A stretch of DNA of 64,000 bases from an uncultured virus (IMG/VR IMGVR_UViG_3300042521_003679) (taxonomy: Duplodnaviria > Heunggongvirae > Uroviricota > Caudoviricetes). Below the pieces are notes generated by a model. The model was not told the origin of the DNA. It ran no database searches and was given only the letters and a program-made list of their open reading frames with translations. How positions within the stretch are numbered: the first letter of the stretch is position 1; every line of letters begins with the position of its first letter. The stretch lies in IMG/VR virus record IMGVR_UViG_3300042521_003679; one strand, given 5' to 3'. Both the position numbers and the translations under genes were made by a program. Positions 1 through 64,000 of the stretch are shown here, in pieces.

Positions 1-2
1 AA

Positions 3-104
3 GTGCGACTTACTGCAACGCCAAGCACAGACAGCGGAACAGCAACTGTTTATCTATGGGGATCCAGCCCGTTCTTCACAAGTGATGGAATCACCGCGCT
101 CTAA
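3..104 (+). CDS. C-terminal fragment of a gene entering from the left edge (possibly tail fibre)
   Basis: Open frame VRLTATPSTDSG...GITAL* ending TAA at 102-104; upstream of tail-accessory genes. Confidence 0.45.
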   Translation: MRLTATPSTDSGTATVYLWGSSPFFTSDGITAL

Positions 105-339
105 ACTGTAACGCTTGAGCCCTCTTAGCCCTACTCACATCGAGGTGTGGCTCAACTATCTGGAATTACCGGATAGTTGGGCTTGGCATTAAAAAGGGGC
201 AGGATATCAACCCCGCCCCTGTGCAACGGAATATCACAACCGTTGCGGTGCCTTGTCAGCCGCAGCACTGTAGCACATGGTATGGTGGTGGGGCAGCGAG
301 TTTGCGGCTCCTGCCCCTGGCCACAGTTCTCTAGAAACC

Positions 340-741
340 ATGACCCAACAAGATTACAGGCATCCCATCACCCCGCCGCCGGAGCTGAGCGACGAGCAAG
401 TGGGCGAATGGCTGATCGACGACGGCTACCCGTGGGACCCCTCGGAGCAAGCTGTCATCACCATCACCACCAACCGGCTCAAGAACGTTGCCCGCCAAGC
501 GTTCCAAGCGGGCGCCGACCAAGAGCTGGAAGCGTGCTGTGAATATGTGTACGAGCGATTGAAGGTGACCACAGTTGCTCGTATTGCACAAGAACTTCGC
601 GCCGCCCGCCGCCCGAAGCCACCGAGCTTGAAGGAGCAGGCGCTAGTGCTCGTTGAGCAACACGAAGACGGCTGGCGGCCGTCACCCAAAGACTGGGACA
701 CCATCCGCCGCGCACTGGAGCAACTTCCCGACGCCCATTAG
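340..741 (+). CDS. Small hypothetical protein, 'GADQELEACC / LRAARRPK' family
   Basis: ATG at 340; shares motif blocks with 12099-12446. Confidence 0.8.
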   Translation: MTQQDYRHPITPPPELSDEQVGEWLIDDGYPWDPSEQAVITITTNRLKNVARQAFQAGADQELEACCEYVYERLKVTTVARIAQELRAARRPKPPSLKEQALVLVEQHEDGWRPSPKDWDTIRRALEQLPDAH

Positions 742-755
742 TCATTCCCACTACT

Positions 756-977
756 ATGTCTGAACTTTCACCCCAAGCGCAAGCTGTCTGGGACGCCTAC
801 GGCACTTTGGCCGATCTTTATAACTGCGAAGTCACAGAGGCTGAAATGCTTGCCGCCGCCCTTCGTACTGTGGCAGAACAATTCTATTTTGATTGGAACG
901 GTATGTGCTGCGCTGAACACCTCAAAGAAATTGCCAGAGAACTCGACGCCAGTGAGCCTGTAACCGAAGCCCAGTAG
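756..977 (+). CDS. Small hypothetical protein, 'LSPxAQAV / AAALR' family
   Basis: Paralog of 16942-17184 and 17419-17640. Confidence 0.8.
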   Translation: MSELSPQAQAVWDAYGTLADLYNCEVTEAEMLAAALRTVAEQFYFDWNGMCCAEHLKEIARELDASEPVTEAQ

Positions 978-1113
978 TCACCTTCTCTAGTGTTTTTGAG
1001 CAACGCAGGTCTGGCAGACGCATTTTTTGCTAACCAGACTTGTTTTTTGCGCAAGGCCACTAGTCTTTGACTCTTTTATCCCCTAAGCTGACTAAGACTG
1101 TTTTTTTCACGTC

Positions 1114-1425
1114 ATGACTGATTTTTCTTGGAACATTGCCACGATGGAGCGCACGCTCTCTGATGGCATTGTGTACACTCTTCACTACACCATTGAAGCC
1201 TTTGATGGCACCTACCGTTCATCGGCCTATGGGAGTATTGGTCTTGAGGCCCCCGAGGAGGATTCGGTTGTTCCCTATGCCGATTTGACAAAAGAAACTG
1301 TCGTGGGCTGGCTGCTCGACAAGCTTGGCGACGAAAAGGTGGCAGAAGTTGAGGCCGCCCTTCAGGCGCAAATTGACGAGCAAAAAACGCCCACAAAGGG
1401 CACTGGCACGCCTTGGGCTAGCTAA
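1114..1425 (+). CDS. Tail-fibre-associated small protein
   Basis: PYADLTKETVVGW...GTPW pattern typical of phage proteins downstream of tail fibres. Confidence 0.7.
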   Translation: MTDFSWNIATMERTLSDGIVYTLHYTIEAFDGTYRSSAYGSIGLEAPEEDSVVPYADLTKETVVGWLLDKLGDEKVAEVEAALQAQIDEQKTPTKGTGTPWAS

Positions 1426-1449
1426 GCTTTTCCTTTCGCACTGTCCCTC

Positions 1450-1584
1450 GTGGCTGTTAAAAGCAAAGTCGGAGCATCCAGCAGTAAGCGCATCATCGTT
1501 TCTCGCCCCAAAACCACGCGACAAGGGCAGGGAAAAAATAGCAAGCCAAGCCACGGACGAAAACTGTCTCGCGGGCAGGGTTGA
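1450..1584 (+). CDS. Small basic protein (44 aa), not in ORF track
   Basis: GTG start, MAVKSKVG...KTTRQGQGKNSKPSHGRKLSRGQG*, followed by a terminator. Confidence 0.65.
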   Translation: MAVKSKVGASSSKRIIVSRPKTTRQGQGKNSKPSHGRKLSRGQG

Positions 1585-1587
1585 TCA

Positions 1588-1612
1588 AGGGGGGGTTTCG
1601 GCCCCCTTTTTA
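1588..1612 (+). terminator. Intrinsic terminator
   Basis: GGGGG-TTTCGG-CCCCC followed by T-run. Confidence 0.75.
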
Positions 1613-1658
1613 ATACATTGCAGCAAGGCTATAATGAAACAAACTGTGACGATGGGCG

Positions 1659-2000
1659 ATGATCTATCCCGCCACTTATGACATAGTGGTGCTGCAAAAC
1701 GCCACTTATCGCATGCAGCTAACTGTCACGCAAAGTGGTGGCACCCCGATTAATCTTTCTGGATATACCATTGATAGTGATATTTGCGGAAACATTGATG
1801 GTTCAATTATTGCCAGCTTCACTCCTACTATTCTGAATGCAGCTAGTGGCGTGTTTGAGCTTGAATTGGCACCCGCGACAACAAGTGGCATTGAGACTGG
1901 TTTGTACAAATATGATGTGAGCGCAACTGCTGGCAGTGGCGATCGTTACTATTGGCTCAAGGGAGCCTGCACCGTTTCCGGCACTTGTTCTAGGAACTGA
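1659..2000 (+). CDS. Virion/tail accessory protein (BppU-N-like)
   Basis: YDIVVLQNAT...PINLSGYT...YKYDV...YWLKG pattern. Confidence 0.65.
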   Translation: MIYPATYDIVVLQNATYRMQLTVTQSGGTPINLSGYTIDSDICGNIDGSIIASFTPTILNAASGVFELELAPATTSGIETGLYKYDVSATAGSGDRYYWLKGACTVSGTCSRN

Positions 2001-2002
2001 TC

Positions 2003-2905
2003 ATGAGCGACATCAACATTACTATTGTTAGCGGCGAAACCACGGAGCTGGAGCTTTCTATTCCTGGCGTGCAGGGACCAATTGGTGGCGATACGATGCC
2101 ATCTGGAGGCACTGCTGGCCAAATCCTTGTTAAGCAAAGCGTTGTTGATTATGACGCCGCTTGGACTTCCCAGGCTTCCGGCTTAATTCTTAATGCCACC
2201 ACTCTTTCTGGCGTTACTGTTCAGGGAACAATCTCTGGCGGCACTTACACATCGTCAACTATTAACAGTGCAGCAATTAACACGCCGGCAATTGTTAGCG
2301 GCACAATTGATTACACGGCCATTTCTGATGCAGTAATTGACCAATGCACGATTGACAATTCGACCTTTGAAGATGGCACAATCTTTAATATTACGCTTTC
2401 TGGCACTATTAGCAACGTTGCCACGGTAACAAGCGGCACTTACGACCTCGCTGTTGTTACATCGCCCACGTTGACTGCCGGTACTATTTCAGGCACCACG
2501 ATCAATGCGTCGACCATTCAAGGCGGCATTGTTTCTGGAGCCACCCTTCATGCCAGCGGAGCGACTATTGAAGGCTCCACGATCACGGGAGGCACTGTTT
2601 CAGGCATTACGCTTTATGCCAGCGGGGCCACGTTAGATGCCGCGACCATCAATGAAGGCACTAGTTCTGGTACCACTTTTTCCGCTTCCATTGTTCTTTC
2701 TCCCACTGTCTCCGGCACTGTTTCCGCTGGCTCTGGCCTAGTAATCGGCGGTGCCTTGGATGTTTTGGGGTTCTACGGGGCCAGCGCAGTGGTGCAGCCT
2801 TCTGGCATTGTCATTCCAAGTGGTGGGTCCACTGTTGACGAAGTGCTTGTGGCGCTGAGCGGCGTGATCGTTGCGCTTACTGACTTGGGGCTCATTGGGC
2901 CTTGA
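2003..2905 (+). CDS. Tail fibre/spike-like protein with 5-residue repeats
   Basis: PSGGTAGQILVK...DYDAAW N-terminal motif; (I/L)xGxT repeats. Confidence 0.65.
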   Translation: MSDINITIVSGETTELELSIPGVQGPIGGDTMPSGGTAGQILVKQSVVDYDAAWTSQASGLILNATTLSGVTVQGTISGGTYTSSTINSAAINTPAIVSGTIDYTAISDAVIDQCTIDNSTFEDGTIFNITLSGTISNVATVTSGTYDLAVVTSPTLTAGTISGTTINASTIQGGIVSGATLHASGATIEGSTITGGTVSGITLYASGATLDAATINEGTSSGTTFSASIVLSPTVSGTVSAGSGLVIGGALDVLGFYGASAVVQPSGIVIPSGGSTVDEVLVALSGVIVALTDLGLIGP

Positions 2906-2953
2906 CGAAAGGGTTACTGGCCACTAGGCTTTGCTTGGTGCCTCTACTTTTCC

Positions 2954-3202
2954 ATGGCCTTCGTCAACTCAATTTCCTTTTCCCATCGTTTTTCTGACGA
3001 TGGCGTGATGCACGACACTTGCTCGTACCAAGAAATCAATCACACTTACAGCGCCGACACCGCCACTGCACTGGCTAGAGCATACTTTCAATTCATGGTG
3101 GCATGCGGCTATGCCCCGCAAAGTGTTATTGAAGGCATGTTGTGCATTGGCACTGAATACGAACAGGCTTATTGTTACGATGGAGAGAAAGCTAAGGATT
3201 AG
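2954..3202 (+). CDS. Hypothetical protein
   Basis: ATG ORF in co-directional run. Confidence 0.65.
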   Translation: MAFVNSISFSHRFSDDGVMHDTCSYQEINHTYSADTATALARAYFQFMVACGYAPQSVIEGMLCIGTEYEQAYCYDGEKAKD

Positions 3203-3204
3203 TC

Positions 3205-4437
3205 ATGGGGCAAATTGTGCGCGGTGGTGAGCAGTTTGAAACTCACATTGAGGCTGATCATCGCGGGCAAATACTCGCCAAGGGCCCCGACAGTGGCGCT
3301 CTTGATGCTTTTGGTAGACAACGCTTTAGCGAGCCGTTCACTTTGTTTGATTCGGCATTGCAATACAGTAAGCGCACCGACCTGTGGGACGAACAAGCTG
3401 TAGGTAGCGGAAGCACTCTTTATCTGCCAAATGAAAGCTCCTTGGAGTTAAATACCACCACTGCGTCTGGAGATACAGTGTTGCGGCGCTCCAAGCGGAG
3501 CCTGCCTTATCAGCCGGGCAAAAGCTTGATGGTGCTGGCTAGTTTTGTTGGCAATGCTCCCACGGATGGCCTGGTGCAGGAGATTGGCTTTTTTAACGAC
3601 AACAATGGTGTAATGTTGAGAGCAAGTGGCACGACCATTTCGTTCGTTGTTCGCAGTAAAGCAACAGGAACAGTGGTAGAGAACATTGTCCCTCAGTCGT
3701 CGTGGAATATTGACACTTTTTCTGCCTTAAATTTTTCAAAAGCTAATATCTTCACTGCCGACTTGGAATGGCTGGGGGTGGGGCGCGTAAGGTGTGGATT
3801 CATTGTTGACGGAGAAATTAAATATTGTCACGAATTTAACCATGCCAACACGATTGATAGTGTTTATATGACATCGGCAACATTGCCAGTGTCTTATCGA
3901 ATTCACAATTCTTCTTCCATCGTCGCCAATGCATCGCTAAGGCAGATTTGCACTGCTGTTGTCAGCGAGGGTGGTTATCAGCCAACGGGGCCCATCTATA
4001 TAGCTGGTCGAGGAGTGGGAACATTTACTGCTATCACTGCGGAAACGCTTGTAGCAGCTATTCGCATTGCTAGCGGTCGCACCGATAACGTGATAATTCC
4101 CGCTCAAATTGATGCCAGTATAGGCGGAAATCCAGCTTCTAATGTTGTCGCGCAATGGCGACTACGGCTTAATCCAACCATCAGTGGCGCATGGACTGCT
4201 GCTAGTAATGGCAGGGGAAATGTGGAAGTTATGAGCAGCGGCACTTTTTCTGGTGGCACTGTTATTGGAGGAGGTTTGGTCGCATCGCGCAGTAGTATTG
4301 AATTTGACCCCGAAAGCGGACTCGCCTTAGCCCTTGGCAGCACCATTGACGGTACTAGCGACGTTATAGCTTTGACTATTCAATGCAGCGCCAGCGAGCA
4401 GGCTACAGGGCTGCTGGGGTGGAGAGAAGTTGTCTGA
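3205..4437 (+). CDS. Putative virion structural protein
   Basis: 410 aa; DAFGRQRFSEPFTLFD, YQPGKS, EWLGVGRVRCGF motifs. Confidence 0.65.
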   Translation: MGQIVRGGEQFETHIEADHRGQILAKGPDSGALDAFGRQRFSEPFTLFDSALQYSKRTDLWDEQAVGSGSTLYLPNESSLELNTTTASGDTVLRRSKRSLPYQPGKSLMVLASFVGNAPTDGLVQEIGFFNDNNGVMLRASGTTISFVVRSKATGTVVENIVPQSSWNIDTFSALNFSKANIFTADLEWLGVGRVRCGFIVDGEIKYCHEFNHANTIDSVYMTSATLPVSYRIHNSSSIVANASLRQICTAVVSEGGYQPTGPIYIAGRGVGTFTAITAETLVAAIRIASGRTDNVIIPAQIDASIGGNPASNVVAQWRLRLNPTISGAWTAASNGRGNVEVMSSGTFSGGTVIGGGLVASRSSIEFDPESGLALALGSTIDGTSDVIALTIQCSASEQATGLLGWREVV

Positions 4438-4465
4438 AATATTTTACAGGCGCCAAGGATCCGCC

Positions 4466-4573
4466 ATGATCACTCCAGGCAAGCACGATATTGCCATTTA
4501 TCAAGGAGCCACCTTTGAACTGCAAGTGTAGCATAAGGATTCTTCTGGCACACCTGCAAACATAAGTGGCTAA
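4466..4573 (+). pseudogene. Degraded, truncated paralog of 1659-2000
   Basis: MITPGKHDIAIYQGATFELQV*HKDSSGTPANISG* aligns to MIYPATYDIVVLQNATYRMQLTVTQSGGTPINLSGY. Confidence 0.7.
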
Positions 4574-4634
4574 ACGATGTAACTATTGATTGCGGAGAGT
4601 TTTAGGAGTAAACTTGAGCGGCAAACAGAAACTG

Positions 4635-4991
4635 ATGGAGGATCCTTTGGTGGATTGGTTGAACACTCCTGAAATCAAAGCCTTTCGTGGAGCTTGGCAA
4701 GCAGAAGAGACAAGAATGCAAGCAGAGGATCAAGCTTGGTGGGACAGCCTCAACATAGAGGAAAGAGCAAGATGCTTCAGGCAAATGATGAAGCTCATGC
4801 ACAAGGCGGAAATCAAAGACAGGGGCTCCTATCGCTATGCCATGTACGATGTTTTTGGCGTGGACTATTGCGACGGACTAGCTCACTACATGGAGCTACA
4901 CAATGCTATTTATCGTGGCCTGGAAGCGGACAGAAGGGCCTATAGGACGGATGATGAGGATGTACTAGGCGAAGATACAATTGGCCCGTGA
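4635..4991 (+). CDS. Hypothetical protein
   Basis: ATG at 4635; GSYRYAMYDVFG motif. Confidence 0.7.
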   Translation: MEDPLVDWLNTPEIKAFRGAWQAEETRMQAEDQAWWDSLNIEERARCFRQMMKLMHKAEIKDRGSYRYAMYDVFGVDYCDGLAHYMELHNAIYRGLEADRRAYRTDDEDVLGEDTIGP

Positions 4992-5045
4992 GAGCCGCTC
5001 CTGCGGACAGCAGCATTAAGCCTACGATTACTTCCATCGTCTGTC

Positions 5046-5453
5046 CTATTCTCCTTCCATTTTACTGGGAAGCTGCCAAGTGATACGGAGTTCCCCTCCC
5101 AGAGCCTTAATGTCGTCGCTAGCGTCTGGAGGTGCTTCACGCACGATCATCACAGAAGGGACAATGGCATCGCGCAAGGGCGTAACAGTGGCTTCAGGAA
5201 ATAGCTCTCGAGCCTTGTCGGCAAGCTGATTCGCCTTGGTTTCCCTTTCGTCTTTTTCCCATTGCTTCACCAAAGCAGCAGCTTGCTTGTCCACTGCTTC
5301 CATTACCACTTTCGTTTTCCACTCTGTCCAGTCGGGCCTGCAATAGGCCATGAGCATCTTGAACCAAGGCTTTCCCGCTAGCGAAGGCCACTGTCCTGCG
5401 GCCCAAAGGCCAGCTTCATAGCACAGTGCATTCAGCCAGGACTGCCGGTTCAT
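5046..5453 (-). CDS. Hypothetical protein (lysis region)
   Basis: 135-aa ORF downstream of endolysin. Confidence 0.7.
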   Translation of the reverse strand: MNRQSWLNALCYEAGLWAAGQWPSLAGKPWFKMLMAYCRPDWTEWKTKVVMEAVDKQAAALVKQWEKDERETKANQLADKARELFPEATVTPLRDAIVPSVMIVREAPPDASDDIKALGGELRITWQLPSKMEGE

Positions 5454-5499
5454 CCTTCTCTTTTTTCCATAAAATAAAAGAGCAATGGAAGCACGTTGC

Positions 5500-6441
5500 T
5501 TAACCTTCCTGGAAAACTGACAGAAATACTGTGCCCGCCTTGGTTAGCGGCAATACTTTATCGCGAAGATCAATGTTAAAGATTCTGCAACAACCATGAG
5601 TTGGCACTAGCGGCTGCTTGGGTGCCCACGCGCCCGGCCAGCCATTTGCGGACCCACCCCCGTGGAGGCAAATTCCAGAGCGTCCGTGCTTGGCCTCTTG
5701 ATTTTCTAACTCAACCATGTCAAAGGTGTACCAGCCATACGCCATTAGAGTGCGGTCGTAAGCAGGGTTGCTCCCGACTCGTTCATAGTCTCTGTAAATA
5801 GCTCCCAATTTGTATAGGCCGGGAGGACAGTCAGAATTTTTAATCTTCCATTCAAAGTCGCTGTATTGTCCACGAGCCAAGCAGGGAATCTCCCATAGTA
5901 GTTTTCCTTCAAAAGAAAAAGCCTTCATTGTCTCCACTAGATCATTGACAATCAAATGGGAGTCGCCTCTCTTGAAGCCAAAATCTTGCGGGCGTTTCTT
6001 TGGACCGATCATGGTAGAAGTGGTGGATTCGGGAGCGTATTGTTTCATGAGCCGCGAAAGTTTCGCGGGATATTCTGGGTCAGTGGCGTATTTCTGCTCC
6101 TTAAGCATGCGAGCAGCGGCGTAACGATTAGGAGCATTGTTAATGCCCTTAAACTGCCTATAGTCTTTATACCAGCGAGTGATGAGATATTCGATGCAGG
6201 CAGATAAGCTTGGAAAATCAATGAAGCCCGCCTTGATTGTTACCCACTTCCCATCGTAAAATTCTTGTGTAGATACCACACTGCCCCCACCTTTTAGGCC
6301 GAGGTAGTTGTGCTTGCCAGAAGTGTGTTGGCCAAAGCCGCTCTCTAAACAGCACTGAGCCGCCACAAGCTCCGGAAATCGCGCCCCGTGCTTGCGGGCA
6401 AGCTGAAAACACTCATCCCAGAACTCTTTGCTTGTGGCCAC
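5500..6441 (-). CDS. Endolysin: glucosaminidase (GH73-like) plus L,D-transpeptidase-like domain
   Basis: AQCCLESGFG, NYLGLKG, YATDPEY; C-terminal ICLHGGG...THGC. Confidence 0.85.
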   Translation of the reverse strand: MATSKEFWDECFQLARKHGARFPELVAAQCCLESGFGQHTSGKHNYLGLKGGGSVVSTQEFYDGKWVTIKAGFIDFPSLSACIEYLITRWYKDYRQFKGINNAPNRYAAARMLKEQKYATDPEYPAKLSRLMKQYAPESTTSTMIGPKKRPQDFGFKRGDSHLIVNDLVETMKAFSFEGKLLWEIPCLARGQYSDFEWKIKNSDCPPGLYKLGAIYRDYERVGSNPAYDRTLMAYGWYTFDMVELENQEAKHGRSGICLHGGGSANGWPGAWAPKQPLVPTHGCCRIFNIDLRDKVLPLTKAGTVFLSVFQEG

Positions 6442-6446
6442 TGGCT

Positions 6447-6590
6447 TCAGCCCTTCACGCGGAAGATAGCCTTAAGACCAGTGAGGAGCAATTGAATGAG
6501 GTTGTTCTCTTTCCAAGGAGTGTGTTGAATCACCTGATCGAGAGCAGCAATGACAATGCCGCCAACAACGAACCACTCGACGCCAGTCAT
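6447..6590 (-). CDS. Holin-like small membrane protein (47 aa), not in ORF track
   Basis: MTGVEWFVVGGIVIAALDQVI...IFRVKG* directly upstream of endolysin. Confidence 0.6.
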   Translation of the reverse strand: MTGVEWFVVGGIVIAALDQVIQHTPWKENNLIQLLLTGLKAIFRVKG

Positions 6591-6615
6591 GATCGTAAAG
6601 AAAGTTTCTTAAAGC

Positions 6616-6825
6616 CTAGCGTCCAATCTCAAGCGAACGCACCCTTGTTTCCAAGCCCTTAATATTTTCTGTGAGTTGATCAAGCTTCTCTGCAATGTTC
6701 TCCACTTGCGTGGTGATCTTCACTTGCTGCTGGCCAATGCTCATCATCATGCCACCAGTGGCGAGCAGCATGCCAGCAGTAATGCTCACGGCCAAATGCG
6801 CTAGTTGTTCCTGCCAGGCATTCAT
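6616..6825 (-). CDS. Small TM plus coiled-coil protein (lysis module)
   Basis: Hydrophobic N-terminus; coiled coil ending RVRSLE. Confidence 0.65.
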   Translation of the reverse strand: MNAWQEQLAHLAVSITAGMLLATGGMMMSIGQQQVKITTQVENIAEKLDQLTENIKGLETRVRSLEIGR

Positions 6826-6910
6826 TGCACGCAAGCTTTTTGTCCATTCTAAACAATTCCCACGCCGTTGTTTTTCTGGGTAGGCTTAAGGCAAGACAAC
6901 TTATTTCGCC

Positions 6911-7396
6911 ATGGGGAAAGGAAATGAGGCCGACTTTCTTCTTTATTCCCTTTGTGAATTACGCCCTGGAGAAGCTAAGCGTCGTTTCCGAAAAAGTATT
7001 TTTGAAGACTACTTCCTGCGAGGCCCATTTGGTCACTGTGCCTGTGCCTATTGCGGCAAGTGGACGGAAAATCTGACCATCGACCACATTGTTCCCAAGA
7101 GCAAAGGCGGTCCGCATTTTTCAAAATGGAACAGCGCTCCTGCTTGCCTGTCCTGCAATGCGAGCAAGGGGAGCCTGCCAGTGTTTGAATGGTGGCGACC
7201 ACAGAAGTTTTGGACGCCAGAGCGGGAAGAGAAGCTTCTTGCCTGGGTGCATGCTCATAGCTTCATCAGTGCTCATACAGACATTGGAGAATGGGAGCAA
7301 TGGATGGAGCAAACGCAGCGAATCGTGCCAGTGCATGATGAAAAGCAAAAGGCGGCTTTGTGGCCGCCTTTGTCGCAATTAAAGCTTGCTAGTTAA
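6911..7396 (+). CDS. HNH endonuclease
   Basis: CAYCG...TIDHIVPKSKGG...N...ACLSCNASKG. Confidence 0.9.
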   Translation: MGKGNEADFLLYSLCELRPGEAKRRFRKSIFEDYFLRGPFGHCACAYCGKWTENLTIDHIVPKSKGGPHFSKWNSAPACLSCNASKGSLPVFEWWRPQKFWTPEREEKLLAWVHAHSFISAHTDIGEWEQWMEQTQRIVPVHDEKQKAALWPPLSQLKLAS

Positions 7397-7748
7397 TTGG
7401 CTCGAACAGTTCTGAAGGACCTTGTCTGACGGAGGGCATGGGACAAAAGCCATCTGTGCATTCTTCTTCTAAGCCCAAACTTTCTCGCATGATGGCTAGC
7501 ACTTTCGTCGCCGTGTCATTGGCCTTCACTTCTTCTGTCTCGACCATGGCAATTAAGCGATCGAGATACCACTGAGCCTTTTTGAGGTCTTGAGCGCCAT
7601 TTTTCATTTCATAGCGCCAAATGTATTTCAGAATGTTGCCCTTGAGCATGCCCTTAAAGGCTTCTCCGCTCATGGAAGCTTCGATGGCTTCGATGGCTTC
7701 GATGGCGCCGCTGGCATAGTGCGACGGGCTGTTCACGGGATCGTGCAT
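7389..7748 (-). CDS. DUF3310/SaV-like protein
   Basis: DPVNSPSHY...IEAI...GNILKYIWRY...KNG.QDLKKAQWYL. Confidence 0.9.
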   Translation of the reverse strand: MHDPVNSPSHYASGAIEAIEAIEASMSGEAFKGMLKGNILKYIWRYEMKNGAQDLKKAQWYLDRLIAMVETEEVKANDTATKVLAIMRESLGLEEECTDGFCPMPSVRQGPSELFEPIN

Positions 7749-7750
7749 GA

Positions 7751-8464
7751 TCAGAATTGGTAGTTGTTGGTTTCAAAAGCCGCAAAGGCTTCAGGAGCGA
7801 TGGGGCGAGCAAGCTCTAACAAAGCCTCGGCATAGGCCACGATTTCATACTGAGCGCCCTTGCCAATGCGAAGGCTGATGAAATGCAGCAAAGCCTGCAG
7901 CGAGCATGTCCAGACAAAACTGGTGTACATGGCAGGAGGCAGAATAGCTCGAGCCTGCTCCTTGCTCACTCCCATTGCAATCAGCTCCTCATAGGCCGCC
8001 TTGGCCGTCGCTACGCCCTGCACATAGAAGAGCCTGGCCCTTGACTGTGCGCTGGTGCTAACGGGGCCTGCAGACGCTTGACGGTTGCTCTCCGATTGTC
8101 CTAGGAACTGGTCAGGCATGTAAAACTGAGCATCTTCCGCTGAGCAATAGCGAAAGCTCTTTTCGTTCCAGCCAAGTTGATCGTCAACGTAAGTAGAAGC
8201 GACAGTGTGCTTCCACCATTGACGAGCAACAAATAAAGGCGCTTTCACCTGCCACTTGAACACCACGCCACGAAATGGGCTTGTATGGTGCTCACGAGCG
8301 AGATAGTTGAGAAGCTTTTCGTCCTTCTCATCCCATTGCTCTTTTCTGTTGTCAAAGCTTTGACGGGCATCATTTACCACGGACAAACTATTGCCCATGG
8401 AGTCGATGAGAGCCACGAGGCTCTTGCCGTCTTTAAGGGGATCAATGGAAGGGAAATTAGTCAT
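7751..8464 (-). CDS. thyX: FAD-dependent thymidylate synthase
   Basis: HTSPF, PLFVARQWWKH...NEKSFRY, EQARAILP, LR...AQYEI. Confidence 0.92.
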   Translation of the reverse strand: MTNFPSIDPLKDGKSLVALIDSMGNSLSVVNDARQSFDNRKEQWDEKDEKLLNYLAREHHTSPFRGVVFKWQVKAPLFVARQWWKHTVASTYVDDQLGWNEKSFRYCSAEDAQFYMPDQFLGQSESNRQASAGPVSTSAQSRARLFYVQGVATAKAAYEELIAMGVSKEQARAILPPAMYTSFVWTCSLQALLHFISLRIGKGAQYEIVAYAEALLELARPIAPEAFAAFETNNYQF

Positions 8465-8666
8465 TGGAGGTGCGATCAGTACCAGTCATCAGGCGGAAGG
8501 TAAAAGCAAGGAGCCACCACTGCCAAAAGCCGAGCGCAAAGGTCGGGAAAAGAATGGCGGCGCAAAGGCTGAGCATCCATGCACGCAGGCAAGTGATCAA
8601 AAATGCGCTGATGCTTAAACCAACAAGGCGTCCAAGCTTTGTGGCCGTTTCGTCAGAGACAGTCAT
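8457..8666 (-). CDS. Small membrane protein
   Basis: Hydrophobic 69-aa ORF coupled to neighbours. Confidence 0.65.
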   Translation of the reverse strand: MTVSDETATKLGRLVGLSISAFLITCLRAWMLSLCAAILFPTFALGFWQWWLLAFTFRLMTGTDRTSND

Positions 8667-8968
8667 TGAGGAACGAAGGCGATGGGGCGGATGCGTTGAA
8701 TTGCCACTGTACTAGAGACGAGAGTATCCTTTCGCTCCCAGGCGACCACTGCCGCTTTTCTTCCATTGCTTTTAACAAAACCTTGGAAGATGCCGAAGAG
8801 ACTTGTCGGCACCATACCAGCCCCTGTGAGGGTGACCAGTACCACTCGCTCTCCAATGGTCCATGCATAGTTCTTGGGCAACTGCGGCAGTCTATGCTTT
8901 CTGCTCAGTGGGCGCAAGACTTTCTGGCAGTCCGAACCTTCTTTTTCGGCATTCCTACCATCATCCAC
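8663..8968 (-). CDS. Hypothetical protein
   Basis: ATGA overlap with next gene; GTG start inferred. Confidence 0.55.
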   Translation of the reverse strand: MDDGRNAEKEGSDCQKVLRPLSRKHRLPQLPKNYAWTIGERVVLVTLTGAGMVPTSLFGIFQGFVKSNGRKAAVVAWERKDTLVSSTVAIQRIRPIAFVPQ

Positions 8969-9035
8969 TGCCTTGACAAAACTCTTGCGACCATCATGCT
9001 GCTTTAGCCTAAAGACAACAAAGGAGGGCGAATGC

Positions 9036-9395
9036 ATGAGCTTTTGTATTCCAGTGGAGATGGTCTACAATGGTCAGATCAAGCGGGGCATTATGGGACC
9101 GTTCGAGCATTCAGCAGAGCGTCAGTTTGCTTTGACAGTAAACAAACGAGCCATTGACGAATGCTCAAGCTTGGATCAGTTGAAGCCAGTAGCAAAGAAT
9201 TTGCTTGAAGGCTGGTCCACTATGAACACGGCCCTGCAAAGCATGATGCTGGAAAACATTCAGCTTCGTCAGGCGCTAGCCAAGAAAGAGCTTGATTTAC
9301 GGGCAGCAGATGAACTCATGAATGAGGCCGCTGAGATTGTGCAACAATATGCGAAGCAATCAAAGAAAGCCAGGCCGAGTCTTTGGCCATGGTAG
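9036..9395 (+). CDS. Hypothetical coiled-coil protein
   Basis: AAGGAGG upstream of ATG 9036. Confidence 0.65.
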   Translation: MSFCIPVEMVYNGQIKRGIMGPFEHSAERQFALTVNKRAIDECSSLDQLKPVAKNLLEGWSTMNTALQSMMLENIQLRQALAKKELDLRAADELMNEAAEIVQQYAKQSKKARPSLWPW

Positions 9396-9699
9396 AAGTT
9401 AGGAGGAAGATTGTCCAGCCGCTTGTATACGCGAGATTATATTTTTTGCAATCGCGCTCATAACCAGAGCCAGTGACGTGGCGGCCACGACTGTAAACGC
9501 CACCTTGGATTTCGACGCCAGTGCGAGAGAGGGGGTGAGCAAAGTCAAGGCGATACCGTTTCGATCGTTTGCTGCGGGAATAGCGCTCTTGAAAATCTTT
9601 TTCCCACGCATCAATATCAGAAAATTCTCTTTCAAGAATTAACTTTGGGAAATGCGCTTGCCAAAGGCTGAGAAACTGATCTTCAAGAGCGCTCACCAA
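9316..9699 (-). CDS. PD-(D/E)XK endonuclease (DUF559/Vsr-like)
   Basis: YRLDFAHP...GVEIQGG...GRH...GYERDCKKYN. Confidence 0.8.
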   Translation of the reverse strand: MVSALEDQFLSLWQAHFPKLILEREFSDIDAWEKDFQERYSRSKRSKRYRLDFAHPLSRTGVEIQGGVYSRGRHVTGSGYERDCKKYNLAYTSGWTIFLLTSTMAKDSAWLSLIASHIVAQSQRPHS

Positions 9700-9742
9700 T
9701 TAGACGGCAACTAAATGCACTGTAGTTGCTTTGATGAAGAAA

Positions 9743-9824
9743 GGGGCCGAAGCCCCTCTCCCTAGCCACACCGCACCGCGCCAATCCTGACCACGGCTTG
9801 CCGCGCAACGACTGACCTTGCCAT
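9743..9824 (-). repeat. Pentamer-periodic NGGNN tract ending in a hairpin
   Basis: Minus strand tggca aggtc ... tggcg cggtg cggtg tggct aggga then GGGGC-TTCG-GCCCC. Confidence 0.6.
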
Positions 9825-9835
9825 AGGAACCCATC

Positions 9836-10432
9836 TTAGCCAACCATCGACAAAGTGACTTTAGCCCCTTGGTTCTGGTAGTGGCCGGAATAAGCCTCTT
9901 CCACGGCACCATCGAGCTGGTAAAGCATCACCTGCACAATTCCTTCGTTCGCATAGATGCGAGCGGGAAATGCCGTGGGATTGGCAATGTGCATGGTGAG
10001 ATGGCCAGCCCAGCCAGGTTCAATGGGCGTCACGTTGATGACGATGCCACAGCGAGCATAGGTGGACTTTCCATCGCATAGCCCCATGATGGACGGAGGC
10101 ATAGAAATCAATTCCAGGCTCACGCCAAGGCCAAAGCTATGGGGAGGCAGGACGAACCAACTTCCATGGGGACCATGATTCAGACAAGCTTCATAGCCAG
10201 TGATTGGCATGAGCTTAGGGTCAAGCGTTGGCTTGCTTTTCCCCTTGTAGTCTTTCCCGTCGAAAATCAGGAACTGGTCAGGCGACAGGCGAATGTCATA
10301 GCCTGCCTGGGAAAGGCCATACGAGATGGCCTTGGTTCCACAGTCAAGCGACCGTCGCTTTTCGCCTACGAAAGGAAGGAAGATGTCCAGCTCTGCGAGC
10401 TTGGCAATTTCCTTGTCGTAGAGCAGGCTCAT
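9836..10432 (-). CDS. dcd: dCTP deaminase
   Basis: ISYGLSQAGYDIRL, GKSTYARCG, TPIEPGW.G, IYANEGIVQ, YQNQ. Confidence 0.92.
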   Translation of the reverse strand: MSLLYDKEIAKLAELDIFLPFVGEKRRSLDCGTKAISYGLSQAGYDIRLSPDQFLIFDGKDYKGKSKPTLDPKLMPITGYEACLNHGPHGSWFVLPPHSFGLGVSLELISMPPSIMGLCDGKSTYARCGIVINVTPIEPGWAGHLTMHIANPTAFPARIYANEGIVQVMLYQLDGAVEEAYSGHYQNQGAKVTLSMVG

Positions 10433-10435
10433 GGC

Positions 10436-10687
10436 TCAGAAAAGGTCGTCAGAGCCGCCTTCACGATTGTCCCAAAGACTGGCATAGCCTTTGGCGCCTT
10501 CCTTCTGGCCTTTCACCTTGACAGAGCCAGTGAAGCCAGGGGCACGGTCGGAAGTCTTGCGCTCGTTCGGCCAGACAGCCATGTCGAGGGAATAGTTGCC
10601 GCGCTCGTTGGGGCCTGCTTCCTTAAGGGCCTTCAGAACGTCAACCGTGAGGTCGATAGCAGCAGTGATTGGAGGCTTTCCAGCCAT
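10436..10687 (-). CDS. Small SSB-like protein
   Basis: APGFTGSV motif, acidic-aromatic tail SDDLF; next to exonuclease. Confidence 0.55.
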   Translation of the reverse strand: MAGKPPITAAIDLTVDVLKALKEAGPNERGNYSLDMAVWPNERKTSDRAPGFTGSVKVKGQKEGAKGYASLWDNREGGSDDLF

Positions 10688-10734
10688 GGTGTTTCTCCTG
10701 AGGAGTGATGGAGCCCTTTGTGGGCCTGCCAATC

Positions 10735-11511
10735 TTACCCCCTATCCATGGTGAGCGCAAATGCCTTGCCTCCTGGGTAGTGGTCTTTGAAATATCTCTT
10801 AACAGTGTCTGCCGTGATGCGCTGCTGGTTGATCAGTTCAAAGCCGTCAAGGTGGACGAGCTGCAATGACGGCTCGCTTTCTTCGTTTTCGGGGTCGTAG
10901 CAGGCAATAACACACCATGCCTCATCAATGGGTTGCTGGTACATTTGCTCTACTGCCATGGAATAGGCACCTAGCTGCCGCTTGTAGTCGGCCAGTTGGT
11001 AATCAGGCTTCTCCTTGTAGCTGGTCTTCCAATCGACCAGAGCAATGGCGCCGCCGGTCATTTGCGCCACCATGTCGAGCGTGCCTGAGTAGCCAATGCC
11101 AAGGCCAGCGTCATACCAGGCCACGGCACTCTCCACTAGCAGCGGCTCTTGAATGCCCTCTAAGAATGGCTCTACTGCTTCAAAGTAGGGGCGCCAGTCG
11201 GGAGCTTTGTCAAGGTGGTGCTCAATATCTTCCCCATCGAAATGATCTTCCAGCACACCGTGCATCCAGGTGCCACGATTGGCTGCAAGGCGAGTGCGGC
11301 GATTGGCTTCATCAGCTCCCACACGCTTGCGCCAGTTAATCAGGGCCATCACCTTTGCCACAGGAGCCATGGCCGAAAGGAAGGTAGTGACGGAAGGCAG
11401 GACGATACCCTCCGGCACATTGGGAAACCCTTCGTTGATGTAGTGGCGTTTGCCGTTAAGGCTGATGCGCTTCGGCTCAAACTGCTCAAACGAAGGCACG
11501 GTGGCTGCCAA
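10735..11511 (-). CDS. PD-(D/E)XK exonuclease (Cas4/RecB-like)
   Basis: PSVTT, RGTWMH, YSGTLD, VDWKTS, QLGAY; TTG start at 11511 inferred. Confidence 0.88.
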   Translation of the reverse strand: MAATVPSFEQFEPKRISLNGKRHYINEGFPNVPEGIVLPSVTTFLSAMAPVAKVMALINWRKRVGADEANRRTRLAANRGTWMHGVLEDHFDGEDIEHHLDKAPDWRPYFEAVEPFLEGIQEPLLVESAVAWYDAGLGIGYSGTLDMVAQMTGGAIALVDWKTSYKEKPDYQLADYKRQLGAYSMAVEQMYQQPIDEAWCVIACYDPENEESEPSLQLVHLDGFELINQQRITADTVKRYFKDHYPGGKAFALTMDRG

Positions 11512-11539
11512 ACAAAGGTCTAGACAAGCCACTGTACCG

Positions 11540-11671
11540 TCAACGACTAGGAATGCAATAGCCGCCAGAGCTGTAGTAGCCAAGCGGGCAGGAGCCGTTT
11601 TTGATGATGGGCTGGTTGCAAGCTGCAGCAGTGATGGGCAAAAAGCAGAAGAAAATGAGAACGATTTTCAT
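11540..11671 (-). CDS. Small secreted/lipoprotein-like Cys peptide (43 aa), not in ORF track
   Basis: MKIVLIFFCFLPITAAACNQPIIKNGSCPLGYYSSGGYCIPSR*; ATGA overlap with upstream gene. Confidence 0.65.
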   Translation of the reverse strand: MKIVLIFFCFLPITAAACNQPIIKNGSCPLGYYSSGGYCIPSR

Positions 11672-11919
11672 GGTCGGGGAAACGAAAGACTTACTTTGGG
11701 GTGGTCAATGATCGCGCCAGTGTCACGGTCCCAAGTGGTGCCGCAGTCTGGGCATTGATAGGCATAGCCTTTGTCCGTCTCCCATGACGACAGGAGAATC
11801 ACGCGGCTGAACCATTTGGAGCCACCAAATAAATGGCGGCTTTCTTCTGGAATGGGCGTGTCGTGCCAGAGACTGCCGCATTCAGGACAGTGTTGCAGCT
11901 CATCAAAACGAGTCATCAC
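11668..11919 (-). CDS. Zinc-ribbon protein
   Basis: CPECG ... CPDCG. Confidence 0.75.
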   Translation of the reverse strand: MMTRFDELQHCPECGSLWHDTPIPEESRHLFGGSKWFSRVILLSSWETDKGYAYQCPDCGTTWDRDTGAIIDHPKVSLSFPRP

Positions 11920-12106
11920 AAAATCCTCTTAGGTCGATCGGCTCAAGAAGATGATTAACTTTGACGCGCTGAGTTATCCCGTCAAACTTGCGTTCATACC
12001 AGCGCCAAGAGCCTAGCCTGTTGACTGGACCCATCAAACTGTAGTGGCCAAGCACTGATGGCCATTCAAATCCTTGAACCCTAACCTGGATGGCTGCGTT
12101 AATCAC
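11903..12106 (-). CDS. Hypothetical protein
   Basis: Fills operon gap; GTG start inferred. Confidence 0.5.
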   Translation of the reverse strand: MINAAIQVRVQGFEWPSVLGHYSLMGPVNRLGSWRWYERKFDGITQRVKVNHLLEPIDLRGFCDDSF

Positions 12107-12446
12107 GGGGCATTGTCTCCAGTTCGTCAAAGGCACGGCGGACCAAGTCGTTCACCTCGGAAGACAAGCGTCCATCAGCAACAGCGGTGTCGATGGCAAG
12201 CAGCGCCTGTTCCCTTAGGCTTGGCTTCTTAGGACGGCGGGCGGCGCGGAGCTGTGCTCCCTTGGGTGCCAGAAGATACTCGTCAAGCCACTCACAACAG
12301 GCTTCTAGCTCTTGGTCAGCGCCAAGGCGAGACGCTAGCGATGCGATGGCAGACGCCTCTGCGATTGATACAGTAAGTCCGTTATTAATGATCCATTTTT
12401 TAATTATTGCCAATGATGGAGGGTTTATGGGATGAGAATGATTCAT
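12099..12446 (-). CDS. Small hypothetical protein, 'GADQELEACC / LRAARRPK' family
   Basis: Paralog of 340-741. Confidence 0.8.
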   Translation of the reverse strand: MNHSHPINPPSLAIIKKWIINNGLTVSIAEASAIASLASRLGADQELEACCEWLDEYLLAPKGAQLRAARRPKKPSLREQALLAIDTAVADGRLSSEVNDLVRRAFDELETMPRD

Positions 12447-12527
12447 AGCGTTCATCGAGAGGATTTCCGTCTTCGTCGCAGGCAATCAGGCCCGCAAAGC
12501 TTCTTGCAAGCCCGGCTGCTGCCCTAT

Positions 12528-13463
12528 CTACTTTTTTCCCTCCACATATGCCTTAGCCCATTCAATGGCAGCATCAGCTCCATCAAGACAAGCGGCACGC
12601 AGGCAATCAATTTCTTTTGCCATTGCCACCTTTGTAATCTTGATGCCTTCTTCCTTTGTCCATGAAGTGACCATGGTGCTGATGACATTGGCAAACATTT
12701 CAGCATCCTGAATGTCTTCGCCTTTTGCCAAGCCAAGGGCCTGCAGCGCATTCTTGCCCAGCATCAGGCTTGCACGCTCATCAGCTTTGCCGAGAGGATT
12801 GGCTTTGCAGAAAGTCAGCAATGCCTCTTTACCATTGAACCCTCCTTCAGAAATGCCACCAATATCCTCCTTGGGCGAAGGTGCAGCCGTTTTGGCCGCA
12901 GGGGCAGGCTTTGGGGCTTCTTGTTGAAGAGGCAGTGATGGGGCGTCATCTGCCTTGGGAACATCCTCCCCTGCGTAGAGCTTCAGACCAAGACCAGTGA
13001 AAGTGGCAATGCATTTAACGCTGGCACGTTGGATGTTGTCGCTCACTTGACGAGCATCCAGCTCCTTCACTGCGTTGTGTTTGTTGTCCATCACGGGGAA
13101 CACCAACGCAGGAGTGCGTCTAATGCCGTCCGTCAAATAAGGACGCAGCAGCCAGCAGCCCTCTCGGCCAAACACTGGCCAGCCAGCTTCCTTTTCTTCA
13201 AAGGCTACGAACACGCCAGGAAATTGTTCGTTAAGGTAGCGGAAGGCAAAAGGCCAAGACAGATAGGAGAGCCCTTTGTAGTTCTTCTCAACGTGATCGC
13301 CAATGGGAAGCTCGTAAGCTTTCTTAAAGGCTTCAGGAGAAATGTCAAGGGGCGAAAAATGGCCAAGCATGCGCTCAGTGAGCATGGCTTCGTTCACGGC
13401 AGTCACGGGAAGAGTCATGGAAGCAAAACTAGCAGGGTCGTAGGTGAGGAAGGAGTGGTTCAT
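12528..13463 (-). CDS. Sak/DUF1071-type single-strand annealing protein
   Basis: GLSYLSWPFA, PVMDNKH, IQRASVKCIA..GLGLKLYAGED. Confidence 0.85.
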   Translation of the reverse strand: MNHSFLTYDPASFASMTLPVTAVNEAMLTERMLGHFSPLDISPEAFKKAYELPIGDHVEKNYKGLSYLSWPFAFRYLNEQFPGVFVAFEEKEAGWPVFGREGCWLLRPYLTDGIRRTPALVFPVMDNKHNAVKELDARQVSDNIQRASVKCIATFTGLGLKLYAGEDVPKADDAPSLPLQQEAPKPAPAAKTAAPSPKEDIGGISEGGFNGKEALLTFCKANPLGKADERASLMLGKNALQALGLAKGEDIQDAEMFANVISTMVTSWTKEEGIKITKVAMAKEIDCLRAACLDGADAAIEWAKAYVEGKK

Positions 13464-13723
13464 TTGACAATGGACGAGTCGAGCTTGTAATGATTGTCAT
13501 AGAAAATGACAAGCTTCTTGGGCTTTTCGCCTTCATAAGTGGTCAGGCTCGTACCAGGAAGAGGCCAATCTTCCACAATTCGCACATCGCTAATGCCTTC
13601 AGTGGAAGCCTCTTCATAACCCTCATCAATAGCCGTTTCTTCAAAGCAGAGAAGAATGGGCATGTCGGGGCCATGCTGGGCCTCAGCCTTGGCAAGGATT
13701 TCGCGCAGTTCGGAAACATTCAT
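13460..13723 (-). CDS. Hypothetical protein (tandem paralog A)
   Basis: MNVSELREIL...GPDMPI...LVIFYDN. Confidence 0.7.
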   Translation of the reverse strand: MNVSELREILAKAEAQHGPDMPILLCFEETAIDEGYEEASTEGISDVRIVEDWPLPGTSLTTYEGEKPKKLVIFYDNHYKLDSSIVK

Positions 13724-13986
13724 TTGTCGTTATAAAAGATGGTAAGGAATTTGTCGTCGAGGGTGGAAGAGCGATCGCTTGAGAGATCGATGCCAGGCAA
13801 GTTCTCCGCTGATGAACCTGCGTAAGAACTCATCACTCGCAAGGACACGCTCATGAGGTCTTCAGCTCTGCCCAGTTCGTAGCAGTATTCAGCAGAATAC
13901 GCCCCAACAGGCATGTCGCCAAATTCTGCAACGCATTGCTCTAGCAGGAGAATCATCTCCGAAACAAAGAGAGTTTTAGTTTCCAT
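13720..13986 (-). CDS. Hypothetical protein (tandem paralog B)
   Basis: LFVSEMILLL...GDMPV...LTIFYND. Confidence 0.7.
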   Translation of the reverse strand: METKTLFVSEMILLLEQCVAEFGDMPVGAYSAEYCYELGRAEDLMSVSLRVMSSYAGSSAENLPGIDLSSDRSSTLDDKFLTIFYNDK

Positions 13987-14200
13987 GGTCTCCGGGAATG
14001 GAATGGTCGATGATGCTGGGCCACACTTCGTCTTTAAGGATGTCCGCCTCGTAGAAGCTGAAGCCCCGAAGAATCCGCTCCACGGCTTCGGACTTGCTAA
14101 GTTGGGCGGCGCTTGAAATGGCCGAAAGGTGGGCATAGGCTTGGTCAGAGAGGGTAAGGTGGCGGCGGCGCTTGCCGCCTTCATAAAGGCTGATGGGCAT
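13976..14200 (-). CDS. Ribbon-helix-helix-like regulator
   Basis: KRRRHLTLSDQAYAHL...LSKSEAVERILR; first gene of leftward operon. Confidence 0.65.
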   Translation of the reverse strand: MPISLYEGGKRRRHLTLSDQAYAHLSAISSAAQLSKSEAVERILRGFSFYEADILKDEVWPSIIDHSIPGDHGN

Positions 14201-14339
14201 GGTTTTGTCGAGGGCTTCCCGAGCATAGGCCCACAAAGCCCTCCTGCAAGCCCTTTCAACCATTAGCTTTTCTTATGGCCCACAAGCCTTGCGGCAGCAG
14301 GCTCGCGATGGCATGATGGTCTGATTCCTCCCATGCTGC

Positions 14340-16322
14340 ATGGCCTTTAACATCCTCGACTTCCTCGAGCAACTCGAGCCCAGCAACGAGAAGGGCAAGT
14401 TTGTCTGCCCCGCATGCGGCGGCAACGACTTCACGGTGAACAAGACCACAGGCGGCTACAACTGCTGGCACGACCCCAGCTCCGCTCACAGGGCCGACAT
14501 CCGCAATGTGCTGGCTCCAATGGTGCGATGGGAAAAGCCCTACAGGGAGACTGGCTCGCATCACTTCCCTTACTACAACAAACAGCGCGAAGAAATCGTT
14601 CGGGTGCATCGAGACGATTCGAGCGGCTCAAAACGCATCTGGCAAGAATTTCCCACCATCCCATCGGACGCCACCAACCAAAAGGCGCTCTTGCAGGAGA
14701 TGAAAGCCGGCATTTTGCCGTACAAATATTCGGAAGCCGTTGAGGAGAGTCAGAAGACTGGCCTGCCCATCGTTGTCGTTGAAGGTGAACTCACCTGCGA
14801 AGCCTGCTGGGCTATTGGCCTGCCTGCTGTCACCTTCCTTGGCGGATCGAAACAATATCGCACCAACGGCGACTACAGCCAGCTTTTCAAGGGACAGAAG
14901 ATTGTCCTGGCTCCCGACAGGGATGAACAAGGCGTGGCCTTCATGGCAGAAATCGCCAATGACAATCCTGGAGCATCGTGGCTGTATGCCGATCCGCGTT
15001 CGTGGGAATGGGACAATCTCCCGCCCGGAAATGGCTATGACTTAGCTGATTACATTGAAGAAGGCGCCACAAAAGATGAACTGCTTTCTTCCATTGTCAC
15101 CAAGAGCCGCCACAAGAATCAAGACGGCAAGCCCTCTTACGAGGAGATTATCTCCACGGTAGAAAATTTTGTTGGCCTCTACGCCAATGATGCTCGCATT
15201 GCTTACGAAACCAGCTCATGGTTGGAGCAGCGTGCAGTGAAGATGAATCAGCAAAACATTGACAAGATCATTGAAGAAGCAAAAGGACGCATATATGGCA
15301 GGGAGGAAATTGAAACCATTGATGCCCTGACCATTGCCAACTCTGACAAAGCTCGCGACTGGCTGATTGCTGGCATCATGCCGCTCGGCACTGTGATGCT
15401 GCTAGCAGCTTCTGGCGGCACCGGCAAGAGCACTGTCGCCTACAACTGGGCACTGCACATTGCTCTCGGCACTCCATGGTCAGGACGACGGTGCATGAAG
15501 GGCAAGAGCCTCATCATTCAAAGCGATGAGCCTCTGGTGGATACCAGCGAGAAGCTTGGCGTGATTGGCTACGAAGATGCTGGCCTGGATCCTGGCACCA
15601 TTGCATTTTGGGAAACTTGGCGCTTTGCTCACATGCGACAGTTGGAAGATTACGTTCGCAAGCATCGCCCTTTGTTTATCACCATTGACTCCCTTACTGC
15701 TTGCCTTGCTGGCATGGACGTGGATTTGATTAAGAGTAATGCTGGCGACGTTATTTATGGCCTGCGCGATATTGCCAACACCTACAAATGTTCCATCCTC
15801 ATCCTTCACCATTTGAACAAAAGCGGAGGACTTCGTGACTCGACGAGCTTTGTTGACAACGTTAGTGAAGTGGTGAAACTTACCAAGCCTGAAAATAATT
15901 TTGATGGCAGCCAGTTCCATCTTGAATGGCTTAAGAGCAGGAGCGGCCTCACTGGCAAGCACATGCTTCGCAGGGATGCATTGAACTATGGCTGGGAATA
16001 TGCTGGCCCTCTCGGTGGAAGCCTGGAAGAGCTTGATCGCGTGGTCAACACCATCAACATGCGCAAGCACGAACGCTTCACCAAGCAACAAGCAGCAGCA
16101 ATGGCAGGAGCATTTGACATTGCTGGCACGAGCAAGATGCTGGAAGTGGCCAGAAGGCAAGGCTTGATCACCAGCAGTTTTGAAAATGGTCCCAATGGAG
16201 AAAAGCAGCGAGTGTACCATTCCTGGGAATACCAAGAGCCCGACCTTGATTTCGAGAGCAATCACTCCCCTGCCGCCCCTGCAAAAGAGAGCGACAACTC
16301 CCTTGACGACGAATTCTTTTGA
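14340..16322 (+). CDS. Primase-helicase (Zn finger, TOPRIM, AAA_25/RecA-like)
   Basis: CPACG; VVEGE; APDRD; Walker A ASGGTGKS; ITIDSL; ILHH. Confidence 0.92.
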   Translation: MAFNILDFLEQLEPSNEKGKFVCPACGGNDFTVNKTTGGYNCWHDPSSAHRADIRNVLAPMVRWEKPYRETGSHHFPYYNKQREEIVRVHRDDSSGSKRIWQEFPTIPSDATNQKALLQEMKAGILPYKYSEAVEESQKTGLPIVVVEGELTCEACWAIGLPAVTFLGGSKQYRTNGDYSQLFKGQKIVLAPDRDEQGVAFMAEIANDNPGASWLYADPRSWEWDNLPPGNGYDLADYIEEGATKDELLSSIVTKSRHKNQDGKPSYEEIISTVENFVGLYANDARIAYETSSWLEQRAVKMNQQNIDKIIEEAKGRIYGREEIETIDALTIANSDKARDWLIAGIMPLGTVMLLAASGGTGKSTVAYNWALHIALGTPWSGRRCMKGKSLIIQSDEPLVDTSEKLGVIGYEDAGLDPGTIAFWETWRFAHMRQLEDYVRKHRPLFITIDSLTACLAGMDVDLIKSNAGDVIYGLRDIANTYKCSILILHHLNKSGGLRDSTSFVDNVSEVVKLTKPENNFDGSQFHLEWLKSRSGLTGKHMLRRDALNYGWEYAGPLGGSLEELDRVVNTINMRKHERFTKQQAAAMAGAFDIAGTSKMLEVARRQGLITSSFENGPNGEKQRVYHSWEYQEPDLDFESNHSPAAPAKESDNSLDDEFF

Positions 16323-16361
16323 GGAGATCGTGGCTGGCCTATAATTATGGCTAGTTCATAG

Positions 16362-16553
16362 TTGGCAATAATGAAAATCATTTGGGCGGACCACGATCCT
16401 TCTTGGGGGGTTTCTAACCCTGCTTGGGATGAGCCCTCTTGGGAAGAAACAAAGGCTGAAGCAGCAAAGGCCAAAGAATCTTCCCCATCGGAAATCACGG
16501 AAGAAGCCGCCCAAGAAAAAAGCTCCTGGAAGGAGCCAAAAGGATTCGGTTGA
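16362..16553 (+). CDS. Hypothetical protein
   Basis: 63-aa ORF ending PKGFG. Confidence 0.5.
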   Translation: MAIMKIIWADHDPSWGVSNPAWDEPSWEETKAEAAKAKESSPSEITEEAAQEKSSWKEPKGFG

Positions 16554-16687
16554 TTGTTTATTGCCTACGGATAGCAATAGCCTGTGTGACTAAAAAGAGC
16601 CTGATAGAGACAGAACGCTAGAAACAGCGCGGATGCCACCTTTTTGGTGATGTCAACAAAATGGTTTTTCATAAGTTGATCGGACTA

Positions 16688-16921
16688 CTAGTCAGGAAAA
16701 CATTCTGCAACTGTGATGTCTCGATCCATTTGATCCGCGTGGTAAACGCAGGCGTGACTGGGCCAACGCAGGACATTTGATCGAACCTCTTCGACTTCAA
16801 TCGATGGTCGTTCGTCTTGAGCGATAGATAAACCAATGTCTTCAGCATCGTAATCATCATCGGCTACGACGTAACCGCGATACTGAAGCGTGACCAGAAA
16901 GATCTTCTTGTTGTTTTCCAT
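16688..16921 (-). CDS. Hypothetical protein
   Basis: Last gene of a leftward small-ORF array. Confidence 0.7.
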   Translation of the reverse strand: MENNKKIFLVTLQYRGYVVADDDYDAEDIGLSIAQDERPSIEVEEVRSNVLRWPSHACVYHADQMDRDITVAECFPD

Positions 16922-16941
16922 GAGGAAGGTAGTGATGTTGA

Positions 16942-17184
16942 TTACTGGGCTTCAAGCTCGTCAGCGATGGCAAGGAACTTGCGGCGAACGGCCTGTAAAT
17001 TGAGACGGATTGCCTCATTGGTATAGGTCTCGTACTCGCTTAAGTTTTCGGGCACCACCTGATCCGCAGCAGCTCGCAGGGCGGCGGCGGCAAAGCCTCG
17101 TGCTACTAGCCGAAACGGAGAGTCTGGGTCGGGGCAGCCACAGGCGGCCAGCACCGCCTGCGCGGCGGGGGAGAGGTTAGTCAT
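16942..17184 (-). CDS. 'LSPAAQAV / AAALR' family protein
   Basis: Paralog of 756-977; both end EAQ*. Confidence 0.8.
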   Translation of the reverse strand: MTNLSPAAQAVLAACGCPDPDSPFRLVARGFAAAALRAAADQVVPENLSEYETYTNEAIRLNLQAVRRKFLAIADELEAQ

Positions 17185-17426
17185 CGTAACTCCAGTACAG
17201 AACGAGCAATGTCAAGAAAAGTTTCTGGACTAAGGTAGTTCCAGTTGCTTTTGTTAAAGAGTTCAACTAGCTCTTCATCCGTCGGTTTCTGCGGCTCGGG
17301 CTGAACCAGGGCGGCTTGAGCGCGGGTCATTGCATCCGAACAGTACCCTTCCTTCAACTCCCAGGACCTGTAATGGCAACAAAGCTCTTGTAGCAACTCA
17401 GCGCACAGCGCTCGAAAGTCAGTCAT
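17181..17426 (-). CDS. 'MTDFRALCAEL / PEPQxPTDEE' family protein
   Basis: Shares PEPQxPTDEE block with 17637-17924. Confidence 0.75.
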   Translation of the reverse strand: MTDFRALCAELLQELCCHYRSWELKEGYCSDAMTRAQAALVQPEPQKPTDEELVELFNKSNWNYLSPETFLDIARSVLELR

Positions 17427-17640
17427 TGGGCAGAGCCTCCAGTTCAGCGGCGATGGCGTGAATATCACGATGAAGCTCCCACATTTCAACGCTCCACTTA
17501 ACGTTGATTAATTGATCCGCAACAACTCTAAGGGCGGCGGAGAGACCGTATAGGTCTTCTCCGTCAAGCGCGGCGTCACGAGCTTTCGAGCAGGCATCCA
17601 GCACCGCCTGTGCAGCGGGGGACAATGAATCGTTAGTCAT
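17419..17640 (-). CDS. 'LSPAAQAV / AAALR' family protein
   Basis: Third paralog. Confidence 0.8.
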   Translation of the reverse strand: MTNDSLSPAAQAVLDACSKARDAALDGEDLYGLSAALRVVADQLINVKWSVEMWELHRDIHAIAAELEALPND

Positions 17641-17924
17641 TGGCACCCCCAGCGGCGCAAGGCTGCGCGGATTGTGTCTCTTACTTCAGAATACAACGCG
17701 AAATACTCGCCCACATCGTCCCATAGTTGGTCAATTTCCTCATCCGTCGGCCCCTGCGGCTCGGGCTTGGTGTTCTGCTTCAGGAACTCCACCATCAAGC
17801 GATGGGCTTCACCAGCGTCAGCAATAAACTGGCCCCGATAGTGGAAGCCTTCTTTGTCGAGGCGAAGCACTTCTTCCGTTGGTGGAGAGTTGAACGTGAT
17901 GCAGTTGGTGAGTTGGTCAGTCAT
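17637..17924 (-). CDS. Hypothetical protein with PEPQGPTDEE module
   Basis: ATGA-coupled; shared module. Confidence 0.75.
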   Translation of the reverse strand: MTDQLTNCITFNSPPTEEVLRLDKEGFHYRGQFIADAGEAHRLMVEFLKQNTKPEPQGPTDEEIDQLWDDVGEYFALYSEVRDTIRAALRRWGCQ

Positions 17925-18007
17925 TAGTCTCTTTCTCTAAGCAGTGGCGATGATATAGGTGATGCAGATGAAAAGGACAATAATGACCAAGGCTTCCCAG
18001 GGTCCCA

Positions 18008-18142
18008 TCACTTGCCCTCCTTCCACTTGGCAGCATCACGCTCAGTTTGGCAGTTCTTGTCTTTGCCATAGAGCCATGCGGCAGTGCTCTGGCCGGGCTT
18101 CGGGCCGTTACGAGGAAGCTTGATCAAACGAGGTTCAGGCAT
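18008..18142 (-). CDS. Small hypothetical protein (44 aa)
   Basis: MPEPRLIKLPRNGPKPGQSTAAWLYGK...*; head of leftward array. Confidence 0.5.
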   Translation of the reverse strand: MPEPRLIKLPRNGPKPGQSTAAWLYGKDKNCQTERDAAKWKEGK

Positions 18143-18459
18143 GGTTGGTTGAGAGGCTCGCTCATTGTACACCCGCGTCAACATCCTCTCGAACGCTGTG
18201 CCAATTAAACAACTGTCACAAGCCCGCTTGACTTAAGTATTACAATCGTCCCGTGGCTGCTCTCCGGCATCTACGCGCCTGGGGACACCAGCCCGTTTCA
18301 GTCCCTGCGGCGCTTCTGGCCAAGGAGATCAATGGGAGGAAAATTTAGTTGGATTCTTAATAACCGTCTGTTATTGAGAATGCAAGTATCCTTCGCAAGC
18401 GCCATCGCGCGGGAGGCCCCCAGGCCGACCTTGTTCATGGCGCTTTAATTTCCTTTCCA

Positions 18460-18487
18460 TTGACTTCTTCTGAAAAATGACTATTGT
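18460..18487 (+). promoter_or_regulatory. Sigma70-type promoter
   Basis: TTGACT-N16-TATTGT upstream of 18558. Confidence 0.55.
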
Positions 18488-18557
18488 GGGAAGGCCGCTC
18501 GCGCAGGCGAGCCCTAGCGAGCTTGTTCAAGCGGCCTGTAGTTAATCTTCTTGATCA

Positions 18558-18800
18558 ATGCCCACAGCTCCTCTCGCTCCAGACAGACTCCCTCTGCTCG
18601 AGCACAATGGAACAACGATCGAGGTGTACCAGCACCATGGTTATTCCAGGCCCGACAGAGGCCCCCTGCCTCCCAGCAGAATCCTTTACGCTGCTCGTGA
18701 TCAAAATAACGAGCGCCATTGGAGAGGAAGCCTTGATGAAATCGAAAGCTTGATTGACCGAGGCTTTGTCGTGGCAACGATTAGCGGAGGCAGTCTGTGA
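18558..18800 (+). CDS. Hypothetical protein
   Basis: ATG ORF after promoter. Confidence 0.65.
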   Translation: MPTAPLAPDRLPLLEHNGTTIEVYQHHGYSRPDRGPLPPSRILYAARDQNNERHWRGSLDEIESLIDRGFVVATISGGSL

Positions 18801-19117
18801 TGGACAATGAAGAGCTGATCAGCCTCCTAAAGGAAATGGAAGCTATCAAAGCAAATCAACGCGCATTGTCCGAAAAGGAACAGCAATGCCGCGAAGATAT
18901 TTTTGCTCTCATGCAAGACCTTGGCATTGACCAAGAGAAAAGCAACTATGGCAACATTCGCCTGCAGCGTAGAGCAGAAAAGGACTATGGTGAAGCCATT
19001 AAAATGCTAGAGCGCCAATTGAAAGAAGCCAAAAAACTGGCTGATGACATGGGCGACTATCAAATTAAAGGCTACAAAGAAAGCCTTGTTTACACTCCCC
19101 CAGTTGAGCTGTTTTGA
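18797..19117 (+). CDS. Coiled-coil hypothetical protein
   Basis: Coupled ORF, 106 aa. Confidence 0.7.
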   Translation: MMDNEELISLLKEMEAIKANQRALSEKEQQCREDIFALMQDLGIDQEKSNYGNIRLQRRAEKDYGEAIKMLERQLKEAKKLADDMGDYQIKGYKESLVYTPPVELF

Positions 19118-19460
19118 CCGCACCATTAACCAAAGCGGAAGTCACTGCTCTTATTGATCAAAAGATAAGAGAGCATGAAATTCGCATTGGCGTGATTAGC
19201 GGCCTTGCGGGAGTCTTGTTTATCGCAGGACTCTCTTATTTTCTTTCCATTGTTTACCTTGCTACCATCAGATGAGCGCCCCATTTATTCCTTTACCATT
19301 GCTCTCTGACAGAGAGTGGAAAGAGCTAAATGTGTTGCGCAAAGCCATTAGCGACAGCCCTTCAGCGGTGGTGCCAGAGCAGCAAGAGCGTTTTGCTGCA
19401 TTGTTCGCTAGAAGCTTGCTTGGTAAAGGCGACAAGCCTTTAAAATGATTTTACTGCCCA

Positions 19461-20216
19461 TTGACCATGCCCCTTCCTGAAATTGACTTCCCGGACAAGG
19501 AGCAGCAATTGAAATATGGCGTGAAGGTGCTTCTGGAAGCTGGAATGACGCCTCAGCAAATTGAGCACATTCGCGACAGAGTGGGAGCAGGTCCGGGCAA
19601 GATTCCCTACACCAAAGAACTCACTGGATTGCGCCGGTATATGGTGCAGGAGCTTTTAGCGGCAAGTTTAAGCAACAGGCAAATTGCCGACATCTTGAAG
19701 CTAAGCAAAGAAACTGTTAGCGCCGATCGTCATCACAATCGCAACTTATGGACTGCTGAAATCCTTAAGAGCCAAGACACTTGGCGGGCACGGCTAATCA
19801 AAGAACAAGGCGAACTCAAAGACAAAGCCCTCGAAAGCTTTGAACACAGCAAGCGCAAGAAAGTCACCACTTACAAGGAAGGGCCTGACGGCCCTGGCGA
19901 AACCATTGTGCGTATGGAAGAAAGTGCTGGCGAAAGCGGCTTCCTTGGCATTGCCCGTAGCTGTCTGGAGCAGCAGGCAAAGCTAATTGGCCTGTTTGAT
20001 GTGAAGCCACAAACGGAAGAGAAGAGCGGCTACAAAGCATTCCTTGATAATTTAAGCAAGGAAGTTCGCAAAATAAAAGAAGCTGAAAGCAATAGTGAAG
20101 TTAGAGCCACTGCCATTGATGCTGAGGCTTATTTCGACGAACAAGGAGAGCCCACTGGTCCCAGCAAGCCTTTGCTATTCGCGAATAGCGAACAGGACGA
20201 TGGAGAGGAAAGTTAA
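19461..20216 (+). CDS. HTH protein, probable terminase small subunit
   Basis: LSNRQIADILKLSKETVSADR HTH; LEQQAKLIGL motif. Confidence 0.55.
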   Translation: MTMPLPEIDFPDKEQQLKYGVKVLLEAGMTPQQIEHIRDRVGAGPGKIPYTKELTGLRRYMVQELLAASLSNRQIADILKLSKETVSADRHHNRNLWTAEILKSQDTWRARLIKEQGELKDKALESFEHSKRKKVTTYKEGPDGPGETIVRMEESAGESGFLGIARSCLEQQAKLIGLFDVKPQTEEKSGYKAFLDNLSKEVRKIKEAESNSEVRATAIDAEAYFDEQGEPTGPSKPLLFANSEQDDGEES

Positions 20217-20228
20217 TTATTTCTTAGC

Positions 20229-20258
20229 TTGACAGGCCCTCCCGCGCATCGCTACGCT
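20229..20258 (+). promoter_or_regulatory. Sigma70-type promoter
   Basis: TTGACA-N18-TACGCT. Confidence 0.55.
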
Positions 20259-20276
20259 TGATGGGACTGCTTTGTC

Positions 20277-20753
20277 TTGATGAATTTTTCGTTTGATTCT
20301 GTGGGCAACTTCCTTCGTAAAGCAAAGGAAGCAAAAGCCAGCAAGCGAGCAGCAATTGACGAAGGGCTTTTTCCATTGCTCACCGACCCTTCCACCTTCG
20401 CCATTGCTCCTGACGCTGCTGACCTGCTCGAGAAAAGCCTAGAACGCTATGGGGACGAAGCTCTCAAGGCAATGGCCATTGTGGCCCTTGGCAAGTGGGT
20501 GGAGCTGCATGGCACTTGGCTCGAGCAGCACATGCTCAACGGCGCCATCCAAGAAGCCGTATTGACTGCCTGCGACATGAACAAACTCACGCAAGCCGTC
20601 AGGCTCATGGAGGACGTGGGAAGCTTTGGAGGGGACGACGACTACAGGGCAGCCATGCGTCAGCAAATCAATCAGGCCGTGCTGGAAGGGCTTGAGGAAG
20701 CTGGTAAAGAGCCTTCTGACATCTTCGACCCTTACACCGACCCGTTGCTTTGA
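20277..20753 (+). CDS. Hypothetical protein
   Basis: 158-aa ORF. Confidence 0.75.
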   Translation: MMNFSFDSVGNFLRKAKEAKASKRAAIDEGLFPLLTDPSTFAIAPDAADLLEKSLERYGDEALKAMAIVALGKWVELHGTWLEQHMLNGAIQEAVLTACDMNKLTQAVRLMEDVGSFGGDDDYRAAMRQQINQAVLEGLEEAGKEPSDIFDPYTDPLL

Positions 20754-21118
20754 TCATGGACTCCCTCCCGCCCATGGTCACCATTTGCATTCCGCCAGTG
20801 CTGCGGAAGGAAGCAGAAGATTTAGTGGCCGAAAACCCTCCCGTGCATCCTGCCTGGCAGAAAGTGGCGCAGCGTGGCCGTCATTATTCTCTTCGCACAT
20901 CCTCCATTGAAGACCTTGAAGAACTAGCCGACTGGGCCTATAGCTGGTTAATGGAGCCTGGTATGCCCTTGGACAAGACCAAGCGACAAGCTTTTCAAAG
21001 CATCATCGCCAGAGCAGGCCGTCACGTTTTTCTGAAGCCCATTGGCAAGGGGCATTTCCTTGCAACTGGCTGGAAGCCGCCAAAGACTATAAGCAAGACT
21101 AATAACTCTGCCCCTTGA
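20750..21118 (+). CDS. Hypothetical protein
   Basis: Coupled ORF. Confidence 0.7.
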   Translation: MIMDSLPPMVTICIPPVLRKEAEDLVAENPPVHPAWQKVAQRGRHYSLRTSSIEDLEELADWAYSWLMEPGMPLDKTKRQAFQSIIARAGRHVFLKPIGKGHFLATGWKPPKTISKTNNSAP

Positions 21119-21169
21119 CTCTGCCCCACTCTGCCCTTGATGATGGGCAAGTTCCTTCTCATTCCCTCC

Positions 21170-21511
21170 ATGTCTTCCCGCATTAAAACCGAATCGTCTG
21201 GCGAAACCACTGCCTTCACTACTGACGGCAAGCTCGTCATGAACTTTGGCAACCCTCACGTTGCATGGGGATTCTCCGTGAAAAGCCTTGAAGAATGGCT
21301 CATCACGCTTGAAGAGGCCATGTCAGTGATGCCTGTTTGCCATAGTCGCTCCATTGAAACGCTTTATTTTTCCCTCAAGGCAGCACACAAGCGCCACCTG
21401 CAGGAGCATGAAGCAGTGATCAGCGAAGCCCCTACTGACGACGACCTCATGGCTTATCTCACTTCTTATGCTGCCGCAATGACTTGGGAAGCAATGGAAG
21501 GGAGGAAATGA
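21170..21511 (+). CDS. Hypothetical protein
   Basis: ATG after pyrimidine-rich leader. Confidence 0.7.
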   Translation: MSSRIKTESSGETTAFTTDGKLVMNFGNPHVAWGFSVKSLEEWLITLEEAMSVMPVCHSRSIETLYFSLKAAHKRHLQEHEAVISEAPTDDDLMAYLTSYAAAMTWEAMEGRK

Positions 21512-21684
21512 TTTCCCTGCCTGTTTGCATGCCCTGGGAGGTGACAATCAAGAACGATGGCAATGTGAATATATTGTCCATCCTCGCTCCCACTAGGGAA
21601 AAAGCTCGCATCATTGCAGAAGAGCTTTACCCTCATAGTCACTACGACATCCAGCTTCAGCCCGACTGGGACGACGCATCGTGA
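21508..21684 (+). CDS. Small hypothetical protein
   Basis: ATGA overlap. Confidence 0.55.
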   Translation: MISLPVCMPWEVTIKNDGNVNILSILAPTREKARIIAEELYPHSHYDIQLQPDWDDAS

Positions 21685-22180
21685 TCACTGGCTCCTTCGG
21701 GAGCCTTTTTCTTTGCCCATGAATGATCACCAGGAATGGGCTCTGTGGCATAAGCCCAATCATCATATTCTGGATCATTCCTCAGCCATCGTGCCAAACG
21801 CTCACGCTCGCGTTCTTGTTCAGTCATTAGAAACTGGACAGCTTTCTATTGCGAGTCTAGCTGGCTTCCTATAGGCAAAAAAGAAGGGCCTTGCGGCCCT
21901 TCTTCCTTTGCTTGAGCTTCCGATGCCACAGCCTCCCTCCCAAAGGGGAGCACTCCTCTCACTAGCCCATGCAATGCTAGGGACAGTCCTCGCGGAAAGT
22001 CCAGAGTGCTCAGCAGCGTCCACCCTTGCGGCGTCAGCGACGGGCCTTTCGGCCAGGACCAACTCAAGCTTGCAAATCATAGCACCACTACCAGCCACGG
22101 CAGCAAGCCTCACAATTGTGATACGGTAAACCTTGGTAGGGGCGACCCTCCGTAGTCTCACTTCTTCTTTTTCTTTCCTG

Positions 22181-22537
22181 ATGCTTTTTCGTTTTCTTCT
22201 TTCAGTTTCCGTTGCCTTAGGCGCTCTGGTGCCTGCTGCTGCGGAGGCTAAGTCTCGCTGCGGCGAAGCCAGCTTCTACGGGCACGGTGACGGCTTTGCA
22301 GGCCAGACAATGGCCAATGGTCAGCCAATGAACCCGCGAGCCATGATCACTGCCCACCCATCGCTTCCGCTCGGCACCCGCTTGAGAGTGGTGCGCAATG
22401 GTCGGAGCGTAATCGTCAAGGTGACTGATAGAGGCCCTTGGTACGGTGGTAGGATTCTCGACCTGAGCTATGGCGCTTTTGCTCGCATCGCTCACCCTGG
22501 TAGCGGCCTGGCAACGGTCTGTTATCAGGTGGTGTAG
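22181..22537 (+). CDS. RlpA-like lytic transglycosylase (DPBB) with signal peptide
   Basis: GEASFYG...TMANG...TAHPSLPLGT...VTDRGP...ILDLSYGAF. Confidence 0.9.
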   Translation: MLFRFLLSVSVALGALVPAAAEAKSRCGEASFYGHGDGFAGQTMANGQPMNPRAMITAHPSLPLGTRLRVVRNGRSVIVKVTDRGPWYGGRILDLSYGAFARIAHPGSGLATVCYQVV

Positions 22538-22692
22538 GCACCAAGGTGGCCTAAGGGACAATGGAGGAAACCAAGGGCGCTTCGCATGGGGCGCCTTTTT
22601 CTTTGGGCCTAGCCAGCTTTGTAACGAAAAGCAACTGAGCTCTTGCGAGATCCGGCTGGCTCGTTATCGTGCGCAGGCATCGCCTCTTAACC

Positions 22693-22857
22693 ATGCAAAG
22701 CATCATGCTGCCGCTGCTCACGCTCGCAAGCCTGCTGGCCTTAGCCACGCTACCCGTGCAGCAGCAAGACGACCTCACCGCCCTCCGCAAGTGCATGGCA
22801 CTCCACCCCGAACGCTACTGCAGGCTCACGCATGCCCCTAGTACAGTTGCACCATAA
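22693..22857 (+). CDS. Small secreted-type peptide
   Basis: Hydrophobic N-terminus; CMALHPERYC. Confidence 0.55.
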   Translation: MQSIMLPLLTLASLLALATLPVQQQDDLTALRKCMALHPERYCRLTHAPSTVAP

Positions 22858-22950
22858 GCAACGCTAATAGGTAAAGGGCTTCCCAAAAGGCTCTCGATGG
22901 GCAATCATAGTTTCAACGGGGCGCGAGCCTCACCATTCATCTTCCCTCCC

Positions 22951-23229
22951 ATGGACAAAACCGCTTCCGTTAAAGCTTTTATCCGCGATGCAGGCGCAGC
23001 AATCGTCTCCGTGCAGTTCGTTAAGGCTGATGGCACCCTGCGCAAACTGCAGTTCAATCCTCTCGACTCCTGCGAAATCAAGGGTACTGGCCATGCCCTC
23101 AAGAAGCCCGGCATCGTTCGCTGCCGCGACTTCACCATTGCCCGCAACAAAGGCCAAGGCGCTTGGCGCTCGTTTGATTGCGAGCGTGTGGTGAGCATCA
23201 AAAGCAATGGCAAAGAGCTGGTGTTCTGA
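22951..23229 (+). CDS. SH3/Sm-fold (WYL_2/DUF2693-like) protein
   Basis: VSVQFVKADGTLR...AWRSF. Confidence 0.7.
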   Translation: MDKTASVKAFIRDAGAAIVSVQFVKADGTLRKLQFNPLDSCEIKGTGHALKKPGIVRCRDFTIARNKGQGAWRSFDCERVVSIKSNGKELVF

Positions 23230-23231
23230 CC

Positions 23232-23414
23232 ATGGCAGTTCTTGAGCGCGACAACTGCTGGAGCCTGTGGGCCTTGACTGACGGCCGTTGGAACATTCTT
23301 GATTCCGGCGCCGATCGTAATGCCCTCGAGCGCCAAGCCCGAAGCCTGCAGGCCGTGTTTGCCACCAAGACCTTCATGGTGGTGCAGGGCACACAGAGCC
23401 CAGGGCGTTTGTAA
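23232..23414 (+). CDS. Hypothetical early protein
   Basis: ATG 3 nt after previous stop. Confidence 0.6.
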   Translation: MAVLERDNCWSLWALTDGRWNILDSGADRNALERQARSLQAVFATKTFMVVQGTQSPGRL

Positions 23415-23499
23415 ACAATTGTTGCGGAGGGGCTGACCAGGCCCCTCCTGCCTGTACATTACTTGCAACGGGCCGCGAGGTCCACCATTCCTCAGAATC

Positions 23500-23718
23500 A
23501 TGAAGCATTATCCCTCTTACGAGGCTCGCCTAGAAGCCGACCGGCAAGCCCAGCATTCTGGCTATGGCATCAGGAAGTTCCATTGCGCTGACGGCACCAT
23601 CAAATGGGAAGCCTATGGCTGGGAGCGCCTGACCGAGCTTTCTACGCACGACACCTCCTACGGCTTGTTCGACCACAAGTGGGAAGCTGAATACTATTTC
23701 AACTCCATCGTTCATTGA
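23500..23718 (+). CDS. Hypothetical early protein
   Basis: Follows promoter module. Confidence 0.7.
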   Translation: MKHYPSYEARLEADRQAQHSGYGIRKFHCADGTIKWEAYGWERLTELSTHDTSYGLFDHKWEAEYYFNSIVH

Positions 23719-23720
23719 TC

Positions 23721-24011
23721 ATGAAATATATTTCTCGCGAAGAACTCTTGGCCGTAGGCGCTTCACCCTCTTGGGCCGATGCCACTGTTTTCACTGGCAA
23801 GCTTTATGATCAAGCCTTTTCTCAAAGCTGCCGCAATGGCAGCAGCGCTGGCGGCTTTGCCTCTGGGGAGTTCAATGGAAAGGAAGTAAGCTGCTGGATT
23901 GTTCCTCGGTGCATGGGCGGCGGTCGCTGGAGCAGCACCACGCTCTGGAAGGTCAATGGCAAGCGAGTGGCACAGAAGAAGCTGGTCGATGCCGTTTGTG
24001 AAGCTTTGTGA
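23721..24011 (+). CDS. Hypothetical early protein
   Basis: Co-directional ORF. Confidence 0.65.
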   Translation: MKYISREELLAVGASPSWADATVFTGKLYDQAFSQSCRNGSSAGGFASGEFNGKEVSCWIVPRCMGGGRWSSTTLWKVNGKRVAQKKLVDAVCEAL

Positions 24012-24083
24012 CAAGCAGGGGCTTCGGCCCCTCTCGCCTGTATTGTTCCTTTGTCCGGCGGCGACGCCCTTTCCTCTTCTCCC

Positions 24084-24344
24084 ATGGCAACCATTCCTAC
24101 TGTCCATCTCAACGGCACTGGCTTCACTGAGCTGCGCGACGGTTACGCCGCTGCTTACGACGCCATTGACAAGGCCATTGACGCCTTGGCGAAGGCGGAA
24201 CTTAACGGAAGGGATTTTTATCCGCAGGCCCCTGGCGCCTACTACCAGGCTCGTGCTGAACGCGACGATGCCTTTGACCAGCTTCGCGCTGTTCAGTCTT
24301 ATGTGGGCGAGATGCTCGCTGGCATTTGTGATCAGCGGCGCTGA
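24084..24344 (+). CDS. Hypothetical early protein
   Basis: PTVHLNGT...NGRDFYPQ motif; follows promoter module. Confidence 0.75.
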   Translation: MATIPTVHLNGTGFTELRDGYAAAYDAIDKAIDALAKAELNGRDFYPQAPGAYYQARAERDDAFDQLRAVQSYVGEMLAGICDQRR

Positions 24345-24436
24345 TTGTGACGATAAGCAACAGTGATCGTTCAGGGGCTGGCAACAGCCCCTTTTTGTCG
24401 TATTGTTCTCTCAGTCGGGCAGCGATGCCTCCTCTC

Positions 24437-24964
24437 ATGACCATCACCCTTGATTCCTTCCCCTCTGTTGATCGCTACGGCTTTCCCTTGCAAGTGTGCG
24501 GACGTTGCGGCGGCTCTGGCGAGCACAGCTACAACCAGCTCCATGGCAGCGTTTGCTACGGCTGTGATGGCCACGGCGTGCGCCACACCAAGAAGGCCCA
24601 CAAGGAATTTCAAGATTGGGCTTATGCCCTTAAGCGCCAGCGTGAAGCCATTGGCCATTCTTTGCAAGTGGGTGATGAACTGGCCATCCTTGAGGCTATA
24701 GGAGTGATGAGTACCAAAGTGGTTGGCTGGCATTCCATTGCTTCTATTGAAATCACCGACCAAGAATGTGGCTGGAGCATCACTCGCGCTCCTGATGGCA
24801 CCGAACTGCGCACTCCCACTTGCTGGACCATCATCATCACCTTTGACGATGGTGAGCGGGTGGAGGCCTCCACTAACAGCGTCTTCCGTAGGAAGGGCTG
24901 GGTGGATCCAGCTCCCTATGTAGAGCGCAGCCAAGTGAAGCGTCGCATCAAATCTAAAGTGTGA
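24437..24964 (+). CDS. Protein with DnaJ-type CxxCxGxG zinc finger
   Basis: CGRCGGSG...CYGCDGHG. Confidence 0.75.
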   Translation: MTITLDSFPSVDRYGFPLQVCGRCGGSGEHSYNQLHGSVCYGCDGHGVRHTKKAHKEFQDWAYALKRQREAIGHSLQVGDELAILEAIGVMSTKVVGWHSIASIEITDQECGWSITRAPDGTELRTPTCWTIIITFDDGERVEASTNSVFRRKGWVDPAPYVERSQVKRRIKSKV

Positions 24965-25054
24965 AGCATTGTTACAGGCCCCTTTCCCAGAGGCCTCTCT
25001 TGCTCTATTGTTCTTTCAACGAGCCGAGAGGCTCACTACCACGTTCTCAAGATC

Positions 25055-25231
25055 ATGCAAACCGTCGCTCTCTTCCGGCTCTTTGAACAAACCCCCGATG
25101 GGGCCATTCGCCAGTGTGGCTTCACTGGCCCAGACCATGAAGAAGCCCTGCTCTGGCAAAAGGAAATGCAGCAGTGTTTCCCGGCCAATCGCCACTGGAT
25201 ACGACCAGTGTTCAATCATGCAGGTGCCTAA
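25055..25231 (+). CDS. Small early protein (58 aa), not in ORF track
   Basis: ATG directly after promoter module. Confidence 0.6.
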   Translation: MQTVALFRLFEQTPDGAIRQCGFTGPDHEEALLWQKEMQQCFPANRHWIRPVFNHAGA

Positions 25232-25379
25232 TCACCAGCACAACAGCGGCAAGCCTCCCAAGCGGAGGCTTAAGCCGCAAGCCCTCAGGGCCGCTAAAGC
25301 CCGCAGACAAGCCCTTCTCAACCAGCTCCATCATGCAAGACGCAATCAACATCCTGGCCATCAGCAACAGAGGCCGTAG
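25218..25379 (+). CDS. Small basic protein
   Basis: MQVPNHQHNSGKPPKRRLKPQALRAAKARR. Confidence 0.6.
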   Translation: MQVPNHQHNSGKPPKRRLKPQALRAAKARRQALLNQLHHARRNQHPGHQQQRP

Positions 25380-25521
25380 CCGCATTGGCACCACCATCAC
25401 CACTGCCATTGTCGAACAAAATCATCACGACAAGCTTTTCATCGTGCTGCCGCAGTTTAATCAATGTCGATGGATAAAGAAAACAAACGATCCTGATTTT
25501 CGCATTATCGGAGAAGACTAA
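25333..25521 (+). CDS. Hypothetical protein
   Basis: MQDAINILAISNRGRSRIG...RWIKKTNDPDFRI. Confidence 0.6.
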   Translation: MQDAINILAISNRGRSRIGTTITTAIVEQNHHDKLFIVLPQFNQCRWIKKTNDPDFRIIGED

Positions 25522-25694
25522 TGATTCGTTCAGTGTTTTATTTTGCTTCTGAAGATGGCTACGAAGATTATGCCCTCACCATTGAAGAGCGTGATCAGCT
25601 AAAGACCATCTACGAAGCTGCTGGCACCTCGTTCATCATCAAGGAACTGCCAAGCGACGAAGAAGACGACGAGCCCCTTTACGAACCTTTCTAA
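25521..25694 (+). CDS. Small acidic protein (57 aa)
   Basis: TAATG coupling. Confidence 0.55.
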   Translation: MIRSVFYFASEDGYEDYALTIEERDQLKTIYEAAGTSFIIKELPSDEEDDEPLYEPF

Positions 25695-25697
25695 ACC

Positions 25698-26024
25698 ATG
25701 AAAACCACTATGCGCCCCAAGGCAAGAGCGACCGTCCGCACCTTTCAAGACAACAGCCCCTACTTTCCTGCAACGAAGGGCTGCTACCAAGCAACGAGCC
25801 TTAAAGAGCTTCTGTTCCACACCAGACTGGCTATGGAAGACCGGGAAGATACCATTGCCATCTTTGATGCAGAAGGCTCTTGCAAGGGCCTCTGGAAGCT
25901 TTCCACAGAAGGGCATGTGGACAGCGCTGGTGATAGCATTGTCGACCACGAAGGCTACGAGCTGATGCGCCCTGATACGAAGGAGCAATGGATGTGGAAC
26001 AAGCTTGTGGAGGAAGTTAAATAA
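25698..26024 (+). CDS. Hypothetical protein
   Basis: 108-aa ORF. Confidence 0.7.
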   Translation: MKTTMRPKARATVRTFQDNSPYFPATKGCYQATSLKELLFHTRLAMEDREDTIAIFDAEGSCKGLWKLSTEGHVDSAGDSIVDHEGYELMRPDTKEQWMWNKLVEEVK

Positions 26025-26437
26025 TGGGCACTAACTATTTCTTGCATGCTCCTGCTTGCGAGCATTGCGGCAAAGAGCCGGAAGAGCCCCTGCACCTTGG
26101 CAAAAGCTCGGCAGGATGGTGCTTTGGCTTGCACGTGTACCCCGAAAAAGATTTACACAATTGGGGCGATATATGGAGCCATATTCATTACAGGGTGGAA
26201 GAAAAAGATTATGAAATCAGAAACGAGTATGGAGATTCCATTGATCCTGCTCTTTTCTTTTCCATTGTTTGGGATAGAAAAGGACGGTCAGAAAAGCTTT
26301 TCGACAAGAAATGGTTAGCAGCCAATCACGCTACGATTGGCCCTTGTGGGCTTGCCAGGCATGCCTTGTATCCTGGCCATTGCATTGGCCATGGTGGCGA
26401 CGGCCCTTTTGACTACATTATTGGAGAATTCTCGTGA
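26024..26437 (+). CDS. Conserved phage hypothetical protein
   Basis: MGTNY...LHLGKSSAGW.F...IRNEYG...EFS. Confidence 0.75.
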   Translation: MGTNYFLHAPACEHCGKEPEEPLHLGKSSAGWCFGLHVYPEKDLHNWGDIWSHIHYRVEEKDYEIRNEYGDSIDPALFFSIVWDRKGRSEKLFDKKWLAANHATIGPCGLARHALYPGHCIGHGGDGPFDYIIGEFS

Positions 26438-26756
26438 TACTGGTTGATTATTTCTCTGAAGCCTGCTGCAAGGGCACTGAACTCGTGGAAGGCTGGTATT
26501 GGTATGAAGACGATGGGGAAGAAGTGGGAGGGCCGTATGAAGATCAAGAACAGGCGATTGAAGCGGCAAACAATGGGAAAGGCTGGTGAGAACTGGCCAG
26601 TGTTGTAATTACTAAAAAAAAATGGAACTCGCCAGCTCGGTATAGTAAATTGTGGGCAAATGTCCCGGCCAAGGTTGTATTTAGGGTCCGGCTGCGAGTG
26701 TAACTGAGGTCCGGCTAGTGCTGTGTAACGCGCGCGGGCCCGGCTGCGCGCCTATA

Positions 26757-26875
26757 CGCGCGCACGCGCACCCACGCGCGCACGCGCGCCCACGCGCGCA
26801 CGCGCACCCACGCGCGCACGCGCGCCCACGCGCGCACGCGCACCCACGCGCGCACGCGCGCGCACGCGCGCACGC
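26757..26875. repeat. 18-bp tandem repeat CGCGCGCACGCGC(A/G)CCCA, about 6.5 copies
   Basis: A and G variants alternate (36-bp super-unit); no T on top strand 26756-26875. Confidence 0.95.
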
Positions 26876-26888
26876 TGAGCTGTGACGG

Positions 26889-27023
26889 GCTTGTGGGCGT
26901 CGTTGGGCGTCGTTGGGCGTCGTTGGTGCTTGTGGGGGCTTGTGGGGGCTTGTGGGGGCTTGTGGGGGCTTGTGGGCGTCGTTGCGTGCCGTTTCTGCGC
27001 GTTGGGCGTCGTTGCGTGTCGTT
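26889..27023. repeat. 10-bp tandem repeats CGTTGGGCGT and TGTGGGGGCT x4
   Basis: Four G5 runs at 26931-26970; no A on top strand 26886-27023. Confidence 0.95.
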
Positions 27024-27310
27024 AATGCGCGGTGCGTGCGTTTCGTTTGGCATGGGTCAGTGTGACGGAATGTTGCAGGTATCGAGCGCTTCGCCTTTCT
27101 CCTGGTAAAGGCTCGCGCTCCTTTCGCTGACTGATCAGCCTGGCTTATGGCAATCGAGGCATTCCTGGGATGCATGGCCTTTCTCCTTATCTGATCAGCG
27201 TAGCTTCTCGAAAGGAGGCGAAAGGCGCTCCTCTTATGAGCGCTCCTGATCGCTCCTTCTCGAAAGGCGCTCGAGGCCTTTATATGGGGAGGTCTTCGCC
27301 TTTCTCTCTC

Positions 27311-27745
27311 ATGGCCTCTCCTCTCCTCCCGGGCGAGAAGCGCGCTCCTCGCGCGCCTCGCCTTTCGCCTTCGCCCGTTCTCCCGGGTGAGCTCTCATGG
27401 CCAGTGCTCTCCTTCTCCTCGCTTGAGGAGGCGGAGGCCTTCGCGCTCATGCTCGAGAAGAACCTCGCGCTCCTCGAGGAGCGCTCCTCGCCTTTCTCCT
27501 TGCGCGCCGATGCGGAGGAGCTCGAGCTCGAAGCCGCCTCCTTTCTCTCAGCTCTCGAGCGTGAGCCTCGCCTGTGCTTAAGCGCGAAGGATCTGCAGAT
27601 GGGAGCCTTGCAATTGCGCGAGCGCGCAGCAGAGCTCCGCACAATCGCCGACAGGCGAGAGGCTCTGCAGGCTCAGCTCGAGGAGAGCCTCGAGGAGCTC
27701 GAAGCGCTCATGGCTGATCTGCGCTGGCCTCTCCTCGCTCGCTGA
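27311..27745 (+). CDS. Coiled-coil hypothetical protein in AC/GT-depleted island
   Basis: ATG after CT-rich leader; L/E/A/R/S-rich. Confidence 0.7.
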   Translation: MASPLLPGEKRAPRAPRLSPSPVLPGELSWPVLSFSSLEEAEAFALMLEKNLALLEERSSPFSLRADAEELELEAASFLSALEREPRLCLSAKDLQMGALQLRERAAELRTIADRREALQAQLEESLEELEALMADLRWPLLAR

Positions 27746-27778
27746 GCTCCTTCTCCTTCTCCTTTCTCCTTCTCTCCC

Positions 27779-28894
27779 ATGGCTTCTCCTTCTCTCCTCC
27801 TCGCTCCTCCTGCGGTTCGCTCGAAGGCGCCTCGCTCTCCTCGCGAGCACTCCTCGAACCTCGCGCAGTTTGGCCTGACAATCCCCGGCCTTCTCACTTC
27901 AGGAGCTGCGAACGCGAAGCTCGCGAAAGGCGAAGGCCTCGCCTTCTCCTCGCTCCTTCATATGCTCCCCGCGAAAGGCCTCGCGCGCGCGCTCACTCCG
28001 GACTCGCATGCTTGCAACGTAAGGAGCGAGCTCCCCGGCCTTCGCGAGCTCGCGATTCGTTTCGGGCTCCTCGAGCGCGCGCTCGCGCTTAACGCTTGCG
28101 CCTTCTCGAGCGATGCTTGCAGGGATCTGTGTCTCGCCTTCTCAGGCCATGGCGGGATCTCGACCAACTGTGCCTCCTGCAGGGCTCGAAGAATGCTCGC
28201 CTTTCTATGGGACTCAGAGGCCTTTATAAAGGCGCTCCTGTGGTCCGGAGGCCTCGCAGCGCGAAAGGCGCGCAAGCTTCGCCTCCCCTTCGCCTTGCGC
28301 CTGAATGGCACACAAGAACTTCCATGGCATGAGCGGAGCATGAGCGCGCGCCTTTCTCCCGAGGAGGCTCGAGGCCTTTCTCGCCTTTATGGGAGCACAA
28401 TCCCTTCCGGTAGGCTCACAATCCCCGAGGCCTTGCGCGATGCTCGAGGCGTCCATCTTTATGACTACGCAAAGGCGCCTCTCGCGCGCCTCCTCGCCAT
28501 GAGAGAAGCCGGAATTCACACCACTGCGAGCCTTGCGGCTGACGCACCAGGGGGAGCACTTCGCGCGCTCGAGGCCTCGAGGCATGGCTTCTCGATTGCC
28601 GTACCAATATTGCTTGCAAAGGGCGAGCCTCTCCCTGGTGAGCTCATGCTCACGGCTCCCGGAGGAGGCCTTGCGCGCCTTGATTGCATCGATGGGGACC
28701 TTAACGACCTGCGCATGCTCGATCGAGCGCCTCGAGCTGGCTTCTCAGGCCTCGCGGTATTGCTTCGCCTTAAGCGCTCGAGAGGCTCGAAGCCTGAGAG
28801 CGCGAAGGCCTTCGCGCTCGCTCCGCATGCTGACTGGCAGGAGCTCGCAGGAGGAGGCCTCGCGCGCTTCTCGGGCTTGGGGGAATGCTCATGA
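27779..28894 (+). CDS. GP88-like protein (Cx6Cx3C, radical-SAM-like)
   Basis: NAKLAK, CAFSSDACRDLCL..SGHG, LRLNGTQE, YDYAK, IDGDLNDLRMLD. Confidence 0.75.
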   Translation: MASPSLLLAPPAVRSKAPRSPREHSSNLAQFGLTIPGLLTSGAANAKLAKGEGLAFSSLLHMLPAKGLARALTPDSHACNVRSELPGLRELAIRFGLLERALALNACAFSSDACRDLCLAFSGHGGISTNCASCRARRMLAFLWDSEAFIKALLWSGGLAARKARKLRLPFALRLNGTQELPWHERSMSARLSPEEARGLSRLYGSTIPSGRLTIPEALRDARGVHLYDYAKAPLARLLAMREAGIHTTASLAADAPGGALRALEASRHGFSIAVPILLAKGEPLPGELMLTAPGGGLARLDCIDGDLNDLRMLDRAPRAGFSGLAVLLRLKRSRGSKPESAKAFALAPHADWQELAGGGLARFSGLGECS

Positions 28895-29079
28895 GCTCCT
28901 CCTCCTTCTCCTCGCTCGAGCTCCTTCTCCTTCTCCTCGCTCTCGAAGCTTTCGAGCCTGAGAGCATGCTCGAGGAGGAGCTTCTCGAAGGCCTTCTCGA
29001 AAGGCTCGAGCGCTCCTCTCCTCGCCTCCCCTTCTCCTCCTCTCGAGAAGCTCGCGCGCGCCTCCTGCGAGGCTCCTGA
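28891..29079 (+). CDS. Small low-complexity protein in AC/GT-depleted island
   Basis: ATGA-coupled to GP88-like gene; followed by terminator. Confidence 0.5.
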   Translation: MSSSSFSSLELLLLLLALEAFEPESMLEEELLEGLLERLERSSPRLPFSSSREARARLLRGS

Positions 29080-29103
29080 GAGCTCTCAGGCTGGTCCTGT
29101 TCC

Positions 29104-29135
29104 GAGGCCTCTCCTTCATATGGGGAGGCCTTTCT
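29104..29135 (+). terminator. Terminator hairpin closing the island
   Basis: GAGGCCTCTCC-TTCATAT-GGGGAGGCCTT. Confidence 0.65.
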
Positions 29136-29644
29136 CATGCGAAGGAGGGAGAATCTTTAATTTTATCGGTTGATCAGCGTTCTTAATTATTGCAAACCAT
29201 AAAATGGTATCAACGGCTACAGAATTGGCGACGGATTGGTGGTAGATTGGCTGCAGCGCAGTAGCACGGCAAAAAGTTTTACGGGGGTGCGGGGTATCCC
29301 AAAATTGATGACGGGATATTTTCAAACGACTTTTTCTGCCCAATATTTACACCCACTCCAACAATTTACGCACGTGCTTATAAAGCTAGTGCGCACTGCG
29401 CGAACGATCTAGTCTGCAATGCATTGGAGTGAGCGCATTAAGATTGTTCGCACCAAGGAAAGGCTTACGAGAAGAAGCCGCCCAAAGCGGCGTAGATTAA
29501 TGCCTTTCCCATAGATTTTTCTTAGTAATGCCGTTATGGCATAAATTATTGCTTAATTTTCATTTTTCTATTGCTGCTGCGCACACTTTCAGCGGCTCGA
29601 GGCTATTTACGAGCATTTAAGCAGAAGAAGAAAGTCGTTTAGGA

Positions 29645-29821
29645 GATGGTTGTTAGAAGAGGCCCTTGGAACAATCGCCTTGGGGGCTTCTGCGCGTATC
29701 GGGCCTCTGCGAAGGGAGCTTATGAAAGCTTTTCGAGAGGGCCAGGAGGAAGGTCGCTTGAAACAATCGCCTTGAGGGCTTTCTTCGCGAGGCGACCTTC
29801 CTTGCAGCGTTAACAACCATC
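29645..29821 (-). ncRNA. Candidate structured RNA or ssDNA element
   Basis: Outer 11-bp inverted repeat enclosing two hairpins with near-identical loops; strand inferred from TATGAT upstream on minus strand. Confidence 0.45.
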
Positions 29822-29988
29822 GTTAACTATTTCAGGCGGCTGCTGCGCCTATGCCTATCATATATCGGCCTGTGGGTCTTCTGCGACGGTTTTACTAGGG
29901 TTTTGGGCAATGAAGCTTAAAAATTAAAGAATTTCTTAACAATTCAATTGGGAATAAAGCGGCTATGCTGAAGCCTGCCCGAGAAGCC

Positions 29989-30228
29989 ATGAGCTACCAC
30001 GACCCCTTTGAAACGGTTTCGGAAGTACGTTCCGTATGGCGCATCCACACGCCCAGCAGGCGCTATAAGAACAAAGTGCTAGCAATGTTTGAGAAGCTCA
30101 TGCAACTGCCCAAAGCCAGCTTTTACAAAACCAGCTTTCCAAGATACGATGGTTATCAATTTGACCTCCTTTCCTTTTCCATTGATCATGGAGAAGAAAG
30201 CTTGTCTTCTTTTTACCCTGATTGGTGA
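29989..30228 (+). CDS. Hypothetical protein
   Basis: ATG ORF. Confidence 0.55.
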   Translation: MSYHDPFETVSEVRSVWRIHTPSRRYKNKVLAMFEKLMQLPKASFYKTSFPRYDGYQFDLLSFSIDHGEESLSSFYPDW

Positions 30229-30632
30229 TGGCTTATTCTCTTGAGGAGCTTTGTCGCCTCGCCACTAAATACGCCCTGTGTCCTGAAATGTCTGAACCTT
30301 CCCTTTCTGAGCTAAAGAAGCGCTTTGCTGGTTTTGAATGGTGCGCCGATAAAGCCACTGCCGCTGCTTTTGGTTATTACGCCGCCATGGAAGAAGCCAA
30401 TGGTAAGAAGACTATTACAAAAGGCATTCATGAGCAATGCTCGTCAGTAGTGGAAGAGGCGATAGAAGGGAAAATTGATTCGCTAGAAGCTACGGACAGA
30501 ATTCTCACTCTTGTACATTGCTGGCTTTGCGAAGAAATGATGGAAGACGAAGAAGAACTAGAGCAGCTTGATCTCCTGTTTGACCCCTTTTTGATCAGCA
30601 GAGATTTTGTCGAGAAATATCAACAAGATTAG
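30228..30632 (+). CDS. Hypothetical acidic protein
   Basis: Coupled ORF. Confidence 0.7.
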   Translation: MAYSLEELCRLATKYALCPEMSEPSLSELKKRFAGFEWCADKATAAAFGYYAAMEEANGKKTITKGIHEQCSSVVEEAIEGKIDSLEATDRILTLVHCWLCEEMMEDEEELEQLDLLFDPFLISRDFVEKYQQD

Positions 30633-31597
30633 TCTCTATAAAACATTGAAGCAGCATGTAGCACGCTAAAGCCTTCTAGATTGAGCCTCTGAAGACGTTC
30701 GGGATAGAAGCAAGCAAGGCGATGATCTTCCATGTCTTTGTTGCGCAATGCCAAGCGCAAATCACGATCATCCATGTTGCAAGCGCTGAAGGGCTTTTTG
30801 AGAATGGTTTTTACAAAATTAAAGGTGCTCTCAAACAATTCTGGCGAATAGAGCTTTGTTGCTCGGCTATACACTGTCATATACCTTTCCATTGTCAAAC
30901 GATTGCCAATGGCATAAAGGTCACAAATGTCGTTGCCATGAGGCCCTTCATGTTGCCATAGCTCATCTTCGGGCTCTGGCCCCTCGCTTCTTTTGTCTCG
31001 CCAGCCCTGTTCCCACCATTTACGATGCTGCTCGCAGCAAGCTAAACAACCTCCTCCGCCTCCTGGATGCTTATGCACTGCTTCGTTAGAGGCAATGAGC
31101 AAACGAGCAAAGCGAGGGTCTTCGGAAAGAAAAAATTCTCTTTTGTCCCAGCGCTTAGGCTCTATATCAAAACGAAGCTTAACAATGGTGGAATGCTCTA
31201 TGTCATTTTCTTTTTCCCATTGAACCATTTGCTCATAGCTGCGCTGCATGGAATAGAGCTGCATGCCAATGTGCTTCTTTGCGGCTTGTTTGTCCAATAG
31301 AAAAGCTCGTTCAGGCAGCACTAATTGAGCCTCCGTTTTATCTTCATCCTCAAAGCAATAGTTCTTAAAAGGAAGCGCGTTAATCATTTCTTGCTTGCCT
31401 TCCAAAGGCACCTTCACATAGGAGCCTTCAATGCGCTGCTTTCCTCGTTGCTCCACTTGACAATCCACCGTCCAAGAATGGAAAAAGCAGTTGACAATGG
31501 CGCCATCAGCCTCGAGCGCATCAATTAGTTCTCGCCATCGTCCTGCATGCTTCATAAAGCTACGCTTATGGCCAGAAAACAACAGGGCAATGTACAT
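30629..31597 (-). CDS. Putative glycosyltransferase (GT-A-like)
   Basis: IALLFSGHKRSF, FFHSW, QLYSM, IVKLRFDI, CDLYAIG, PE motifs. Confidence 0.65.
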   Translation of the reverse strand: MYIALLFSGHKRSFMKHAGRWRELIDALEADGAIVNCFFHSWTVDCQVEQRGKQRIEGSYVKVPLEGKQEMINALPFKNYCFEDEDKTEAQLVLPERAFLLDKQAAKKHIGMQLYSMQRSYEQMVQWEKENDIEHSTIVKLRFDIEPKRWDKREFFLSEDPRFARLLIASNEAVHKHPGGGGGCLACCEQHRKWWEQGWRDKRSEGPEPEDELWQHEGPHGNDICDLYAIGNRLTMERYMTVYSRATKLYSPELFESTFNFVKTILKKPFSACNMDDRDLRLALRNKDMEDHRLACFYPERLQRLNLEGFSVLHAASMFYRD

Positions 31598-31688
31598 TGT
31601 GCGATTGTTAATTTTCTAGCTTTGTAGCCAATCCTACTCTCCCCCCATTGTTTCTTTTGATAGCGTGGAAGGATTAAGCTTTGGTGCC

Positions 31689-31877
31689 ATGCTAGATGAT
31701 CTGCCAATGCCTTTCATGGCTGGAGCGATTAAGCTTTGGCCCGTTCACAGTCGCCCTGGCTATCAATGGTTCATTGCTTACGGAGGTAAGCCGTATTATT
31801 TCCGTGCAAAAAGCGAAGCGTTGCTTTTTGCTAGGGATCAGCAAAGTGGAAGTGATCCTGAAGGGCTTTGCGACTGA
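31689..31877 (+). CDS. Hypothetical protein
   Basis: Short ORF before RNR. Confidence 0.6.
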   Translation: MLDDLPMPFMAGAIKLWPVHSRPGYQWFIAYGGKPYYFRAKSEALLFARDQQSGSDPEGLCD

Positions 31878-31929
31878 GCTACAGTAAGGAGTGTTCGTTC
31901 GGCCCGCGCAAAGCGGGCTTTGTTGTCTC

Positions 31930-33360
31930 ATGAAGCTCAAAGAAAGCGCAAAGTGCGAAAAGATTGCTCGAACTGGACGAGTGGAGAGCTGGTTAAATGA
32001 TCCTGAGGGGCGCTTGGCCGTGAGTTGCACGGTGTTCGTCGTGGAAGATTCAATGGAAGGGCCAGATGGCATTGAGCAATCGTGGCGCTTTGTTTCCCAT
32101 GGCCTTCGTAATGGCGCTGGCGTGGCAGTGCATCTTTCCAACTTGCGTCCCAAAGGCCAAGAAAATGGCAAAGGGCTTGTTGCGAGTGGTCCACTCAGCT
32201 TTGGCAAAATCTATTCCACGCTCAATGAAATTCTGCGTCGTGGTGGCAAGTACAAAAATGGCGCTGTTGTTTTACATCTTGACTACGACCATCCCGATGC
32301 CATTGATTTGATCACTGCTCCGCGATCAGAATTTCCATGGGCAAAGCGCTGCATTGATGTGGATGAGCAATTTCTTGATAAATCTTCGCCTGAATTTATC
32401 AAAGCATTATGCCAAGGCATTTCCAGCGGAGATATTTGGCTCAATAAGATTCGCTATAACGAAAGAGGAGAACGCTTGCGTGGAAATGTCTGCCTCGAGA
32501 TTTATCTTCCTCATCGTGGCACTTGCCTTTTACAGCATGTCAATCTCGGTGCTTGTGGCATCAATGATGTAGAGCAAGCTTTCAAGGATGGCATGAAGCA
32601 ACTGTGTGAGCTTCATCCTTCCACTGGCGTGGGCGACACTGGCGAATACCTTTCGCCTTCCATTGACAAGCAAGTGGGGCTTGGCATTCTTGGTTTAGCT
32701 AATTTCCTTTCCATTCATGACATCTCCTACGAAGATTTTGGCAAAGCTTTGGAAGCTTATCTTGATGAGGATCCTCATCCTTGGTGCCATCATTGGACTG
32801 ATCAGCGTGCTGGCGACGCCGTAGCCGCCATTCAATTGGGCTTGCTTGGTGCTGCGGACATTGCCAGGCAGCATGGCATGGAACGTGCCTTTACCATTGC
32901 CCCCACTGCTTCATGCTCTTATAGGTATTTGGACTCTAGAGGCTTTACGACTGCTCCTGAAATCGCTCCTCCCATTGACCAAATTATTGACCGTGATAGC
33001 GAGACGATGGGTGTGGAAAGATTTGAATATGGGCCAGTGGAAATTGCAGAGCAAGTGGGCTGGGAAGCATTTAAGAAAGTAGCCGATGGCATTGTTGAGC
33101 TGATGCGCCGCACTGGTCTTTTCCATGGCTATTCCATGAACTGGTGGTCTGATATGACCGTTTGTGATGAAGCTTTTCTTCGCGAATGGCTTGCCAGTCC
33201 TCAATCGTCTATTTACTATGCGCTGCAAGTGCAATCAGGCACACAAGCAAAGGACGATGTTGGAGTAGACTTGGGAGAGAGTCTGGCCGACTTCTTTAGC
33301 TTGGACGAGCCTGAGGCTTGTTCTTTGGAAGCTGGCTTCTGTAGCGCCTGCGCAGAGTGA
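31930..33360 (+). CDS. Minimal ribonucleotide reductase catalytic subunit (cyanophage SP / class O-slash type)
   Basis: IARTGRV, VSCTVF, NVCLEI finger loop, TCLL, IAPTASCS, YY, C-terminal CSAC; about 476 aa. Confidence 0.9.
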   Translation: MKLKESAKCEKIARTGRVESWLNDPEGRLAVSCTVFVVEDSMEGPDGIEQSWRFVSHGLRNGAGVAVHLSNLRPKGQENGKGLVASGPLSFGKIYSTLNEILRRGGKYKNGAVVLHLDYDHPDAIDLITAPRSEFPWAKRCIDVDEQFLDKSSPEFIKALCQGISSGDIWLNKIRYNERGERLRGNVCLEIYLPHRGTCLLQHVNLGACGINDVEQAFKDGMKQLCELHPSTGVGDTGEYLSPSIDKQVGLGILGLANFLSIHDISYEDFGKALEAYLDEDPHPWCHHWTDQRAGDAVAAIQLGLLGAADIARQHGMERAFTIAPTASCSYRYLDSRGFTTAPEIAPPIDQIIDRDSETMGVERFEYGPVEIAEQVGWEAFKKVADGIVELMRRTGLFHGYSMNWWSDMTVCDEAFLREWLASPQSSIYYALQVQSGTQAKDDVGVDLGESLADFFSLDEPEACSLEAGFCSACAE

Positions 33361-33437
33361 GCCACGTTTAAGACAATGGGGCAGCAGTAGCTGCCCTTGT
33401 TTGTCGTCCTTTGTTTTTTACCATTGCTTCTTTTCAC

Positions 33438-34163
33438 ATGGCAGTTCTTGATTATTTTTCTGCAGTTGCCCGCAAGCGTCCTTGGCAAGCAGTGCCTGTT
33501 ACTAAAGGTGATTTTGTGGAAGGCTCCGAGGAAACGATTTTCCGCGCCCTTGCCATTCGTCACCTTGAACTGCCTGTGAAGGACATGCTTCTCGAGGGCC
33601 TAGAGCGGGAACTTCCTAACAGTCCTGGGCTTATTGAATCCATTCATAGCAATATGGCCGACGAAGAGCGTCATGACGAAGCTCTCAATTACGTTGCTGC
33701 TGCTCATGGCACAAATGAGCAATCGGAAAAAGAAGCTTTTCGGATTCGCCAAGCATGGATCGACCATCCAGCCCATCCAATTCTCAAGGTGGCAACAATT
33801 GAACGCAGTTTGTTTTTTACAATTTTGCCGTTCTTTCGTTTCAATGGCGACAAAGGGTTGAGGACTGTTGCTAGTGACATTTCTCGCGATGAAATATGCC
33901 ACTCGTTTTGCAATACCAAGATTGCGGAGGAGTCTGGGGAGGAATACAGCAGCAGTCTGAACAAGCTCAGAAAAATGACGGCGCTGTGGATTTACGATAA
34001 GCTTGATTCTTCGTCCAATAAATACTTGGACAAAGATTTTTGGCTTCGCCAAAGTGATAGCCTTTTTCTCAGCGGTAAAGCCCCAGAATTGCAAGAAACT
34101 CGTGCCAGTACAGTGCCAGCGTTTTTTGAAACGAATGCGCTGAATTTACCGTCCTATGGTTGA
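33438..34163 (+). CDS. Ferritin-like RNR small subunit
   Basis: ELPV, DEERH, E, DEICH carboxylate/His motifs; adjacent to catalytic subunit. Confidence 0.85.
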   Translation: MAVLDYFSAVARKRPWQAVPVTKGDFVEGSEETIFRALAIRHLELPVKDMLLEGLERELPNSPGLIESIHSNMADEERHDEALNYVAAAHGTNEQSEKEAFRIRQAWIDHPAHPILKVATIERSLFFTILPFFRFNGDKGLRTVASDISRDEICHSFCNTKIAEESGEEYSSSLNKLRKMTALWIYDKLDSSSNKYLDKDFWLRQSDSLFLSGKAPELQETRASTVPAFFETNALNLPSYG

Positions 34164-34405
34164 GTGGGCTTTTCCGACTTATCTGCTCTACAGTAGTCTG
34201 TGACAGAGGCCAAGCCCCTGTTTGAGCCGCTTGCGGCTGTTCACGCTTGGCCCATCTCTTGCTACGATTGTCAAGCAGCGCACGGACTGGAAATTTCTGG
34301 TCGTTGCGTTTGTAAACTAAGTCCTGCTTGCAGGCCGGGAGAGTTGATCGCCTCCTGCAGTCCTCCCCCTAAGCCTCTTAACAATGCTTAAATTTGGGGG
34401 TCACT

Positions 34406-34473
34406 GGCCCTGAAGTGTTGGCACACGTCATGCAGATAGCATGGAATACTGGGTTCGATTCCCGGCAGCGCCC
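34406..34473 (+). tRNA. Atypical tRNA-like element (GAT at anticodon position)
   Basis: Acceptor GGCCCTG/CAGCGCC (one mismatch), 4-nt D-loop, CAGATAG loop, T-arm CTGGG-TTCGATT-CCCGG. Confidence 0.5.
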
Positions 34474-34488
34474 TTTTCGTTAATCCCT

Positions 34489-35049
34489 ATGAGCGCCTTC
34501 GTTATTGGAGATAGCCACTGGGGACACGCCAAAAGCTTGTCTTTTGTCCAGCCCGATGGCTCCCCATTGCGTCCTTTTTCTTCGTGCGAAGAGATGGATG
34601 AGACAATGGTGGAGCGGTGGAATGCAGTGGTCAAGGACAAGGACACTGTTTACCATCTTGGCGACGTAGCAATTCCGCGTAGTGGGCTAAAAAACTTAGC
34701 CAGATGCAATGGGAGAAAGATTCTTATTCGCGGCAATCACGACACGTTCAAGCTCAAAGACTACGCCGAGTATTTTGAAGACATTCGCGGGGCCATGTTT
34801 CACCATGCAGGCAAGGCATTGCCAGGTGGTCTTATTTTCACGCACATTCCAGTGCATCCCGACAATCTTCGTGGGCACTATCTAGGTAATGTTCACGGAC
34901 ACCTTCACTGCCATCTAGTGATAAAAGATGGGCAAGTTGATCAACGATTTTTCAATGCCTGCGTTGAGAGGAACGATTTCACTCCTGTAGCATTGGATTT
35001 GATCGTCGATCACTTCCGCACCAATGTCCGAGGAGCGGCGAACTTTTAA
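34489..35049 (+). CDS. Calcineurin-like metallophosphoesterase
   Basis: DSHWGH, HLGDV, GNHD, THIP, HGHLH. Confidence 0.9.
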   Translation: MSAFVIGDSHWGHAKSLSFVQPDGSPLRPFSSCEEMDETMVERWNAVVKDKDTVYHLGDVAIPRSGLKNLARCNGRKILIRGNHDTFKLKDYAEYFEDIRGAMFHHAGKALPGGLIFTHIPVHPDNLRGHYLGNVHGHLHCHLVIKDGQVDQRFFNACVERNDFTPVALDLIVDHFRTNVRGAANF

Positions 35050-35224
35050 CACGCCGTTGCGTGAGCCTCTCAATCCCATCATCCATCGTCTTCTTCAAGC
35101 CATTGATTGGCACAATTCCCGCTATTTCGAGGATCATGATCCTTGGCACTTGGAAAAAGCGGAAAGCTTGCGAAGCTATGTGAGAGAACTAAAAAACTGG
35201 GTGAAGAAAAAAGAAGAAGGGTGA
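35024..35224 (+). CDS. Hypothetical protein
   Basis: FNTPLREP.NPII...ID.H...WH pattern. Confidence 0.7.
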   Translation: MSEERRTFNTPLREPLNPIIHRLLQAIDWHNSRYFEDHDPWHLEKAESLRSYVRELKNWVKKKEEG

Positions 35225-35415
35225 GGCAGAGTTTTCCCGCATTAGGGAATCAATGGGTGCGGCCCATGCTCTGCCTTGTTGTGAGTGCTTCAACTCACTC
35301 ACGGAATCCCCAAAGCCAACAGTGACGAGGATGTTGGAGCGGGGAGAGCCTGAGCCCTCCCTTGGTATGAATACCACTAGGCGCCTAGTGGGCTCCTGCA
35401 GGAAGCTTGCAAAGC
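35224..35415. ncRNA. Candidate structured RNA (chain of hairpins)
   Basis: Several consecutive stems, including a three-way junction at 35224-35276. Confidence 0.35.
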
Positions 35416-35546
35416 TTAGCAGACTTCCGTCCAATACACGGCGGCTCCTTCTAGGAACAATCGCCTATTTACATGCCGAGCTTCGTGGAATGGCACTTCC
35501 CATGTTTCCCGCTTTCCATGGCGAGAAAAGAACAAACGTACCACGA

Positions 35547-35723
35547 TCAATCAGCAGTTGCAGCGGTGAGTTCCCTGTATTCCTCTTCCCATTGCCTCAT
35601 TGCTGCCCTTGCAAGCCTCGCTTCTTCGCTATTGGGGCCATATAGCCTGCCGCTCTCTTCAACGGCTCTAGAGGCTTCCATGGCGAACTCCCAGGCTTCT
35701 TCCGCAGCGCGTAACAGGGCCAT
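35547..35723 (-). CDS. Small hypothetical protein (58 aa)
   Basis: MALLRAAEEAWEFA...TAATAD*. Confidence 0.55.
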   Translation of the reverse strand: MALLRAAEEAWEFAMEASRAVEESGRLYGPNSEEARLARAAMRQWEEEYRELTAATAD

Positions 35724-35749
35724 GGAGAAGAAGGAGGGTTGTCATTAGT

Positions 35750-35926
35750 TTAGCCTTGCAAGTTTTTCATTGCTTTCACCACTTTCTCGGCTTCCCTAAG
35801 TTTGGGCAAAAGCGTAGGCTTATAGGCGTGTTCTGCCGCAAGAAGCTGCAAAGCCGTTTGCCTGTCGGCTTCAAGCAGGGCAAGGATAAAAGCCAGTTCC
35901 TTGCTGGAAAGTTCAACGCCAATCAT
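35750..35926 (-). CDS. Small hypothetical protein (58 aa)
   Basis: MIGVELSSKELAFILALLE...*. Confidence 0.55.
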   Translation of the reverse strand: MIGVELSSKELAFILALLEADRQTALQLLAAEHAYKPTLLPKLREAEKVVKAMKNLQG

Positions 35927-35975
35927 TTTTCAACAACAGTGAAAACAGTGTGATTGGTGAAAATTCTAAAGGCAA

Positions 35976-37355
35976 TTAACGGACTAAGCTATTGATCCAA
36001 TCGATATTATCGTCCTTGGAAGCATCAAGCACTGCTGCCGCAAGCGCAAAGCAATAATCGTCAACGCCTGATTCTTTACCACCAGTTACGGCCCATTGAC
36101 CACTTGCTCGATACAGCACGCTGAGGTTTTTAAGCTGCCAAATAAGTTTCTTATGCGGGTAGAGTTCAATCAATCCCGCGTTAAACAATTCTCGAACCTT
36201 GCTGAATGCCTTCATTTTTGTCGAGACCGACCAAGCGAGCTCTGAAATTGGAAAGTCTTTTGATAGGTCTTGAATGATGGCGGAGCTATTAAATTGGTCA
36301 AGCGTAATGCTCTGAAATTCGTAAAGGCGATGGTGCTCCTTAATCCATTCCTCCACCTTCGCGATGCTTACTTCCTTCTTTCCGCCAATTTCAAAATCAG
36401 CTTCGAACGTATGTAGCTTGTCCAGGATTAATCGCTGCCCTTCGTAGTGGATGATGCAGGCAATGTATTCATCTCTGCCCACGCCACCACGCGCAGGGTC
36501 TAGAGAAAGAAAGTAGGTGCCCATAAGCTCTCTTTTGGGAGGCAAGACAGATCGATCTTTGTTGACGGCAATATCCACCACTTCAGGGGCAAGCAGCACT
36601 GAGTTGTTGGCTCTAAATTGAGCGCCAAATTCTACATAAAAAGTCTCTTCATCTTTCTTTCTTGCTCTAGTAAGAAAGTCGCAATCAAAGGGAAGCGACG
36701 GGTTAATTTCCCAAGTAGGAATTTGCAGGGCTTGCATACCTGGAAACTCACCACTTTGCGCTTGCTTGAAATGGTCAAAAAAGACACCTGACGTAAGATA
36801 AGGTGAAGAAAGCTCGATAATTTTTCCGTGTTTGCCAAACTGAGCAATGGAAGGCGCGAGTGCCGTGTACATTGCTTCTGCACCTCTATTTGCGTCTCCT
36901 TCTATAGAAAATGCCAGCTCATCTTGGATCAAGGCTACAACTGCTTTGCCACGAGATGCGCGAGCCGATGCAGGAATAGCCTGGAAAACACAACCATTTT
37001 TGATCTCAATTTCCAAGCTTGTTTCCCTTATTATTTCTTGCTCAAATGGGCTATTAAGAATTAGTTGGCGTATATTGTCAAGGGCAATTTTAGACTGGCC
37101 GAGGTCATTAGCTACGGCAATAACATACCATTTTTCACCCTTTCTTACCTTGCGCGTAAAATACTCATCTTGGGCGAAACACATGTACAGTGCTGCAACT
37201 GCCGCACAAAAAGTTTTCCCACTACGCCTGCCGAGCGCCCAGATAGCATGATTGATATTTTTTTCAAATAGATTATTGAGGATTTCTTGTTGCTTGGGCC
37301 ATAGCTCCACGCCAAGTGCGTGCTCTGCGAATTCCGAACAGCGAAGTTGAGTCAT
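35976..37355 (-). CDS. terL: Terminase large subunit
   Basis: GRRSGKT Walker A, LIQDE Walker B, LSSP, SLDPA and DDY nuclease motifs. Confidence 0.92.
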   Translation of the reverse strand: MTQLRCSEFAEHALGVELWPKQQEILNNLFEKNINHAIWALGRRSGKTFCAAVAALYMCFAQDEYFTRKVRKGEKWYVIAVANDLGQSKIALDNIRQLILNSPFEQEIIRETSLEIEIKNGCVFQAIPASARASRGKAVVALIQDELAFSIEGDANRGAEAMYTALAPSIAQFGKHGKIIELSSPYLTSGVFFDHFKQAQSGEFPGMQALQIPTWEINPSLPFDCDFLTRARKKDEETFYVEFGAQFRANNSVLLAPEVVDIAVNKDRSVLPPKRELMGTYFLSLDPARGGVGRDEYIACIIHYEGQRLILDKLHTFEADFEIGGKKEVSIAKVEEWIKEHHRLYEFQSITLDQFNSSAIIQDLSKDFPISELAWSVSTKMKAFSKVRELFNAGLIELYPHKKLIWQLKNLSVLYRASGQWAVTGGKESGVDDYCFALAAAVLDASKDDNIDWINSLVR

Positions 37356-38098
37356 TGCAACTGCTGGACAATTCGCCCCGTCCAACCTTTATGTTGTTTA
37401 GCACTTCCATTCACTACCCTGTCCAAGCATGAATTTGTTAGCTTGTATTGCTTAGAAAAATCAAATAAGTTTTCCGTCATGTACACTTCACCGTTTGGGT
37501 CGATAAGTTCGTAAAGATATTTTTGGCTTTTTAATTTGCTCATGGCCCTGCCCTTAGATGTGGCGCGATAGGCGCGTTGTTTCTCGGAGATTTTAGACCT
37601 CGCCTCGGGAGAATGATTTTTGCCCCACATGGGATTCCTTTCTCCTCGTATTAAGTCGCCGCCAGCGGTGGGATTAAGATGCCCTTTCCAGCGGCCCTCT
37701 TTTTGGCGTTGTTTGCGAATTTTCTCCTTGGTCTCCATACTCACAATTTTTCCCTTGTTCGCCTTGGAAATTTTGAGGCGAGCCTCTTCTGAGTGAATCA
37801 TTCCAGATGCGCCCTCGCCCCCATTGCTTTGATTGCGAAGAATTCCTGTGCCTAAATCAATACGCCCATAATGCGCAATGTAGATACATTCCCAGTCAAA
37901 AGCCTCTTGCTCTGTTAACTGAGTGCGTAAAAATACAATTTTGCTTCTATCAACTGGAAGCTGTATTCTTCTGTTTTTAGACCACGCTCTTTTCCCGCTT
38001 CCCTTGCCGATGTAATATGGGCTTCCTTTCTTGCCGTGCTGAGAGTCCACGCTTCTGAGAAAAGCGTAGATATAAAATCGCCGCTCATTCTTGCTCAT
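37352..38098 (-). CDS. Free-standing GIY-YIG homing endonuclease with NUMOD3-like repeats
   Basis: FYIYAF...PYYIGKG; N..NGGEG; HSEEARLKIS, HSPEARSKIS. Confidence 0.85.
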   Translation of the reverse strand: MSKNERRFYIYAFLRSVDSQHGKKGSPYYIGKGSGKRAWSKNRRIQLPVDRSKIVFLRTQLTEQEAFDWECIYIAHYGRIDLGTGILRNQSNGGEGASGMIHSEEARLKISKANKGKIVSMETKEKIRKQRQKEGRWKGHLNPTAGGDLIRGERNPMWGKNHSPEARSKISEKQRAYRATSKGRAMSKLKSQKYLYELIDPNGEVYMTENLFDFSKQYKLTNSCLDRVVNGSAKQHKGWTGRIVQQLQ

Positions 38099-38579
38099 TC
38101 AAGCTCTCCATTGTCCTTAGTGCTGATTGTGGCACGAAAAACGCTGGGCGTCCACGGGCGGGATCCGCCCAGTATTGCCCTTGCATTGCTTCATGGCCAT
38201 AGCACCAGCCATGAATGAATGTTTTTTGACATTCTATGGTCACTAGAACAAATTTTTTACTGGAATCTTCATTTTTTTGCACAATTAAATCGTAAGCATG
38301 TTTTGAACGCGTTTTCACATCCATGCCGGGCAGATCATCTGAGCCCCGCTTGGCTTCGCTTTCTTTGTAAAGCAAATGCTTGAGCCCCAAGTAGGAACCC
38401 ACGGCCATTTCGCCCGCTGCGCCAAGCAAGTGGATTTCCAAGGCTTTGTCGCCACGAGCGGCGCCACGATTACGACCACGAAGCCCTTTTGCTTCATTCA
38501 CGGACTGCCTCCGCTTTCCTTCCTCCATTGCCTGCTTTCGTTCCTCTTCGGAAAAGACAAATTCAATGGGAGTGGGCAT
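38085..38579 (-). CDS. Hypothetical nuclease-like protein
   Basis: GAAGEMAV...D...MDVKT pattern. Confidence 0.65.
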   Translation of the reverse strand: MPTPIEFVFSEEERKQAMEEGKRRQSVNEAKGLRGRNRGAARGDKALEIHLLGAAGEMAVGSYLGLKHLLYKESEAKRGSDDLPGMDVKTRSKHAYDLIVQKNEDSSKKFVLVTIECQKTFIHGWCYGHEAMQGQYWADPARGRPAFFVPQSALRTMESLNEQE

Positions 38580-38644
38580 AGCAAGACGCACGTCATGGCC
38601 ATCATACACATCTTTAGAATGGAAGCAAGCCCATAATGTGAACA

Positions 38645-40720
38645 ATGTCGGAAGAAGCAGTAGATCTTGGCCATGCGAACGAAGCTGGTCTGCGAGCGGA
38701 CGGCCTTGCCAATGCGCTCACGGGCATGGGCATTAAAGGCCGTGACAAAAGCCTGCAAACCACTGCCCAGCCCATCGTCTTCTTGGCTCAAGAAGAGCTG
38801 GAAGCTCTGTACGGCGAATGGCTTCCACGCCGCATTGTAGACATTTATGCCGAGCAGGCCACCCGCAAAGGCTTCAAAGTGCTGTTTGGTGGCGAGGGTG
38901 CCGCTGCCGAGGAGGTGGTGGGCATTGAACAAACTATTGAGGATCTGCACATCCTCGAGAATTTCATGCTGGCTTCCAAGAATGCTCGGCTCTATGGGGG
39001 GTCCGTCATCCTGCTCTACATCGACGATGGGCGTCCAGCGGATCAGCCAGTAGACAAGAGCCGCATTTATACCGTTGAAGGCATGGAAGTGCTTGACCGC
39101 TGGCAAATTGCACCAGTGATTAACGAAGAAAATCTATACGACTACTCCAAGGCAACATATTATCAAATCATTTCAGGCGACCTCATTCGCCAGCCACAAC
39201 TCACCTACATCCATAAAGATAGGATTTTGCGTTTTGACGGTGACTGGCTTCCCTATCGCATTAGGCAAAGGAACTATGGATGGGGAATGAGCAGTTTGCA
39301 AACTGTCTACGAAAGCTTTAAGCACTACTGGACTGGCCTAAATGCCTCGGCCACGCTGTTGTGTGAGTTTGACATTTTCGTTCACAAGATTAAGGGCTTG
39401 GCTCAAATGCTGGCTGCTGGGAAAGAAAAAGACGTGCGTGATCGTCTCGTACTAAATGATATGAGCAAGAGCGTTTATCGCGGCTACGCCATTGACGCAG
39501 AAAAAGAAGAGCTTGCTTTTATCAGCAGAAACTTTGGAGGCGTGGGAGAAATTCTCGAGAAGATGCGTGTGGACATCATTGGAGCCTCCAAGATTCCTCA
39601 TACAGTGCTGTTTGGCGAAAGCCCCAGCGGCCTTGGTTCCACCGGCAGAAGCGAAGAGCGTGATTTCGCCAAGACGCTTGCAGACTACCAGCAATCCACT
39701 TTCCATCGCCCTCTCAAGAAGCTGATGGAGCTAATCATGCTCAGCCGCACTGGTCCCACAAATGGGCGCATGCCTGAGTCATGGCGCATTCATTTCAACG
39801 ACTTGTTCGAGCTGAACGAGCGCGAGAAGGCCGACGTAAGAGCCCGCGTGGCAGCCGTTGACGGGCGTTACATCCAACTGGGAGTACTGAGTCCCAAGGA
39901 AGTGGCTGACGCTCGTTACGGCGGCTCTGAGTGGTCAATGGAACTCACTCTCGATCCGTCCGTGGTGCGGGAACTTCCTGCCCCTGGAGGGGGTGGTTCC
40001 ACTCAAGAAAGGGGTGGCATGAAAGTGCCTCCTGGTGGTCGCGATCCCCTTGACGAGCAAAACGGCACTCTTCCCATGGACGGAAGTCGAGAAGTGGAAG
40101 ATGCTGCCGGCTTGTACTTGCCTCGGGATCTCGAGCATCGACGCGGAGATGTTACTTTTACCGACAAAGAGCTGCATAGTCAAGCTGTGGCAGCGGCCAA
40201 AAGCAAATTCAAAGTGTGGCCATCAGCTTATGCCAGTGGCTATGTGGTGCAGCAGTACAAGCGCATGTACAAAGAAAAGCACGGTTCAATGAGCGGCGCT
40301 TTCAAGGGTGATGGTCAAGAAATTTATGCCGATGATCTTGATAAGTGGTTTAAGGAAAAATGGGTGAGAATTGGGGCCAATGGCGAAATCATGGGACCAT
40401 GCGGTGCTCGTGAAGAGAAAGAAGGAAAGCCTAAGTGCCTCCCTCAAGCGAAGGCTCAAGCCATGAGCAAAGAAGAGCGCCAAACCATTGTTGCTCGCAA
40501 GCGCAAAGCTGATCCCGATCCAGAACGCAAAGGGCCGGCGAAGATGGTCAGTAGCAAAGTCGATGCCATTGAGCCCATGAAAGTAGAAGGCATGATCCTT
40601 GGCAACATTGACGAGGAAGCTTTTATTACGGAGGCTGACATTGACAAGGCTTTGAGTGAATGGAAGGAGGAAGCTCCTGTCAAGTTCAAGGAAATCCTGG
40701 AAGCCGACAATGCTGAATGA
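38645..40720 (+). CDS. Portal protein (DUF1073-type) with C-terminal DUF5872-like accessory domain
   Basis: RRIVD, ARLYGG, WGMS, IPHTVLFGESPSGL; WPSAYASG...LDKWFKEKW...PKCLP. Confidence 0.88.
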   Translation: MSEEAVDLGHANEAGLRADGLANALTGMGIKGRDKSLQTTAQPIVFLAQEELEALYGEWLPRRIVDIYAEQATRKGFKVLFGGEGAAAEEVVGIEQTIEDLHILENFMLASKNARLYGGSVILLYIDDGRPADQPVDKSRIYTVEGMEVLDRWQIAPVINEENLYDYSKATYYQIISGDLIRQPQLTYIHKDRILRFDGDWLPYRIRQRNYGWGMSSLQTVYESFKHYWTGLNASATLLCEFDIFVHKIKGLAQMLAAGKEKDVRDRLVLNDMSKSVYRGYAIDAEKEELAFISRNFGGVGEILEKMRVDIIGASKIPHTVLFGESPSGLGSTGRSEERDFAKTLADYQQSTFHRPLKKLMELIMLSRTGPTNGRMPESWRIHFNDLFELNEREKADVRARVAAVDGRYIQLGVLSPKEVADARYGGSEWSMELTLDPSVVRELPAPGGGGSTQERGGMKVPPGGRDPLDEQNGTLPMDGSREVEDAAGLYLPRDLEHRRGDVTFTDKELHSQAVAAAKSKFKVWPSAYASGYVVQQYKRMYKEKHGSMSGAFKGDGQEIYADDLDKWFKEKWVRIGANGEIMGPCGAREEKEGKPKCLPQAKAQAMSKEERQTIVARKRKADPDPERKGPAKMVSSKVDAIEPMKVEGMILGNIDEEAFITEADIDKALSEWKEEAPVKFKEILEADNAE

Positions 40721-41387
40721 CCTCAGCGCATTTGCAGAAGCAGTGTTGTCTAGCAGAATGGACGCTGCATGGTCTTACGACCGTAACACTGGACGCTATC
40801 GGGACGAACGTGGCAAATTCCTGAGCCAAGCTTCTGTGCAAAAGCTTGTCGACGGACGCATTGATAAGCTGGAAGCTTCGCTTAAGCGTTTCACGCGCAT
40901 GCTCAGCAATGGATCAATCACTCTTGACCAGTGGCAAGGAAGCGTGCGAGAAGCTATTAAAGCCGCCCACATTCAAGCAGCAATTATTGGCCATGGAGGC
41001 AAAGCTGGTATGGGCAGTGCAGAATATGGTCGCGTGGGTCAAAGGCTTCGCTTGGAATATGATTTTCTTGCGAATTTTGCCTCCGATTTGCTTGGCGGTC
41101 GCGTTTCTGCTCCCATGGCTTTGGCTCGCATTGGCCTATACGCTCAAAGCGTTCGTGGCAGTTACTGGTTGGGAGCCGAAATCAGACAGCAAGAACAAGG
41201 CTATTCCTTAATGCGGCGCATCTTGGACGAGCAAGCCAAGCACTGCGAAGATTGCTTGCGCTATGCCGCTCGTGGCGTTGTCCCCATTGGAAGCGTGCCA
41301 CTGCCGGGACAGCGTTGTGAATGCGGCGCTAGGTGCCGCTGTTCTGTGCGCTACTTCAGGCAGCAACCGCAAGCGGTGCCAGTATAG
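40710..41387 (+). CDS. Minor head (MuF-like) protein
   Basis: After portal; HCEDC...PG..CEC...CRC. Confidence 0.75.
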   Translation: MLNDLSAFAEAVLSSRMDAAWSYDRNTGRYRDERGKFLSQASVQKLVDGRIDKLEASLKRFTRMLSNGSITLDQWQGSVREAIKAAHIQAAIIGHGGKAGMGSAEYGRVGQRLRLEYDFLANFASDLLGGRVSAPMALARIGLYAQSVRGSYWLGAEIRQQEQGYSLMRRILDEQAKHCEDCLRYAARGVVPIGSVPLPGQRCECGARCRCSVRYFRQQPQAVPV

Positions 41388-41407
41388 TAGGGCAAAGTTT
41401 CAAGCCC

Positions 41408-42160
41408 ATGAAAGTTCTCGTAGGAGACACTGGTCTGATTGGTAGCGTTCTGCAGCAATCCGCCAACTTCGACGCCACCTTTAATTCCAGCAACATTCAT
41501 GAGTTGCCGGAGATTGCCAATATGCCAGGGCAAGTGGACGAACTGTACCTTGCTTGCCTGCCTGCAACAAAATGGTTGGTCAATAAAGATCCAGTAAAAG
41601 ACTTCAACAATATTCTCTCTATTGTCGATGTTCTAACAGAGGTATGGGCAACGAAAGTAATTCTTATTTCCACCATTGACATTTATCAGCCCGACGATTG
41701 CGGAGGCAATGAAAGTTGTTGGACGCATTTTGGACCATTGAGCTACGGCTCTAACAGGCTTTTGTTTGAAACACTTGTCCAAGACACGCTTGGCTTTGAT
41801 ACTTGTATCGTGCGACTGCCAGCCGTCTTCCATCCGCTTATCAAAAAGAATATCTTGTTTGATTTGCTGAATGATCACAATGTCGATCAAATCAATGGCA
41901 ACTCGGCCTATCAGTGGTATCCGCTCAAGCGACTGTGGCAAGACATTCAAGAAGTAAAAGGCAATGAAGTGATCAATTTATTTCCGCCTCCCATTGAAAC
42001 CCTGGAAATCATTGACAAGTTTTTCCCCAATGCTGAAATCTCTTCAGGTGAGCGCATCTCTTACGATTATCGCACCATGGCAACGAAAAGCGGTTATTGG
42101 CTTTCCAAGGAGGAAGTAATGGATGAAATGGAGGCATTTATTAATGAAGCTCGGGGTTAG
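41408..42160 (+). CDS. NAD-dependent epimerase/SDR-like protein
   Basis: GDTGLIG, ISTIDIY, YGSNR, VRLP. Confidence 0.8.
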   Translation: MKVLVGDTGLIGSVLQQSANFDATFNSSNIHELPEIANMPGQVDELYLACLPATKWLVNKDPVKDFNNILSIVDVLTEVWATKVILISTIDIYQPDDCGGNESCWTHFGPLSYGSNRLLFETLVQDTLGFDTCIVRLPAVFHPLIKKNILFDLLNDHNVDQINGNSAYQWYPLKRLWQDIQEVKGNEVINLFPPPIETLEIIDKFFPNAEISSGERISYDYRTMATKSGYWLSKEEVMDEMEAFINEARG

Positions 42161-42887
42161 TGCAATTGGCTGGGAAGCCGAAGACCATACAGAAATTGTC
42201 CTGCATCTTCCCGATGGTGTCGAGCTGTTGGAAGCAGTGCCTTTCAAGAGGCACAGTCGCTTTTCCGGCTACTTGCAAAAATATTCGGCACAATCATTGT
42301 TCTATGGCATGGACATTGACGCCTTCTGGGACGAGCAGGCGCTGGATTCATGCTTAGCCAATTTAGTGGCAATGGCGCATGAATACGGATGGAAGAGAAT
42401 GGTGCTTGGAAGCCCAGGACTGCGCAAAGGCGACAGGCGTTATTTGATGGACGCGCTTGCAAGGGTGAATGATGCCCTTGCCGCTCTCGATTGCACTGTT
42501 TGTATTGAGCCCGTAGCCAAGCCCTATGGTGGCGAATATTTCTTCACAGTCGAAGAAATTGTGCAAAGCCTTGTGGAATACTCATTGTCCCACACTGCAA
42601 CAATGATCGACACTAATAGCGTGTGGCTAGAGAGTCAATGGCCCGAAGATGTGCTTGTTCAATACTTTCCCTACATCAAGCATGTTCACATTAGCGATCA
42701 AAATATTGGCCCCATTGTCTCCCAGGAAAAGCATGAGCGCTTTGCTGAAGCGTTGCGCAATGCCGAATACGAGGGGGCAGTCATTCGCGAGCTGTTAAAG
42801 GCAAAGAATTATCCAGGTGAGTACCATTATTTCGCTCATCTTTACAAGCCCTCCAATATTTCGCGCACCTTTTCCTCGATCAAGTAG
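42144..42887 (+). CDS. Xylose-isomerase-like TIM-barrel epimerase
   Basis: VLGSP..R, CIEP, MIDT, HVHISD. Confidence 0.8.
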   Translation: MKLGVSAIGWEAEDHTEIVLHLPDGVELLEAVPFKRHSRFSGYLQKYSAQSLFYGMDIDAFWDEQALDSCLANLVAMAHEYGWKRMVLGSPGLRKGDRRYLMDALARVNDALAALDCTVCIEPVAKPYGGEYFFTVEEIVQSLVEYSLSHTATMIDTNSVWLESQWPEDVLVQYFPYIKHVHISDQNIGPIVSQEKHERFAEALRNAEYEGAVIRELLKAKNYPGEYHYFAHLYKPSNISRTFSSIK

Positions 42888-43822
42888 ATGCCCTGAATCT
42901 TGCCTGTATAGCAAGATAGAAGATTGTCCTGCTGTTTGAACAGCGGGGCTCGATATGCACTGGCATTGGTTCGTTTGCTTTTCATTGACAGCACAATGCT
43001 ATGACGAGAAAGATGGTCCAAGAAATCTGGCCAGTACGAGCGAGCATGAAGCTCTGCCTTGTGTCTTAATTGTTCTAGCTTTTCCATTGGTGGCTCTTCC
43101 TCAATGGGCAACACTGAATCGGCGGCAACGCTATGCACCACATGGCTCAGGGACATAGTGCCATCGTGGAACGGATAGAAAGAGAACAATGGTCCGTCAA
43201 TATAAGTGAGCGCACCAAAAGGCAAAGGTTTTTGAATGTCATAGAGAAACATTGCCACTGCCTCAAAGTATTCATTGCTTGATGGCTTTAGCAGCGCATT
43301 ATTCGTGCAATCAATCACCAAATGAAAATCTTGCTTCAGCCGCTTAATGTCTTCCCTGGTAATTTGCTCTTGCTGGAACACTGGAGACAATTGCCCTGAG
43401 AAGAACTGTTTGGCTTCGACGGGGGAAATGTAACGCTCTTGAGTGCGCCAAACCATGGAAGTGTCGCGAAGAAAGTCAGTTTCAATTTCTTCATATTGAA
43501 AGATCAATGGAGGGAAGATGCTTCTGACGGTTCCCGCGTCTAGCAAGCTTTCATCTTCTGGCACCGCATACAAATTATTCTCCACCGTGTAAGTGAGACT
43601 TCCATATTCGTGCATGAAACGATCGAAAGTGAATCTGCACAACGAACGAGTGGCTGCATTCCTTGCGTAGTGATAGCCAAGGTGAAGCCGATTTTGGTTG
43701 ATCAGCGAAGCGCCGTGAAACGGTTCGGGCTTGCGGTCAAACAGCGTGATGTGGTGTTCGTCTCTGAGTTGACAAGCCAAGTGGCATCCCACCCATCCAG
43801 CTCCGATAATCGCTACGCGCAT
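42842..43822 (-). CDS. FAD-dependent oxidoreductase
   Basis: IIGAGWVG, GASLINQNRLHLGYHY, DGP, GKI. Confidence 0.85.
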   Translation of the reverse strand: MRVAIIGAGWVGCHLACQLRDEHHITLFDRKPEPFHGASLINQNRLHLGYHYARNAATRSLCRFTFDRFMHEYGSLTYTVENNLYAVPEDESLLDAGTVRSIFPPLIFQYEEIETDFLRDTSMVWRTQERYISPVEAKQFFSGQLSPVFQQEQITREDIKRLKQDFHLVIDCTNNALLKPSSNEYFEAVAMFLYDIQKPLPFGALTYIDGPLFSFYPFHDGTMSLSHVVHSVAADSVLPIEEEPPMEKLEQLRHKAELHARSYWPDFLDHLSRHSIVLSMKSKRTNASAYRAPLFKQQDNLLSCYTGKIQGIYLIEEKVREILEGL

Positions 43823-43885
43823 GCCACAGTCCGCTTCTGCCATAGTCTAAAACCCTTGTAAGATGAGGCCAGCTTTCCTTTTCTT

Positions 43886-45106
43886 GTGGCAACTATTCTC
43901 TACTGCGGCGACGTGGGGGTGCAAACTGGTTTTGGGCGCGTGAGCGAGCATTTGATTCCAGCACTGGCCAAAGAGCATGACGTGCATGCCTTGGCTGTGA
44001 ACTGGCATGGCGACCCCAGCGAAATGCAGGAGCATTGCAAAATGTATCCCGCCATGGCCTACGGCTCCGACCCGTTTGGGCAGCATCGCATTGGAGAGCT
44101 GGTTCAGAAAATCAAGCCCGATCTCGTTTTCATCCTTAACGACATTTGGGTGGCGATCAATTTGTTCAATGGCATCAAGCCTTTTAAGGAAAGTATTGGT
44201 TTCAAAACCATTGTGTACACCCCCATTGACTCCTATGGTTTATTTGCTGAGCTGTGCGAGCCCATCAACCATTGGGACACGCTCATCACCTACACAGACT
44301 TTGCCAAGGAAGAGCTGCGCAAAATGGGCTACGACAAGCCCGTGGAAGTGGTGGGGCATGGCACGGACTTCACTAAGTTCTTCCCTATGGACAAAGAGCA
44401 ATGCAGGAAGGATTTGGGAGTGCCGAACGATGTGTTTATTGTCTTCAATGGCAACAGGAATCAACCGCGCAAGCGCATCGACCTGACCATCAAGGGCTTT
44501 GTCAAGTTTGCCAAGGACAAGCCAGACGCTCGATTGTGGCTCAACATGGGCAAGAAAGATATGGGCTGGGATTTGGTGCCTTTGTTCAAGCGCGTGGCCA
44601 AAGACGAGGGATATGACCCTACGGGCAAGCTGATTCTTACCAGCCCCGAGTTTTCCACTCACAACTGCCTTCCCATTGAACAGCTCAACAAGGTGTATAA
44701 CGCCTGCGACGTGGGCGTAAACACTTGCATTGGAGAGGGCTGGGGCTTGGTCAATACAGAGCATGCAGCGACTGGCGTGGCGCAGTTGGTGCCTGACCAT
44801 ACAAGCCTCAAAGAGATCTTTGGCGAAGTGCCTCGCATTCAATGCCAAGGCTCAGAAACCGATAGGAACTATGGCCTCGAGCGTCCGATTCCTACGCCCG
44901 AAAGTTTGGCGGAGCTTTTGAGCGGATATTACGAAAATCGTGACTTCCTGGCCGCCGATGGGGAATGGTGCTATAAACGCATTCATGAGAAGCCATTCAC
45001 TTGGCCCTTCATCCAGAAGCAGATGCTTGGCATCATTGAAGAAACGCTTGCCCAAGGAGCATCTTCTCAGTTCAAAGGCTTCGGCACTCCCGCAAAAATT
45101 GTTTGA
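43886..45106 (+). CDS. Glycosyltransferase family 4
   Basis: TGFGRV, HG.D, NRNQPRKR, GEGWGL...EH. Confidence 0.9.
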   Translation: MATILYCGDVGVQTGFGRVSEHLIPALAKEHDVHALAVNWHGDPSEMQEHCKMYPAMAYGSDPFGQHRIGELVQKIKPDLVFILNDIWVAINLFNGIKPFKESIGFKTIVYTPIDSYGLFAELCEPINHWDTLITYTDFAKEELRKMGYDKPVEVVGHGTDFTKFFPMDKEQCRKDLGVPNDVFIVFNGNRNQPRKRIDLTIKGFVKFAKDKPDARLWLNMGKKDMGWDLVPLFKRVAKDEGYDPTGKLILTSPEFSTHNCLPIEQLNKVYNACDVGVNTCIGEGWGLVNTEHAATGVAQLVPDHTSLKEIFGEVPRIQCQGSETDRNYGLERPIPTPESLAELLSGYYENRDFLAADGEWCYKRIHEKPFTWPFIQKQMLGIIEETLAQGASSQFKGFGTPAKIV

Positions 45107-45822
45107 CCACCATGGAAATCTCTCAAATTTTTCTAAGCGACGCGGGGGATGAGCTTTCGCCGTTTCTCCAATATGCCACTGGCACTGTTAAAGCTTCGTT
45201 TCCTTCTGCAAATCACACGATCTACACCAAGGAAACACTAAGGCAATTTATTGCCGACAATTACGACCCTGACGTGCTGTGGGCTTATGACTGTCTGAAG
45301 CCCTATTCATACAAGGCTGATCTTGGACGCTTTTGCTTGCTGAACAAGCTTGGTGGATGGTATTTGGATATTGCCATCAGAGTGGTCAACCCCGTAGAAG
45401 TGGGGCCTCGCATCAAATGGTTGGCATTTAGGGACATCCAGCGCTTTAGCTTCACTTCCTGGGCATGCGCCACGACTGTTCTATATTCACAGCCCGACAA
45501 TCCCGCGCTAACCACCGCCATTCAATTGATCGTAAACAATTGTCATGAGCGCTTTTATGGCATCACGCCATTGTGTCCTACTGGCCCCACGCTGCTTGGT
45601 CAGGCACTGGCAATGAACGGTCCCGCTTCGGACTTCGTTTATGGTGACTATCTAGAGCTAACTCCTACGCATGAGCAGAAGAACAGGGCTTTCGTCCTGC
45701 CCGATGGAACTATTATGGCTTGGTCCAAGCCTTCTGGCGGTGGCGATCTTACTGGCGTTGGCGCTAAAGGCGTAAACAATTACAACGAACTTTGGGCCAA
45801 GCGAGATGTCTATGCAAGCTGA
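45103..45822 (+). CDS. GT32/OCH1-like glycosyltransferase
   Basis: KADLGRFCLL..LGGWYLD, PTGP.LLG. Confidence 0.8.
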   Translation: MTTMEISQIFLSDAGDELSPFLQYATGTVKASFPSANHTIYTKETLRQFIADNYDPDVLWAYDCLKPYSYKADLGRFCLLNKLGGWYLDIAIRVVNPVEVGPRIKWLAFRDIQRFSFTSWACATTVLYSQPDNPALTTAIQLIVNNCHERFYGITPLCPTGPTLLGQALAMNGPASDFVYGDYLELTPTHEQKNRAFVLPDGTIMAWSKPSGGGDLTGVGAKGVNNYNELWAKRDVYAS

Positions 45823-46531
45823 AGATTGGCATATCTATGTGATGTGTCATGGCGATAACGAGCCTCGTTATTCATCCTCCGCTTCTCTCCATCGCATGCA
45901 ATTAGGGGCAGAAAATCTTCCTCAAGGAGAACTGTTGCAGCTTTTTCATGCGGGCTGGACCCTGGACAATTTGGGCGAGCATAATATTTCGTCCTACAAC
46001 AAGTGGTGGTCCGAACTGACTGGTATTCACTGGCTCGTCAACAACGCCACGGAAGAGTTTATCGGCAATGCTCAGTACAGGAGACAATGGGTAGACGAGG
46101 GACTGGCTCCTTCTTCTCCCTCAGTGCTGTACATTCCCGAGCCTGAACATTTTGGCTTTTCCATTGCCAAGCAGTACAGAGAAGGGCACGCAGGTATGGA
46201 CGGCATTGAACAAGCGTTATTGATTGCGGATCGTGGACAAATGCCAATCACGAAAGAAGAATTAGAGCTTGCATTTAATCAGAATATTTTCTTTGGTCAC
46301 ATCATGGCGCGAGGAGCCCATGTAAATTATTGCGAAGTCATGCAAACTTTGCTGGATTGCATGTGGCCAATCTGGGACAATTGTCAAGAAAAAATTAAAC
46401 AAATTGAAGGCTACAATTGTCGATACATTTCGTTTTTGGCAGAACGCATCATGACAGCATTGATCTTGCATCGTGAAAAGGTGTGGCCGGGGCTTAGCAT
46501 TGAAACAGCTCCAATCAATTTCTTCCCGTAA
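45812..46531 (+). CDS. DUF4422-like putative glycosyltransferase
   Basis: IYVMCH, NIS..N..WSELTG, QYRR, R..SFLAER. Confidence 0.75.
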   Translation: MQAEDWHIYVMCHGDNEPRYSSSASLHRMQLGAENLPQGELLQLFHAGWTLDNLGEHNISSYNKWWSELTGIHWLVNNATEEFIGNAQYRRQWVDEGLAPSSPSVLYIPEPEHFGFSIAKQYREGHAGMDGIEQALLIADRGQMPITKEELELAFNQNIFFGHIMARGAHVNYCEVMQTLLDCMWPIWDNCQEKIKQIEGYNCRYISFLAERIMTALILHREKVWPGLSIETAPINFFP

Positions 46532-46543
46532 GATGGCCGCAAT

Positions 46544-47059
46544 TTACCATTCACTTAATTCTTTTCGCTGATGGTCTGCATTGCTTAAAACCTCTAAATT
46601 TTCCAAGGCATTATTCAAATGATTGCCGTCTTTGTGGTGAACGTGCTCCCAGGATTCCAATTGTCGCCCAAGATGCTGTTCCATAATCCATCTGTGCTCG
46701 CGGACTTGCTTGCCATCTACAAGAATAGTTTTATATTTTTTGGCGGTAGATCCTTGAGCTTTTAGCGCTTTTGACCTTCTCATGATTGGTGAACTTGCCC
46801 GCGCTTTTTGGCCAATCTCGGGCTTGTCCAAAGCAGAGCATCTGCGAGAGCAATATTTGGCCGACTTACTTCTGTAAGACGGAACGTAAAAATTTTCCTT
46901 GCAATACAAGCATTGACAAGTGGCTCCTTGCCTAGGTCTTGGAGTGATCTTTCCTAGCGCTCGCAAGTGGTATGTCTGGCAACTGCGAGAGCAGTATACA
47001 TTTGAGGTCCTTCTGGGATTGAAAATGTTGCTACAGTTAAGGCAATTACGAGGATCCAT
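46544..47059 (-). CDS. HNH endonuclease with Zn-finger repeats
   Basis: CxxC/YCSxxC repeats; EHRWIME..LGR...VHHKDGN..NN..ENL. Confidence 0.85.
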   Translation of the reverse strand: MDPRNCLNCSNIFNPRRTSNVYCSRSCQTYHLRALGKITPRPRQGATCQCLYCKENFYVPSYRSKSAKYCSRRCSALDKPEIGQKARASSPIMRRSKALKAQGSTAKKYKTILVDGKQVREHRWIMEQHLGRQLESWEHVHHKDGNHLNNALENLEVLSNADHQRKELSEW

Positions 47060-47101
47060 TGCGCAAGTAGTGGCTCCTGTCACTATAGCACTGTCTGAGT
47101 C

Positions 47102-47362
47102 ATGACACCCAAGACTAAAAAGGCCAAGCAGGTCAAAATCGCTCGCGTCATGAAAGAGTTCAAGGCAGGAACTCTCAAAAGCAGTAGCGGTGAAAAGATC
47201 ACAGATTATCGACGCGCTGTTGCCATTGCTCTTAGCGAAGCTGGTATGAGCATGAAAAAGAAGGACGCTAGCGAAGACTACATGCGGGCCTTCATTCGTC
47301 AAGTGCTGGAAGAAGAAGAGGCAATGGAAGAAGAGGAGAGCTGCGATTCGGGAAAGGCTTAA
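47102..47362 (+). CDS. DUF6496-like small head-region protein (0-frame product)
   Basis: KIARVMKEFKAGTLKSSSG...AVAIALSEAG. Confidence 0.8.
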   Translation: MTPKTKKAKQVKIARVMKEFKAGTLKSSSGEKITDYRRAVAIALSEAGMSMKKKDASEDYMRAFIRQVLEEEEAMEEEESCDSGKA

Positions 47363-47709
47363 GGGGCGACGCTGAATCGTTCGCCCCTCCATCGTCTGTT
47401 CGATCCGCCGCACGTCGCGGACTAGAACTTCGCAAGAAACACGGCAAAGGCGGGCTGACCACGCAAGAAGCTGGCAAGCAAGGCATTGGCAGTGGCGTTG
47501 CTAGAGCGACAAGCTTGGCCAATGGGGAGAAGGTGAGCTACGAAACGATTAAGCGCATGGCAGCGTTCTTTTCAAGGCATGAAAAGAATAAAGCCGGAGG
47601 AGAAGGTGATGCTGGATTTCACGCATGGCTCTTATGGGGAGGTGATGCTGGTAGGGCGTGGGCCAATCGGATTATTAAGATGGTGGAAAGCCGCAAGGAA
47701 CAATCGTGA
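47350..47709 (+). CDS. -1 frame extension of 47102 gene (about 202-aa fusion)
   Basis: G GGA AAG plus hairpin; domain PPSSVRSAARRGL...WLLWGGDAG lacks a start codon before 47515. Confidence 0.75.
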   Translation, partial: GKGLRGDAESFAPPSSVRSAARRGLELRKKHGKGGLTTQEAGKQGIGSGVARATSLANGEKVSYETIKRMAAFFSRHEKNKAGGEGDAGFHAWLLWGGDAGRAWANRIIKMVESRKEQS

Positions 47710-48017
47710 GCGAATACGTCCGCGTCATTGAAGAAGAAGAAGACGGCATTGGCATCATGAAGGCTCTGTGCATTCTTTCCGCGCATGAGCATCGTGACAC
47801 TTCCAACTGGCGGCTAGTCGAAGAGCAGCACTTCAAGAATGGGCGTCTTGATGAAACCCACATCTTTGTGCGCAATGCCTATGACAGGCCCCATGAGTAT
47901 TTTGAACCAGTCAAAATGCTGGTCTTTGAAGCTGAGGCTATTGCAAAAAGTTATGTGATGACCGGCATTGAACAACAAATCGAAGGGCTTCAGGACGACG
48001 ATGACGACGAAGATTGA
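47706..48017 (+). CDS. Hypothetical acidic protein
   Basis: GTGA overlap. Confidence 0.7.
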   Translation: MSEYVRVIEEEEDGIGIMKALCILSAHEHRDTSNWRLVEEQHFKNGRLDETHIFVRNAYDRPHEYFEPVKMLVFEAEAIAKSYVMTGIEQQIEGLQDDDDDED

Positions 48018-48292
48018 GCCGCGTTGACAACAAAATTTGGCATGCCCAATAGCCAAAGCACTGACAGCCCATAAAGCCCGCTAAGAGTGGCAATTTGCAC
48101 TGCGGAGGGTTCGCTTTCTCCGCGTTCCATGCGGCAATAAGTGGCAGCACCAATGTGCAGTTCGCGAGCCACGTCCCTTTGCGACAAGCCGCTATTGAGA
48201 CGAGCGTCCTTCATTCGCCGTGCCACGACCAACTTGCGTTGCCAGTGCGGCATGCGTAGCGCATTGACAGAACTGTTGAGAAAATGACGCAC
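47990..48292 (-). CDS. XRE-family HTH regulator
   Basis: ARLNSGLSQRDVARELHI...YCRMERG..EP. Confidence 0.85.
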   Translation of the reverse strand: MRHFLNSSVNALRMPHWQRKLVVARRMKDARLNSGLSQRDVARELHIGAATYCRMERGESEPSAVQIATLSGLYGLSVLWLLGMPNFVVNAAQSSSSSSS

Positions 48293-48353
48293 CGTGTTTC
48301 ACCTGTGGAACAAGAAGCATAGTTTACTACATTTATTTCGTTATTTTTAATAT

Positions 48354-49547
48354 ATGAGCGAAACTTCTTTCCGCTACGATGTCGCGCCCATTGAAAAGTA
48401 TGAAGTGACCCCCGAGGGTTATCTTCGTGCTTGGGCCACTATCGCTCGCACTGGAGTGCAGATGTACTCCGATGCAGACGGCAGTGTTAGGCGCGAATAT
48501 CGTCCCAAAGAAGAAGTGGCGTCTCCTGAAAGCCTCGCTTCATTTGCGGGCAAGGCCATCACGCTTGAGCATCCTCCAATCCTCCTTGATAGCGCCAATA
48601 CAAAGGACTATCAAATTGGCTTTTCGGGCACTGAAGTGGTTTACGACGACGGATTTGTCCGTGCAGTCATGACAATCACTGATAAAAATGCCATTGAAAA
48701 GATCATGAGGGGCGATGCCAAGGAAGTGAGTGCTGGCTATCGAGTGGAATACGATTCCACTCCTGGTGTGACGAGCGATGGCGAAAACTACGATGGCATT
48801 CAACGTGCTATTAGTGGAAATCACATTGCTGTGGTTCGTCGGGGCAGGGCTGGCCCACAAGTGAAGCTGCATCTGGATCGCCTAGATGCCGCTGACCCAC
48901 AATTACTCCTTACAAAAGAGGAACCATCTATGACTGCTAAGGTCAACTTCGATGGCGCCGAGTTTGAAGTGAGCGAGAGCGTTGCTCTGGCGATCACTAA
49001 AGAACGCGACGACGCCCGCATGTCCTACGAGGACATGAAGAAGAAATACGATGAAATGATGTCCAACGCTTCCAAAATGAAGGAAGAGATGGATGCCATG
49101 AAGAAAGAGATGCAAGGCAAGTGCGACGCCGCCGAAGGTCGCGCTGATGCCCTCGAGCAAGAGCTGGAAGCCGCTAAGGCCGACCTGACTGTTGCTGGTC
49201 AAGTGAATATTGATTCGCTTGTTGAAGAGCGCGTTGCCCTCATTGACAAAGCTCGCACCAATCTGGATAGCGAGTTTGATTTTGCCGGCAAGAGCGCCCG
49301 CGAGATCATGGAAGCCTCGATCAAAGCTGTTCGTGGCGACGCTGATCTGTCGGAGCGTTCCGACGATTACGTTCAAGCAATGTTCGACACGCTGGCTGAA
49401 GCTGCTCCTCGCAGTGACTCTGCCTCGACCGACGAACTGCGCAAAGCTGTGGCATCCATTGCCACCCCTGTTTCTGCTCCTGCGTCCTACATGGACAATC
49501 TGCAGAACGCTTGGAAAACCCCCCTCTCCGTTACTAAGGAGCGCTGA
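48354..49547 (+). CDS. DUF2213 prohead protease/scaffold
   Basis: TPEGYL, ARTG, TLEHP, EVSAGY, NHIAVV..GRAG; coiled-coil C-terminus. Confidence 0.9.
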   Translation: MSETSFRYDVAPIEKYEVTPEGYLRAWATIARTGVQMYSDADGSVRREYRPKEEVASPESLASFAGKAITLEHPPILLDSANTKDYQIGFSGTEVVYDDGFVRAVMTITDKNAIEKIMRGDAKEVSAGYRVEYDSTPGVTSDGENYDGIQRAISGNHIAVVRRGRAGPQVKLHLDRLDAADPQLLLTKEEPSMTAKVNFDGAEFEVSESVALAITKERDDARMSYEDMKKKYDEMMSNASKMKEEMDAMKKEMQGKCDAAEGRADALEQELEAAKADLTVAGQVNIDSLVEERVALIDKARTNLDSEFDFAGKSAREIMEASIKAVRGDADLSERSDDYVQAMFDTLAEAAPRSDSASTDELRKAVASIATPVSAPASYMDNLQNAWKTPLSVTKER

Positions 49548-49549
49548 TT

Positions 49550-50110
49550 ATGGCCGTCGTTTTTTCTTCGGTGAGTTCCGGGACGGCAGGTGGCGTGCAG
49601 CAAAGCTATGCGCTTGAGCTGACCGCACTGCTGGAAGGTCAACTTTCCGACATCCGTGACAACACTATTGGCACCTACATCAACGAAACCAACGCCGTCC
49701 TGGCCTTCGGTAATGTTGTGGTGTACAACTCTGGCGGCACTGTCGCCAACTCCGCTAAGACCATTGGCGGTACTGGCGAAACAGTCGTGGGCGTGAACGT
49801 GCTCACCTACGTTGACGAAACTGCTGAAGATTCCAACAGCCGCCCCGGCGTGAAGGACGAGCAAGTGCTCAACGTGGCCAACGAAGGCGCCGTTGCCCTG
49901 TATGTTCATGGCACTTGCACTCCGGCGACTGCCGTGCGCGTCATCCACACTGCTACTGGCGTCAAGTATGCCGGTCAGCTCACTGGCGATGCCATTGCCG
50001 GCAAGAGCGCGATTTTGTCGAATGCCCGTTATCTCACCTCCGTCACCGGCTCTGGCCTGGCGATCGTTGAGCTGAACGGTCCTTCGTTCACCCTCACCGC
50101 TGACACCTGA
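49550..50110 (+). CDS. Head decoration/cement protein
   Basis: Between protease and capsid gene. Confidence 0.75.
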   Translation: MAVVFSSVSSGTAGGVQQSYALELTALLEGQLSDIRDNTIGTYINETNAVLAFGNVVVYNSGGTVANSAKTIGGTGETVVGVNVLTYVDETAEDSNSRPGVKDEQVLNVANEGAVALYVHGTCTPATAVRVIHTATGVKYAGQLTGDAIAGKSAILSNARYLTSVTGSGLAIVELNGPSFTLTADT

Positions 50111-50124
50111 TAGGAGGCCCTCCA

Positions 50125-51030
50125 ATGTCTGATTTCCGTATGGATGAAGCGGGTCTGTTTCTCGAGCGTCAGCTTGAGTACATCCGCCCTCAAGTTTTTG
50201 AAGTCGCTTATGCCGACATCAAATACCCCACCATTCTGCCTGTTACCAGCGAAGCTGGTCCTGGCGCTCAAACCTTCACCTATCGCGTGATGGACGCGAC
50301 TGGCGAATTCAAGCTCATCGCTGACGCTGCTGACGATCTGCCCCGCGCCGACATCAGCCAAGTCGAGAAGAGCATCAACATTCGCTCGTTTGGTGGTTCC
50401 TTCGGCTACACGGTTCAAGAGCTGCGGGCCGCTCAAATGGCCAACATCGCTCTCGAGCAGCGTCGCGCTTCTGCCGTTCGTCGTGCTTACGAAGAGAAAG
50501 TGGAAGAAGTGGCCATGTTTGGCGAATCGTCCGTGGGCCTGCAAGGCTTCTTCAATAACGCCACTGTTGACGTTGTTGCTGCTGACAAGTGGTTCACCGA
50601 TAGCGGCACCACTGCCCAAGAAATGCTGGACCTGCTGAACTATGGCGTTACTGCCATCATCAACGGTTCCAACATGAAGGAGCAGCCCGATACCATCCTC
50701 ATGGCTTGGGAAGATTACAACACCATCTCCACTCGTCGCAATTCCGATTCTTCGGACGTGACCGTGATGGAATACTTCCTGCGCACCAACCCCTACATCC
50801 GCAATATCGAGCCCATCAACCAGCTCGACGCGGACAAGAGCACCCTGTCGAAGAACCGCATGGTGTTCTACAAGCGCGATCCGCAGAAAGTGCAACTGCA
50901 CATTCCGCAGCCGCTTGAGCTGTTCCCGCCTCAACAGCGTGGCCTGGAATTCATCGTTCCTGCTCATGCTCGCGTGGGTGGCGTGGCCCTCTACTATCCC
51001 AAGAGCGTCCTGTACTTGCAGGCTCCCTGA
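50125..51030 (+). CDS. Major capsid protein (DUF2184-type)
   Basis: FLERQLEYI, DDLP.AD, GFFN, RVGGV..YYP. Confidence 0.9.
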   Translation: MSDFRMDEAGLFLERQLEYIRPQVFEVAYADIKYPTILPVTSEAGPGAQTFTYRVMDATGEFKLIADAADDLPRADISQVEKSINIRSFGGSFGYTVQELRAAQMANIALEQRRASAVRRAYEEKVEEVAMFGESSVGLQGFFNNATVDVVAADKWFTDSGTTAQEMLDLLNYGVTAIINGSNMKEQPDTILMAWEDYNTISTRRNSDSSDVTVMEYFLRTNPYIRNIEPINQLDADKSTLSKNRMVFYKRDPQKVQLHIPQPLELFPPQQRGLEFIVPAHARVGGVALYYPKSVLYLQAP

Positions 51031-51081
51031 GGATAGGTAAGTGATGGGCGTTAAGCTAATGAACAGTTCTTTTGAACACAA

Positions 51082-51468
51082 ATGTTGATTGCTTATCGCC
51101 CTGAACTTGAAAATCCGCCGCGTGAGGGAGGGTTTGGCATTATCACTGACGCTGGCATGATTCAGCTCAGTCCTGGCGTTAACACTGATGTTCCTGAAAC
51201 TAAGTGGGATATTGCCCGCAAAAATGGCACCGTCAAGCGGCTTATGGCCCTTGGAGCCATTGAGGAAGTGAAGGAACAGGCTACGGTCCAGGAGATTCCC
51301 ACGAGCATCGACACTCTCATCCAACTGCCACTTAACGAAGCGTTCCGTCTGCTTGAAATCATGCATGACGAGGATCAGCTTCTGCAATGGAAAGGGAAAG
51401 AGGGTCGCGTGAGAATCAGAAATGCCATCAATAAGCGTCTGGAAAACATTAAGGCGGGGAAGGTCTGA
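51082..51468 (+). CDS. Hypothetical head-associated protein
   Basis: Follows capsid gene. Confidence 0.7.
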   Translation: MLIAYRPELENPPREGGFGIITDAGMIQLSPGVNTDVPETKWDIARKNGTVKRLMALGAIEEVKEQATVQEIPTSIDTLIQLPLNEAFRLLEIMHDEDQLLQWKGKEGRVRIRNAINKRLENIKAGKV

Positions 51469-51470
51469 TC

Positions 51471-51785
51471 ATGGCCGTCACCTACGCTACTTTTCTAGAT
51501 CGCTTCCCTGAGTTCACTCCCCACCCATCGGGAATTGTGAACGGAGCCCTTGACGAAGCTGCAGCGGATGCCACCAGCGATGTGTTTGGCACTCAAACTG
51601 ACAGAGCCGTCAAGCATCTCGCAGCTCACATTATTGCCATTCAACTTGCACAAATGGGCATTCAAATTGGTGCCACAGAAGGCAAAGTGTATGGCAATGG
51701 GCTCGAGGCCACGCAATATGGCCAAGAGTTCAAACGCATGCTTGATACCGTCGCCGGATCTACCACAGTTGGTTTCGTCGTATGA
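51471..51785 (+). CDS. Head-tail adaptor (DUF4054-like)
   Basis: FLDRFPEF, LAAH, TQYGQEF. Confidence 0.85.
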   Translation: MAVTYATFLDRFPEFTPHPSGIVNGALDEAAADATSDVFGTQTDRAVKHLAAHIIAIQLAQMGIQIGATEGKVYGNGLEATQYGQEFKRMLDTVAGSTTVGFVV

Positions 51786-52171
51786 GCAATGTCCTGTCGC
51801 CACTTGCTAATGCCACTTTGGTTTGGCAGGTGGCGTCTGGATACGTCACCGACTCAGGCACTGGCAATTACATCGCCATGGCCACTGGCATCACTTACTA
51901 CGCTTCTCTTAAGCAAAAGAACAATCCTCGATTTGACTATTTGCTTGGGGCCGATGCCACTGCAGTGTATATGGAGGGCAAGCTAACCGGCCCCCTCACG
52001 CTTTCTGGAATTACACCTGGAAGCTCCGCTGCAGCAACGATCAATGGTAGAGAAGGGCGGTTTGAGCTGTTGCCGAACGAACAAATTGCTGAGCACTATT
52101 GGCAATTTCTTGGCACACCAATCAGAGGCATTTTTAGACTGGTTGGCAAAGGAAGCGTGCAGAACGTCTGA
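51782..52171 (+). CDS. Probable head-closure protein
   Basis: Synteny. Confidence 0.6.
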   Translation: MSNVLSPLANATLVWQVASGYVTDSGTGNYIAMATGITYYASLKQKNNPRFDYLLGADATAVYMEGKLTGPLTLSGITPGSSAAATINGREGRFELLPNEQIAEHYWQFLGTPIRGIFRLVGKGSVQNV

Positions 52172-52207
52172 CGCTTAACCATCTTCTTTCCCATTGAGGA
52201 TTTTCTC

Positions 52208-52786
52208 ATGCTCTACCATCCGACTGAACTGGTTAAGAGCCAAGACGTTATTGTGCGTGTTGGCTCGATTGCAGGCGTTGCCCGCCCTGTGATCACCCAG
52301 AGTGGCGCCACCTTCACTGTTAGCGGCGCTCCCACCCTTTATACGCTGCAGGCCGCTACGACGGCTTCTGTGGCCTTTAACGACGGCAACACGGAATTCT
52401 ATCTGCTTGGCGGCGGCGGCTTCTCTGACAGTGTTATCGTCACCTCTCAGGCCACTGCTTCCGTCACTTCCTACTTCCAGAAGGACGTGGACGGCACTGT
52501 GTTCCTGCCCAATAGCTTTGACGAAGCCTTCCAAGTGATTAGCGCTTCGCGCTACGACAAGAACTCTGAAGTGTACGTTGAAATCAACAAGCAACTGGGC
52601 GCTTCCGGCACCACTTACTACTACGATCGCGTGGCTTACGTTGGTCGCGTGATGAATTACAACGAGAGCTATCCCGCTGACAACCTCGTTGAAGTTACGT
52701 TCGATCTGATCAGCCGTGGTCGCATCGGCATCCACCAGAACGCTGAAGAGACCGGCAGCATCATCCCGAGCGCTCCCAACTCCTGA
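52208..52786 (+). CDS. Major tail tube protein
   Basis: Size, synteny, PADNLVEVTFDL.SRG. Confidence 0.75.
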   Translation: MLYHPTELVKSQDVIVRVGSIAGVARPVITQSGATFTVSGAPTLYTLQAATTASVAFNDGNTEFYLLGGGGFSDSVIVTSQATASVTSYFQKDVDGTVFLPNSFDEAFQVISASRYDKNSEVYVEINKQLGASGTTYYYDRVAYVGRVMNYNESYPADNLVEVTFDLISRGRIGIHQNAEETGSIIPSAPNS

Positions 52787-52842
52787 TCATTCTTTCTCCA
52801 TTGTTTCTTTGCTAGCCTGCCTATACGGCAGGCTTTTTTATT

Positions 52843-53250
52843 GTGAACATTACTCAGTTTCGCGATACTATTGTCACCTTGCTTTCGGCTAGCCCCGACT
52901 TGATTGGCGAATACATCTTGCCGGATGCCACTGAAATTCCTGCGGTGTATGTGGTGGGACAACAGGGCGTGCCTGCTGAATGGAAAGTGAAGGGGCTGGA
53001 AGTGACCATGAGGCAGTTCCCTGACTTGCGACCCGGTTCGCCGTTGGGAGGGACTGTCAAAGTAAATCAGCTTTGGGAGGTGATCTTGATGCAATACACG
53101 CCTTCTTCTGATACTCTTGCCTTGGCTATGGACAGAATGGTACGGAGATTTCCTGATGCCACGCCTAGATATTTTCCTGGCGATGACGTGGCTTATGAAC
53201 GTTGCCGTTTTGTTGTGCCCGATCTCATTCTTCGCCCGTTAGCAGCATGA
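52843..53250 (+). CDS. Probable tail terminator
   Basis: Synteny. Confidence 0.55.
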   Translation: MNITQFRDTIVTLLSASPDLIGEYILPDATEIPAVYVVGQQGVPAEWKVKGLEVTMRQFPDLRPGSPLGGTVKVNQLWEVILMQYTPSSDTLALAMDRMVRRFPDATPRYFPGDDVAYERCRFVVPDLILRPLAA

Positions 53251-53708
53251 GCGCCGTTATTCTTGGTGGCACCATTGCCAATGCCGAAAAATTAGTCGCA
53301 AAACTTGTTGATGCTTTTGAGCAATGGGCAGAAGAGGACATCACTGGTGCTTATTGGGACGATCAGTTCAGGGAGATGGGGCGATGGCAGTACGATAGTG
53401 AAACTCGCAGGAAGAACGGCGAAACTGTTAGCTCTCCTCGAGACATTTACGACCTGGGAGCGTTGTACGAAAGCGGCATTAACAGCTACAACTTTACCTT
53501 GTCCAAGAACCTAGCAACGGCGGATTGGAATTGGGACGCGACAAATAGTTCAGGGCAATACTATGCCTACTATGTCCACGAAGGTAAAGGCACCAATCGT
53601 ACTGGTCGCCCATGGACAGAGGAACTGGCATTTGCGCAGAAATTTAAGGGCAGTACTCCCGAAATGGCATTACTGAAAAGGATAAAAGCTGCGCTGGGAA
53701 CAAAATGA
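53248..53708 (+). CDS. Probable tail completion/neck protein
   Basis: SPRDIYDLG.L, YA.YVHEG, RPWT. Confidence 0.6.
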
Positions 53709-53968
53709 AAATTGACTACCTCCATAGCTCTGACTCTACGGTTCACGCAATCAACAATGAAATAGAAGGAATGGCCTTGCAAGCGGGCGTGTTGTGCTTG
53801 ATTTCCTGCAGGGAATCGACCATTAGAATTGCAGACGACAATCATTCGTTTCTGGTAGAAATTCCTAAGGAGTTTCGCTCAAGCCATGAACGGGTGAAGG
53901 TATTCAATGCCCTGTTAAACATTCTTGATCATGAGCAAATACAGCTTCCTTCTGCAAACCAAGGCTGA
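53705..53968 (+). CDS. Hypothetical protein
   Basis: Coupled ORF. Confidence 0.65.
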   Translation: MKIDYLHSSDSTVHAINNEIEGMALQAGVLCLISCRESTIRIADDNHSFLVEIPKEFRSSHERVKVFNALLNILDHEQIQLPSANQG

Positions 53969-54479
53969 AGACTATTTTCAACTGACGCCTGAGATTCGCC
54001 TGAAGAAATACAATGGCTGGCTCGTGGCTGAAGCCATTGAACAGGAGGAGATCAGTAAGCTTCAAAGCCAAGCGACCATTCGTGCCGTGCAATTGGCCAA
54101 GCGTATCGCCACGAGCAAAGACATTCCTCTCGACGAGGCATTTGCGCTGCTGCAAGGCGGTGGTTCTATCACCGAAGCAGAGTTGCTTGCTGACTTCACT
54201 GACGAAACCATGGCCATGATTACCAGCGGCACGTCCGTTGAGGCCACGAATGCTCGCATGGTAACGGCCTTCGTGCGCTCACGAGGTCAAGGTATGATTG
54301 ATGGCGAATGGACTGATCTAGGCGACTGGGAGCTGGACGACACTAAGGGGCTGCCTCGCGCTGCCATTGCCAAAGTGGTTGAGTTCATTGCTGCTGAACA
54401 AGATGCGGAAGTCAAGGAGGCCGCTAACGCAGCAAAAAAAGCGAGGAGCAAGCCGCAGGGTCTATCGCAGAACAGTTAG
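53931..54479 (+). CDS. Tail assembly chaperone (G-like)
   Basis: Upstream of tape measure; slippery A7 near end. Confidence 0.75.
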   Translation: MSKYSFLLQTKAEDYFQLTPEIRLKKYNGWLVAEAIEQEEISKLQSQATIRAVQLAKRIATSKDIPLDEAFALLQGGGSITEAELLADFTDETMAMITSGTSVEATNARMVTAFVRSRGQGMIDGEWTDLGDWELDDTKGLPRAAIAKVVEFIAAEQDAEVKEAANAAKKARSKPQGLSQNS

Positions 54480-54907
54480 AAGACCAAGCCAGGAAATTCC
54501 TGAAGGCGCTTACCAATTGGAACGACATCTACTTTCGTCTTTCGGCGTCTGATTATAAGGACGATAGATGGCATGCGGACCAATTTGGGAAGCAGCCAAT
54601 TCGCGACGTGAAGGCAGCGCTCAAGTATCTTGAGAAGCATGATATTGCAAAGTACAACATAGAAAGCGTTGCCATCGCCAAACTTGGGACGATGGTGGCG
54701 GGAATGATGGCGGGCAAAAAGAGTACTGTCAAGGCAGAGCATTTCCTGCCGTTCGACACCAAAGCCATTAAAAAAGAGGACGGCATCACTGATGCCACCC
54801 TGATTGTTATGCAGCGTCTTATAAAAACGCGACGCATGGACGGCAGAGTGATCGCGCTGTTGGCCGACGAATTAAAAGCGTTTGCTGGACGAAACAAGGA
54901 AGAATGA
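54434..54907 (+). CDS. Tail assembly chaperone -1 frame extension (T-like)
   Basis: A AAA AAA at 54434-54440; open -1 frame continuous with 54608 ORF. Confidence 0.75.
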   Translation, partial: KKSEEQAAGSIAEQLEDQARKFLKALTNWNDIYFRLSASDYKDDRWHADQFGKQPIRDVKAALKYLEKHDIAKYNIESVAIAKLGTMVAGMMAGKKSTVKAEHFLPFDTKAIKKEDGITDATLIVMQRLIKTRRMDGRVIALLADELKAFAGRNKEE

Positions 54908-54945
54908 TTATAGAATTAAGAAACTAGAGACGCTGGCGTAAAATC

Positions 54946-57900
54946 GTGGCACAAGACGCACAACTTCTGCTGAAAGTAGGTCTTGATCTGTCCACATTTA
55001 GGAATCAACTGGCAACGCTTGGGCAAGCAGCGGCTGGGTATAATTTACCAATCAAGATTAAATTTGATCGCATTGCCGTACAGAATGAATTAAATGCTCT
55101 TGGCGTAAATATTAAAAGGCGAACTTACAAGCTTGAAGTTGCAACAAATATTAAGGCTGAAACTGAAAACGCAAAGGTTTTAGCCAAGGCGCTCGCAGAG
55201 CTAGGAAAAGCTGGTCAGCAGATAAGAGGGGTGGCAGGTCGCGCTGCCACTGGCGCCGAAGCAAGTACTGTGGACGCCGCCAAGTTTCAGGCGATGGTCA
55301 ATAGGGCGACTAAGCCCGCACTGGAAGCCCTTTACCAAGGCATGGCAAAGGCGAAAATCCCTATGGGGGAAGTGGGAGGTCGCACTGTTGACGAATTGAA
55401 AAAATCTATCATCAGCGGCATTCCTGGTCTTACGCAGGATATTGCCAGCGGAATGACAAAGGGTCTCGAGGGACTTAAAGAAAGCGGACGCAAGGGTGCA
55501 AAATTCGTCATCGATTCTTTCAAGGACGCCGCAGGTATCGCTTCTCCTTCTAAGGTTTTCAAGCAACTTGGCCAATTTAGCGCTGAAGGCTTGGAGGACG
55601 GGTTTCTTGAAGGCTTGAGGGACTTCAAAGGCAAAGCCGTTTCTGAAATTAGAAAAATTGTTGCGTTAATGCGCATGGAACTAGCAACGCTCGGCGGCGC
55701 TGCTAGCAGTGCCGTGGCTGTTGCTGGCGGCGGCGTTCGAGGGGCCGGCAGGGGCGGCACACAATACATGAGCCCCATTGGGCCGCTGCCACATGGCAGC
55801 CGAGAGCCATGGGCCTATAACCAAGGCGCGTATAGGCATGAACCTTATATGGCACAGCCAGGGCAGTTTCGGGGCGCTGGCATTCAATCCATGGTATCGC
55901 GCTATCCTTTTGCGCCCATGCCAGGAGTGAGAGCTACGACCGAACTGCCAAGCATGTTTGGAATGGCAAGACCAGCGCTGCCTGCTGCTGGTATGAGCAG
56001 TGCTGCTGGTATGAGGCAAGCGGAATTGTTTGCTCGCGAGGCGGCTGCACGCGCACGATCTGCCGAGAGAAATGCGGCAGTCATGAGGGAAAGCGTTATC
56101 GCATCTCGCGTGTCTGGGCAAGTACCTTTGGGTCGAGGTGGGTTTCCACAGCTTCCAAGTGGCGCTGGAGGGGCGCTTGCTTTGCGAGGTGTTGGAGGGG
56201 GCGGCGGTAATGGTGGCACGGGCGGCGGAGGTGGCTTTGGGGGATTTGGTGGTCTTGGCGGGTCCATGGGCGGTCTTAATTTGCCGGGGAGCGGTCTCAT
56301 TCGCGAACTAGGAGCCGAGTTTGCTTTTGCGACTAAGCAAGTGCTTTTGTTTGGACAAGCTTACAAACTGCTTGGTTTTGCACAGGATTTCCCCGCACAG
56401 GTGGGACAGGCAGTCGCGCAATTGCAAAATTTTAATAACACACTGAAGGCCATTTCTCCCACTAGCCAGGAAGTTGTTGCGTCTAATCAGCTAATTGTTG
56501 ACTTGGTTGAAAGATACAACATTCCCCTGCAATCGGCTCGGGACGGGTTCACAAAATTATACGCTTCAATGCAGCCCGCAGGCTTTAGCGGAGACCAGGT
56601 TAGAGGGCTTTTCACTGGTATTAGCAAGGCTGCGGCTACATTTGGCATGAGTGCAGATAAAGTAGATCGGGTGAATTATGCCTTTGCTCAAATGGCTAGC
56701 AAGGGTCAAGTGATGAGCGAAGAACTAAAAGGACAGTTGGGTGACGTGTTGCCAGGCGCTATGGCAATCTTTGCTCAAGCCGCTGGCTTTAAGGGACCCG
56801 AAGCGATCACTAAATTTTCGGAAGCGCTAGAAGACGGTCGCTATAAAGGCACTGCAATGATGGAGCTTCTTAATAATGTGAGCGTCGTGCTTAATGAAAA
56901 ATTTAGCGCTGGCGCAGAGGGTGCCGCCAAGACGTTCCAAGGTGCCATCAATAACATGCAAACTTCCATAAAAGGTTTGTATGAAAGTTTTGAACCCATC
57001 GCTACGGCTTTTTTGAACGGCGTTGTTTCTCCAATGATGGCCGGTATCAAAGTAGTGACAGATGGATTAAATGCGTTCTTCAGTGGCACGCAAACTAAGA
57101 CTGCGGGTGGTTTTGCATTGGCTCAAGCATTGGAGCAGTTGCGCCCAAGCTTTGAAGGTATCAGGCAAAATGCAACGCAAATTGCTGAAGTGCTGGGTCA
57201 ATTCGCAAAGGCCGCACTTGGCGTGGCGCAAGTTTTATTGCAAATTGCTGGCAATCCCGTTGTCGGCTATTTTGCCAAAGTGTACTTAAACGTTCTTGTC
57301 TTAACAACTGCTATTCAGCTATTGAACTTGCGAGCATTGATTCCGATGATCGCAAATCTCATTCGATCCGCTGCCGCATTAATTGGTTTTGCCGTTCAAT
57401 GCGCTCGAGCTGGACAGTCCGCTCAGGCAATGGGGCTTATGGCCCAAACAGCGGGATTAACTCTGAGAACGTTCTTTGCAAGCACAGGTGTTGGCTTGGT
57501 GGTGGTAGGCATTGGCTTGCTCATTGAGCGATTTATGACCATGAATCAAGCGCTGGCAGATACTAGAGCCAAGGCTCTTGGCGCCGCTCAAGCTATTCGT
57601 GCCATGTCGGCCACGGAGGCAAGGCAGGCAGGATTTCAGGCGGCACGGGATGTTAAATTGCTGCAGCAATTGTCTCAGCAAGAGCAAGTTGGAGGGGTGT
57701 TTGGTCGCAAATTCTTAACTCCCAACAAAGAGCAGCAAGCCGCTCTGCAAAGGGCTGGTGTGACCACTCAAACCATTTACAACAAAAAACAGGGATATGG
57801 TGTAACGCAAGGTGCGCGAATTGAGGACCTAGCAGGGGCTATTCAGGCTCGTCAAGGGATTTTGCGAGAAGCTCAATTTAGGGAGCGTCAAGTCAAGTTT

Positions 57901-59427
57901 GAAGAACAACAAGCCACAAAACCTTTATCTTTTGCTGAAATCAAAGGTGGAGGAGGCGAAAGCGGCGCGAAGGAGGCCGCCAAAGGTGGAGCCGACAAGG
58001 CCGCCAAAGAGGCGGCTCGCCTGGCCGAGGAAATTGCCCGTCAAGCAATGGCAGCATCCGACGCGCTGTTTTCAGAGCGGCAGCGCTTGCTGATTTTACA
58101 GCAAAGCAATCCCATCGCTAAAGCCTTCGCTCAATACACCAGTCAAGAGCTGGTAATTCAACGTGAACTAAATCAGGCCCTTAAAGACGCTAAGGGAGAA
58201 AAGGAAAAAGCAGATCTTCGCGAAACGGCTCGGCTCAAGCAATCGGCCAATGCGCTTGAACTGGAACAAGAAATGAAACGTGCGCGAGAAGACGCACTTG
58301 CACCCATTGAAGATCTTCTCAAGAGCCAGCGAGAGCAGTTGCGCTACGAAAAGGATGTGAAAGACTTGTTGCAACAGGGGATGCTTCCCGAGCGTGCCAA
58401 GCAAGTGGCCGAGGTGCGCAAACTTGTCCGCACGCAATTAGAAAGCCTTGACTTGTCAATCAAAAATGCACGAGCGGCAATTACAGAAGCGGAAGCCAGG
58501 GGAGCATCTGCGGATCAAATAGAGCGACTTAAGAAGGCGCTGGAGGATTTAGAAAAGGCTCGCGGCGGCATCGAGGGCAACGGTAAGGAAGCAGAAGCTG
58601 GAGTGCCACCATCCAAGGAAGCAAAATCCCCCCTTGACTACATCAAAGAAGGTGCTGCTAGCGCCCAGGAGGAACTTGCCAAGCTCACAAACTGGGGCTA
58701 TCAAGCAGTAGAAGCTGGAAAGGCAATCGGCAGCGCATTTGGAACGGCGTTCAAAGATTTGATTTCCGGCTCGGCATCGGCGCAAGAAGCGCTGGCCAGC
58801 ATGATGCAAAGCATCGCGGATCACTTCCTTGACATGGCTGCGCAAATCATTGCCCAGCAAATCACAATGATGATTTATGGGATCATCTTGAAAGCCTTGG
58901 GCGTAATGGGGGGTGTTGCGTCTGGACTGTCAGGCGCAGGAGCTTTGACCCCCGGCGCTGGAGCTACAGCCTCACTTCCAACAAGCTATGCAGGAGTCAC
59001 AGGTGGCACTGCTGGACTCGGCAGTATTGGAGCTGGTGGTGGATTCGGATCTTTCTCCATGTTTGGATTTGCAAATGGTGGCATTGTCACGGGTCCCACT
59101 CTCGGTCTTGTGGGCGAAGGCAAATATAACGAAGCAATCGTTCCCTTGCCTGATGGCCGCTCTATTCCCGTGCAAATGCAGGGCGAAAGCATTCGCGACA
59201 AAATGGGCAGCGACATGTCAGGAGCTGGAGCATCGCCAATGCTTTCCATGAGCTTCCAAACTACTACCATCAATGGCGTGGAATACGTTGACAGGGCTCA
59301 GTTGGAAGCCGCCATGGCGGAAACTCGTAGAATATCGGTGAGAGAAGGCGCTACTCGCGGAGCAACAATTGCTCTTGACAAGCTTGCCAATTCTCCTTCT
59401 TCTCGTCGTCGCGTTGGTCTTCGTTAA
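54946..59427 (+). CDS. Tape measure protein
   Basis: 1493 aa; IASPSKVF, QMASKGQVMSEELKGQLG, FANGG..GEG..EA. Confidence 0.92.
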   Translation: MAQDAQLLLKVGLDLSTFRNQLATLGQAAAGYNLPIKIKFDRIAVQNELNALGVNIKRRTYKLEVATNIKAETENAKVLAKALAELGKAGQQIRGVAGRAATGAEASTVDAAKFQAMVNRATKPALEALYQGMAKAKIPMGEVGGRTVDELKKSIISGIPGLTQDIASGMTKGLEGLKESGRKGAKFVIDSFKDAAGIASPSKVFKQLGQFSAEGLEDGFLEGLRDFKGKAVSEIRKIVALMRMELATLGGAASSAVAVAGGGVRGAGRGGTQYMSPIGPLPHGSREPWAYNQGAYRHEPYMAQPGQFRGAGIQSMVSRYPFAPMPGVRATTELPSMFGMARPALPAAGMSSAAGMRQAELFAREAAARARSAERNAAVMRESVIASRVSGQVPLGRGGFPQLPSGAGGALALRGVGGGGGNGGTGGGGGFGGFGGLGGSMGGLNLPGSGLIRELGAEFAFATKQVLLFGQAYKLLGFAQDFPAQVGQAVAQLQNFNNTLKAISPTSQEVVASNQLIVDLVERYNIPLQSARDGFTKLYASMQPAGFSGDQVRGLFTGISKAAATFGMSADKVDRVNYAFAQMASKGQVMSEELKGQLGDVLPGAMAIFAQAAGFKGPEAITKFSEALEDGRYKGTAMMELLNNVSVVLNEKFSAGAEGAAKTFQGAINNMQTSIKGLYESFEPIATAFLNGVVSPMMAGIKVVTDGLNAFFSGTQTKTAGGFALAQALEQLRPSFEGIRQNATQIAEVLGQFAKAALGVAQVLLQIAGNPVVGYFAKVYLNVLVLTTAIQLLNLRALIPMIANLIRSAAALIGFAVQCARAGQSAQAMGLMAQTAGLTLRTFFASTGVGLVVVGIGLLIERFMTMNQALADTRAKALGAAQAIRAMSATEARQAGFQAARDVKLLQQLSQQEQVGGVFGRKFLTPNKEQQAALQRAGVTTQTIYNKKQGYGVTQGARIEDLAGAIQARQGILREAQFRERQVKFEEQQATKPLSFAEIKGGGGESGAKEAAKGGADKAAKEAARLAEEIARQAMAASDALFSERQRLLILQQSNPIAKAFAQYTSQELVIQRELNQALKDAKGEKEKADLRETARLKQSANALELEQEMKRAREDALAPIEDLLKSQREQLRYEKDVKDLLQQGMLPERAKQVAEVRKLVRTQLESLDLSIKNARAAITEAEARGASADQIERLKKALEDLEKARGGIEGNGKEAEAGVPPSKEAKSPLDYIKEGAASAQEELAKLTNWGYQAVEAGKAIGSAFGTAFKDLISGSASAQEALASMMQSIADHFLDMAAQIIAQQITMMIYGIILKALGVMGGVASGLSGAGALTPGAGATASLPTSYAGVTGGTAGLGSIGAGGGFGSFSMFGFANGGIVTGPTLGLVGEGKYNEAIVPLPDGRSIPVQMQGESIRDKMGSDMSGAGASPMLSMSFQTTTINGVEYVDRAQLEAAMAETRRISVREGATRGATIALDKLANSPSSRRRVGLR

Positions 59428-59429
59428 TC

Positions 59430-59813
59430 ATGGCCATTTTCCCATCGCTTAAGCCAACAAACAGACGCCTGACCATGGGGGAGTATCCCACGAAGATTTA
59501 CCGTGCATTGTCAGGGAAGACTGTTCGCCGCAGCTTTGGCAATCGCCCCTTCGGTTTCAGTCTCGAGCTTGATTATGAAAACGTGCCGGAGGCGACTGTG
59601 CAGGCAGTGATCAACCATTACAACACGCAACAAGGGCAAACGATTGGCTTTACTATACCCGATGCAGTGTTCGCAGGTTTAAGTGCAACCACTATCAATC
59701 TCATCAAGGCACCGTCTCGAACGCTTTGGTTTTATGCAGAAGCTCCTTCTATCGAGGCTGTGTATCGAAGCATTAGCAATGTAGGTGTTAAGCTCATTGC
59801 AGACTTGGTGTAG
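59430..59813 (+). CDS. Distal tail protein
   Basis: Directly after tape measure. Confidence 0.7.
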   Translation: MAIFPSLKPTNRRLTMGEYPTKIYRALSGKTVRRSFGNRPFGFSLELDYENVPEATVQAVINHYNTQQGQTIGFTIPDAVFAGLSATTINLIKAPSRTLWFYAEAPSIEAVYRSISNVGVKLIADLV

Positions 59814-59815
59814 AG

Positions 59816-60352
59816 ATGAGCAATATTCGCATTGTTCAATATTTTGAGCTTGTAGCATTCACCAATGCTGCCGCTGCCAAAAGCCTTGCAAATTTAAGCA
59901 CCACTGATACCATTGTCGTTGGTCGCGAACCCGGCTCGATCATCCATCGCTACCAAAACTATTTTGTCAATGAGCAAGTAAGGTGGAACGGAGAACAATA
60001 TGCCTTTGCCCCGTTTCGAGCAGAAGGCACCACCTCCAATCTAAACGGAGACAACGCACTGGTGCAAGTGCTATTTCCAAACGTAGAAGTGGCCATTCGC
60101 CTTGTCGAACAAGGCAACGGCAATAGACTTAGCCGTCTCACGCTTACAACGGCATGGTTAAATGTCAACAATGGCCTCATTAAAAGCTATGCGGAGCGCT
60201 TCATTGGCATTGGTGCCGCTTTCTCCGAGACTACGATTGAGCTTAGATTCAGGAGCGCAATGGACAGTGTAGGAGCCAACTTTCCTGCTCGTTCCTTGTC
60301 CCGCAATTTAGTGGGCATTCTTCCCCTTAACGCCGATCTTTTCTTGCAATGA
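59816..60352 (+). CDS. Minor tail protein (gpL-like)
   Basis: Synteny; Y.FAPF. Confidence 0.65.
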   Translation: MSNIRIVQYFELVAFTNAAAAKSLANLSTTDTIVVGREPGSIIHRYQNYFVNEQVRWNGEQYAFAPFRAEGTTSNLNGDNALVQVLFPNVEVAIRLVEQGNGNRLSRLTLTTAWLNVNNGLIKSYAERFIGIGAAFSETTIELRFRSAMDSVGANFPARSLSRNLVGILPLNADLFLQ

Positions 60353-60756
60353 TACCCTCTCCATCGTCCTCTTTCAACGATCTTATTGGTCTTCAGCATC
60401 AATGGGCAAGAAGGCCAGAGGATGGAAGCGGTTTTACTGACTGTTTTGCGCTTTGCATGGAAGTGCGAAAACGTTTAGGACTGCACGATTTCATGGAAGA
60501 GTTTGGTTGGGTGTACGAGCAGTGCCAGCCCGAAGAAATTAGCAACAAGCAAATAGTTAAATGGCTATGGAAAAACGCAAGGCAAATCGTAGAGCCACGA
60601 CCGGGAGCGGTATTTTATCTTCCATCGCCTAATGGCTCTTTGGCTATGGCCGTAATCACTGACAGCCAAAACTGTCTTTTGCTAGGCCCTGGAAAGAAGG
60701 TAATATCCCTGCCTTTCGCTAAAGTGGCAAAAGGCAAATACTACTGGGCAGATTGA
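60349..60756 (+). CDS. NlpC/P60-like tail protein (gpK-like)
   Basis: DLIG...DCFAL; PG.V. Confidence 0.7.
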   Translation: MIPSPSSSFNDLIGLQHQWARRPEDGSGFTDCFALCMEVRKRLGLHDFMEEFGWVYEQCQPEEISNKQIVKWLWKNARQIVEPRPGAVFYLPSPNGSLAMAVITDSQNCLLLGPGKKVISLPFAKVAKGKYYWAD

Positions 60757-63700
60757 TGAGCAATAATCTTCGCAAGCTTCTGCCGTATGAACATCAACTA
60801 GTTGAGACGCTTGGCATTACAAAAGAACAATACTTAGAGTTTGTTCTTTTGCAGCAAGAATACACCGACATCAAGGCGGGCACTGTTTTAGATATTAGAA
60901 ATTGGGAAGTCGTCGCAATTGTCTTGGCCGTTGTTGGCATACTAGCTCAAGTGGCATCGGCGCTTTTGATGCCCAAGCCGCAAGTTCCTTCAATTACACC
61001 CCAAGGTCAGCGTCAGCAAACTCGCGATGATATTTTTGCCCCTCGCTTTGGCTTTAATACCGTCCAAAATTTAGCGAAATACGGAGATCCCGTCAACCTT
61101 ATTTACACCAATACTGCTGCCAACGCAAACGGTGGCGTGAGGGTGGCCACCTCACTGCTATGGTCTTCAGTTAAAAGCTTTGGCAGTAGTCAGTATGTTC
61201 AAATGCTTTTGCTGCTTGGCGCTGGTGGCATTGGGGCCATTGATGCCGATCGCACTGCTTTTGGACAAACTCCCATCCGCAATTTAATTGCACAAAACTA
61301 TTGGTTGTATTTTCGCCCTAACAATACTGGCATTATTCGCGGAAATGATTTGATATATGGAGGCAATGGCGAAAGTGATCCTGCCGCTGCTGGCGTCGGC
61401 AGTCGCAACCTCTACCGTATTTCACCATCGTCATCTACTTCCGCTGGCGACGGATTTAGCCATGCTCTTTCGCCTGCCACATCTAATCAATTTGGCCTAT
61501 ATTCTCCCGTGCCAATCAATGCCGATGTAATTATTCGCAATGAGGCTGGTGCGGAAGAGTCTGTTTCCAGTGGCATTCAAGCCGCCATTACAAGTCCAAA
61601 TCGTGCGGCTTTATGGGGGTCCAATCTTCCGTCTAGCACTTTGCGCTCCGTTCCTGTTGGGTCCATTCTCACTGTTACTCTTAGCGCCACTAACAAGGAG
61701 GGATTGTCAACAGTTGAGCTGGAGGCCGCCGACCAAAGACGAGCATTGTCATCTGCATTTGACAACGCCGCCATCTTCAAACTTGGTTCGGCTAAATTTA
61801 GCGTACTTCGTGCCAACAGGGGATCCACGGAGGAGGGCGATGTAATTGTCACATTACGTTGCATCGAACAAGGACTTGCACCAAGTGTGGCTTACAATAT
61901 TTCCAATGCAAAGCAAGATGCAAAGAAAATAGCGGAAAGCGATCCAACATATTTGTCGTTAAGAAATACAGCCAACAGCCTTCTCAATGCAGATCAGCGC
62001 AGGGACATTTCCACCGCCCAAGCACTCTTAAACGCCGGCAATATTTTCGTTTATCAGCAATTTAGGACCGTTAGTTATGGTCGTGGTGGAGGATTTATCT
62101 CCACCGGCACCCGACTTGCATTTCAAAGAAATTTAACCGAGGGCGAAAAGCAAGCCCTTCGCGACTTTATTACTTACGAAGATGATATTGCGCGAGGAAT
62201 TAGATCGGACAATGTTTTCTTTACCAAGGTGCTTTCAAAGGTTGAGAAAGCAAGTTACGAAACAATTTCTCCTTGTCATATTGTTGACTTGGCGATCAAG
62301 GCTAGGTCTTTTAGGCGGATTAGCGGGCGTCAAGAGGTTTATGGTAGTAATCGCGTAGCTGGCTATCCGATTAGCGACAATGGTATTAAGCTAAGAACTG
62401 CCATGTTTTTGGTTAAGTACAAAAGATCCACCGATGCAGGGTTTTCCTATGTCAAGGGCATTTTTGTTGTAAGACGCGCTGCTGACAATGACAATTTTGT
62501 TTACTTGCGCTTTAATTCTGGGCAGTCTGGACTTAGCAACTCATTTAATTGGCACTTTGAAATAGAAGCCGTTCAAGATACAATTGCTGAATTCAAGCAA
62601 AGCTTGTTAAATGAAGGCAATGCATATCGTTTTTTCTATGTAGAGAACAGTGGAAATGCCTCGACTATTTCGCTAGGGCAAGGCCGAACTCTTTCTTTTA
62701 CGGGAAGCATTGTCAACAGTACCAATTTTTTACCTCCATTGAACAATTCCCCCGTCCAAACAAACGAATGGGACTTATTTAATAATACTGCGGACACTCA
62801 GTATCAGTTTTCTTTTGACAATGGGCCAGAATTTACGCTCGGGGCTGTCAGCGAGCAAATTGTTGAGCAATTTAACAACTTTCCCGGCCTATACCAAGAC
62901 GCATCGCTTGTTGGCTTTAATTTGTATTCCGGCAAGAATGTGCAAGATTTGCGTTCCTTGAGCATGTTTGTAACGCAAGGGCGCCGATCAAGACTATTAC
63001 GAACTTCTGGGACTATCAATGGTGTTTCGTGGGGGCGGCCCAATTTTGAATATCTTTCACCTGTCCCCAATGGCTTTGCAAATACCGCTCCCGACATTTT
63101 TGTTGACACAGTCCTTGACTACAACGATGGCATCGGGAAATATGCTGGCGATTTGTTCTCAGTTGATCTTGAGCAGCTATCCAGAAGTAAGAAATTTTGT
63201 GAGGTGAATGGATTGTTCATGGACGGAGTGATTGCTGAGCCGTCTTCATGGCGAGAGTTTTGGTCGGTGCATTCTACTTTTAGCCTGCTTGAACTTGCCA
63301 AGCGCGATGGAAGGGAGACGCTTTTGCCTGCAGTGCCCTACGACGCAAACACTGGCGCCATTTCTAGACAGGTGCCAATTAGTGCATTGTTCAATCAAGG
63401 CAACATTCTTGAGGACAGCTACAAAGAAGAATTTCTTGACTATGGAAGCGGCACCGAAGATATTGTTGCCACTATTATTTTCAGACAAAATGAAAGAGAT
63501 GGCGTATTCCCGAAAAACAACAGTGTAGATGTGCATTTGAGCGATACCAATGCAGATCTTGCCATTCGTGAAACCATCGACCTTTCATCGTTTGTCACTC
63601 GCAGAGAGCAGGCAATCCTCGTGGGCAAGTTTCTTTGCCAGACCAAGCGTCATTCTCGCCGCGCCCTTGAATTCAAAACGTTTCCCACGGACAGCTTTGT

Positions 63701-64000
63701 GGCGCCAGGAAGCTACATCTATGTGGAGCTGGCGCAGAACCAGTGGAATGGCATCCAGACTGGCAGCATTGGCCCTAGAGGCGCTTTGGACCTGCCCCTA
63801 GCTGGATCCATCGCCAATGGCTCGTACCAGTTTCTTCTTTACAATCCCAACGCCACCACGTCGGGCACTACTGCATTTAATAGCGTCAGCGTTTCCAGCA
63901 ATACTGCATCTGCGCTTGCCGCTTACGAAGGATATATATTTGTGCTTGGTACTAAAATTAAAAATAAGAGAGTGTTCAAGGTGACAGAAGTTGCGATGGA
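60756..64000 (+). CDS. Tail tip/host-specificity protein (gpJ-like), truncated by window edge
   Basis: TGATG-coupled ATG at 60756 (MSNNLRKLLPYE); no strong competing ORF; absent from track, consistent with no stop in window. Confidence 0.8.
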   Translation, partial: MSNNLRKLLPYEHQLVETLGITKEQYLEFVLLQQEYTDIKAGTVLDIRNWEVVAIVLAVVGILAQVASALLMPKPQVPSITPQGQRQQTRDDIFAPRFGFNTVQNLAKYGDPVNLIYTNTAANANGGVRVATSLLWSSVKSFGSSQYVQMLLLLGAGGIGAIDADRTAFGQTPIRNLIAQNYWLYFRPNNTGIIRGNDLIYGGNGESDPAAAGVGSRNLYRISPSSSTSAGDGFSHALSPATSNQFGLYSPVPINADVIIRNEAGAEESVSSGIQAAITSPNRAALWGSNLPSSTLRSVPVGSILTVTLSATNKEGLSTVELEAADQRRALSSAFDNAAIFKLGSAKFSVLRANRGSTEEGDVIVTLRCIEQGLAPSVAYNISNAKQDAKKIAESDPTYLSLRNTANSLLNADQRRDISTAQALLNAGNIFVYQQFRTVSYGRGGGFISTGTRLAFQRNLTEGEKQALRDFITYEDDIARGIRSDNVFFTKVLSKVEKASYETISPCHIVDLAIKARSFRRISGRQEVYGSNRVAGYPISDNGIKLRTAMFLVKYKRSTDAGFSYVKGIFVVRRAADNDNFVYLRFNSGQSGLSNSFNWHFEIEAVQDTIAEFKQSLLNEGNAYRFFYVENSGNASTISLGQGRTLSFTGSIVNSTNFLPPLNNSPVQTNEWDLFNNTADTQYQFSFDNGPEFTLGAVSEQIVEQFNNFPGLYQDASLVGFNLYSGKNVQDLRSLSMFVTQGRRSRLLRTSGTINGVSWGRPNFEYLSPVPNGFANTAPDIFVDTVLDYNDGIGKYAGDLFSVDLEQLSRSKKFCEVNGLFMDGVIAEPSSWREFWSVHSTFSLLELAKRDGRETLLPAVPYDANTGAISRQVPISALFNQGNILEDSYKEEFLDYGSGTEDIVATIIFRQNERDGVFPKNNSVDVHLSDTNADLAIRETIDLSSFVTRREQAILVGKFLCQTKRHSRRALEFKTFPTDSFVAPGSYIYVELAQNQWNGIQTGSIGPRGALDLPLAGSIANGSYQFLLYNPNATTSGTTAFNSVSVSSNTASALAAYEGYIFVLGTKIKNKRVFKVTEVAM

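Follow-up and report, generated by a model that had tools for sequence, protein, structure and literature searches.

A repeat block in a lake cyanosiphovirus, best read as a strain's version of a fast-evolving control region ahead of a swappable gene cassette

A 580-nt non-coding gap in the genome of an uncultured lake virus, with genes of the same strand on both sides, holds a block of tandem repeats that is best read as this strain's version (26.62-27.17 kb) of a fast-evolving non-coding control region, located ahead of a swappable cassette in a group of lake cyanophages. All coordinates are those of the window, the whole stretch of 64,000 nucleotides that was analysed (IMG/VR record IMGVR_UViG_3300042521_003679). 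Comparison with relatives suggests that the conserved, functional part is probably an array of short units together with the slot that follows it as such, and not the striking repeats that currently fill the slot. If this is true, the control element is modular and common to a widespread group of uncultured lake cyanosiphoviruses: an array of typed ~22-nt units comes first, then a slot of hypervariable repeats, in many cases with host SOS boxes, and last a cassette that can be exchanged. The element would then offer a way into how lytic cyanophages read host stress signals, as well as an approach to the roles of the GP88, DUF7178 and DUF7227 proteins. The most eye-catching features of the block (T-free and A-free runs, Z-DNA and G-quadruplex potential) are strain-specific expansions and not the conserved part. 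These features had been described in an earlier note on the same DNA, the observations of which are confirmed and statistically striking, and the interpretation of which is partly supported.

ORF, Pfam and PHROG scans show the window to be from a siphovirus related to Synechococcus phage S-CBS4. In addition to the genes listed in Table 1, the Pfam and PHROG scans recognise a portal, a protease, a major head protein, a Sak-like annealing protein, an exonuclease and a thymidylate synthase. Identity with S-CBS4 is 88.5% for the major head protein and 56.7% for the primase-helicase. Of the sequencing runs found to contain the 5-kb surroundings of the block, 24 are lake-water metagenomes and none is an RNA run; this distribution, the siphovirus gene set and the S-CBS4 identities together identify the source as an uncultured freshwater cyanosiphovirus, with a genome of about 70-74 kb. 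IMG/VR contains one 36-kb record that is identical to the window, and a megablast of 25.5-30.5 kb against a phage collection gave no match.

Table 1. Features of the repeat block, its cassette and other parts of the window referred to in the text.
Feature	Position	Strand	Description
Tandem unit array	26624..26759	+	Five ~22-29-nt units; type A, GGnCCGGCT-N7-GTAT
Unit 0	26624-26648	+	Ends in GGTATAGTAA; TATAGT -10-like hexamer at 26641-26646
Units 1-4	Starts near 26661, 26684, 26707, 26736	+	
T-free minisatellite	26756..26875	+	18-nt unit x6.7, two alternating variants, 94% matches
A-free block, first array	26894-26926	+	TGGGCGTCGT x3.3 (10-nt)
A-free block, second array	26928-26976	+	GCTTGTGGGG x4.9 (10-nt)
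A-free block, third array	26973-27031	+	30-mer x2.0
G-quadruplex motif	26934-26976	+ (sense)	Four G5 runs, 5-nt loops; folding predicted from sequence
Weaker second G-quadruplex motif	26887-26917	+ (sense)	Canonical pattern
Module-boundary element	27050..27080	+	Core GTGTGAMGSAWYGTTRCAGG at 27060-27079; cassette sequence diverges just 3'
Second boundary-core copy	24959-24978	+	At stop codon of ORF 24347-24964
Remaining untranslated stretch before first cassette ORF	27081..27169	+	ATCAGC...CTTATG...AGGCAT elements
First ORF of AC/GT-poor cassette (P0001, 191 aa)	27170..27745	+	Frame uncertain, low-complexity DNA
GP88-family gene (P0002, 371 aa)	27779..28894	+	Pfam PF17338 E=2e-6, phrog_1617 E=5e-20
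Second unit site	22573..22668	+	Terminator-like hairpin 22573-22598, units 22604-22625 and 22647-22668
Primase-helicase	14340-16322		Pfam/PHROG scans
Ribonucleotide reductase	31891-34163		Pfam/PHROG scans
Large terminase	35976-37385	-	Pfam/PHROG scans
Tape-measure protein	54946-59427		Pfam/PHROG scans

A tandem-repeat scan of the whole window places its four top-scoring rows in the block, and the parts described in the earlier note are all recovered. The first of these, three copies of GGYCCGGCT, lie at 26685, 26708 and 26737, on the plus strand only and with no other copy in the 64 kb; they belong to units 2-4 of the array. At least three copies per 64 kb were also seen in 10 of 100 shuffles, so the count alone is not rare, and the weight of the motif lies in its clustering and its conservation in relatives rather than in its copy number. 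The second part is a T-free run of 120 nt (the window's runner-up is 38 nt), built from 18-mers that are composed of 8-mers of the YAYRCGCR kind and alternate in the two variants reported. The third is an A-free run of 138 nt at 26886-27023 (runner-up 50 nt, inside the adjacent AC/GT-poor island), in which the 10-bp units and four G5 runs (26934, 26944, 26954 and 26964) are accompanied by a 30-nt array. Both runs reflect the base composition of the units that were amplified, and because every stop codon contains T as well as A, ORFs stand open over the repeats in all six frames. A coding role for the repeats was considered and rejected, because the ORFs are open by composition and there is no protein family match (Pfam/PHROG); seven of eight minus-strand ORFs over the slots are without a PHROG family, and the one in relative L033 has a weak match to an unnamed family.

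Purine/pyrimidine alternation is unbroken over 31 nt of the CG/CA type (26845-26875), as had been noted, and this segment is Z-DNA-prone by sequence. Six alternating runs of at least 14 nt are present in the window, all inside the block, and five of them are 17-19 nt long. When both strands were scanned for the canonical G-quadruplex pattern (four runs of G3+, loops N1-7), the two motifs in Table 1 were the only ones anywhere in the 64 kb. The CGCCCAC and GTGGGCG arms are complementary as stated previously, but their RNA fold is not unusually stable (z = +0.74; 73 of 100 shuffles were as stable or better), and on this value the idea of a specific long hairpin joining the T-free to the A-free arm is rejected. 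An Rfam scan gave no match in the block.

Relatives were retrieved using the 137-aa ORF (26024-26437) just upstream of the block, which yielded 38 IMG/VR loci; after removal of duplicates and of two loci ending at the ORF, 28 distinct relatives remained, each with at least 600 nt downstream. An array of 2-6 units follows the ORF in 27 of the 28, the exception being L038, and these arrays and the repeat-filled slots after them bear out the expectation that repeat blocks would be found at the same position in relatives. Units repeat every 21-23 nt, except in L014, L028 and L039 (every 31-33 nt); the arrays always lie on the gene strand, whatever the cassette, and an HNH or methylase gene is sometimes inserted between the ORF and the array. 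Type A units (GGnCCGGCT-N7-GTAT) are present in the window and in L006, L007, L008, L010, L012, L013, L017, L020, L029, L030, L035 and L042, type B units (GGACTTGCTGAAAnGCGGTAA) in L011, L016, L018, L024, L026, L031, L037 and L040, and there are three minor unit types besides.

A PWM was built from 30 type-A units, with one out-of-register unit (self-score -12.6) excluded for the IMG/VR loci and the shuffle comparison. Six matches in the window score at least 10—four in the array and two at 22604 and 22647—compared with 0-3 in block shuffles (n=10), and S-CBS4 has a single such unit, which lies between genes. When IMG/VR was scanned for a pattern of two adjacent type-A units, 80 loci with DNA were retrieved, 31 of which have arrays. 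Twenty-six of these 31 are homologous to 23.5-29.8 kb of the window, and among the 49 loci without an array L105 alone shows any homology to the window. The two-unit pattern has 17 matches in species-representative bacterial genome contigs, none of them homologous to the window and none cyanobacterial. The homology counts tie the array to the phage clade and to its map position, and it is no feature of species-representative bacterial genomes. One of the 17 bacterial matches is a 4.4-kb contig from a 'Planctomyces' MAG; it carries four units spaced 21 nt apart and is probably a mis-binned piece of phage DNA.

Units outside the array are found singly or in pairs, and only in intergenic gaps ahead of genes. 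At the second site in the window (Table 1), the unit at 22647 contains TATCGT and ends 27 nt 5' of an ATG at 22695, and the layout of hairpin, units and gene is repeated in genomes G004 (49845) and G003 (5513). In L105, two units take up the space from a stop codon to the start of the following gene. Two complete arrays are present on the L100/L101 contig, separated by 2.2 kb, and behind each come 10-nt tandem repeats and a separate cassette, with DUF7222 and DUF7227 in the first and GP88 in the second. TAnnnT hexamers (TATAGT, TATAAT, TATTAT) are frequent, by eye, in the last or in all units of the relatives. From their placement, the units appear to be gene-proximal, strand-specific elements that travel with cassettes, and elements of this kind fit a promoter or an activator/operator site better than a replication origin.

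The slot between array and cassette contains unrelated tandem repeats that are different in every relative, with units of 8, 10, 16, 18, 23-27, 34, 40 and 49 nt in 2-22 copies. The cyanobacterial SOS/LexA box is RGTACNNNDGTWCB / AGTACWNWTGTACT (PMC3091678). The pattern so defined has 25 matches in the 300 nt after each array (8.1 kb in total) and 2 in the remaining 248 kb, an enrichment of ~380-fold. At least one palindrome resembling it is present in the slots of 14 of 26 relatives, which have 1-4 such boxes each, 28-167 nt after the array and often two in tandem with TATAGT between them. This enrichment argues that the slot is an operator region. The same pattern has no match in the block of the window, its single window match (35529) being at chance level, and operator function in the window's own slot is proposed by analogy only. 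In L101 the slot contains five tandem perfect HLR1 (RpaB) half-sites (motif from PMC6525291), and the window has three matches to this motif at 2 mismatches, none in the block.

What fills the slot in the window can be related in part to shorter elements of other loci. Alternating TATGCGCA/TACACGCA elements of 14-27 nt lie at the relative place of the T-free array in 8 of 25 other relatives, where they are the sole such run or one of two. The window 18-mer reads as two TATGCGCA/TACACGCA-like 8-mers plus CC, shifted to G+C, and the T-free 18-mers look like an expansion of the YAYRCGCR element of the relatives; an alignment of the A-free block to L008 and L012 gives clear homology at 27043-27083 only. 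The alignment no more than suggests that the arrays grew from single-copy seeds. L006, which is ~98% identical to the window over 3 kb including a 54-nt gap, has 9.7 copies of the 18-mer and a T-free run of 174 nt, three copies more than the 6.7 of the window in a comparison of two short-read assemblies; the copy number of this tandem repeat is thus variable between near-identical strains. The T-free and A-free arrays are common to the window and L006 only, and this restriction together with the difference of three 18-mers is the pattern expected of slippage-driven minisatellites in a spacer that tolerates change. A G-quadruplex motif in the slot is likewise found in L006 and in none of 27 other relatives scanned. 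The Z-DNA and G-quadruplex potential to which attention had been drawn is therefore real as a property of the sequence, but it is not conserved, and for G-quadruplexes it does not extend beyond L006.

Homology of the flanks in the closest relatives stops near 26540-26590 and restarts at 29142-29180, with 2.0-3.4 kb of other sequence between. The boundary element in front of the cassette is matched at 28 of 31 nt in L008 and L012 only. Its core, which looks like the mark of a recombination boundary, has two matches in the window, as against two in none of 100 shuffles, and homology blocks to many relatives begin at the second copy (24959). The ATCAGC...CTTATG...AGGCAT elements that follow the boundary resemble, by eye, 49-nt repeats of L007, L008, L012 and L014 as well as sequences in L020 and L042.

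Within the cassette, P0001 has no family match in Pfam, PHROG or NCBIfam, and BLASTP of the low-complexity first-cassette ORFs, the frames of which are uncertain, gave nothing usable. The GP88-family gene is the conserved payload, with homologues in the same slot of L008, L012, L013, L014, L026, L035, L040 and L042; otherwise the payload is DUF7178 (L017 and L025) or DUF7227 (L010). GP88 had no match in a PDB profile search or in NCBIfam, an atlas search returned GP88 clusters only, and a text search for the identifier PF17338 found it in no paper. A relationship of GP88 to DUF7227 or DUF7178 was tried with hhalign and rejected, no relation being found. The AC/GT-poor composition of the cassette, the island that the block had been said to border, recurs in L004, L024, L026/27, L037 and L042. 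Arrays also precede cassettes of ordinary composition (L008, L012, L013, L014, L017, L020 and others), so that array and repeat-filled slot occur with or without an island; the array is not tied to it, and the proposed link between block and island falls away.

We give about even chances to the reading that the block is a promoter/operator region, with a spacer or leader that has been filled by slippage-expanded minisatellites. Its functional core would be the tandem ~22-nt promoter-associated units just upstream of -10-like hexamers, as in unit 0 with its TATAGT, and the units are probably binding sites of a factor, most likely host-encoded. They would act in transcription, which would run rightward through the repeats into the swappable AC/GT-poor GP88 cassette that this non-coding region heads. 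Between array and cassette would lie a hypervariable operator/leader slot, which in roughly half of the relatives contains host LexA operators along with further tandem motifs. In the lineage of the window, the slot is taken up by two minisatellites, one of T-free 18-mers and one of A-free 10/30-mers, which would have arisen by replication slippage and would form the spacer or 5' leader when the cassette is transcribed; their copy number varies by strain, their exact sequence is not conserved, and their Z-DNA and G-quadruplex propensity may tune expression.

A sigma-70 consensus scan of 26000-30300 (-35/-10, 16-18 nt apart) found no promoter in the block, and the 5' box of the units is too near the -10-like hexamer for a normal -35. 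Promoters with a -10 element only (TAnnnT) are common in picocyanobacteria. The 21-23-nt period is too tight for several polymerases simultaneously, which counts against the reading. SigF, a group 3 sigma factor, has in Synechocystis a promoter with -32 TAGGC and -12 GGTAA (PMC2532724). By eye, type-B units contain GCGGTAA, with TAAGG-like pentamers from the preceding unit, and the type-A units of the window contain GTAT/GTAA at a shorter spacing; the GGTAA of type B is a lead only.

A comparison of five genomes bears on the factor that would read the units. G003 has a type-B and G004 a type-A array, and their primase-helicases are 96% identical, their HTH proteins 94%, and their early proteins mostly 80-99%. 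Only tail proteins are closer between the two type-B genomes, and beyond the tail module no phage protein co-varies with array type. Across these five genomes, the lack of a co-varying phage protein hints that the factor is host-encoded.

An iteron-type replication origin, in which the ~22-nt direct repeats would bind an initiator (the phage primase-helicase or a host factor) and the adjacent repeats would unwind or form structures, had been among the suggestions of the earlier note and is the main alternative, live but unlikely. Iteron origins such as lambda ori, P1 oriR and those of R6K/RK2 have 3-6 direct repeats of ~20 nt with a period of ~22 nt. The arrays are alike in repeat number and single orientation, their 21-23-nt period is the classic iteron spacing, and the five units of the window exceed the usual minimum of at least three direct repeats of 17-22 bp with a period of ~22 bp. 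The array is also placed where the replication/early gene block ends, in a phage that has a primase-helicase but for which Pfam/PHROG scans of the window ORFs revealed no polymerase gene. The first 60 nt beyond the array have an A+T content of 60% or more in 11 of 26 relatives but of 15% in the window, and an A+T-rich unwinding element is therefore not a consistent feature. Similarly, the cumulative GC-skew minimum is 1-5 kb after the array in four of four near-complete relatives, but it sits in the C-rich cassette itself, and the minimum of the window is at 39 kb. Unlike iteron origins, the arrays have no DnaA boxes (0 in 27 loci) and no linked initiator, G003 and G004 differing in array type in spite of their similar primase-helicases; and the units at other gene starts and the double array of L100/L101 are also at odds with an origin.

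The promoter/operator reading invites comparison with several regulatory systems. Lambda OR/OL consists of three 17-bp sites ~23-24 bp apart, at two loci. The units resemble these in being several similar sites about two helical turns apart, intergenic ahead of genes and at more than one locus per genome, and in having discrete types that are exchanged between close relatives; they differ in being asymmetric direct repeats and not palindromes, in the lack of a linked or co-varying cognate repressor gene, and in that no lysogeny module is seen in the window. The stoperators of phage L5 are a further system for comparison. In T4-type phages, PeSL elements are mobile regulatory cassettes at mosaic junctions, and here too a regulatory module appears to move with a gene cassette and to mark recombination boundaries, as indicated by the two arrays and two cassettes of L101 and by the boundary motif at 24959 and 27060; the sequence and architecture are different, with no stem-loop and with tandem units followed by a long repeat slot. 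The relatives are like LexA-controlled promoters (PMC3091678) in carrying 1-4 boxes after the array, some of them flanking TATAGT, whereas the window block has its T-free and A-free arrays in place of a box.

A more general proposal, which we regard as doubtful, is that the slot is a programmable bank: its tandem repeats would bind proteins or form structures, and it would couple a GP88, DUF7178 or DUF7227 cassette to host physiology or titrate host regulators. Its contents would vary by lineage—LexA boxes, HLR1/RpaB half-sites, 10-49-nt units, or minisatellites prone to Z-DNA and G-quadruplexes—and the array types would track the host and not a phage protein.

It is improbable that the slot sites act as decoys or sponges, titrating host LexA, RpaB or a defence factor while copies of the phage genome accumulate, and the same holds for the version in which the GC-rich arrays of the window are decoys for some factor. 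The slots do offer up to four LexA-like boxes (pattern as above), five HLR1 half-sites in L101, and multiple copies of unrelated units in every relative, but ordinary operators explain the sites equally well and the window units match no known factor. The decoy envisaged earlier was for a factor that the island avoids. As had been claimed, the block does have an excess of AC and GT steps (rho 1.96 and 1.23) where the island has a deficit (0.34 and 0.19). However, the depletion reflects a broad restricted vocabulary that extends to many k-mers, with no single motif and no direction at the motifs of the block, and CGCG/GCGC enrichment is common to both; nothing specific speaks for a decoy, and we place little weight on it.

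An injection-stop or packaging signal at a fixed genome end (T5 iss-like, or pac/cos) finds no support and is very improbable. The block does recall the T5 injection stop signal in being repeat-rich non-coding DNA beside early-type genes, but the distance from contig start to array is 69.4, 29.5, 48.2 and 55.9 kb in G003, G004, G005 and G007 (98-100% complete), respectively, and G002 (95% complete) wraps across its contig ends with the primase-to-ORF distance kept (11,602 versus 11,684 nt). Terminal repeats are absent from the relatives' contigs by IMG/VR class, an assignment that is made from assemblies, and the terminase genes are 9-11 kb distant. The S-CBS4 record, for its part, is cut within an apparent gene. 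The differing contig cuts, the lack of terminal repeats and the lack of DnaA boxes in the 27 loci give no sign of a fixed first-entering end; unlike the T5 signal, the array is gene-proximal and is conserved in genomes whose assemblies behave as circular.

The block is also present in independent data. Logan contigs of all four lake-water runs examined (X5, X7, X9 and X11) match both of its flanks, and since all of these contigs stop within the repeats, the copy number rests on short-read assembly. A 30-mer across the T-free/A-free junction was found in 2 IMG/VR contigs only and in 0 metagenome contigs. The breaks within the repeats in four of four runs and the unequal copy number in the two assemblies are what a mis-assembled or chimeric block might produce, but such an artefact is hardly credible, given the unique junctions on both sides and a T-free/A-free junction (26832-26957) that is matched with 0 mismatches in contigs of three independent runs (X5, X7 and X9) and recurs in the two IMG/VR contigs.

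Just 3' of the unit array (the tandem ~22-nt units upstream of the swappable cassette), many relatives carry palindromes resembling the cyanobacterial LexA box. The slots, the hypervariable repeat-filled stretches between array and cassette, contain 25 such sites in 8.1 kb, as compared with two in the 248 kb examined elsewhere. This distribution suggests that the cassette is under SOS control in many relatives within this apparently lytic group of phages. Representative positions are listed in the table by IMG/VR locus (L-numbers); additional sites are present in other loci.

Positions of sequence features in the window and in relatives
Feature	Location	Strand	Remarks
LexA-box-like palindromes	L008 5354-5399
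LexA-box-like palindromes	L010 6865-6894
LexA-box-like palindromes	L013 1928-2040
LexA-box-like palindromes	L020 7634-7663
LexA-box-like palindromes	L025 6968-6997
LexA-box-like palindromes	L031 4458-4541
LexA-box-like palindromes	L040 6716-6775
AC/GT-poor, CTC/GAG-rich island	window 27081-29140		codes for GP88-family protein
Sigma-70-like promoter	window 29213-29186	minus	10/12 consensus match with TG; directed back into island
abiF RNA motif (Rfam)	window 34365-34401		52.6 bits; gathering score 37
Homing-endonuclease-like ORF	window 37352-38098	minus	group I intron endonuclease / HNH matches
Second HNH gene	window 46544-47413		amid head genes

One relative, L101 (on one contig with L100), has two unit arrays, at 281-493 and 2498-2681 and separated by 2.2 kb. 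Each array is accompanied by a set of 10-nt repeats in tandem and by a separate cassette, and at the second array these repeats are five tandem HLR1 (RpaB-site) half-sites, all of them perfect. Among five genomes compared, the two near-complete ones with type B arrays, G003 (31692-36611) and G007, share a tail-protein module at 31–37% identity for which no match was found in the three type A genomes, and on the basis of these five genomes array type may be linked to host range.

Islands of the same restricted composition as that in the window are also present in L004, L024, L026/L027, L037, L042, and L095. The GP88 homologues of the close relatives L008, L012 and L014 are 302–304 aa long and apparently of ordinary composition, so that several lineages seem to have recoded one and the same gene family with a strongly limited set of nucleotide words. 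The ~800 nt at 29140-29960, 3' of the island, are 91–97% conserved among close relatives, and contain no ORF of at least 90 aa. A 20-nt motif, GTGTGAMGSAWYGTTRCAGG, is present at two mosaic boundaries of the window (24959-24978 and 27060-27079), and is likely a recombination linker for the exchange of modules.

Elsewhere in the window, the ~3 kb at 16322-19461, 3' of the primase-helicase gene, lack any ORF of at least 120 aa. The abiF motif lies directly 5' of a tRNA-Ile gene (34406-34473), and there is overlap between the homing-endonuclease-like ORF and the beginning of the gene for the large terminase. The ends of the published S-CBS4 record (L043 29200-29421 and L044 1-352) appear to reflect an arbitrary linearisation, since the cut apparently falls inside coding sequence.

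Follow-up and report, generated by a model that had tools for sequence, protein, structure and literature searches.

We have analyzed a compositional island in the genome of an uncultured virus of the Caudoviricetes, within a window of 64,000 nucleotides (the whole stretch of DNA studied). The island, which is poor in AC, GT and TA steps, occupies positions 27080-29141 on the plus strand; its limits follow from composition and from homology to relatives, which resumes on the right at 29142-29180. It represents one allele of an early cassette that is complete in itself, consisting of a leader, small ORFs, the gene for a GP88-family protein that is probably an enzyme, and a terminator of its own. 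In a group of lake siphoviruses of about 70 kb this cassette fills a fixed slot, with a small early gene (approximately 25740-26437 in the window) on one side and the ribonucleotide reductase genes on the other. Homology to close relatives ends near 26540-26590 and restarts only at a 26-bp element with an inner inverted repeat, GGGTCAGTGTGACGGAATGTTGCAGG (27054-27079, plus strand), which is kept in relatives and forms the left junction of the cassette. The element is identical in L004 and has 2 mismatches in L007, L008 and L009, which carry a cassette of ordinary composition; identity with relatives breaks exactly at 27079|27080. This element is probably regulatory, a candidate promoter or operator. 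A preliminary description of this DNA had placed here (27061) a 17-bp operator shared with native early genes, but that sequence occurs only this once in the window when up to 3 mismatches are allowed, and none of the 13-mers of 27020-27100 turns up at another place in the window as a coherent element. A search of the plus strand of 26400-29700 gave no sigma-70-like promoter, and one of 26000-30600 no Rfam family. Upstream of the cassette, Tandem Repeats Finder and the sequence itself reveal non-coding tandem repeats (26756-27031), comprising an 18-nt ACGCGC-type unit present 6.7 times and 10-nt G-rich units present 3-5 times. These repeats are AC/GT-rich and lie within the region that varies between relatives.

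The first ORF of the island (27170-27745, plus strand) predicts a low-complexity protein of 191 amino acids rich in Leu, Ala, Glu and Arg. The gene call is uncertain and the true start may lie further in. Only the last 54 residues (138-191) match L002 and L010, at the DNA level 27263-27806 shares 77% identity with L017 and L018, and no family match was found in Pfam, PHROG, NCBIfam or PADLOC. A small ORF of 64 amino acids (28885-29079, plus strand) overlaps the GP88 stop, is AC/GT-free over most of its length and contains a 25-nt repeat in two copies together with CTC-type repeats. Of the three genes originally proposed for the island, this last one has counterparts, which follow GP88 in L016 and L018, and the first is conserved in part only. 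The cassette ends in a terminator-like hairpin with a short T-rich tail (29110-29141, plus strand; stem at 29110-29128), located by a terminator scan and by aligning the right junctions of 7 loci. In relatives the ordinary cassette ends in a hairpin and T-run, of which this is the AC/GT-free counterpart. Compared with shuffled sequences, the leader and first ORF fold somewhat better (z -3.8). Searches of NCBIfam and PADLOC gave no match, and neither the island nor 29200-45000 has a DNA match in the phage collection. Elsewhere the phage encodes an exonuclease, an annealing protein, ThyX, a dCTP deaminase-like protein, ribonucleotide reductase and a sugar-transferase cluster; no DNA hypermodification genes were found. 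Relatives of its TerL (87% and 70% identity) occur in MAG contigs labelled Methylacidiphilales and Bacteroidetes, a weak lead to the host.

The central gene encodes a protein of 371 amino acids (27779-28894, plus strand) that belongs to the GP88 family (PF17338, phrog_1617). It matches PF17338 with 28.3 bits, above the gathering cut-off of 24.4, and phrog_1617 with an E-value of 5e-20. All 24 members of alignment A2 match PF17338, with a best E-value of 1.4e-23, as do all 39 of the remote profile matches sampled. The family numbers 3676 representative clusters at E<=0.001, and its mycobacteriophage members are about 29% identical; no mention of PF17338 was found in the literature searched. Three cysteines (C107, C114 and C118) and many basic and acidic residues are invariant, and the alignment contains few indels. 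GP88 is a probable enzyme. The predicted model has a pLDDT of 87. In a fold search radical SAM enzymes took ranks 1-14 with Z scores of 5.2-6.4, although a Z below 8 may reflect a common arrangement only. Foldseek found nothing for the model at E<=1e-3, and GP88 has no sequence link to any solved structure. Nor does it match the Radical_SAM Pfam accession at E up to 1, and it lacks the radical SAM CxxxCxxC motif, its own spacing being Cys-x6-Cys-x3-Cys. One lead, from the Atlas, is DUF5131 (score 0.75), which figures as a subgroup in the RadicalSAM.org listing according to the account in PMC9477430.

The depletion of AC and GT was measured directly. There are 59 such steps in 27080-29160 and 58 in 27121-29160, the latter exactly the number first estimated by hand. 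This amounts to 1.7 per 60 nt, compared with 5.33 in the whole window. The capsid gene (50125-51030), with 6.49 per 60 nt, is not AC/GT-poor and accords with the earlier figure of about 6 for a line of capsid sequence. Correction for base composition does not remove the depletion: rho values for AC, GT and TA are 0.33, 0.18 and 0.37 in 27080-29160 and 0.75, 0.68 and 0.56 in the window. TA is thus scarce, as had been stated; AT, for which the same was said, is near expectation (67 steps observed, 70 expected). The segment 28835-29093, described previously as free of AC and GT, indeed has none and falls in the longest such gap of the window (28833-29094, 261 nt); the longest outside the island is 100 nt. 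In sliding windows of 500 nt with a step of 50, AC+GT is 8-24 within the island, and the minimum outside is 24. The GC content of the island is 62%, versus 51%. Its non-GP88 parts are the most extreme (0.87 versus 2.42 AC+GT per 60 nt), and the early genes adjoining it (25500-26590) are not purged. Pooled islands of the purged lineage (44 kb) have a rho of 0.26 for GT and 0.34 for AC, with both strands depleted of the word. Their sense strand is strongly pyrimidine-rich (C+T 57-70%, A 9-15%, C 35-44%), and in the transcript sense UA, UU and UG are depleted and UC is enriched. Template-strand TT is about 4-fold rarer in the islands than in their flanks. The backbone is itself short of AC, GT and TA (rho about 0.7, 0.65 and 0.6), so the island may simply be an intensified form of a general bias.

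The purge is real and lies in the nucleotide sequence, of coding and non-coding parts alike. AC/GT steps in the three codon phases of GP88 number 15, 21 and 9, against 38.6, 40.6 and 19.6 expected. At codon junctions (5413 four-fold codons in 23 genes) the frequency of A in the third position is 0.011 before C versus 0.126 elsewhere, and that of G is 0.041 before T versus 0.128. All 23 purged genes have fewer AC+GT steps (24-50) than the mean (48-60) of resamples that kept the protein and the codon usage of the clade, and they favour pyrimidine third positions. The avoidance reaches the protein as well. GP88 has 5 Val, as first counted, and 10 Thr in its 371 residues, and 8 of the 14 columns that are Val or Thr in other lineages are replaced, which bears out the suggested loss of GTN and ACN codons at conserved sites. 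Two of the family motifs that had been quoted, VRLNGTSD and FYDYTK, are present in the homologue of ordinary composition that a close relative carries (L009:10532-11443); the third, VIDGD, reads VVDGD there. Homologues are not poor in these residues everywhere: Val+Thr is 2.7-5.7% in all 41 database proteins at 58-91% identity and 6.2-12.9% in the 45 others. Overlapping or multi-frame coding was rejected as a cause, the alternative open frames of GP88 being no longer than in resampled genes (+1 frame, P 0.32-0.997 in 23 of 23 genes; +2 frame, P<0.05 in only 2 of 23). So was translational optimisation, given the capsid gene and the affected non-coding parts. UV-hardening of the template strand of a repair gene leaves AC/GT unexplained, and the ordinary allele lacks the feature.

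A chimera or other assembly artefact, a concern from the start, was rejected on the basis of an independent IMG/VR contig that is 100% identical over 17 kb, of 24 lake-water runs of 2018-2024 in which 58-99% of sampled words are present, and of contigs from lake runs not flagged as a possible source, which span both junctions (for example record 8 of run X10, 26947-30400, 0 differences). Two alleles co-occur in one lake sample, run X18. There the island has a depth of 6.5 versus about 30 for the backbone, its free ends at 27079 and 29174 lead on into the ordinary allele, and one contig passes 27079 into the other allele.

The island is as rich in palindromes as was first described (CTCGAG 19, GAGCTC 13, AGGCCT 16, GCGCGC 18, TCGCGA 4). 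In the rest of the window GAGCTC, AGGCCT and GCGCGC occur 2, 2 and 0 times, versus 18, 16 and 10.7 expected. Since the island is rich in sites that the backbone avoids, it is not generally hardened against restriction. Palindromic six-mers number 124, versus 96+-10 under a third-order Markov model. The window's GP88 gene has 69 against 25 expected, and most other purged genes have 19-38 against about 22. Selection for palindromes was rejected as the primary cause, the excess being strong only in the sub-lineage of the window (L015, L016, L018). Favoured codons and palindrome load vary by sub-lineage, and the avoidance of AC/GT is common to all. Repeated words exceed third-order Markov expectation in the whole island (10-mers 213 versus 116+-22; 12-mers 60 versus 22+-9) and in its left non-GP88 part (51 versus 26+-10); in the GP88 interior the excess is not significant at that order (37 versus 28+-10).

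At least three old lineages of GP88 cassette replace each other in the slot by recombination at fixed junctions: first an AC/GT-poor lineage (58-66% GC), then a CTG-type lineage (65-71% GC) and one of ordinary composition (46-49% GC). When the island was sought in related phages, as had been proposed, it was found in all 29 viral loci with a GP88 of the AC/GT-poor lineage. These islands measure 1.1-3.3 kb and have a GC fraction of 0.58-0.66 and rho values of 0.21-0.51 for AC and 0.16-0.37 for GT; the remainder of the same loci has a GC fraction of about 0.50 and rho values of 0.50-0.88 and 0.47-0.75. A quick tree calculated from 61 genes places the 24 purged ones together on one side of a branch (SH-aLRT 93). 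The window's gene differs from 20 of the 22 others by a dS of 1.2-2.0, with dN/dS of 0.20-0.30. Close relatives, whose flanks are 92-97% identical, carry an ordinary (46-50% GC) or a 70% GC cassette behind the same 26-bp element, and 15 loci in the same slot of distant relatives are unpurged (rho AC 0.74-0.95, GT 0.59-0.84). The ordinary lineage has diversified within the slot, down to 58% identity, without purge, so that neither place nor first entry can be the cause; ordinary and high-GC alleles retain their different make-up within the same genomes. Transcription-linked mutation specific to the slot was rejected as well, the unpurged alleles sitting behind the same 26-bp element. The high-GC lineage is low in TC/GA and CG (gene rho CG 0.28 in L080), and in L081, from a phage at 62% GC, rho for CG is 0.1-0.5 across a 2-kb island.

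The purged make-up travels with the cassette between unrelated backbones. Distances in GP88 and in the flanking ribonucleotide reductase genes are uncorrelated over 91 pairs from 14 loci (r 0.13; Spearman -0.10, p 0.36) and do not bear out a co-divergence of island and backbone. All 29 purged loci belong to the same phage group and slot, and the 86 database homologues, whose long contigs measure 50-75 kb, revealed no other context. No relative with enough flank has an empty slot; every one holds some GP88 cassette. The odd make-up is a property of one old version of the cassette and not of a place in the genome. Because the purge is linked to an allele, has been held at a dS of 1.2-2.0 and is mobile, and because other lineages in the slot are unpurged, ideas based on position fail.

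The explanation that we favour, although we would put it at somewhat less than an even chance, is selection on nucleotide sequence tied to this allele, by which the cassette would be kept invisible to an activity on nucleic acid that reads a very short motif and belongs either to a countered defence or to the cassette's own enzyme. Nucleotide selection on the cassette lineage itself would keep the purge, its cause being neither genome position, nor a general mutation bias of the phage, nor recent foreign origin. The word to be escaped would have AC/GT as its core, and its reader would be tied to the allele, either as a host defence neutralised by the GP88 enzyme or through the target specificity of that enzyme. 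The module could then be transcribed and remain intact while the rest of the genome relies on its product, and hosts differing in their defences would maintain three alleles in the population. Of the earlier idea of DNA left untouched until its product acts, only such an allele-linked form survives. That AC and its complement GT are both purged puts a reader of duplex DNA slightly ahead of a reader of mRNA, yet the pyrimidine richness of the sense strand is unexplained by a pure duplex-DNA reader and points to RNA or to forces of another kind. No activity that recognises a two-base core was identified here, and a sequence could be cleared of the targets of any known restriction or BREX system with far less than the purging of a whole dinucleotide. 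The excess of repeated words outside GP88 is such as slippage would produce, and it counts against an armoured cassette.

A more specific version of allele-tied selection strikes us as speculative and rather improbable. According to it, GP88 cassettes would serve counter-defence through an enzyme that acts on DNA at a lineage-specific word of very few bases, and each lineage would keep its own transcription unit clear of that word. The words would be AC/GT in the lineage of the window and TC/GA and CG in the high-GC lineage. If this were so, there would be defences, or phage enzymes that mark DNA, telling self from non-self at dinucleotide resolution, and the three alleles would be a balanced polymorphism tracking defences in lake populations.

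Two other explanations are unlikely to a similar degree. According to the first, the mRNA must outlast an endoribonuclease of short recognition motif until it is translated, the RNase being a host abortive-infection or toxin enzyme or one brought by the phage. MazF-type toxins cleave words of the ACA or UAC type, and ACA-free mRNAs escape them. A transcript thus protected would have lost AC, GU, UA, UU and CA, leaving single strands rich in C and U and placing its purines in helices of the GAG:CUC type. The island is indeed coextensive with one transcription unit, running from just past the 26-bp element to the terminator, and the strong asymmetry of its sense strand, the pyrimidine third positions, the transcript-sense bias in UA, UU, UG and UC and the folding of the leader and first ORF all agree with this. 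However, AC and the complementary step GU are depleted to about the same extent, which would take two independent RNase specificities or a coincidence; the words of other known toxins (GCU, CUCCU-type) are very abundant in the island, and no RNase was identified.

The second, with much the same small chance of being right, invokes no function: slippage, short-patch conversion among its numerous repeated words and hairpin-templated repair would homogenise the vocabulary of a low-complexity, dyad-rich cassette, and its AC/GT poverty would be a frozen accident of a founding vocabulary (CTC/GAG, GCN, CGC). Such processes fit the excess of repeated 10- and 12-mers in the island and its left non-GP88 part, the tandem repeats inside the island, a length that varies between 1.1 and 3.3 kb through low-complexity DNA, the palindromes above Markov expectation, and the exonuclease and annealing protein of the phage; as the purged genes form one branch, a single origin suffices. 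On the other hand, GP88 shows 3- to 11-fold avoidance at codon junctions with few indels and without a significant excess of words, sub-lineages with different codons and palindrome load all avoid AC/GT, and a dN/dS of 0.2-0.3 indicates ordinary point-substitution evolution under constraint.

That the island is an ordinary moron, foreign DNA passed around with the make-up of its donor and under no present AC/GT constraint, is very unlikely. Its composition unlike that of its neighbours and its own terminator fit the moron as characterised in PMC4378225, the cassette moves between backbones, and the sites that it holds and the backbone avoids make it look recently imported into that of the window. 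However, its loci are confined to one phage group and slot, with no other context among the database homologues and no relative with an empty slot, and its make-up is unchanged at saturating synonymous divergence, other alleles keeping theirs in the same genomes.

The mechanism put forward in the preliminary description, that the DNA of the island enters the cell first and is purged of asymmetric type I, IIG, III or BREX targets, as in T5, until its products protect the rest, is the least probable and is contradicted by the unpurged GP88 cassettes in the same slot of close and distant relatives, the unpurged early genes next to it (25500-26590), its load of type II sites avoided by the backbone, the failure to find in the window the operator link to other early genes, and the scattered starts of the relatives' long contigs, with no fixed end apparent near the island. 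Known type I, III and BREX sites have 4-7 specified bases, so that about 2 kb could be freed of them by a handful of substitutions, without a dinucleotide being lost. In its favour, the purge is real, reaches the amino acids and spans the whole early transcription unit, a repeat-rich non-coding stretch adjoins the island as at the border of the first-step-transfer region in T5 and BF23, and defences against T5-like phages act only on sites in that region, as far as the account in PMC10644984 goes.

In phages, motif avoidance is familiar as a mild imprint of restriction or CRISPR pressure on the whole genome, and compositional islands are usually taken as recent imports. The present case differs in its strong constraint, 3- to 11-fold at synonymous sites and with conserved Val and Thr replaced, that is confined to one allele of one cassette and has persisted although silent sites have been fully replaced more than once and the cassette moves from backbone to backbone. 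A constraint so strong, confined and persistent means that something specific must read or produce the two-base step in this module. Should a defence or a phage enzyme be responsible, it would represent a new kind of very-short-motif recognition in bacteria, and the large, uncharacterised GP88 family would gain a role open to testing. Should the agent be a mutational process, the island would be an unusually clean natural case of composition running away locally, driven by the sequence itself, within the conserved gene of an enzyme.

Among known systems, the closest parallel for the central protein is its own family, PF17338, to which it belongs; the family description predicts no compositional island, and no function is known for the family. 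A moron, in the description given by PMC4378225, is an autonomous unit of promoter, gene and terminator with odd composition in a phage genome. Like a moron, the island is short, lies between conserved genes, carries a terminator of its own and departs in composition from its neighbours, but it differs in that there is no empty site, the slot always holding one of three homologous cassettes, and in that its composition is stable over saturating divergence and not a mark of recent arrival. In T5-like phages, as PMC10644984 presents them, restriction, CRISPR and Ssp work only with sites in the region whose products protect the rest, and the first-step-transfer region shares with the island an early module, protecting products and a pressure to lack sites. 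In T5 the property is tied to one end of the genome, with its terminal repeats and two-step injection, and concerns specific sites of 4-8 bases; that of the island, as seen in contigs, is bound to an allele, concerns a dinucleotide pair and reaches the amino acids, and its position does not account for it, since ordinary and high-GC cassettes in the slot are unpurged. Animal and plant RNA viruses lose the CpG or UpA dinucleotide that a host factor reads, in the account of PMC7029135. The likeness lies in a dinucleotide removed by selection through a host factor that reads it, and the difference in another kingdom, whole genomes and RNA. We know of no bacterial counterpart of this suppression. 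The PAM of type I-D CRISPR systems is GTN; in the pooled islands the two strands disagree in the contrast of GTH with GTG. A two-base PAM (CC, type I-F) is depleted in targeted Pseudomonas phages, according to the accounts in PMC12174588 and PMC4246573. Depletion of PAMs and restriction motifs resembles the island in that a short word is under-represented on both strands, but it is modest and genome-wide, whereas that of the island is 3- to 5-fold, extends over 1-3 kb and is specific to one allele.

The window holds most of a siphovirus genome, with genes for a large terminase, portal, protease, major capsid, tape-measure, RNR, ThyX, exonuclease and annealing protein. Between 27080 and 29160 lies an island in which AC and GT steps are rare. 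The preliminary description had counted 58 such steps in 27121-29160; our recount is identical, with 59 in 27080-29160. Their density per 60 nt is 1.7 in the island, 5.33 in the window and 6.49 in the capsid gene. The segment 28835-29093, described as free of both steps, indeed has none. The longest AC/GT-free gap of the window (261 nt) is in the island, and the longest outside is 100 nt; 500-nt windows contain 8-24 AC+GT inside the island, with a minimum of 24 anywhere outside. GC content is 62% in the island versus 51%, and the depletion survives correction for base composition: the dinucleotide odds ratios (rho) are 0.33 for AC, 0.18 for GT and 0.37 for TA, versus 0.75, 0.68 and 0.56 in the window. 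The supposed scarcity of AT disappeared on counting (67 observed, 70 expected), and the claim that the island carries the same operator as native early genes fails within the window.

The island contains a low-complexity ORF of 191 aa (27170-27745), a 371-aa GP88-family protein (27779-28894; Pfam GP88 at 28.3 bits against a cut-off of 24.4, also phrog_1617) and a 64-aa ORF (28885-29079). The roughly 800 nt 3' of the cassette (29160-29960) lack a convincing ORF, gave no match in Rfam and are ~97% conserved in close relatives. Elsewhere in the window, a lone tRNA-Ile (anticodon GAT, 34406-34473) sits between RNR genes and a phosphoesterase gene. A sugar-handling cluster between portal and protease (41333-46531) encodes a xylose-isomerase-like TIM barrel, an FAD oxidoreductase on the opposite strand, three glycosyltransferase-type proteins and a DUF4422 protein, and may serve virion glycosylation.

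This island represents one allele of a cassette that can be replaced. In related phages (loci L004-L009 and L013) the flanks are 92-97% identical to the window, and the DNA from ~26.5 kb to ~29.15 kb is replaced by unrelated DNA of similar length that also codes for a GP88 homologue, of other forms. One form has 303 aa, ordinary composition and 28% identity, with an adjoining HNH endonuclease gene; that of L006 has 617 aa, 70% GC and 47% identity. The left boundary can be placed to the nucleotide: a 26-bp element at 27054-27079 has no mismatches in L004 and two in L007-L009, and identity with these loci stops at 27079|27080. Homology with relatives returns at 29142-29180, and a hairpin plus T-run, AC/GT-free in the island version, terminates every cassette at the same place. 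Unpurged alleles are found in this slot too, downstream of the same element, which excludes a cause that depends on position, be it first entry, transcription of the slot or a nearby origin.

The lake sequencing run X18 holds both alleles, with an island depth of 6.5 versus ~30 for the backbone, and its contig ends at 27079 and 29174 continue into the ordinary allele. Contigs from runs not marked as possible source, such as record 8 of run X10 (26947-30400), cross both junctions without a difference, and 24 runs from lake water (2018-2024) contain 58-99% of the words sampled; the island is thus not a chimera. One X18 contig lacks 427 nt (26016-26444), with 14 other letters instead, and with them most of a 137-aa gene (26024-26437). 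Directly upstream of the cassette are ~280 nt of non-coding tandem repeats (26756-27031), consisting of an alternating purine-pyrimidine ACGCGC-type 18-mer (6.7 copies, Z-DNA-like by eye) and three G-rich 10-mers (3-5 copies, with runs of 4-5 G). The repeats of L018 at the corresponding position (6700-6800) are of another, TA-rich kind; after them comes an 11-nt CT-rich repeat, with which the L018 island begins. Where the window has repeats, relatives with an ordinary or high-GC allele have a PF13392 HNH endonuclease gene (L009:12339-13079 and L006:13109-13909, both minus strand), after a conserved small early gene and before the cassette.

A protein search returned 86 GP88 homologues. Val plus Thr amount to 2.7-5.7% in all 41 homologues at 58-91% identity and to 6.2-12.9% in the other 45. 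Alignment of this group was used to fetch 29 viral loci, and the island is present in every one (1.1-3.3 kb, GC 0.58-0.66, rho AC 0.21-0.51, rho GT 0.16-0.37), in backbones of ~50% GC and rho ~0.65. The boundary rule was conservative; the L018 island actually runs from 6901 to 9300. Pooled statistics were drawn from 24 loci, five being left out for identical figures, and gene-level statistics from 23, one more being partial. The pooled 44 kb of islands contain 0.106 A, 0.403 C, 0.233 G and 0.258 T, with rho of 0.26 for GT, 0.34 for AC and 0.40 for TA; CTC makes up 11.5% of trinucleotides. A more divergent member (L087:2092-4712) has stretches with 3-4% A, up to 77% sense-strand pyrimidine and 0-2 AC+GT per 200 nt.

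Two further lineages use the same slot. The high-GC lineage, of which 49 loci were fetched and 27 sampled (one for each apparently distinct sequence), has 65-71% GC in 25 of the 27 and is of CTG type (TG 1.64, TC 0.63, CG 0.61), with AC/GT as in the backbone. The ordinary lineage (15 of 20 loci examined) has GC of 0.46-0.49, rho AC of 0.74-0.95 and rho GT of 0.59-0.84; it is found in backbones that share only ~70% identity with the window, and GP88 identity falls as low as 58%. A quick tree of 61 genes puts each lineage on one side of a branch (SH-aLRT 93, 91 and 100), although amino-acid make-up differs among the groups and may bias this result. One branch of the high-GC lineage is in a 62% GC phage (L081:5000-7351, and L080), where the GP88 gene lies within an island that is poor in CpG and no shorter than 2.2 kb; it begins 3' of an AT-rich spacer and has rho CG of 0.10-0.53 per 200 nt (0.28 for the gene) versus 0.7-1.0 upstream.

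GP88 is a real protein under constraint. Across 24 diverse homologues 33 columns are invariant, including C107, C114 and C118 (C-x6-C-x3-C), many Lys/Arg and a D-G-D...D motif, and dN/dS is 0.20-0.30. The structure model is confident (pLDDT 87) and is without a clear solved relative: Foldseek gave nothing at E<=1e-3, a PDB sequence search gave no match, and a full fold scan ranked radical SAM enzymes first with Z of only 5.2-6.4. A lead from a language model is to DUF7227 and DUF5131, the latter listed as a radical SAM subgroup (PMC9477430). We provisionally treat the modelled fold as a barrel enzyme. The family comprises 3676 representative clusters at E<=0.001; PF17338 is present in all 39 sampled remote matches and was not found named in any paper in an open-access literature search. 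One remote homologue (P0138, 708 aa) fuses the GP88 domain to a RadC-like JAB domain.

The purge operates at the nucleotide level and has been maintained. In the window's GP88 gene, AC/GT steps at codon phases 1-2, 2-3 and 3-1 number 15, 21 and 9, where 14 backbone genes predict 38.6, 40.6 and 19.6. The synonymous avoidance that the preliminary description proposed to look for is evident at 5413 four-fold codons of 23 purged genes: third-position A is used at 0.011 before C versus 0.126 otherwise, and G at 0.041 before T versus 0.128 (high-GC lineage: 0.040 versus 0.137, and 0.163 versus 0.235). NGT codons are almost unused (GGT 0.05, CGT 0.10, AGT 0.01). Resampling with protein and clade codon usage fixed gave 48-60 AC+GT per gene; real genes have 24-50, below the resampling mean in 23 of 23, and these resampled genes lend no support to overlapping genes as the cause. 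Eight of 14 Val/Thr columns of the other lineages are replaced; the Thr of the NGT motif, which is invariant, survives along with a few more. The steps that remain are found in alternating sequence, for example TACG and ACAC; where a purine run gives way to a pyrimidine run, the junction is nearly always G|C, with GAGT, AGTC, GGTC and ACTC at 0.1-0.2 of first-order expectation. The synonymous distances between the window's GP88 gene and those of its two closest relatives are 0.72 and 0.87; for the remaining 20 genes they are 1.2-2.0. The purge has therefore outlasted a turnover of silent sites.

The cassette evidently moves between backbones. GP88 and flanking RNR distances are uncorrelated (91 pairs from 14 loci; r 0.13, Spearman -0.10, p 0.36), and L024 and L030 are 36% apart in RNR and only 12% in GP88. 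The island has 18 GCGCGC, 13 GAGCTC and 16 AGGCCT, which bears out the earlier point that its palindromes argue against generic type II avoidance. In the window backbone, seen and expected counts are 0/10.7 for GCGCGC, 2/18 for GAGCTC, 2/16 for AGGCCT and 0/15.7 for CAGCTG. The island, full of palindromes that the backbone avoids, thus appears to have reached this backbone recently, and it shows no type II hardening. Its palindrome excess is limited to the window's sub-lineage (69 six-mers versus 25 expected); in most others the count is close to that expected. Neither GAGCTC nor AGGCCT is avoided in flanks pooled from other phages. Outside 26600-29200 the backbone also strongly avoids GTGCAC (0/7.5), CCGCGG (0/5.5), TTTAAA (1/11.7) and GGGCCC (2/10.6), and 230 kb of pooled flanks from related phages contain no CAGCTG (54.8 expected) and no CCGCGG (22.6 expected).

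A mutation bias common to the whole phage or host is excluded since backbones in the same genomes keep rho ~0.65, and the cause must reside in the cassette lineage itself. We tentatively favour allele-linked selection, by which the cassette would be kept blind to a reader of short words, because the silent-site avoidance is context-specific, reaches non-coding functional elements and costs conserved residues, and because AC/GT avoidance is the sole feature common to sub-lineages that differ in codon preference and palindrome load. That AC and GT are symmetric favours a reader of duplex DNA. The strongly pyrimidine-rich sense strand (57-70%) and the coincidence of the island with one transcript speak for an effect at the RNA level, to which we give a low probability. 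A serious rival, to which we give a similarly low probability, is a mutational drive that reinforces itself where DNA is of low complexity and rich in dyads: repeated words are in excess over a third-order model across the whole island and in its left part, but not significantly within GP88. That the island passively bears a donor's signature is improbable, because no other context was found and the purge has not decayed at saturating divergence. Least probable is the original proposal of first-entering DNA purged of AC/GT-containing restriction targets, which the unpurged alleles contradict.

For the host, MAG labels give the only lead. A bounded search of open papers found no earlier account of a phage purge that works on dinucleotides and is specific to one allele; depletion of a two-base PAM has been described, genome-wide (PMC12174588). 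The logic of a protective cassette blind to short words has a precedent in the T5-like phages, in which restriction, CRISPR and Ssp systems act only on sites within the region whose products protect the rest (PMC10644984).
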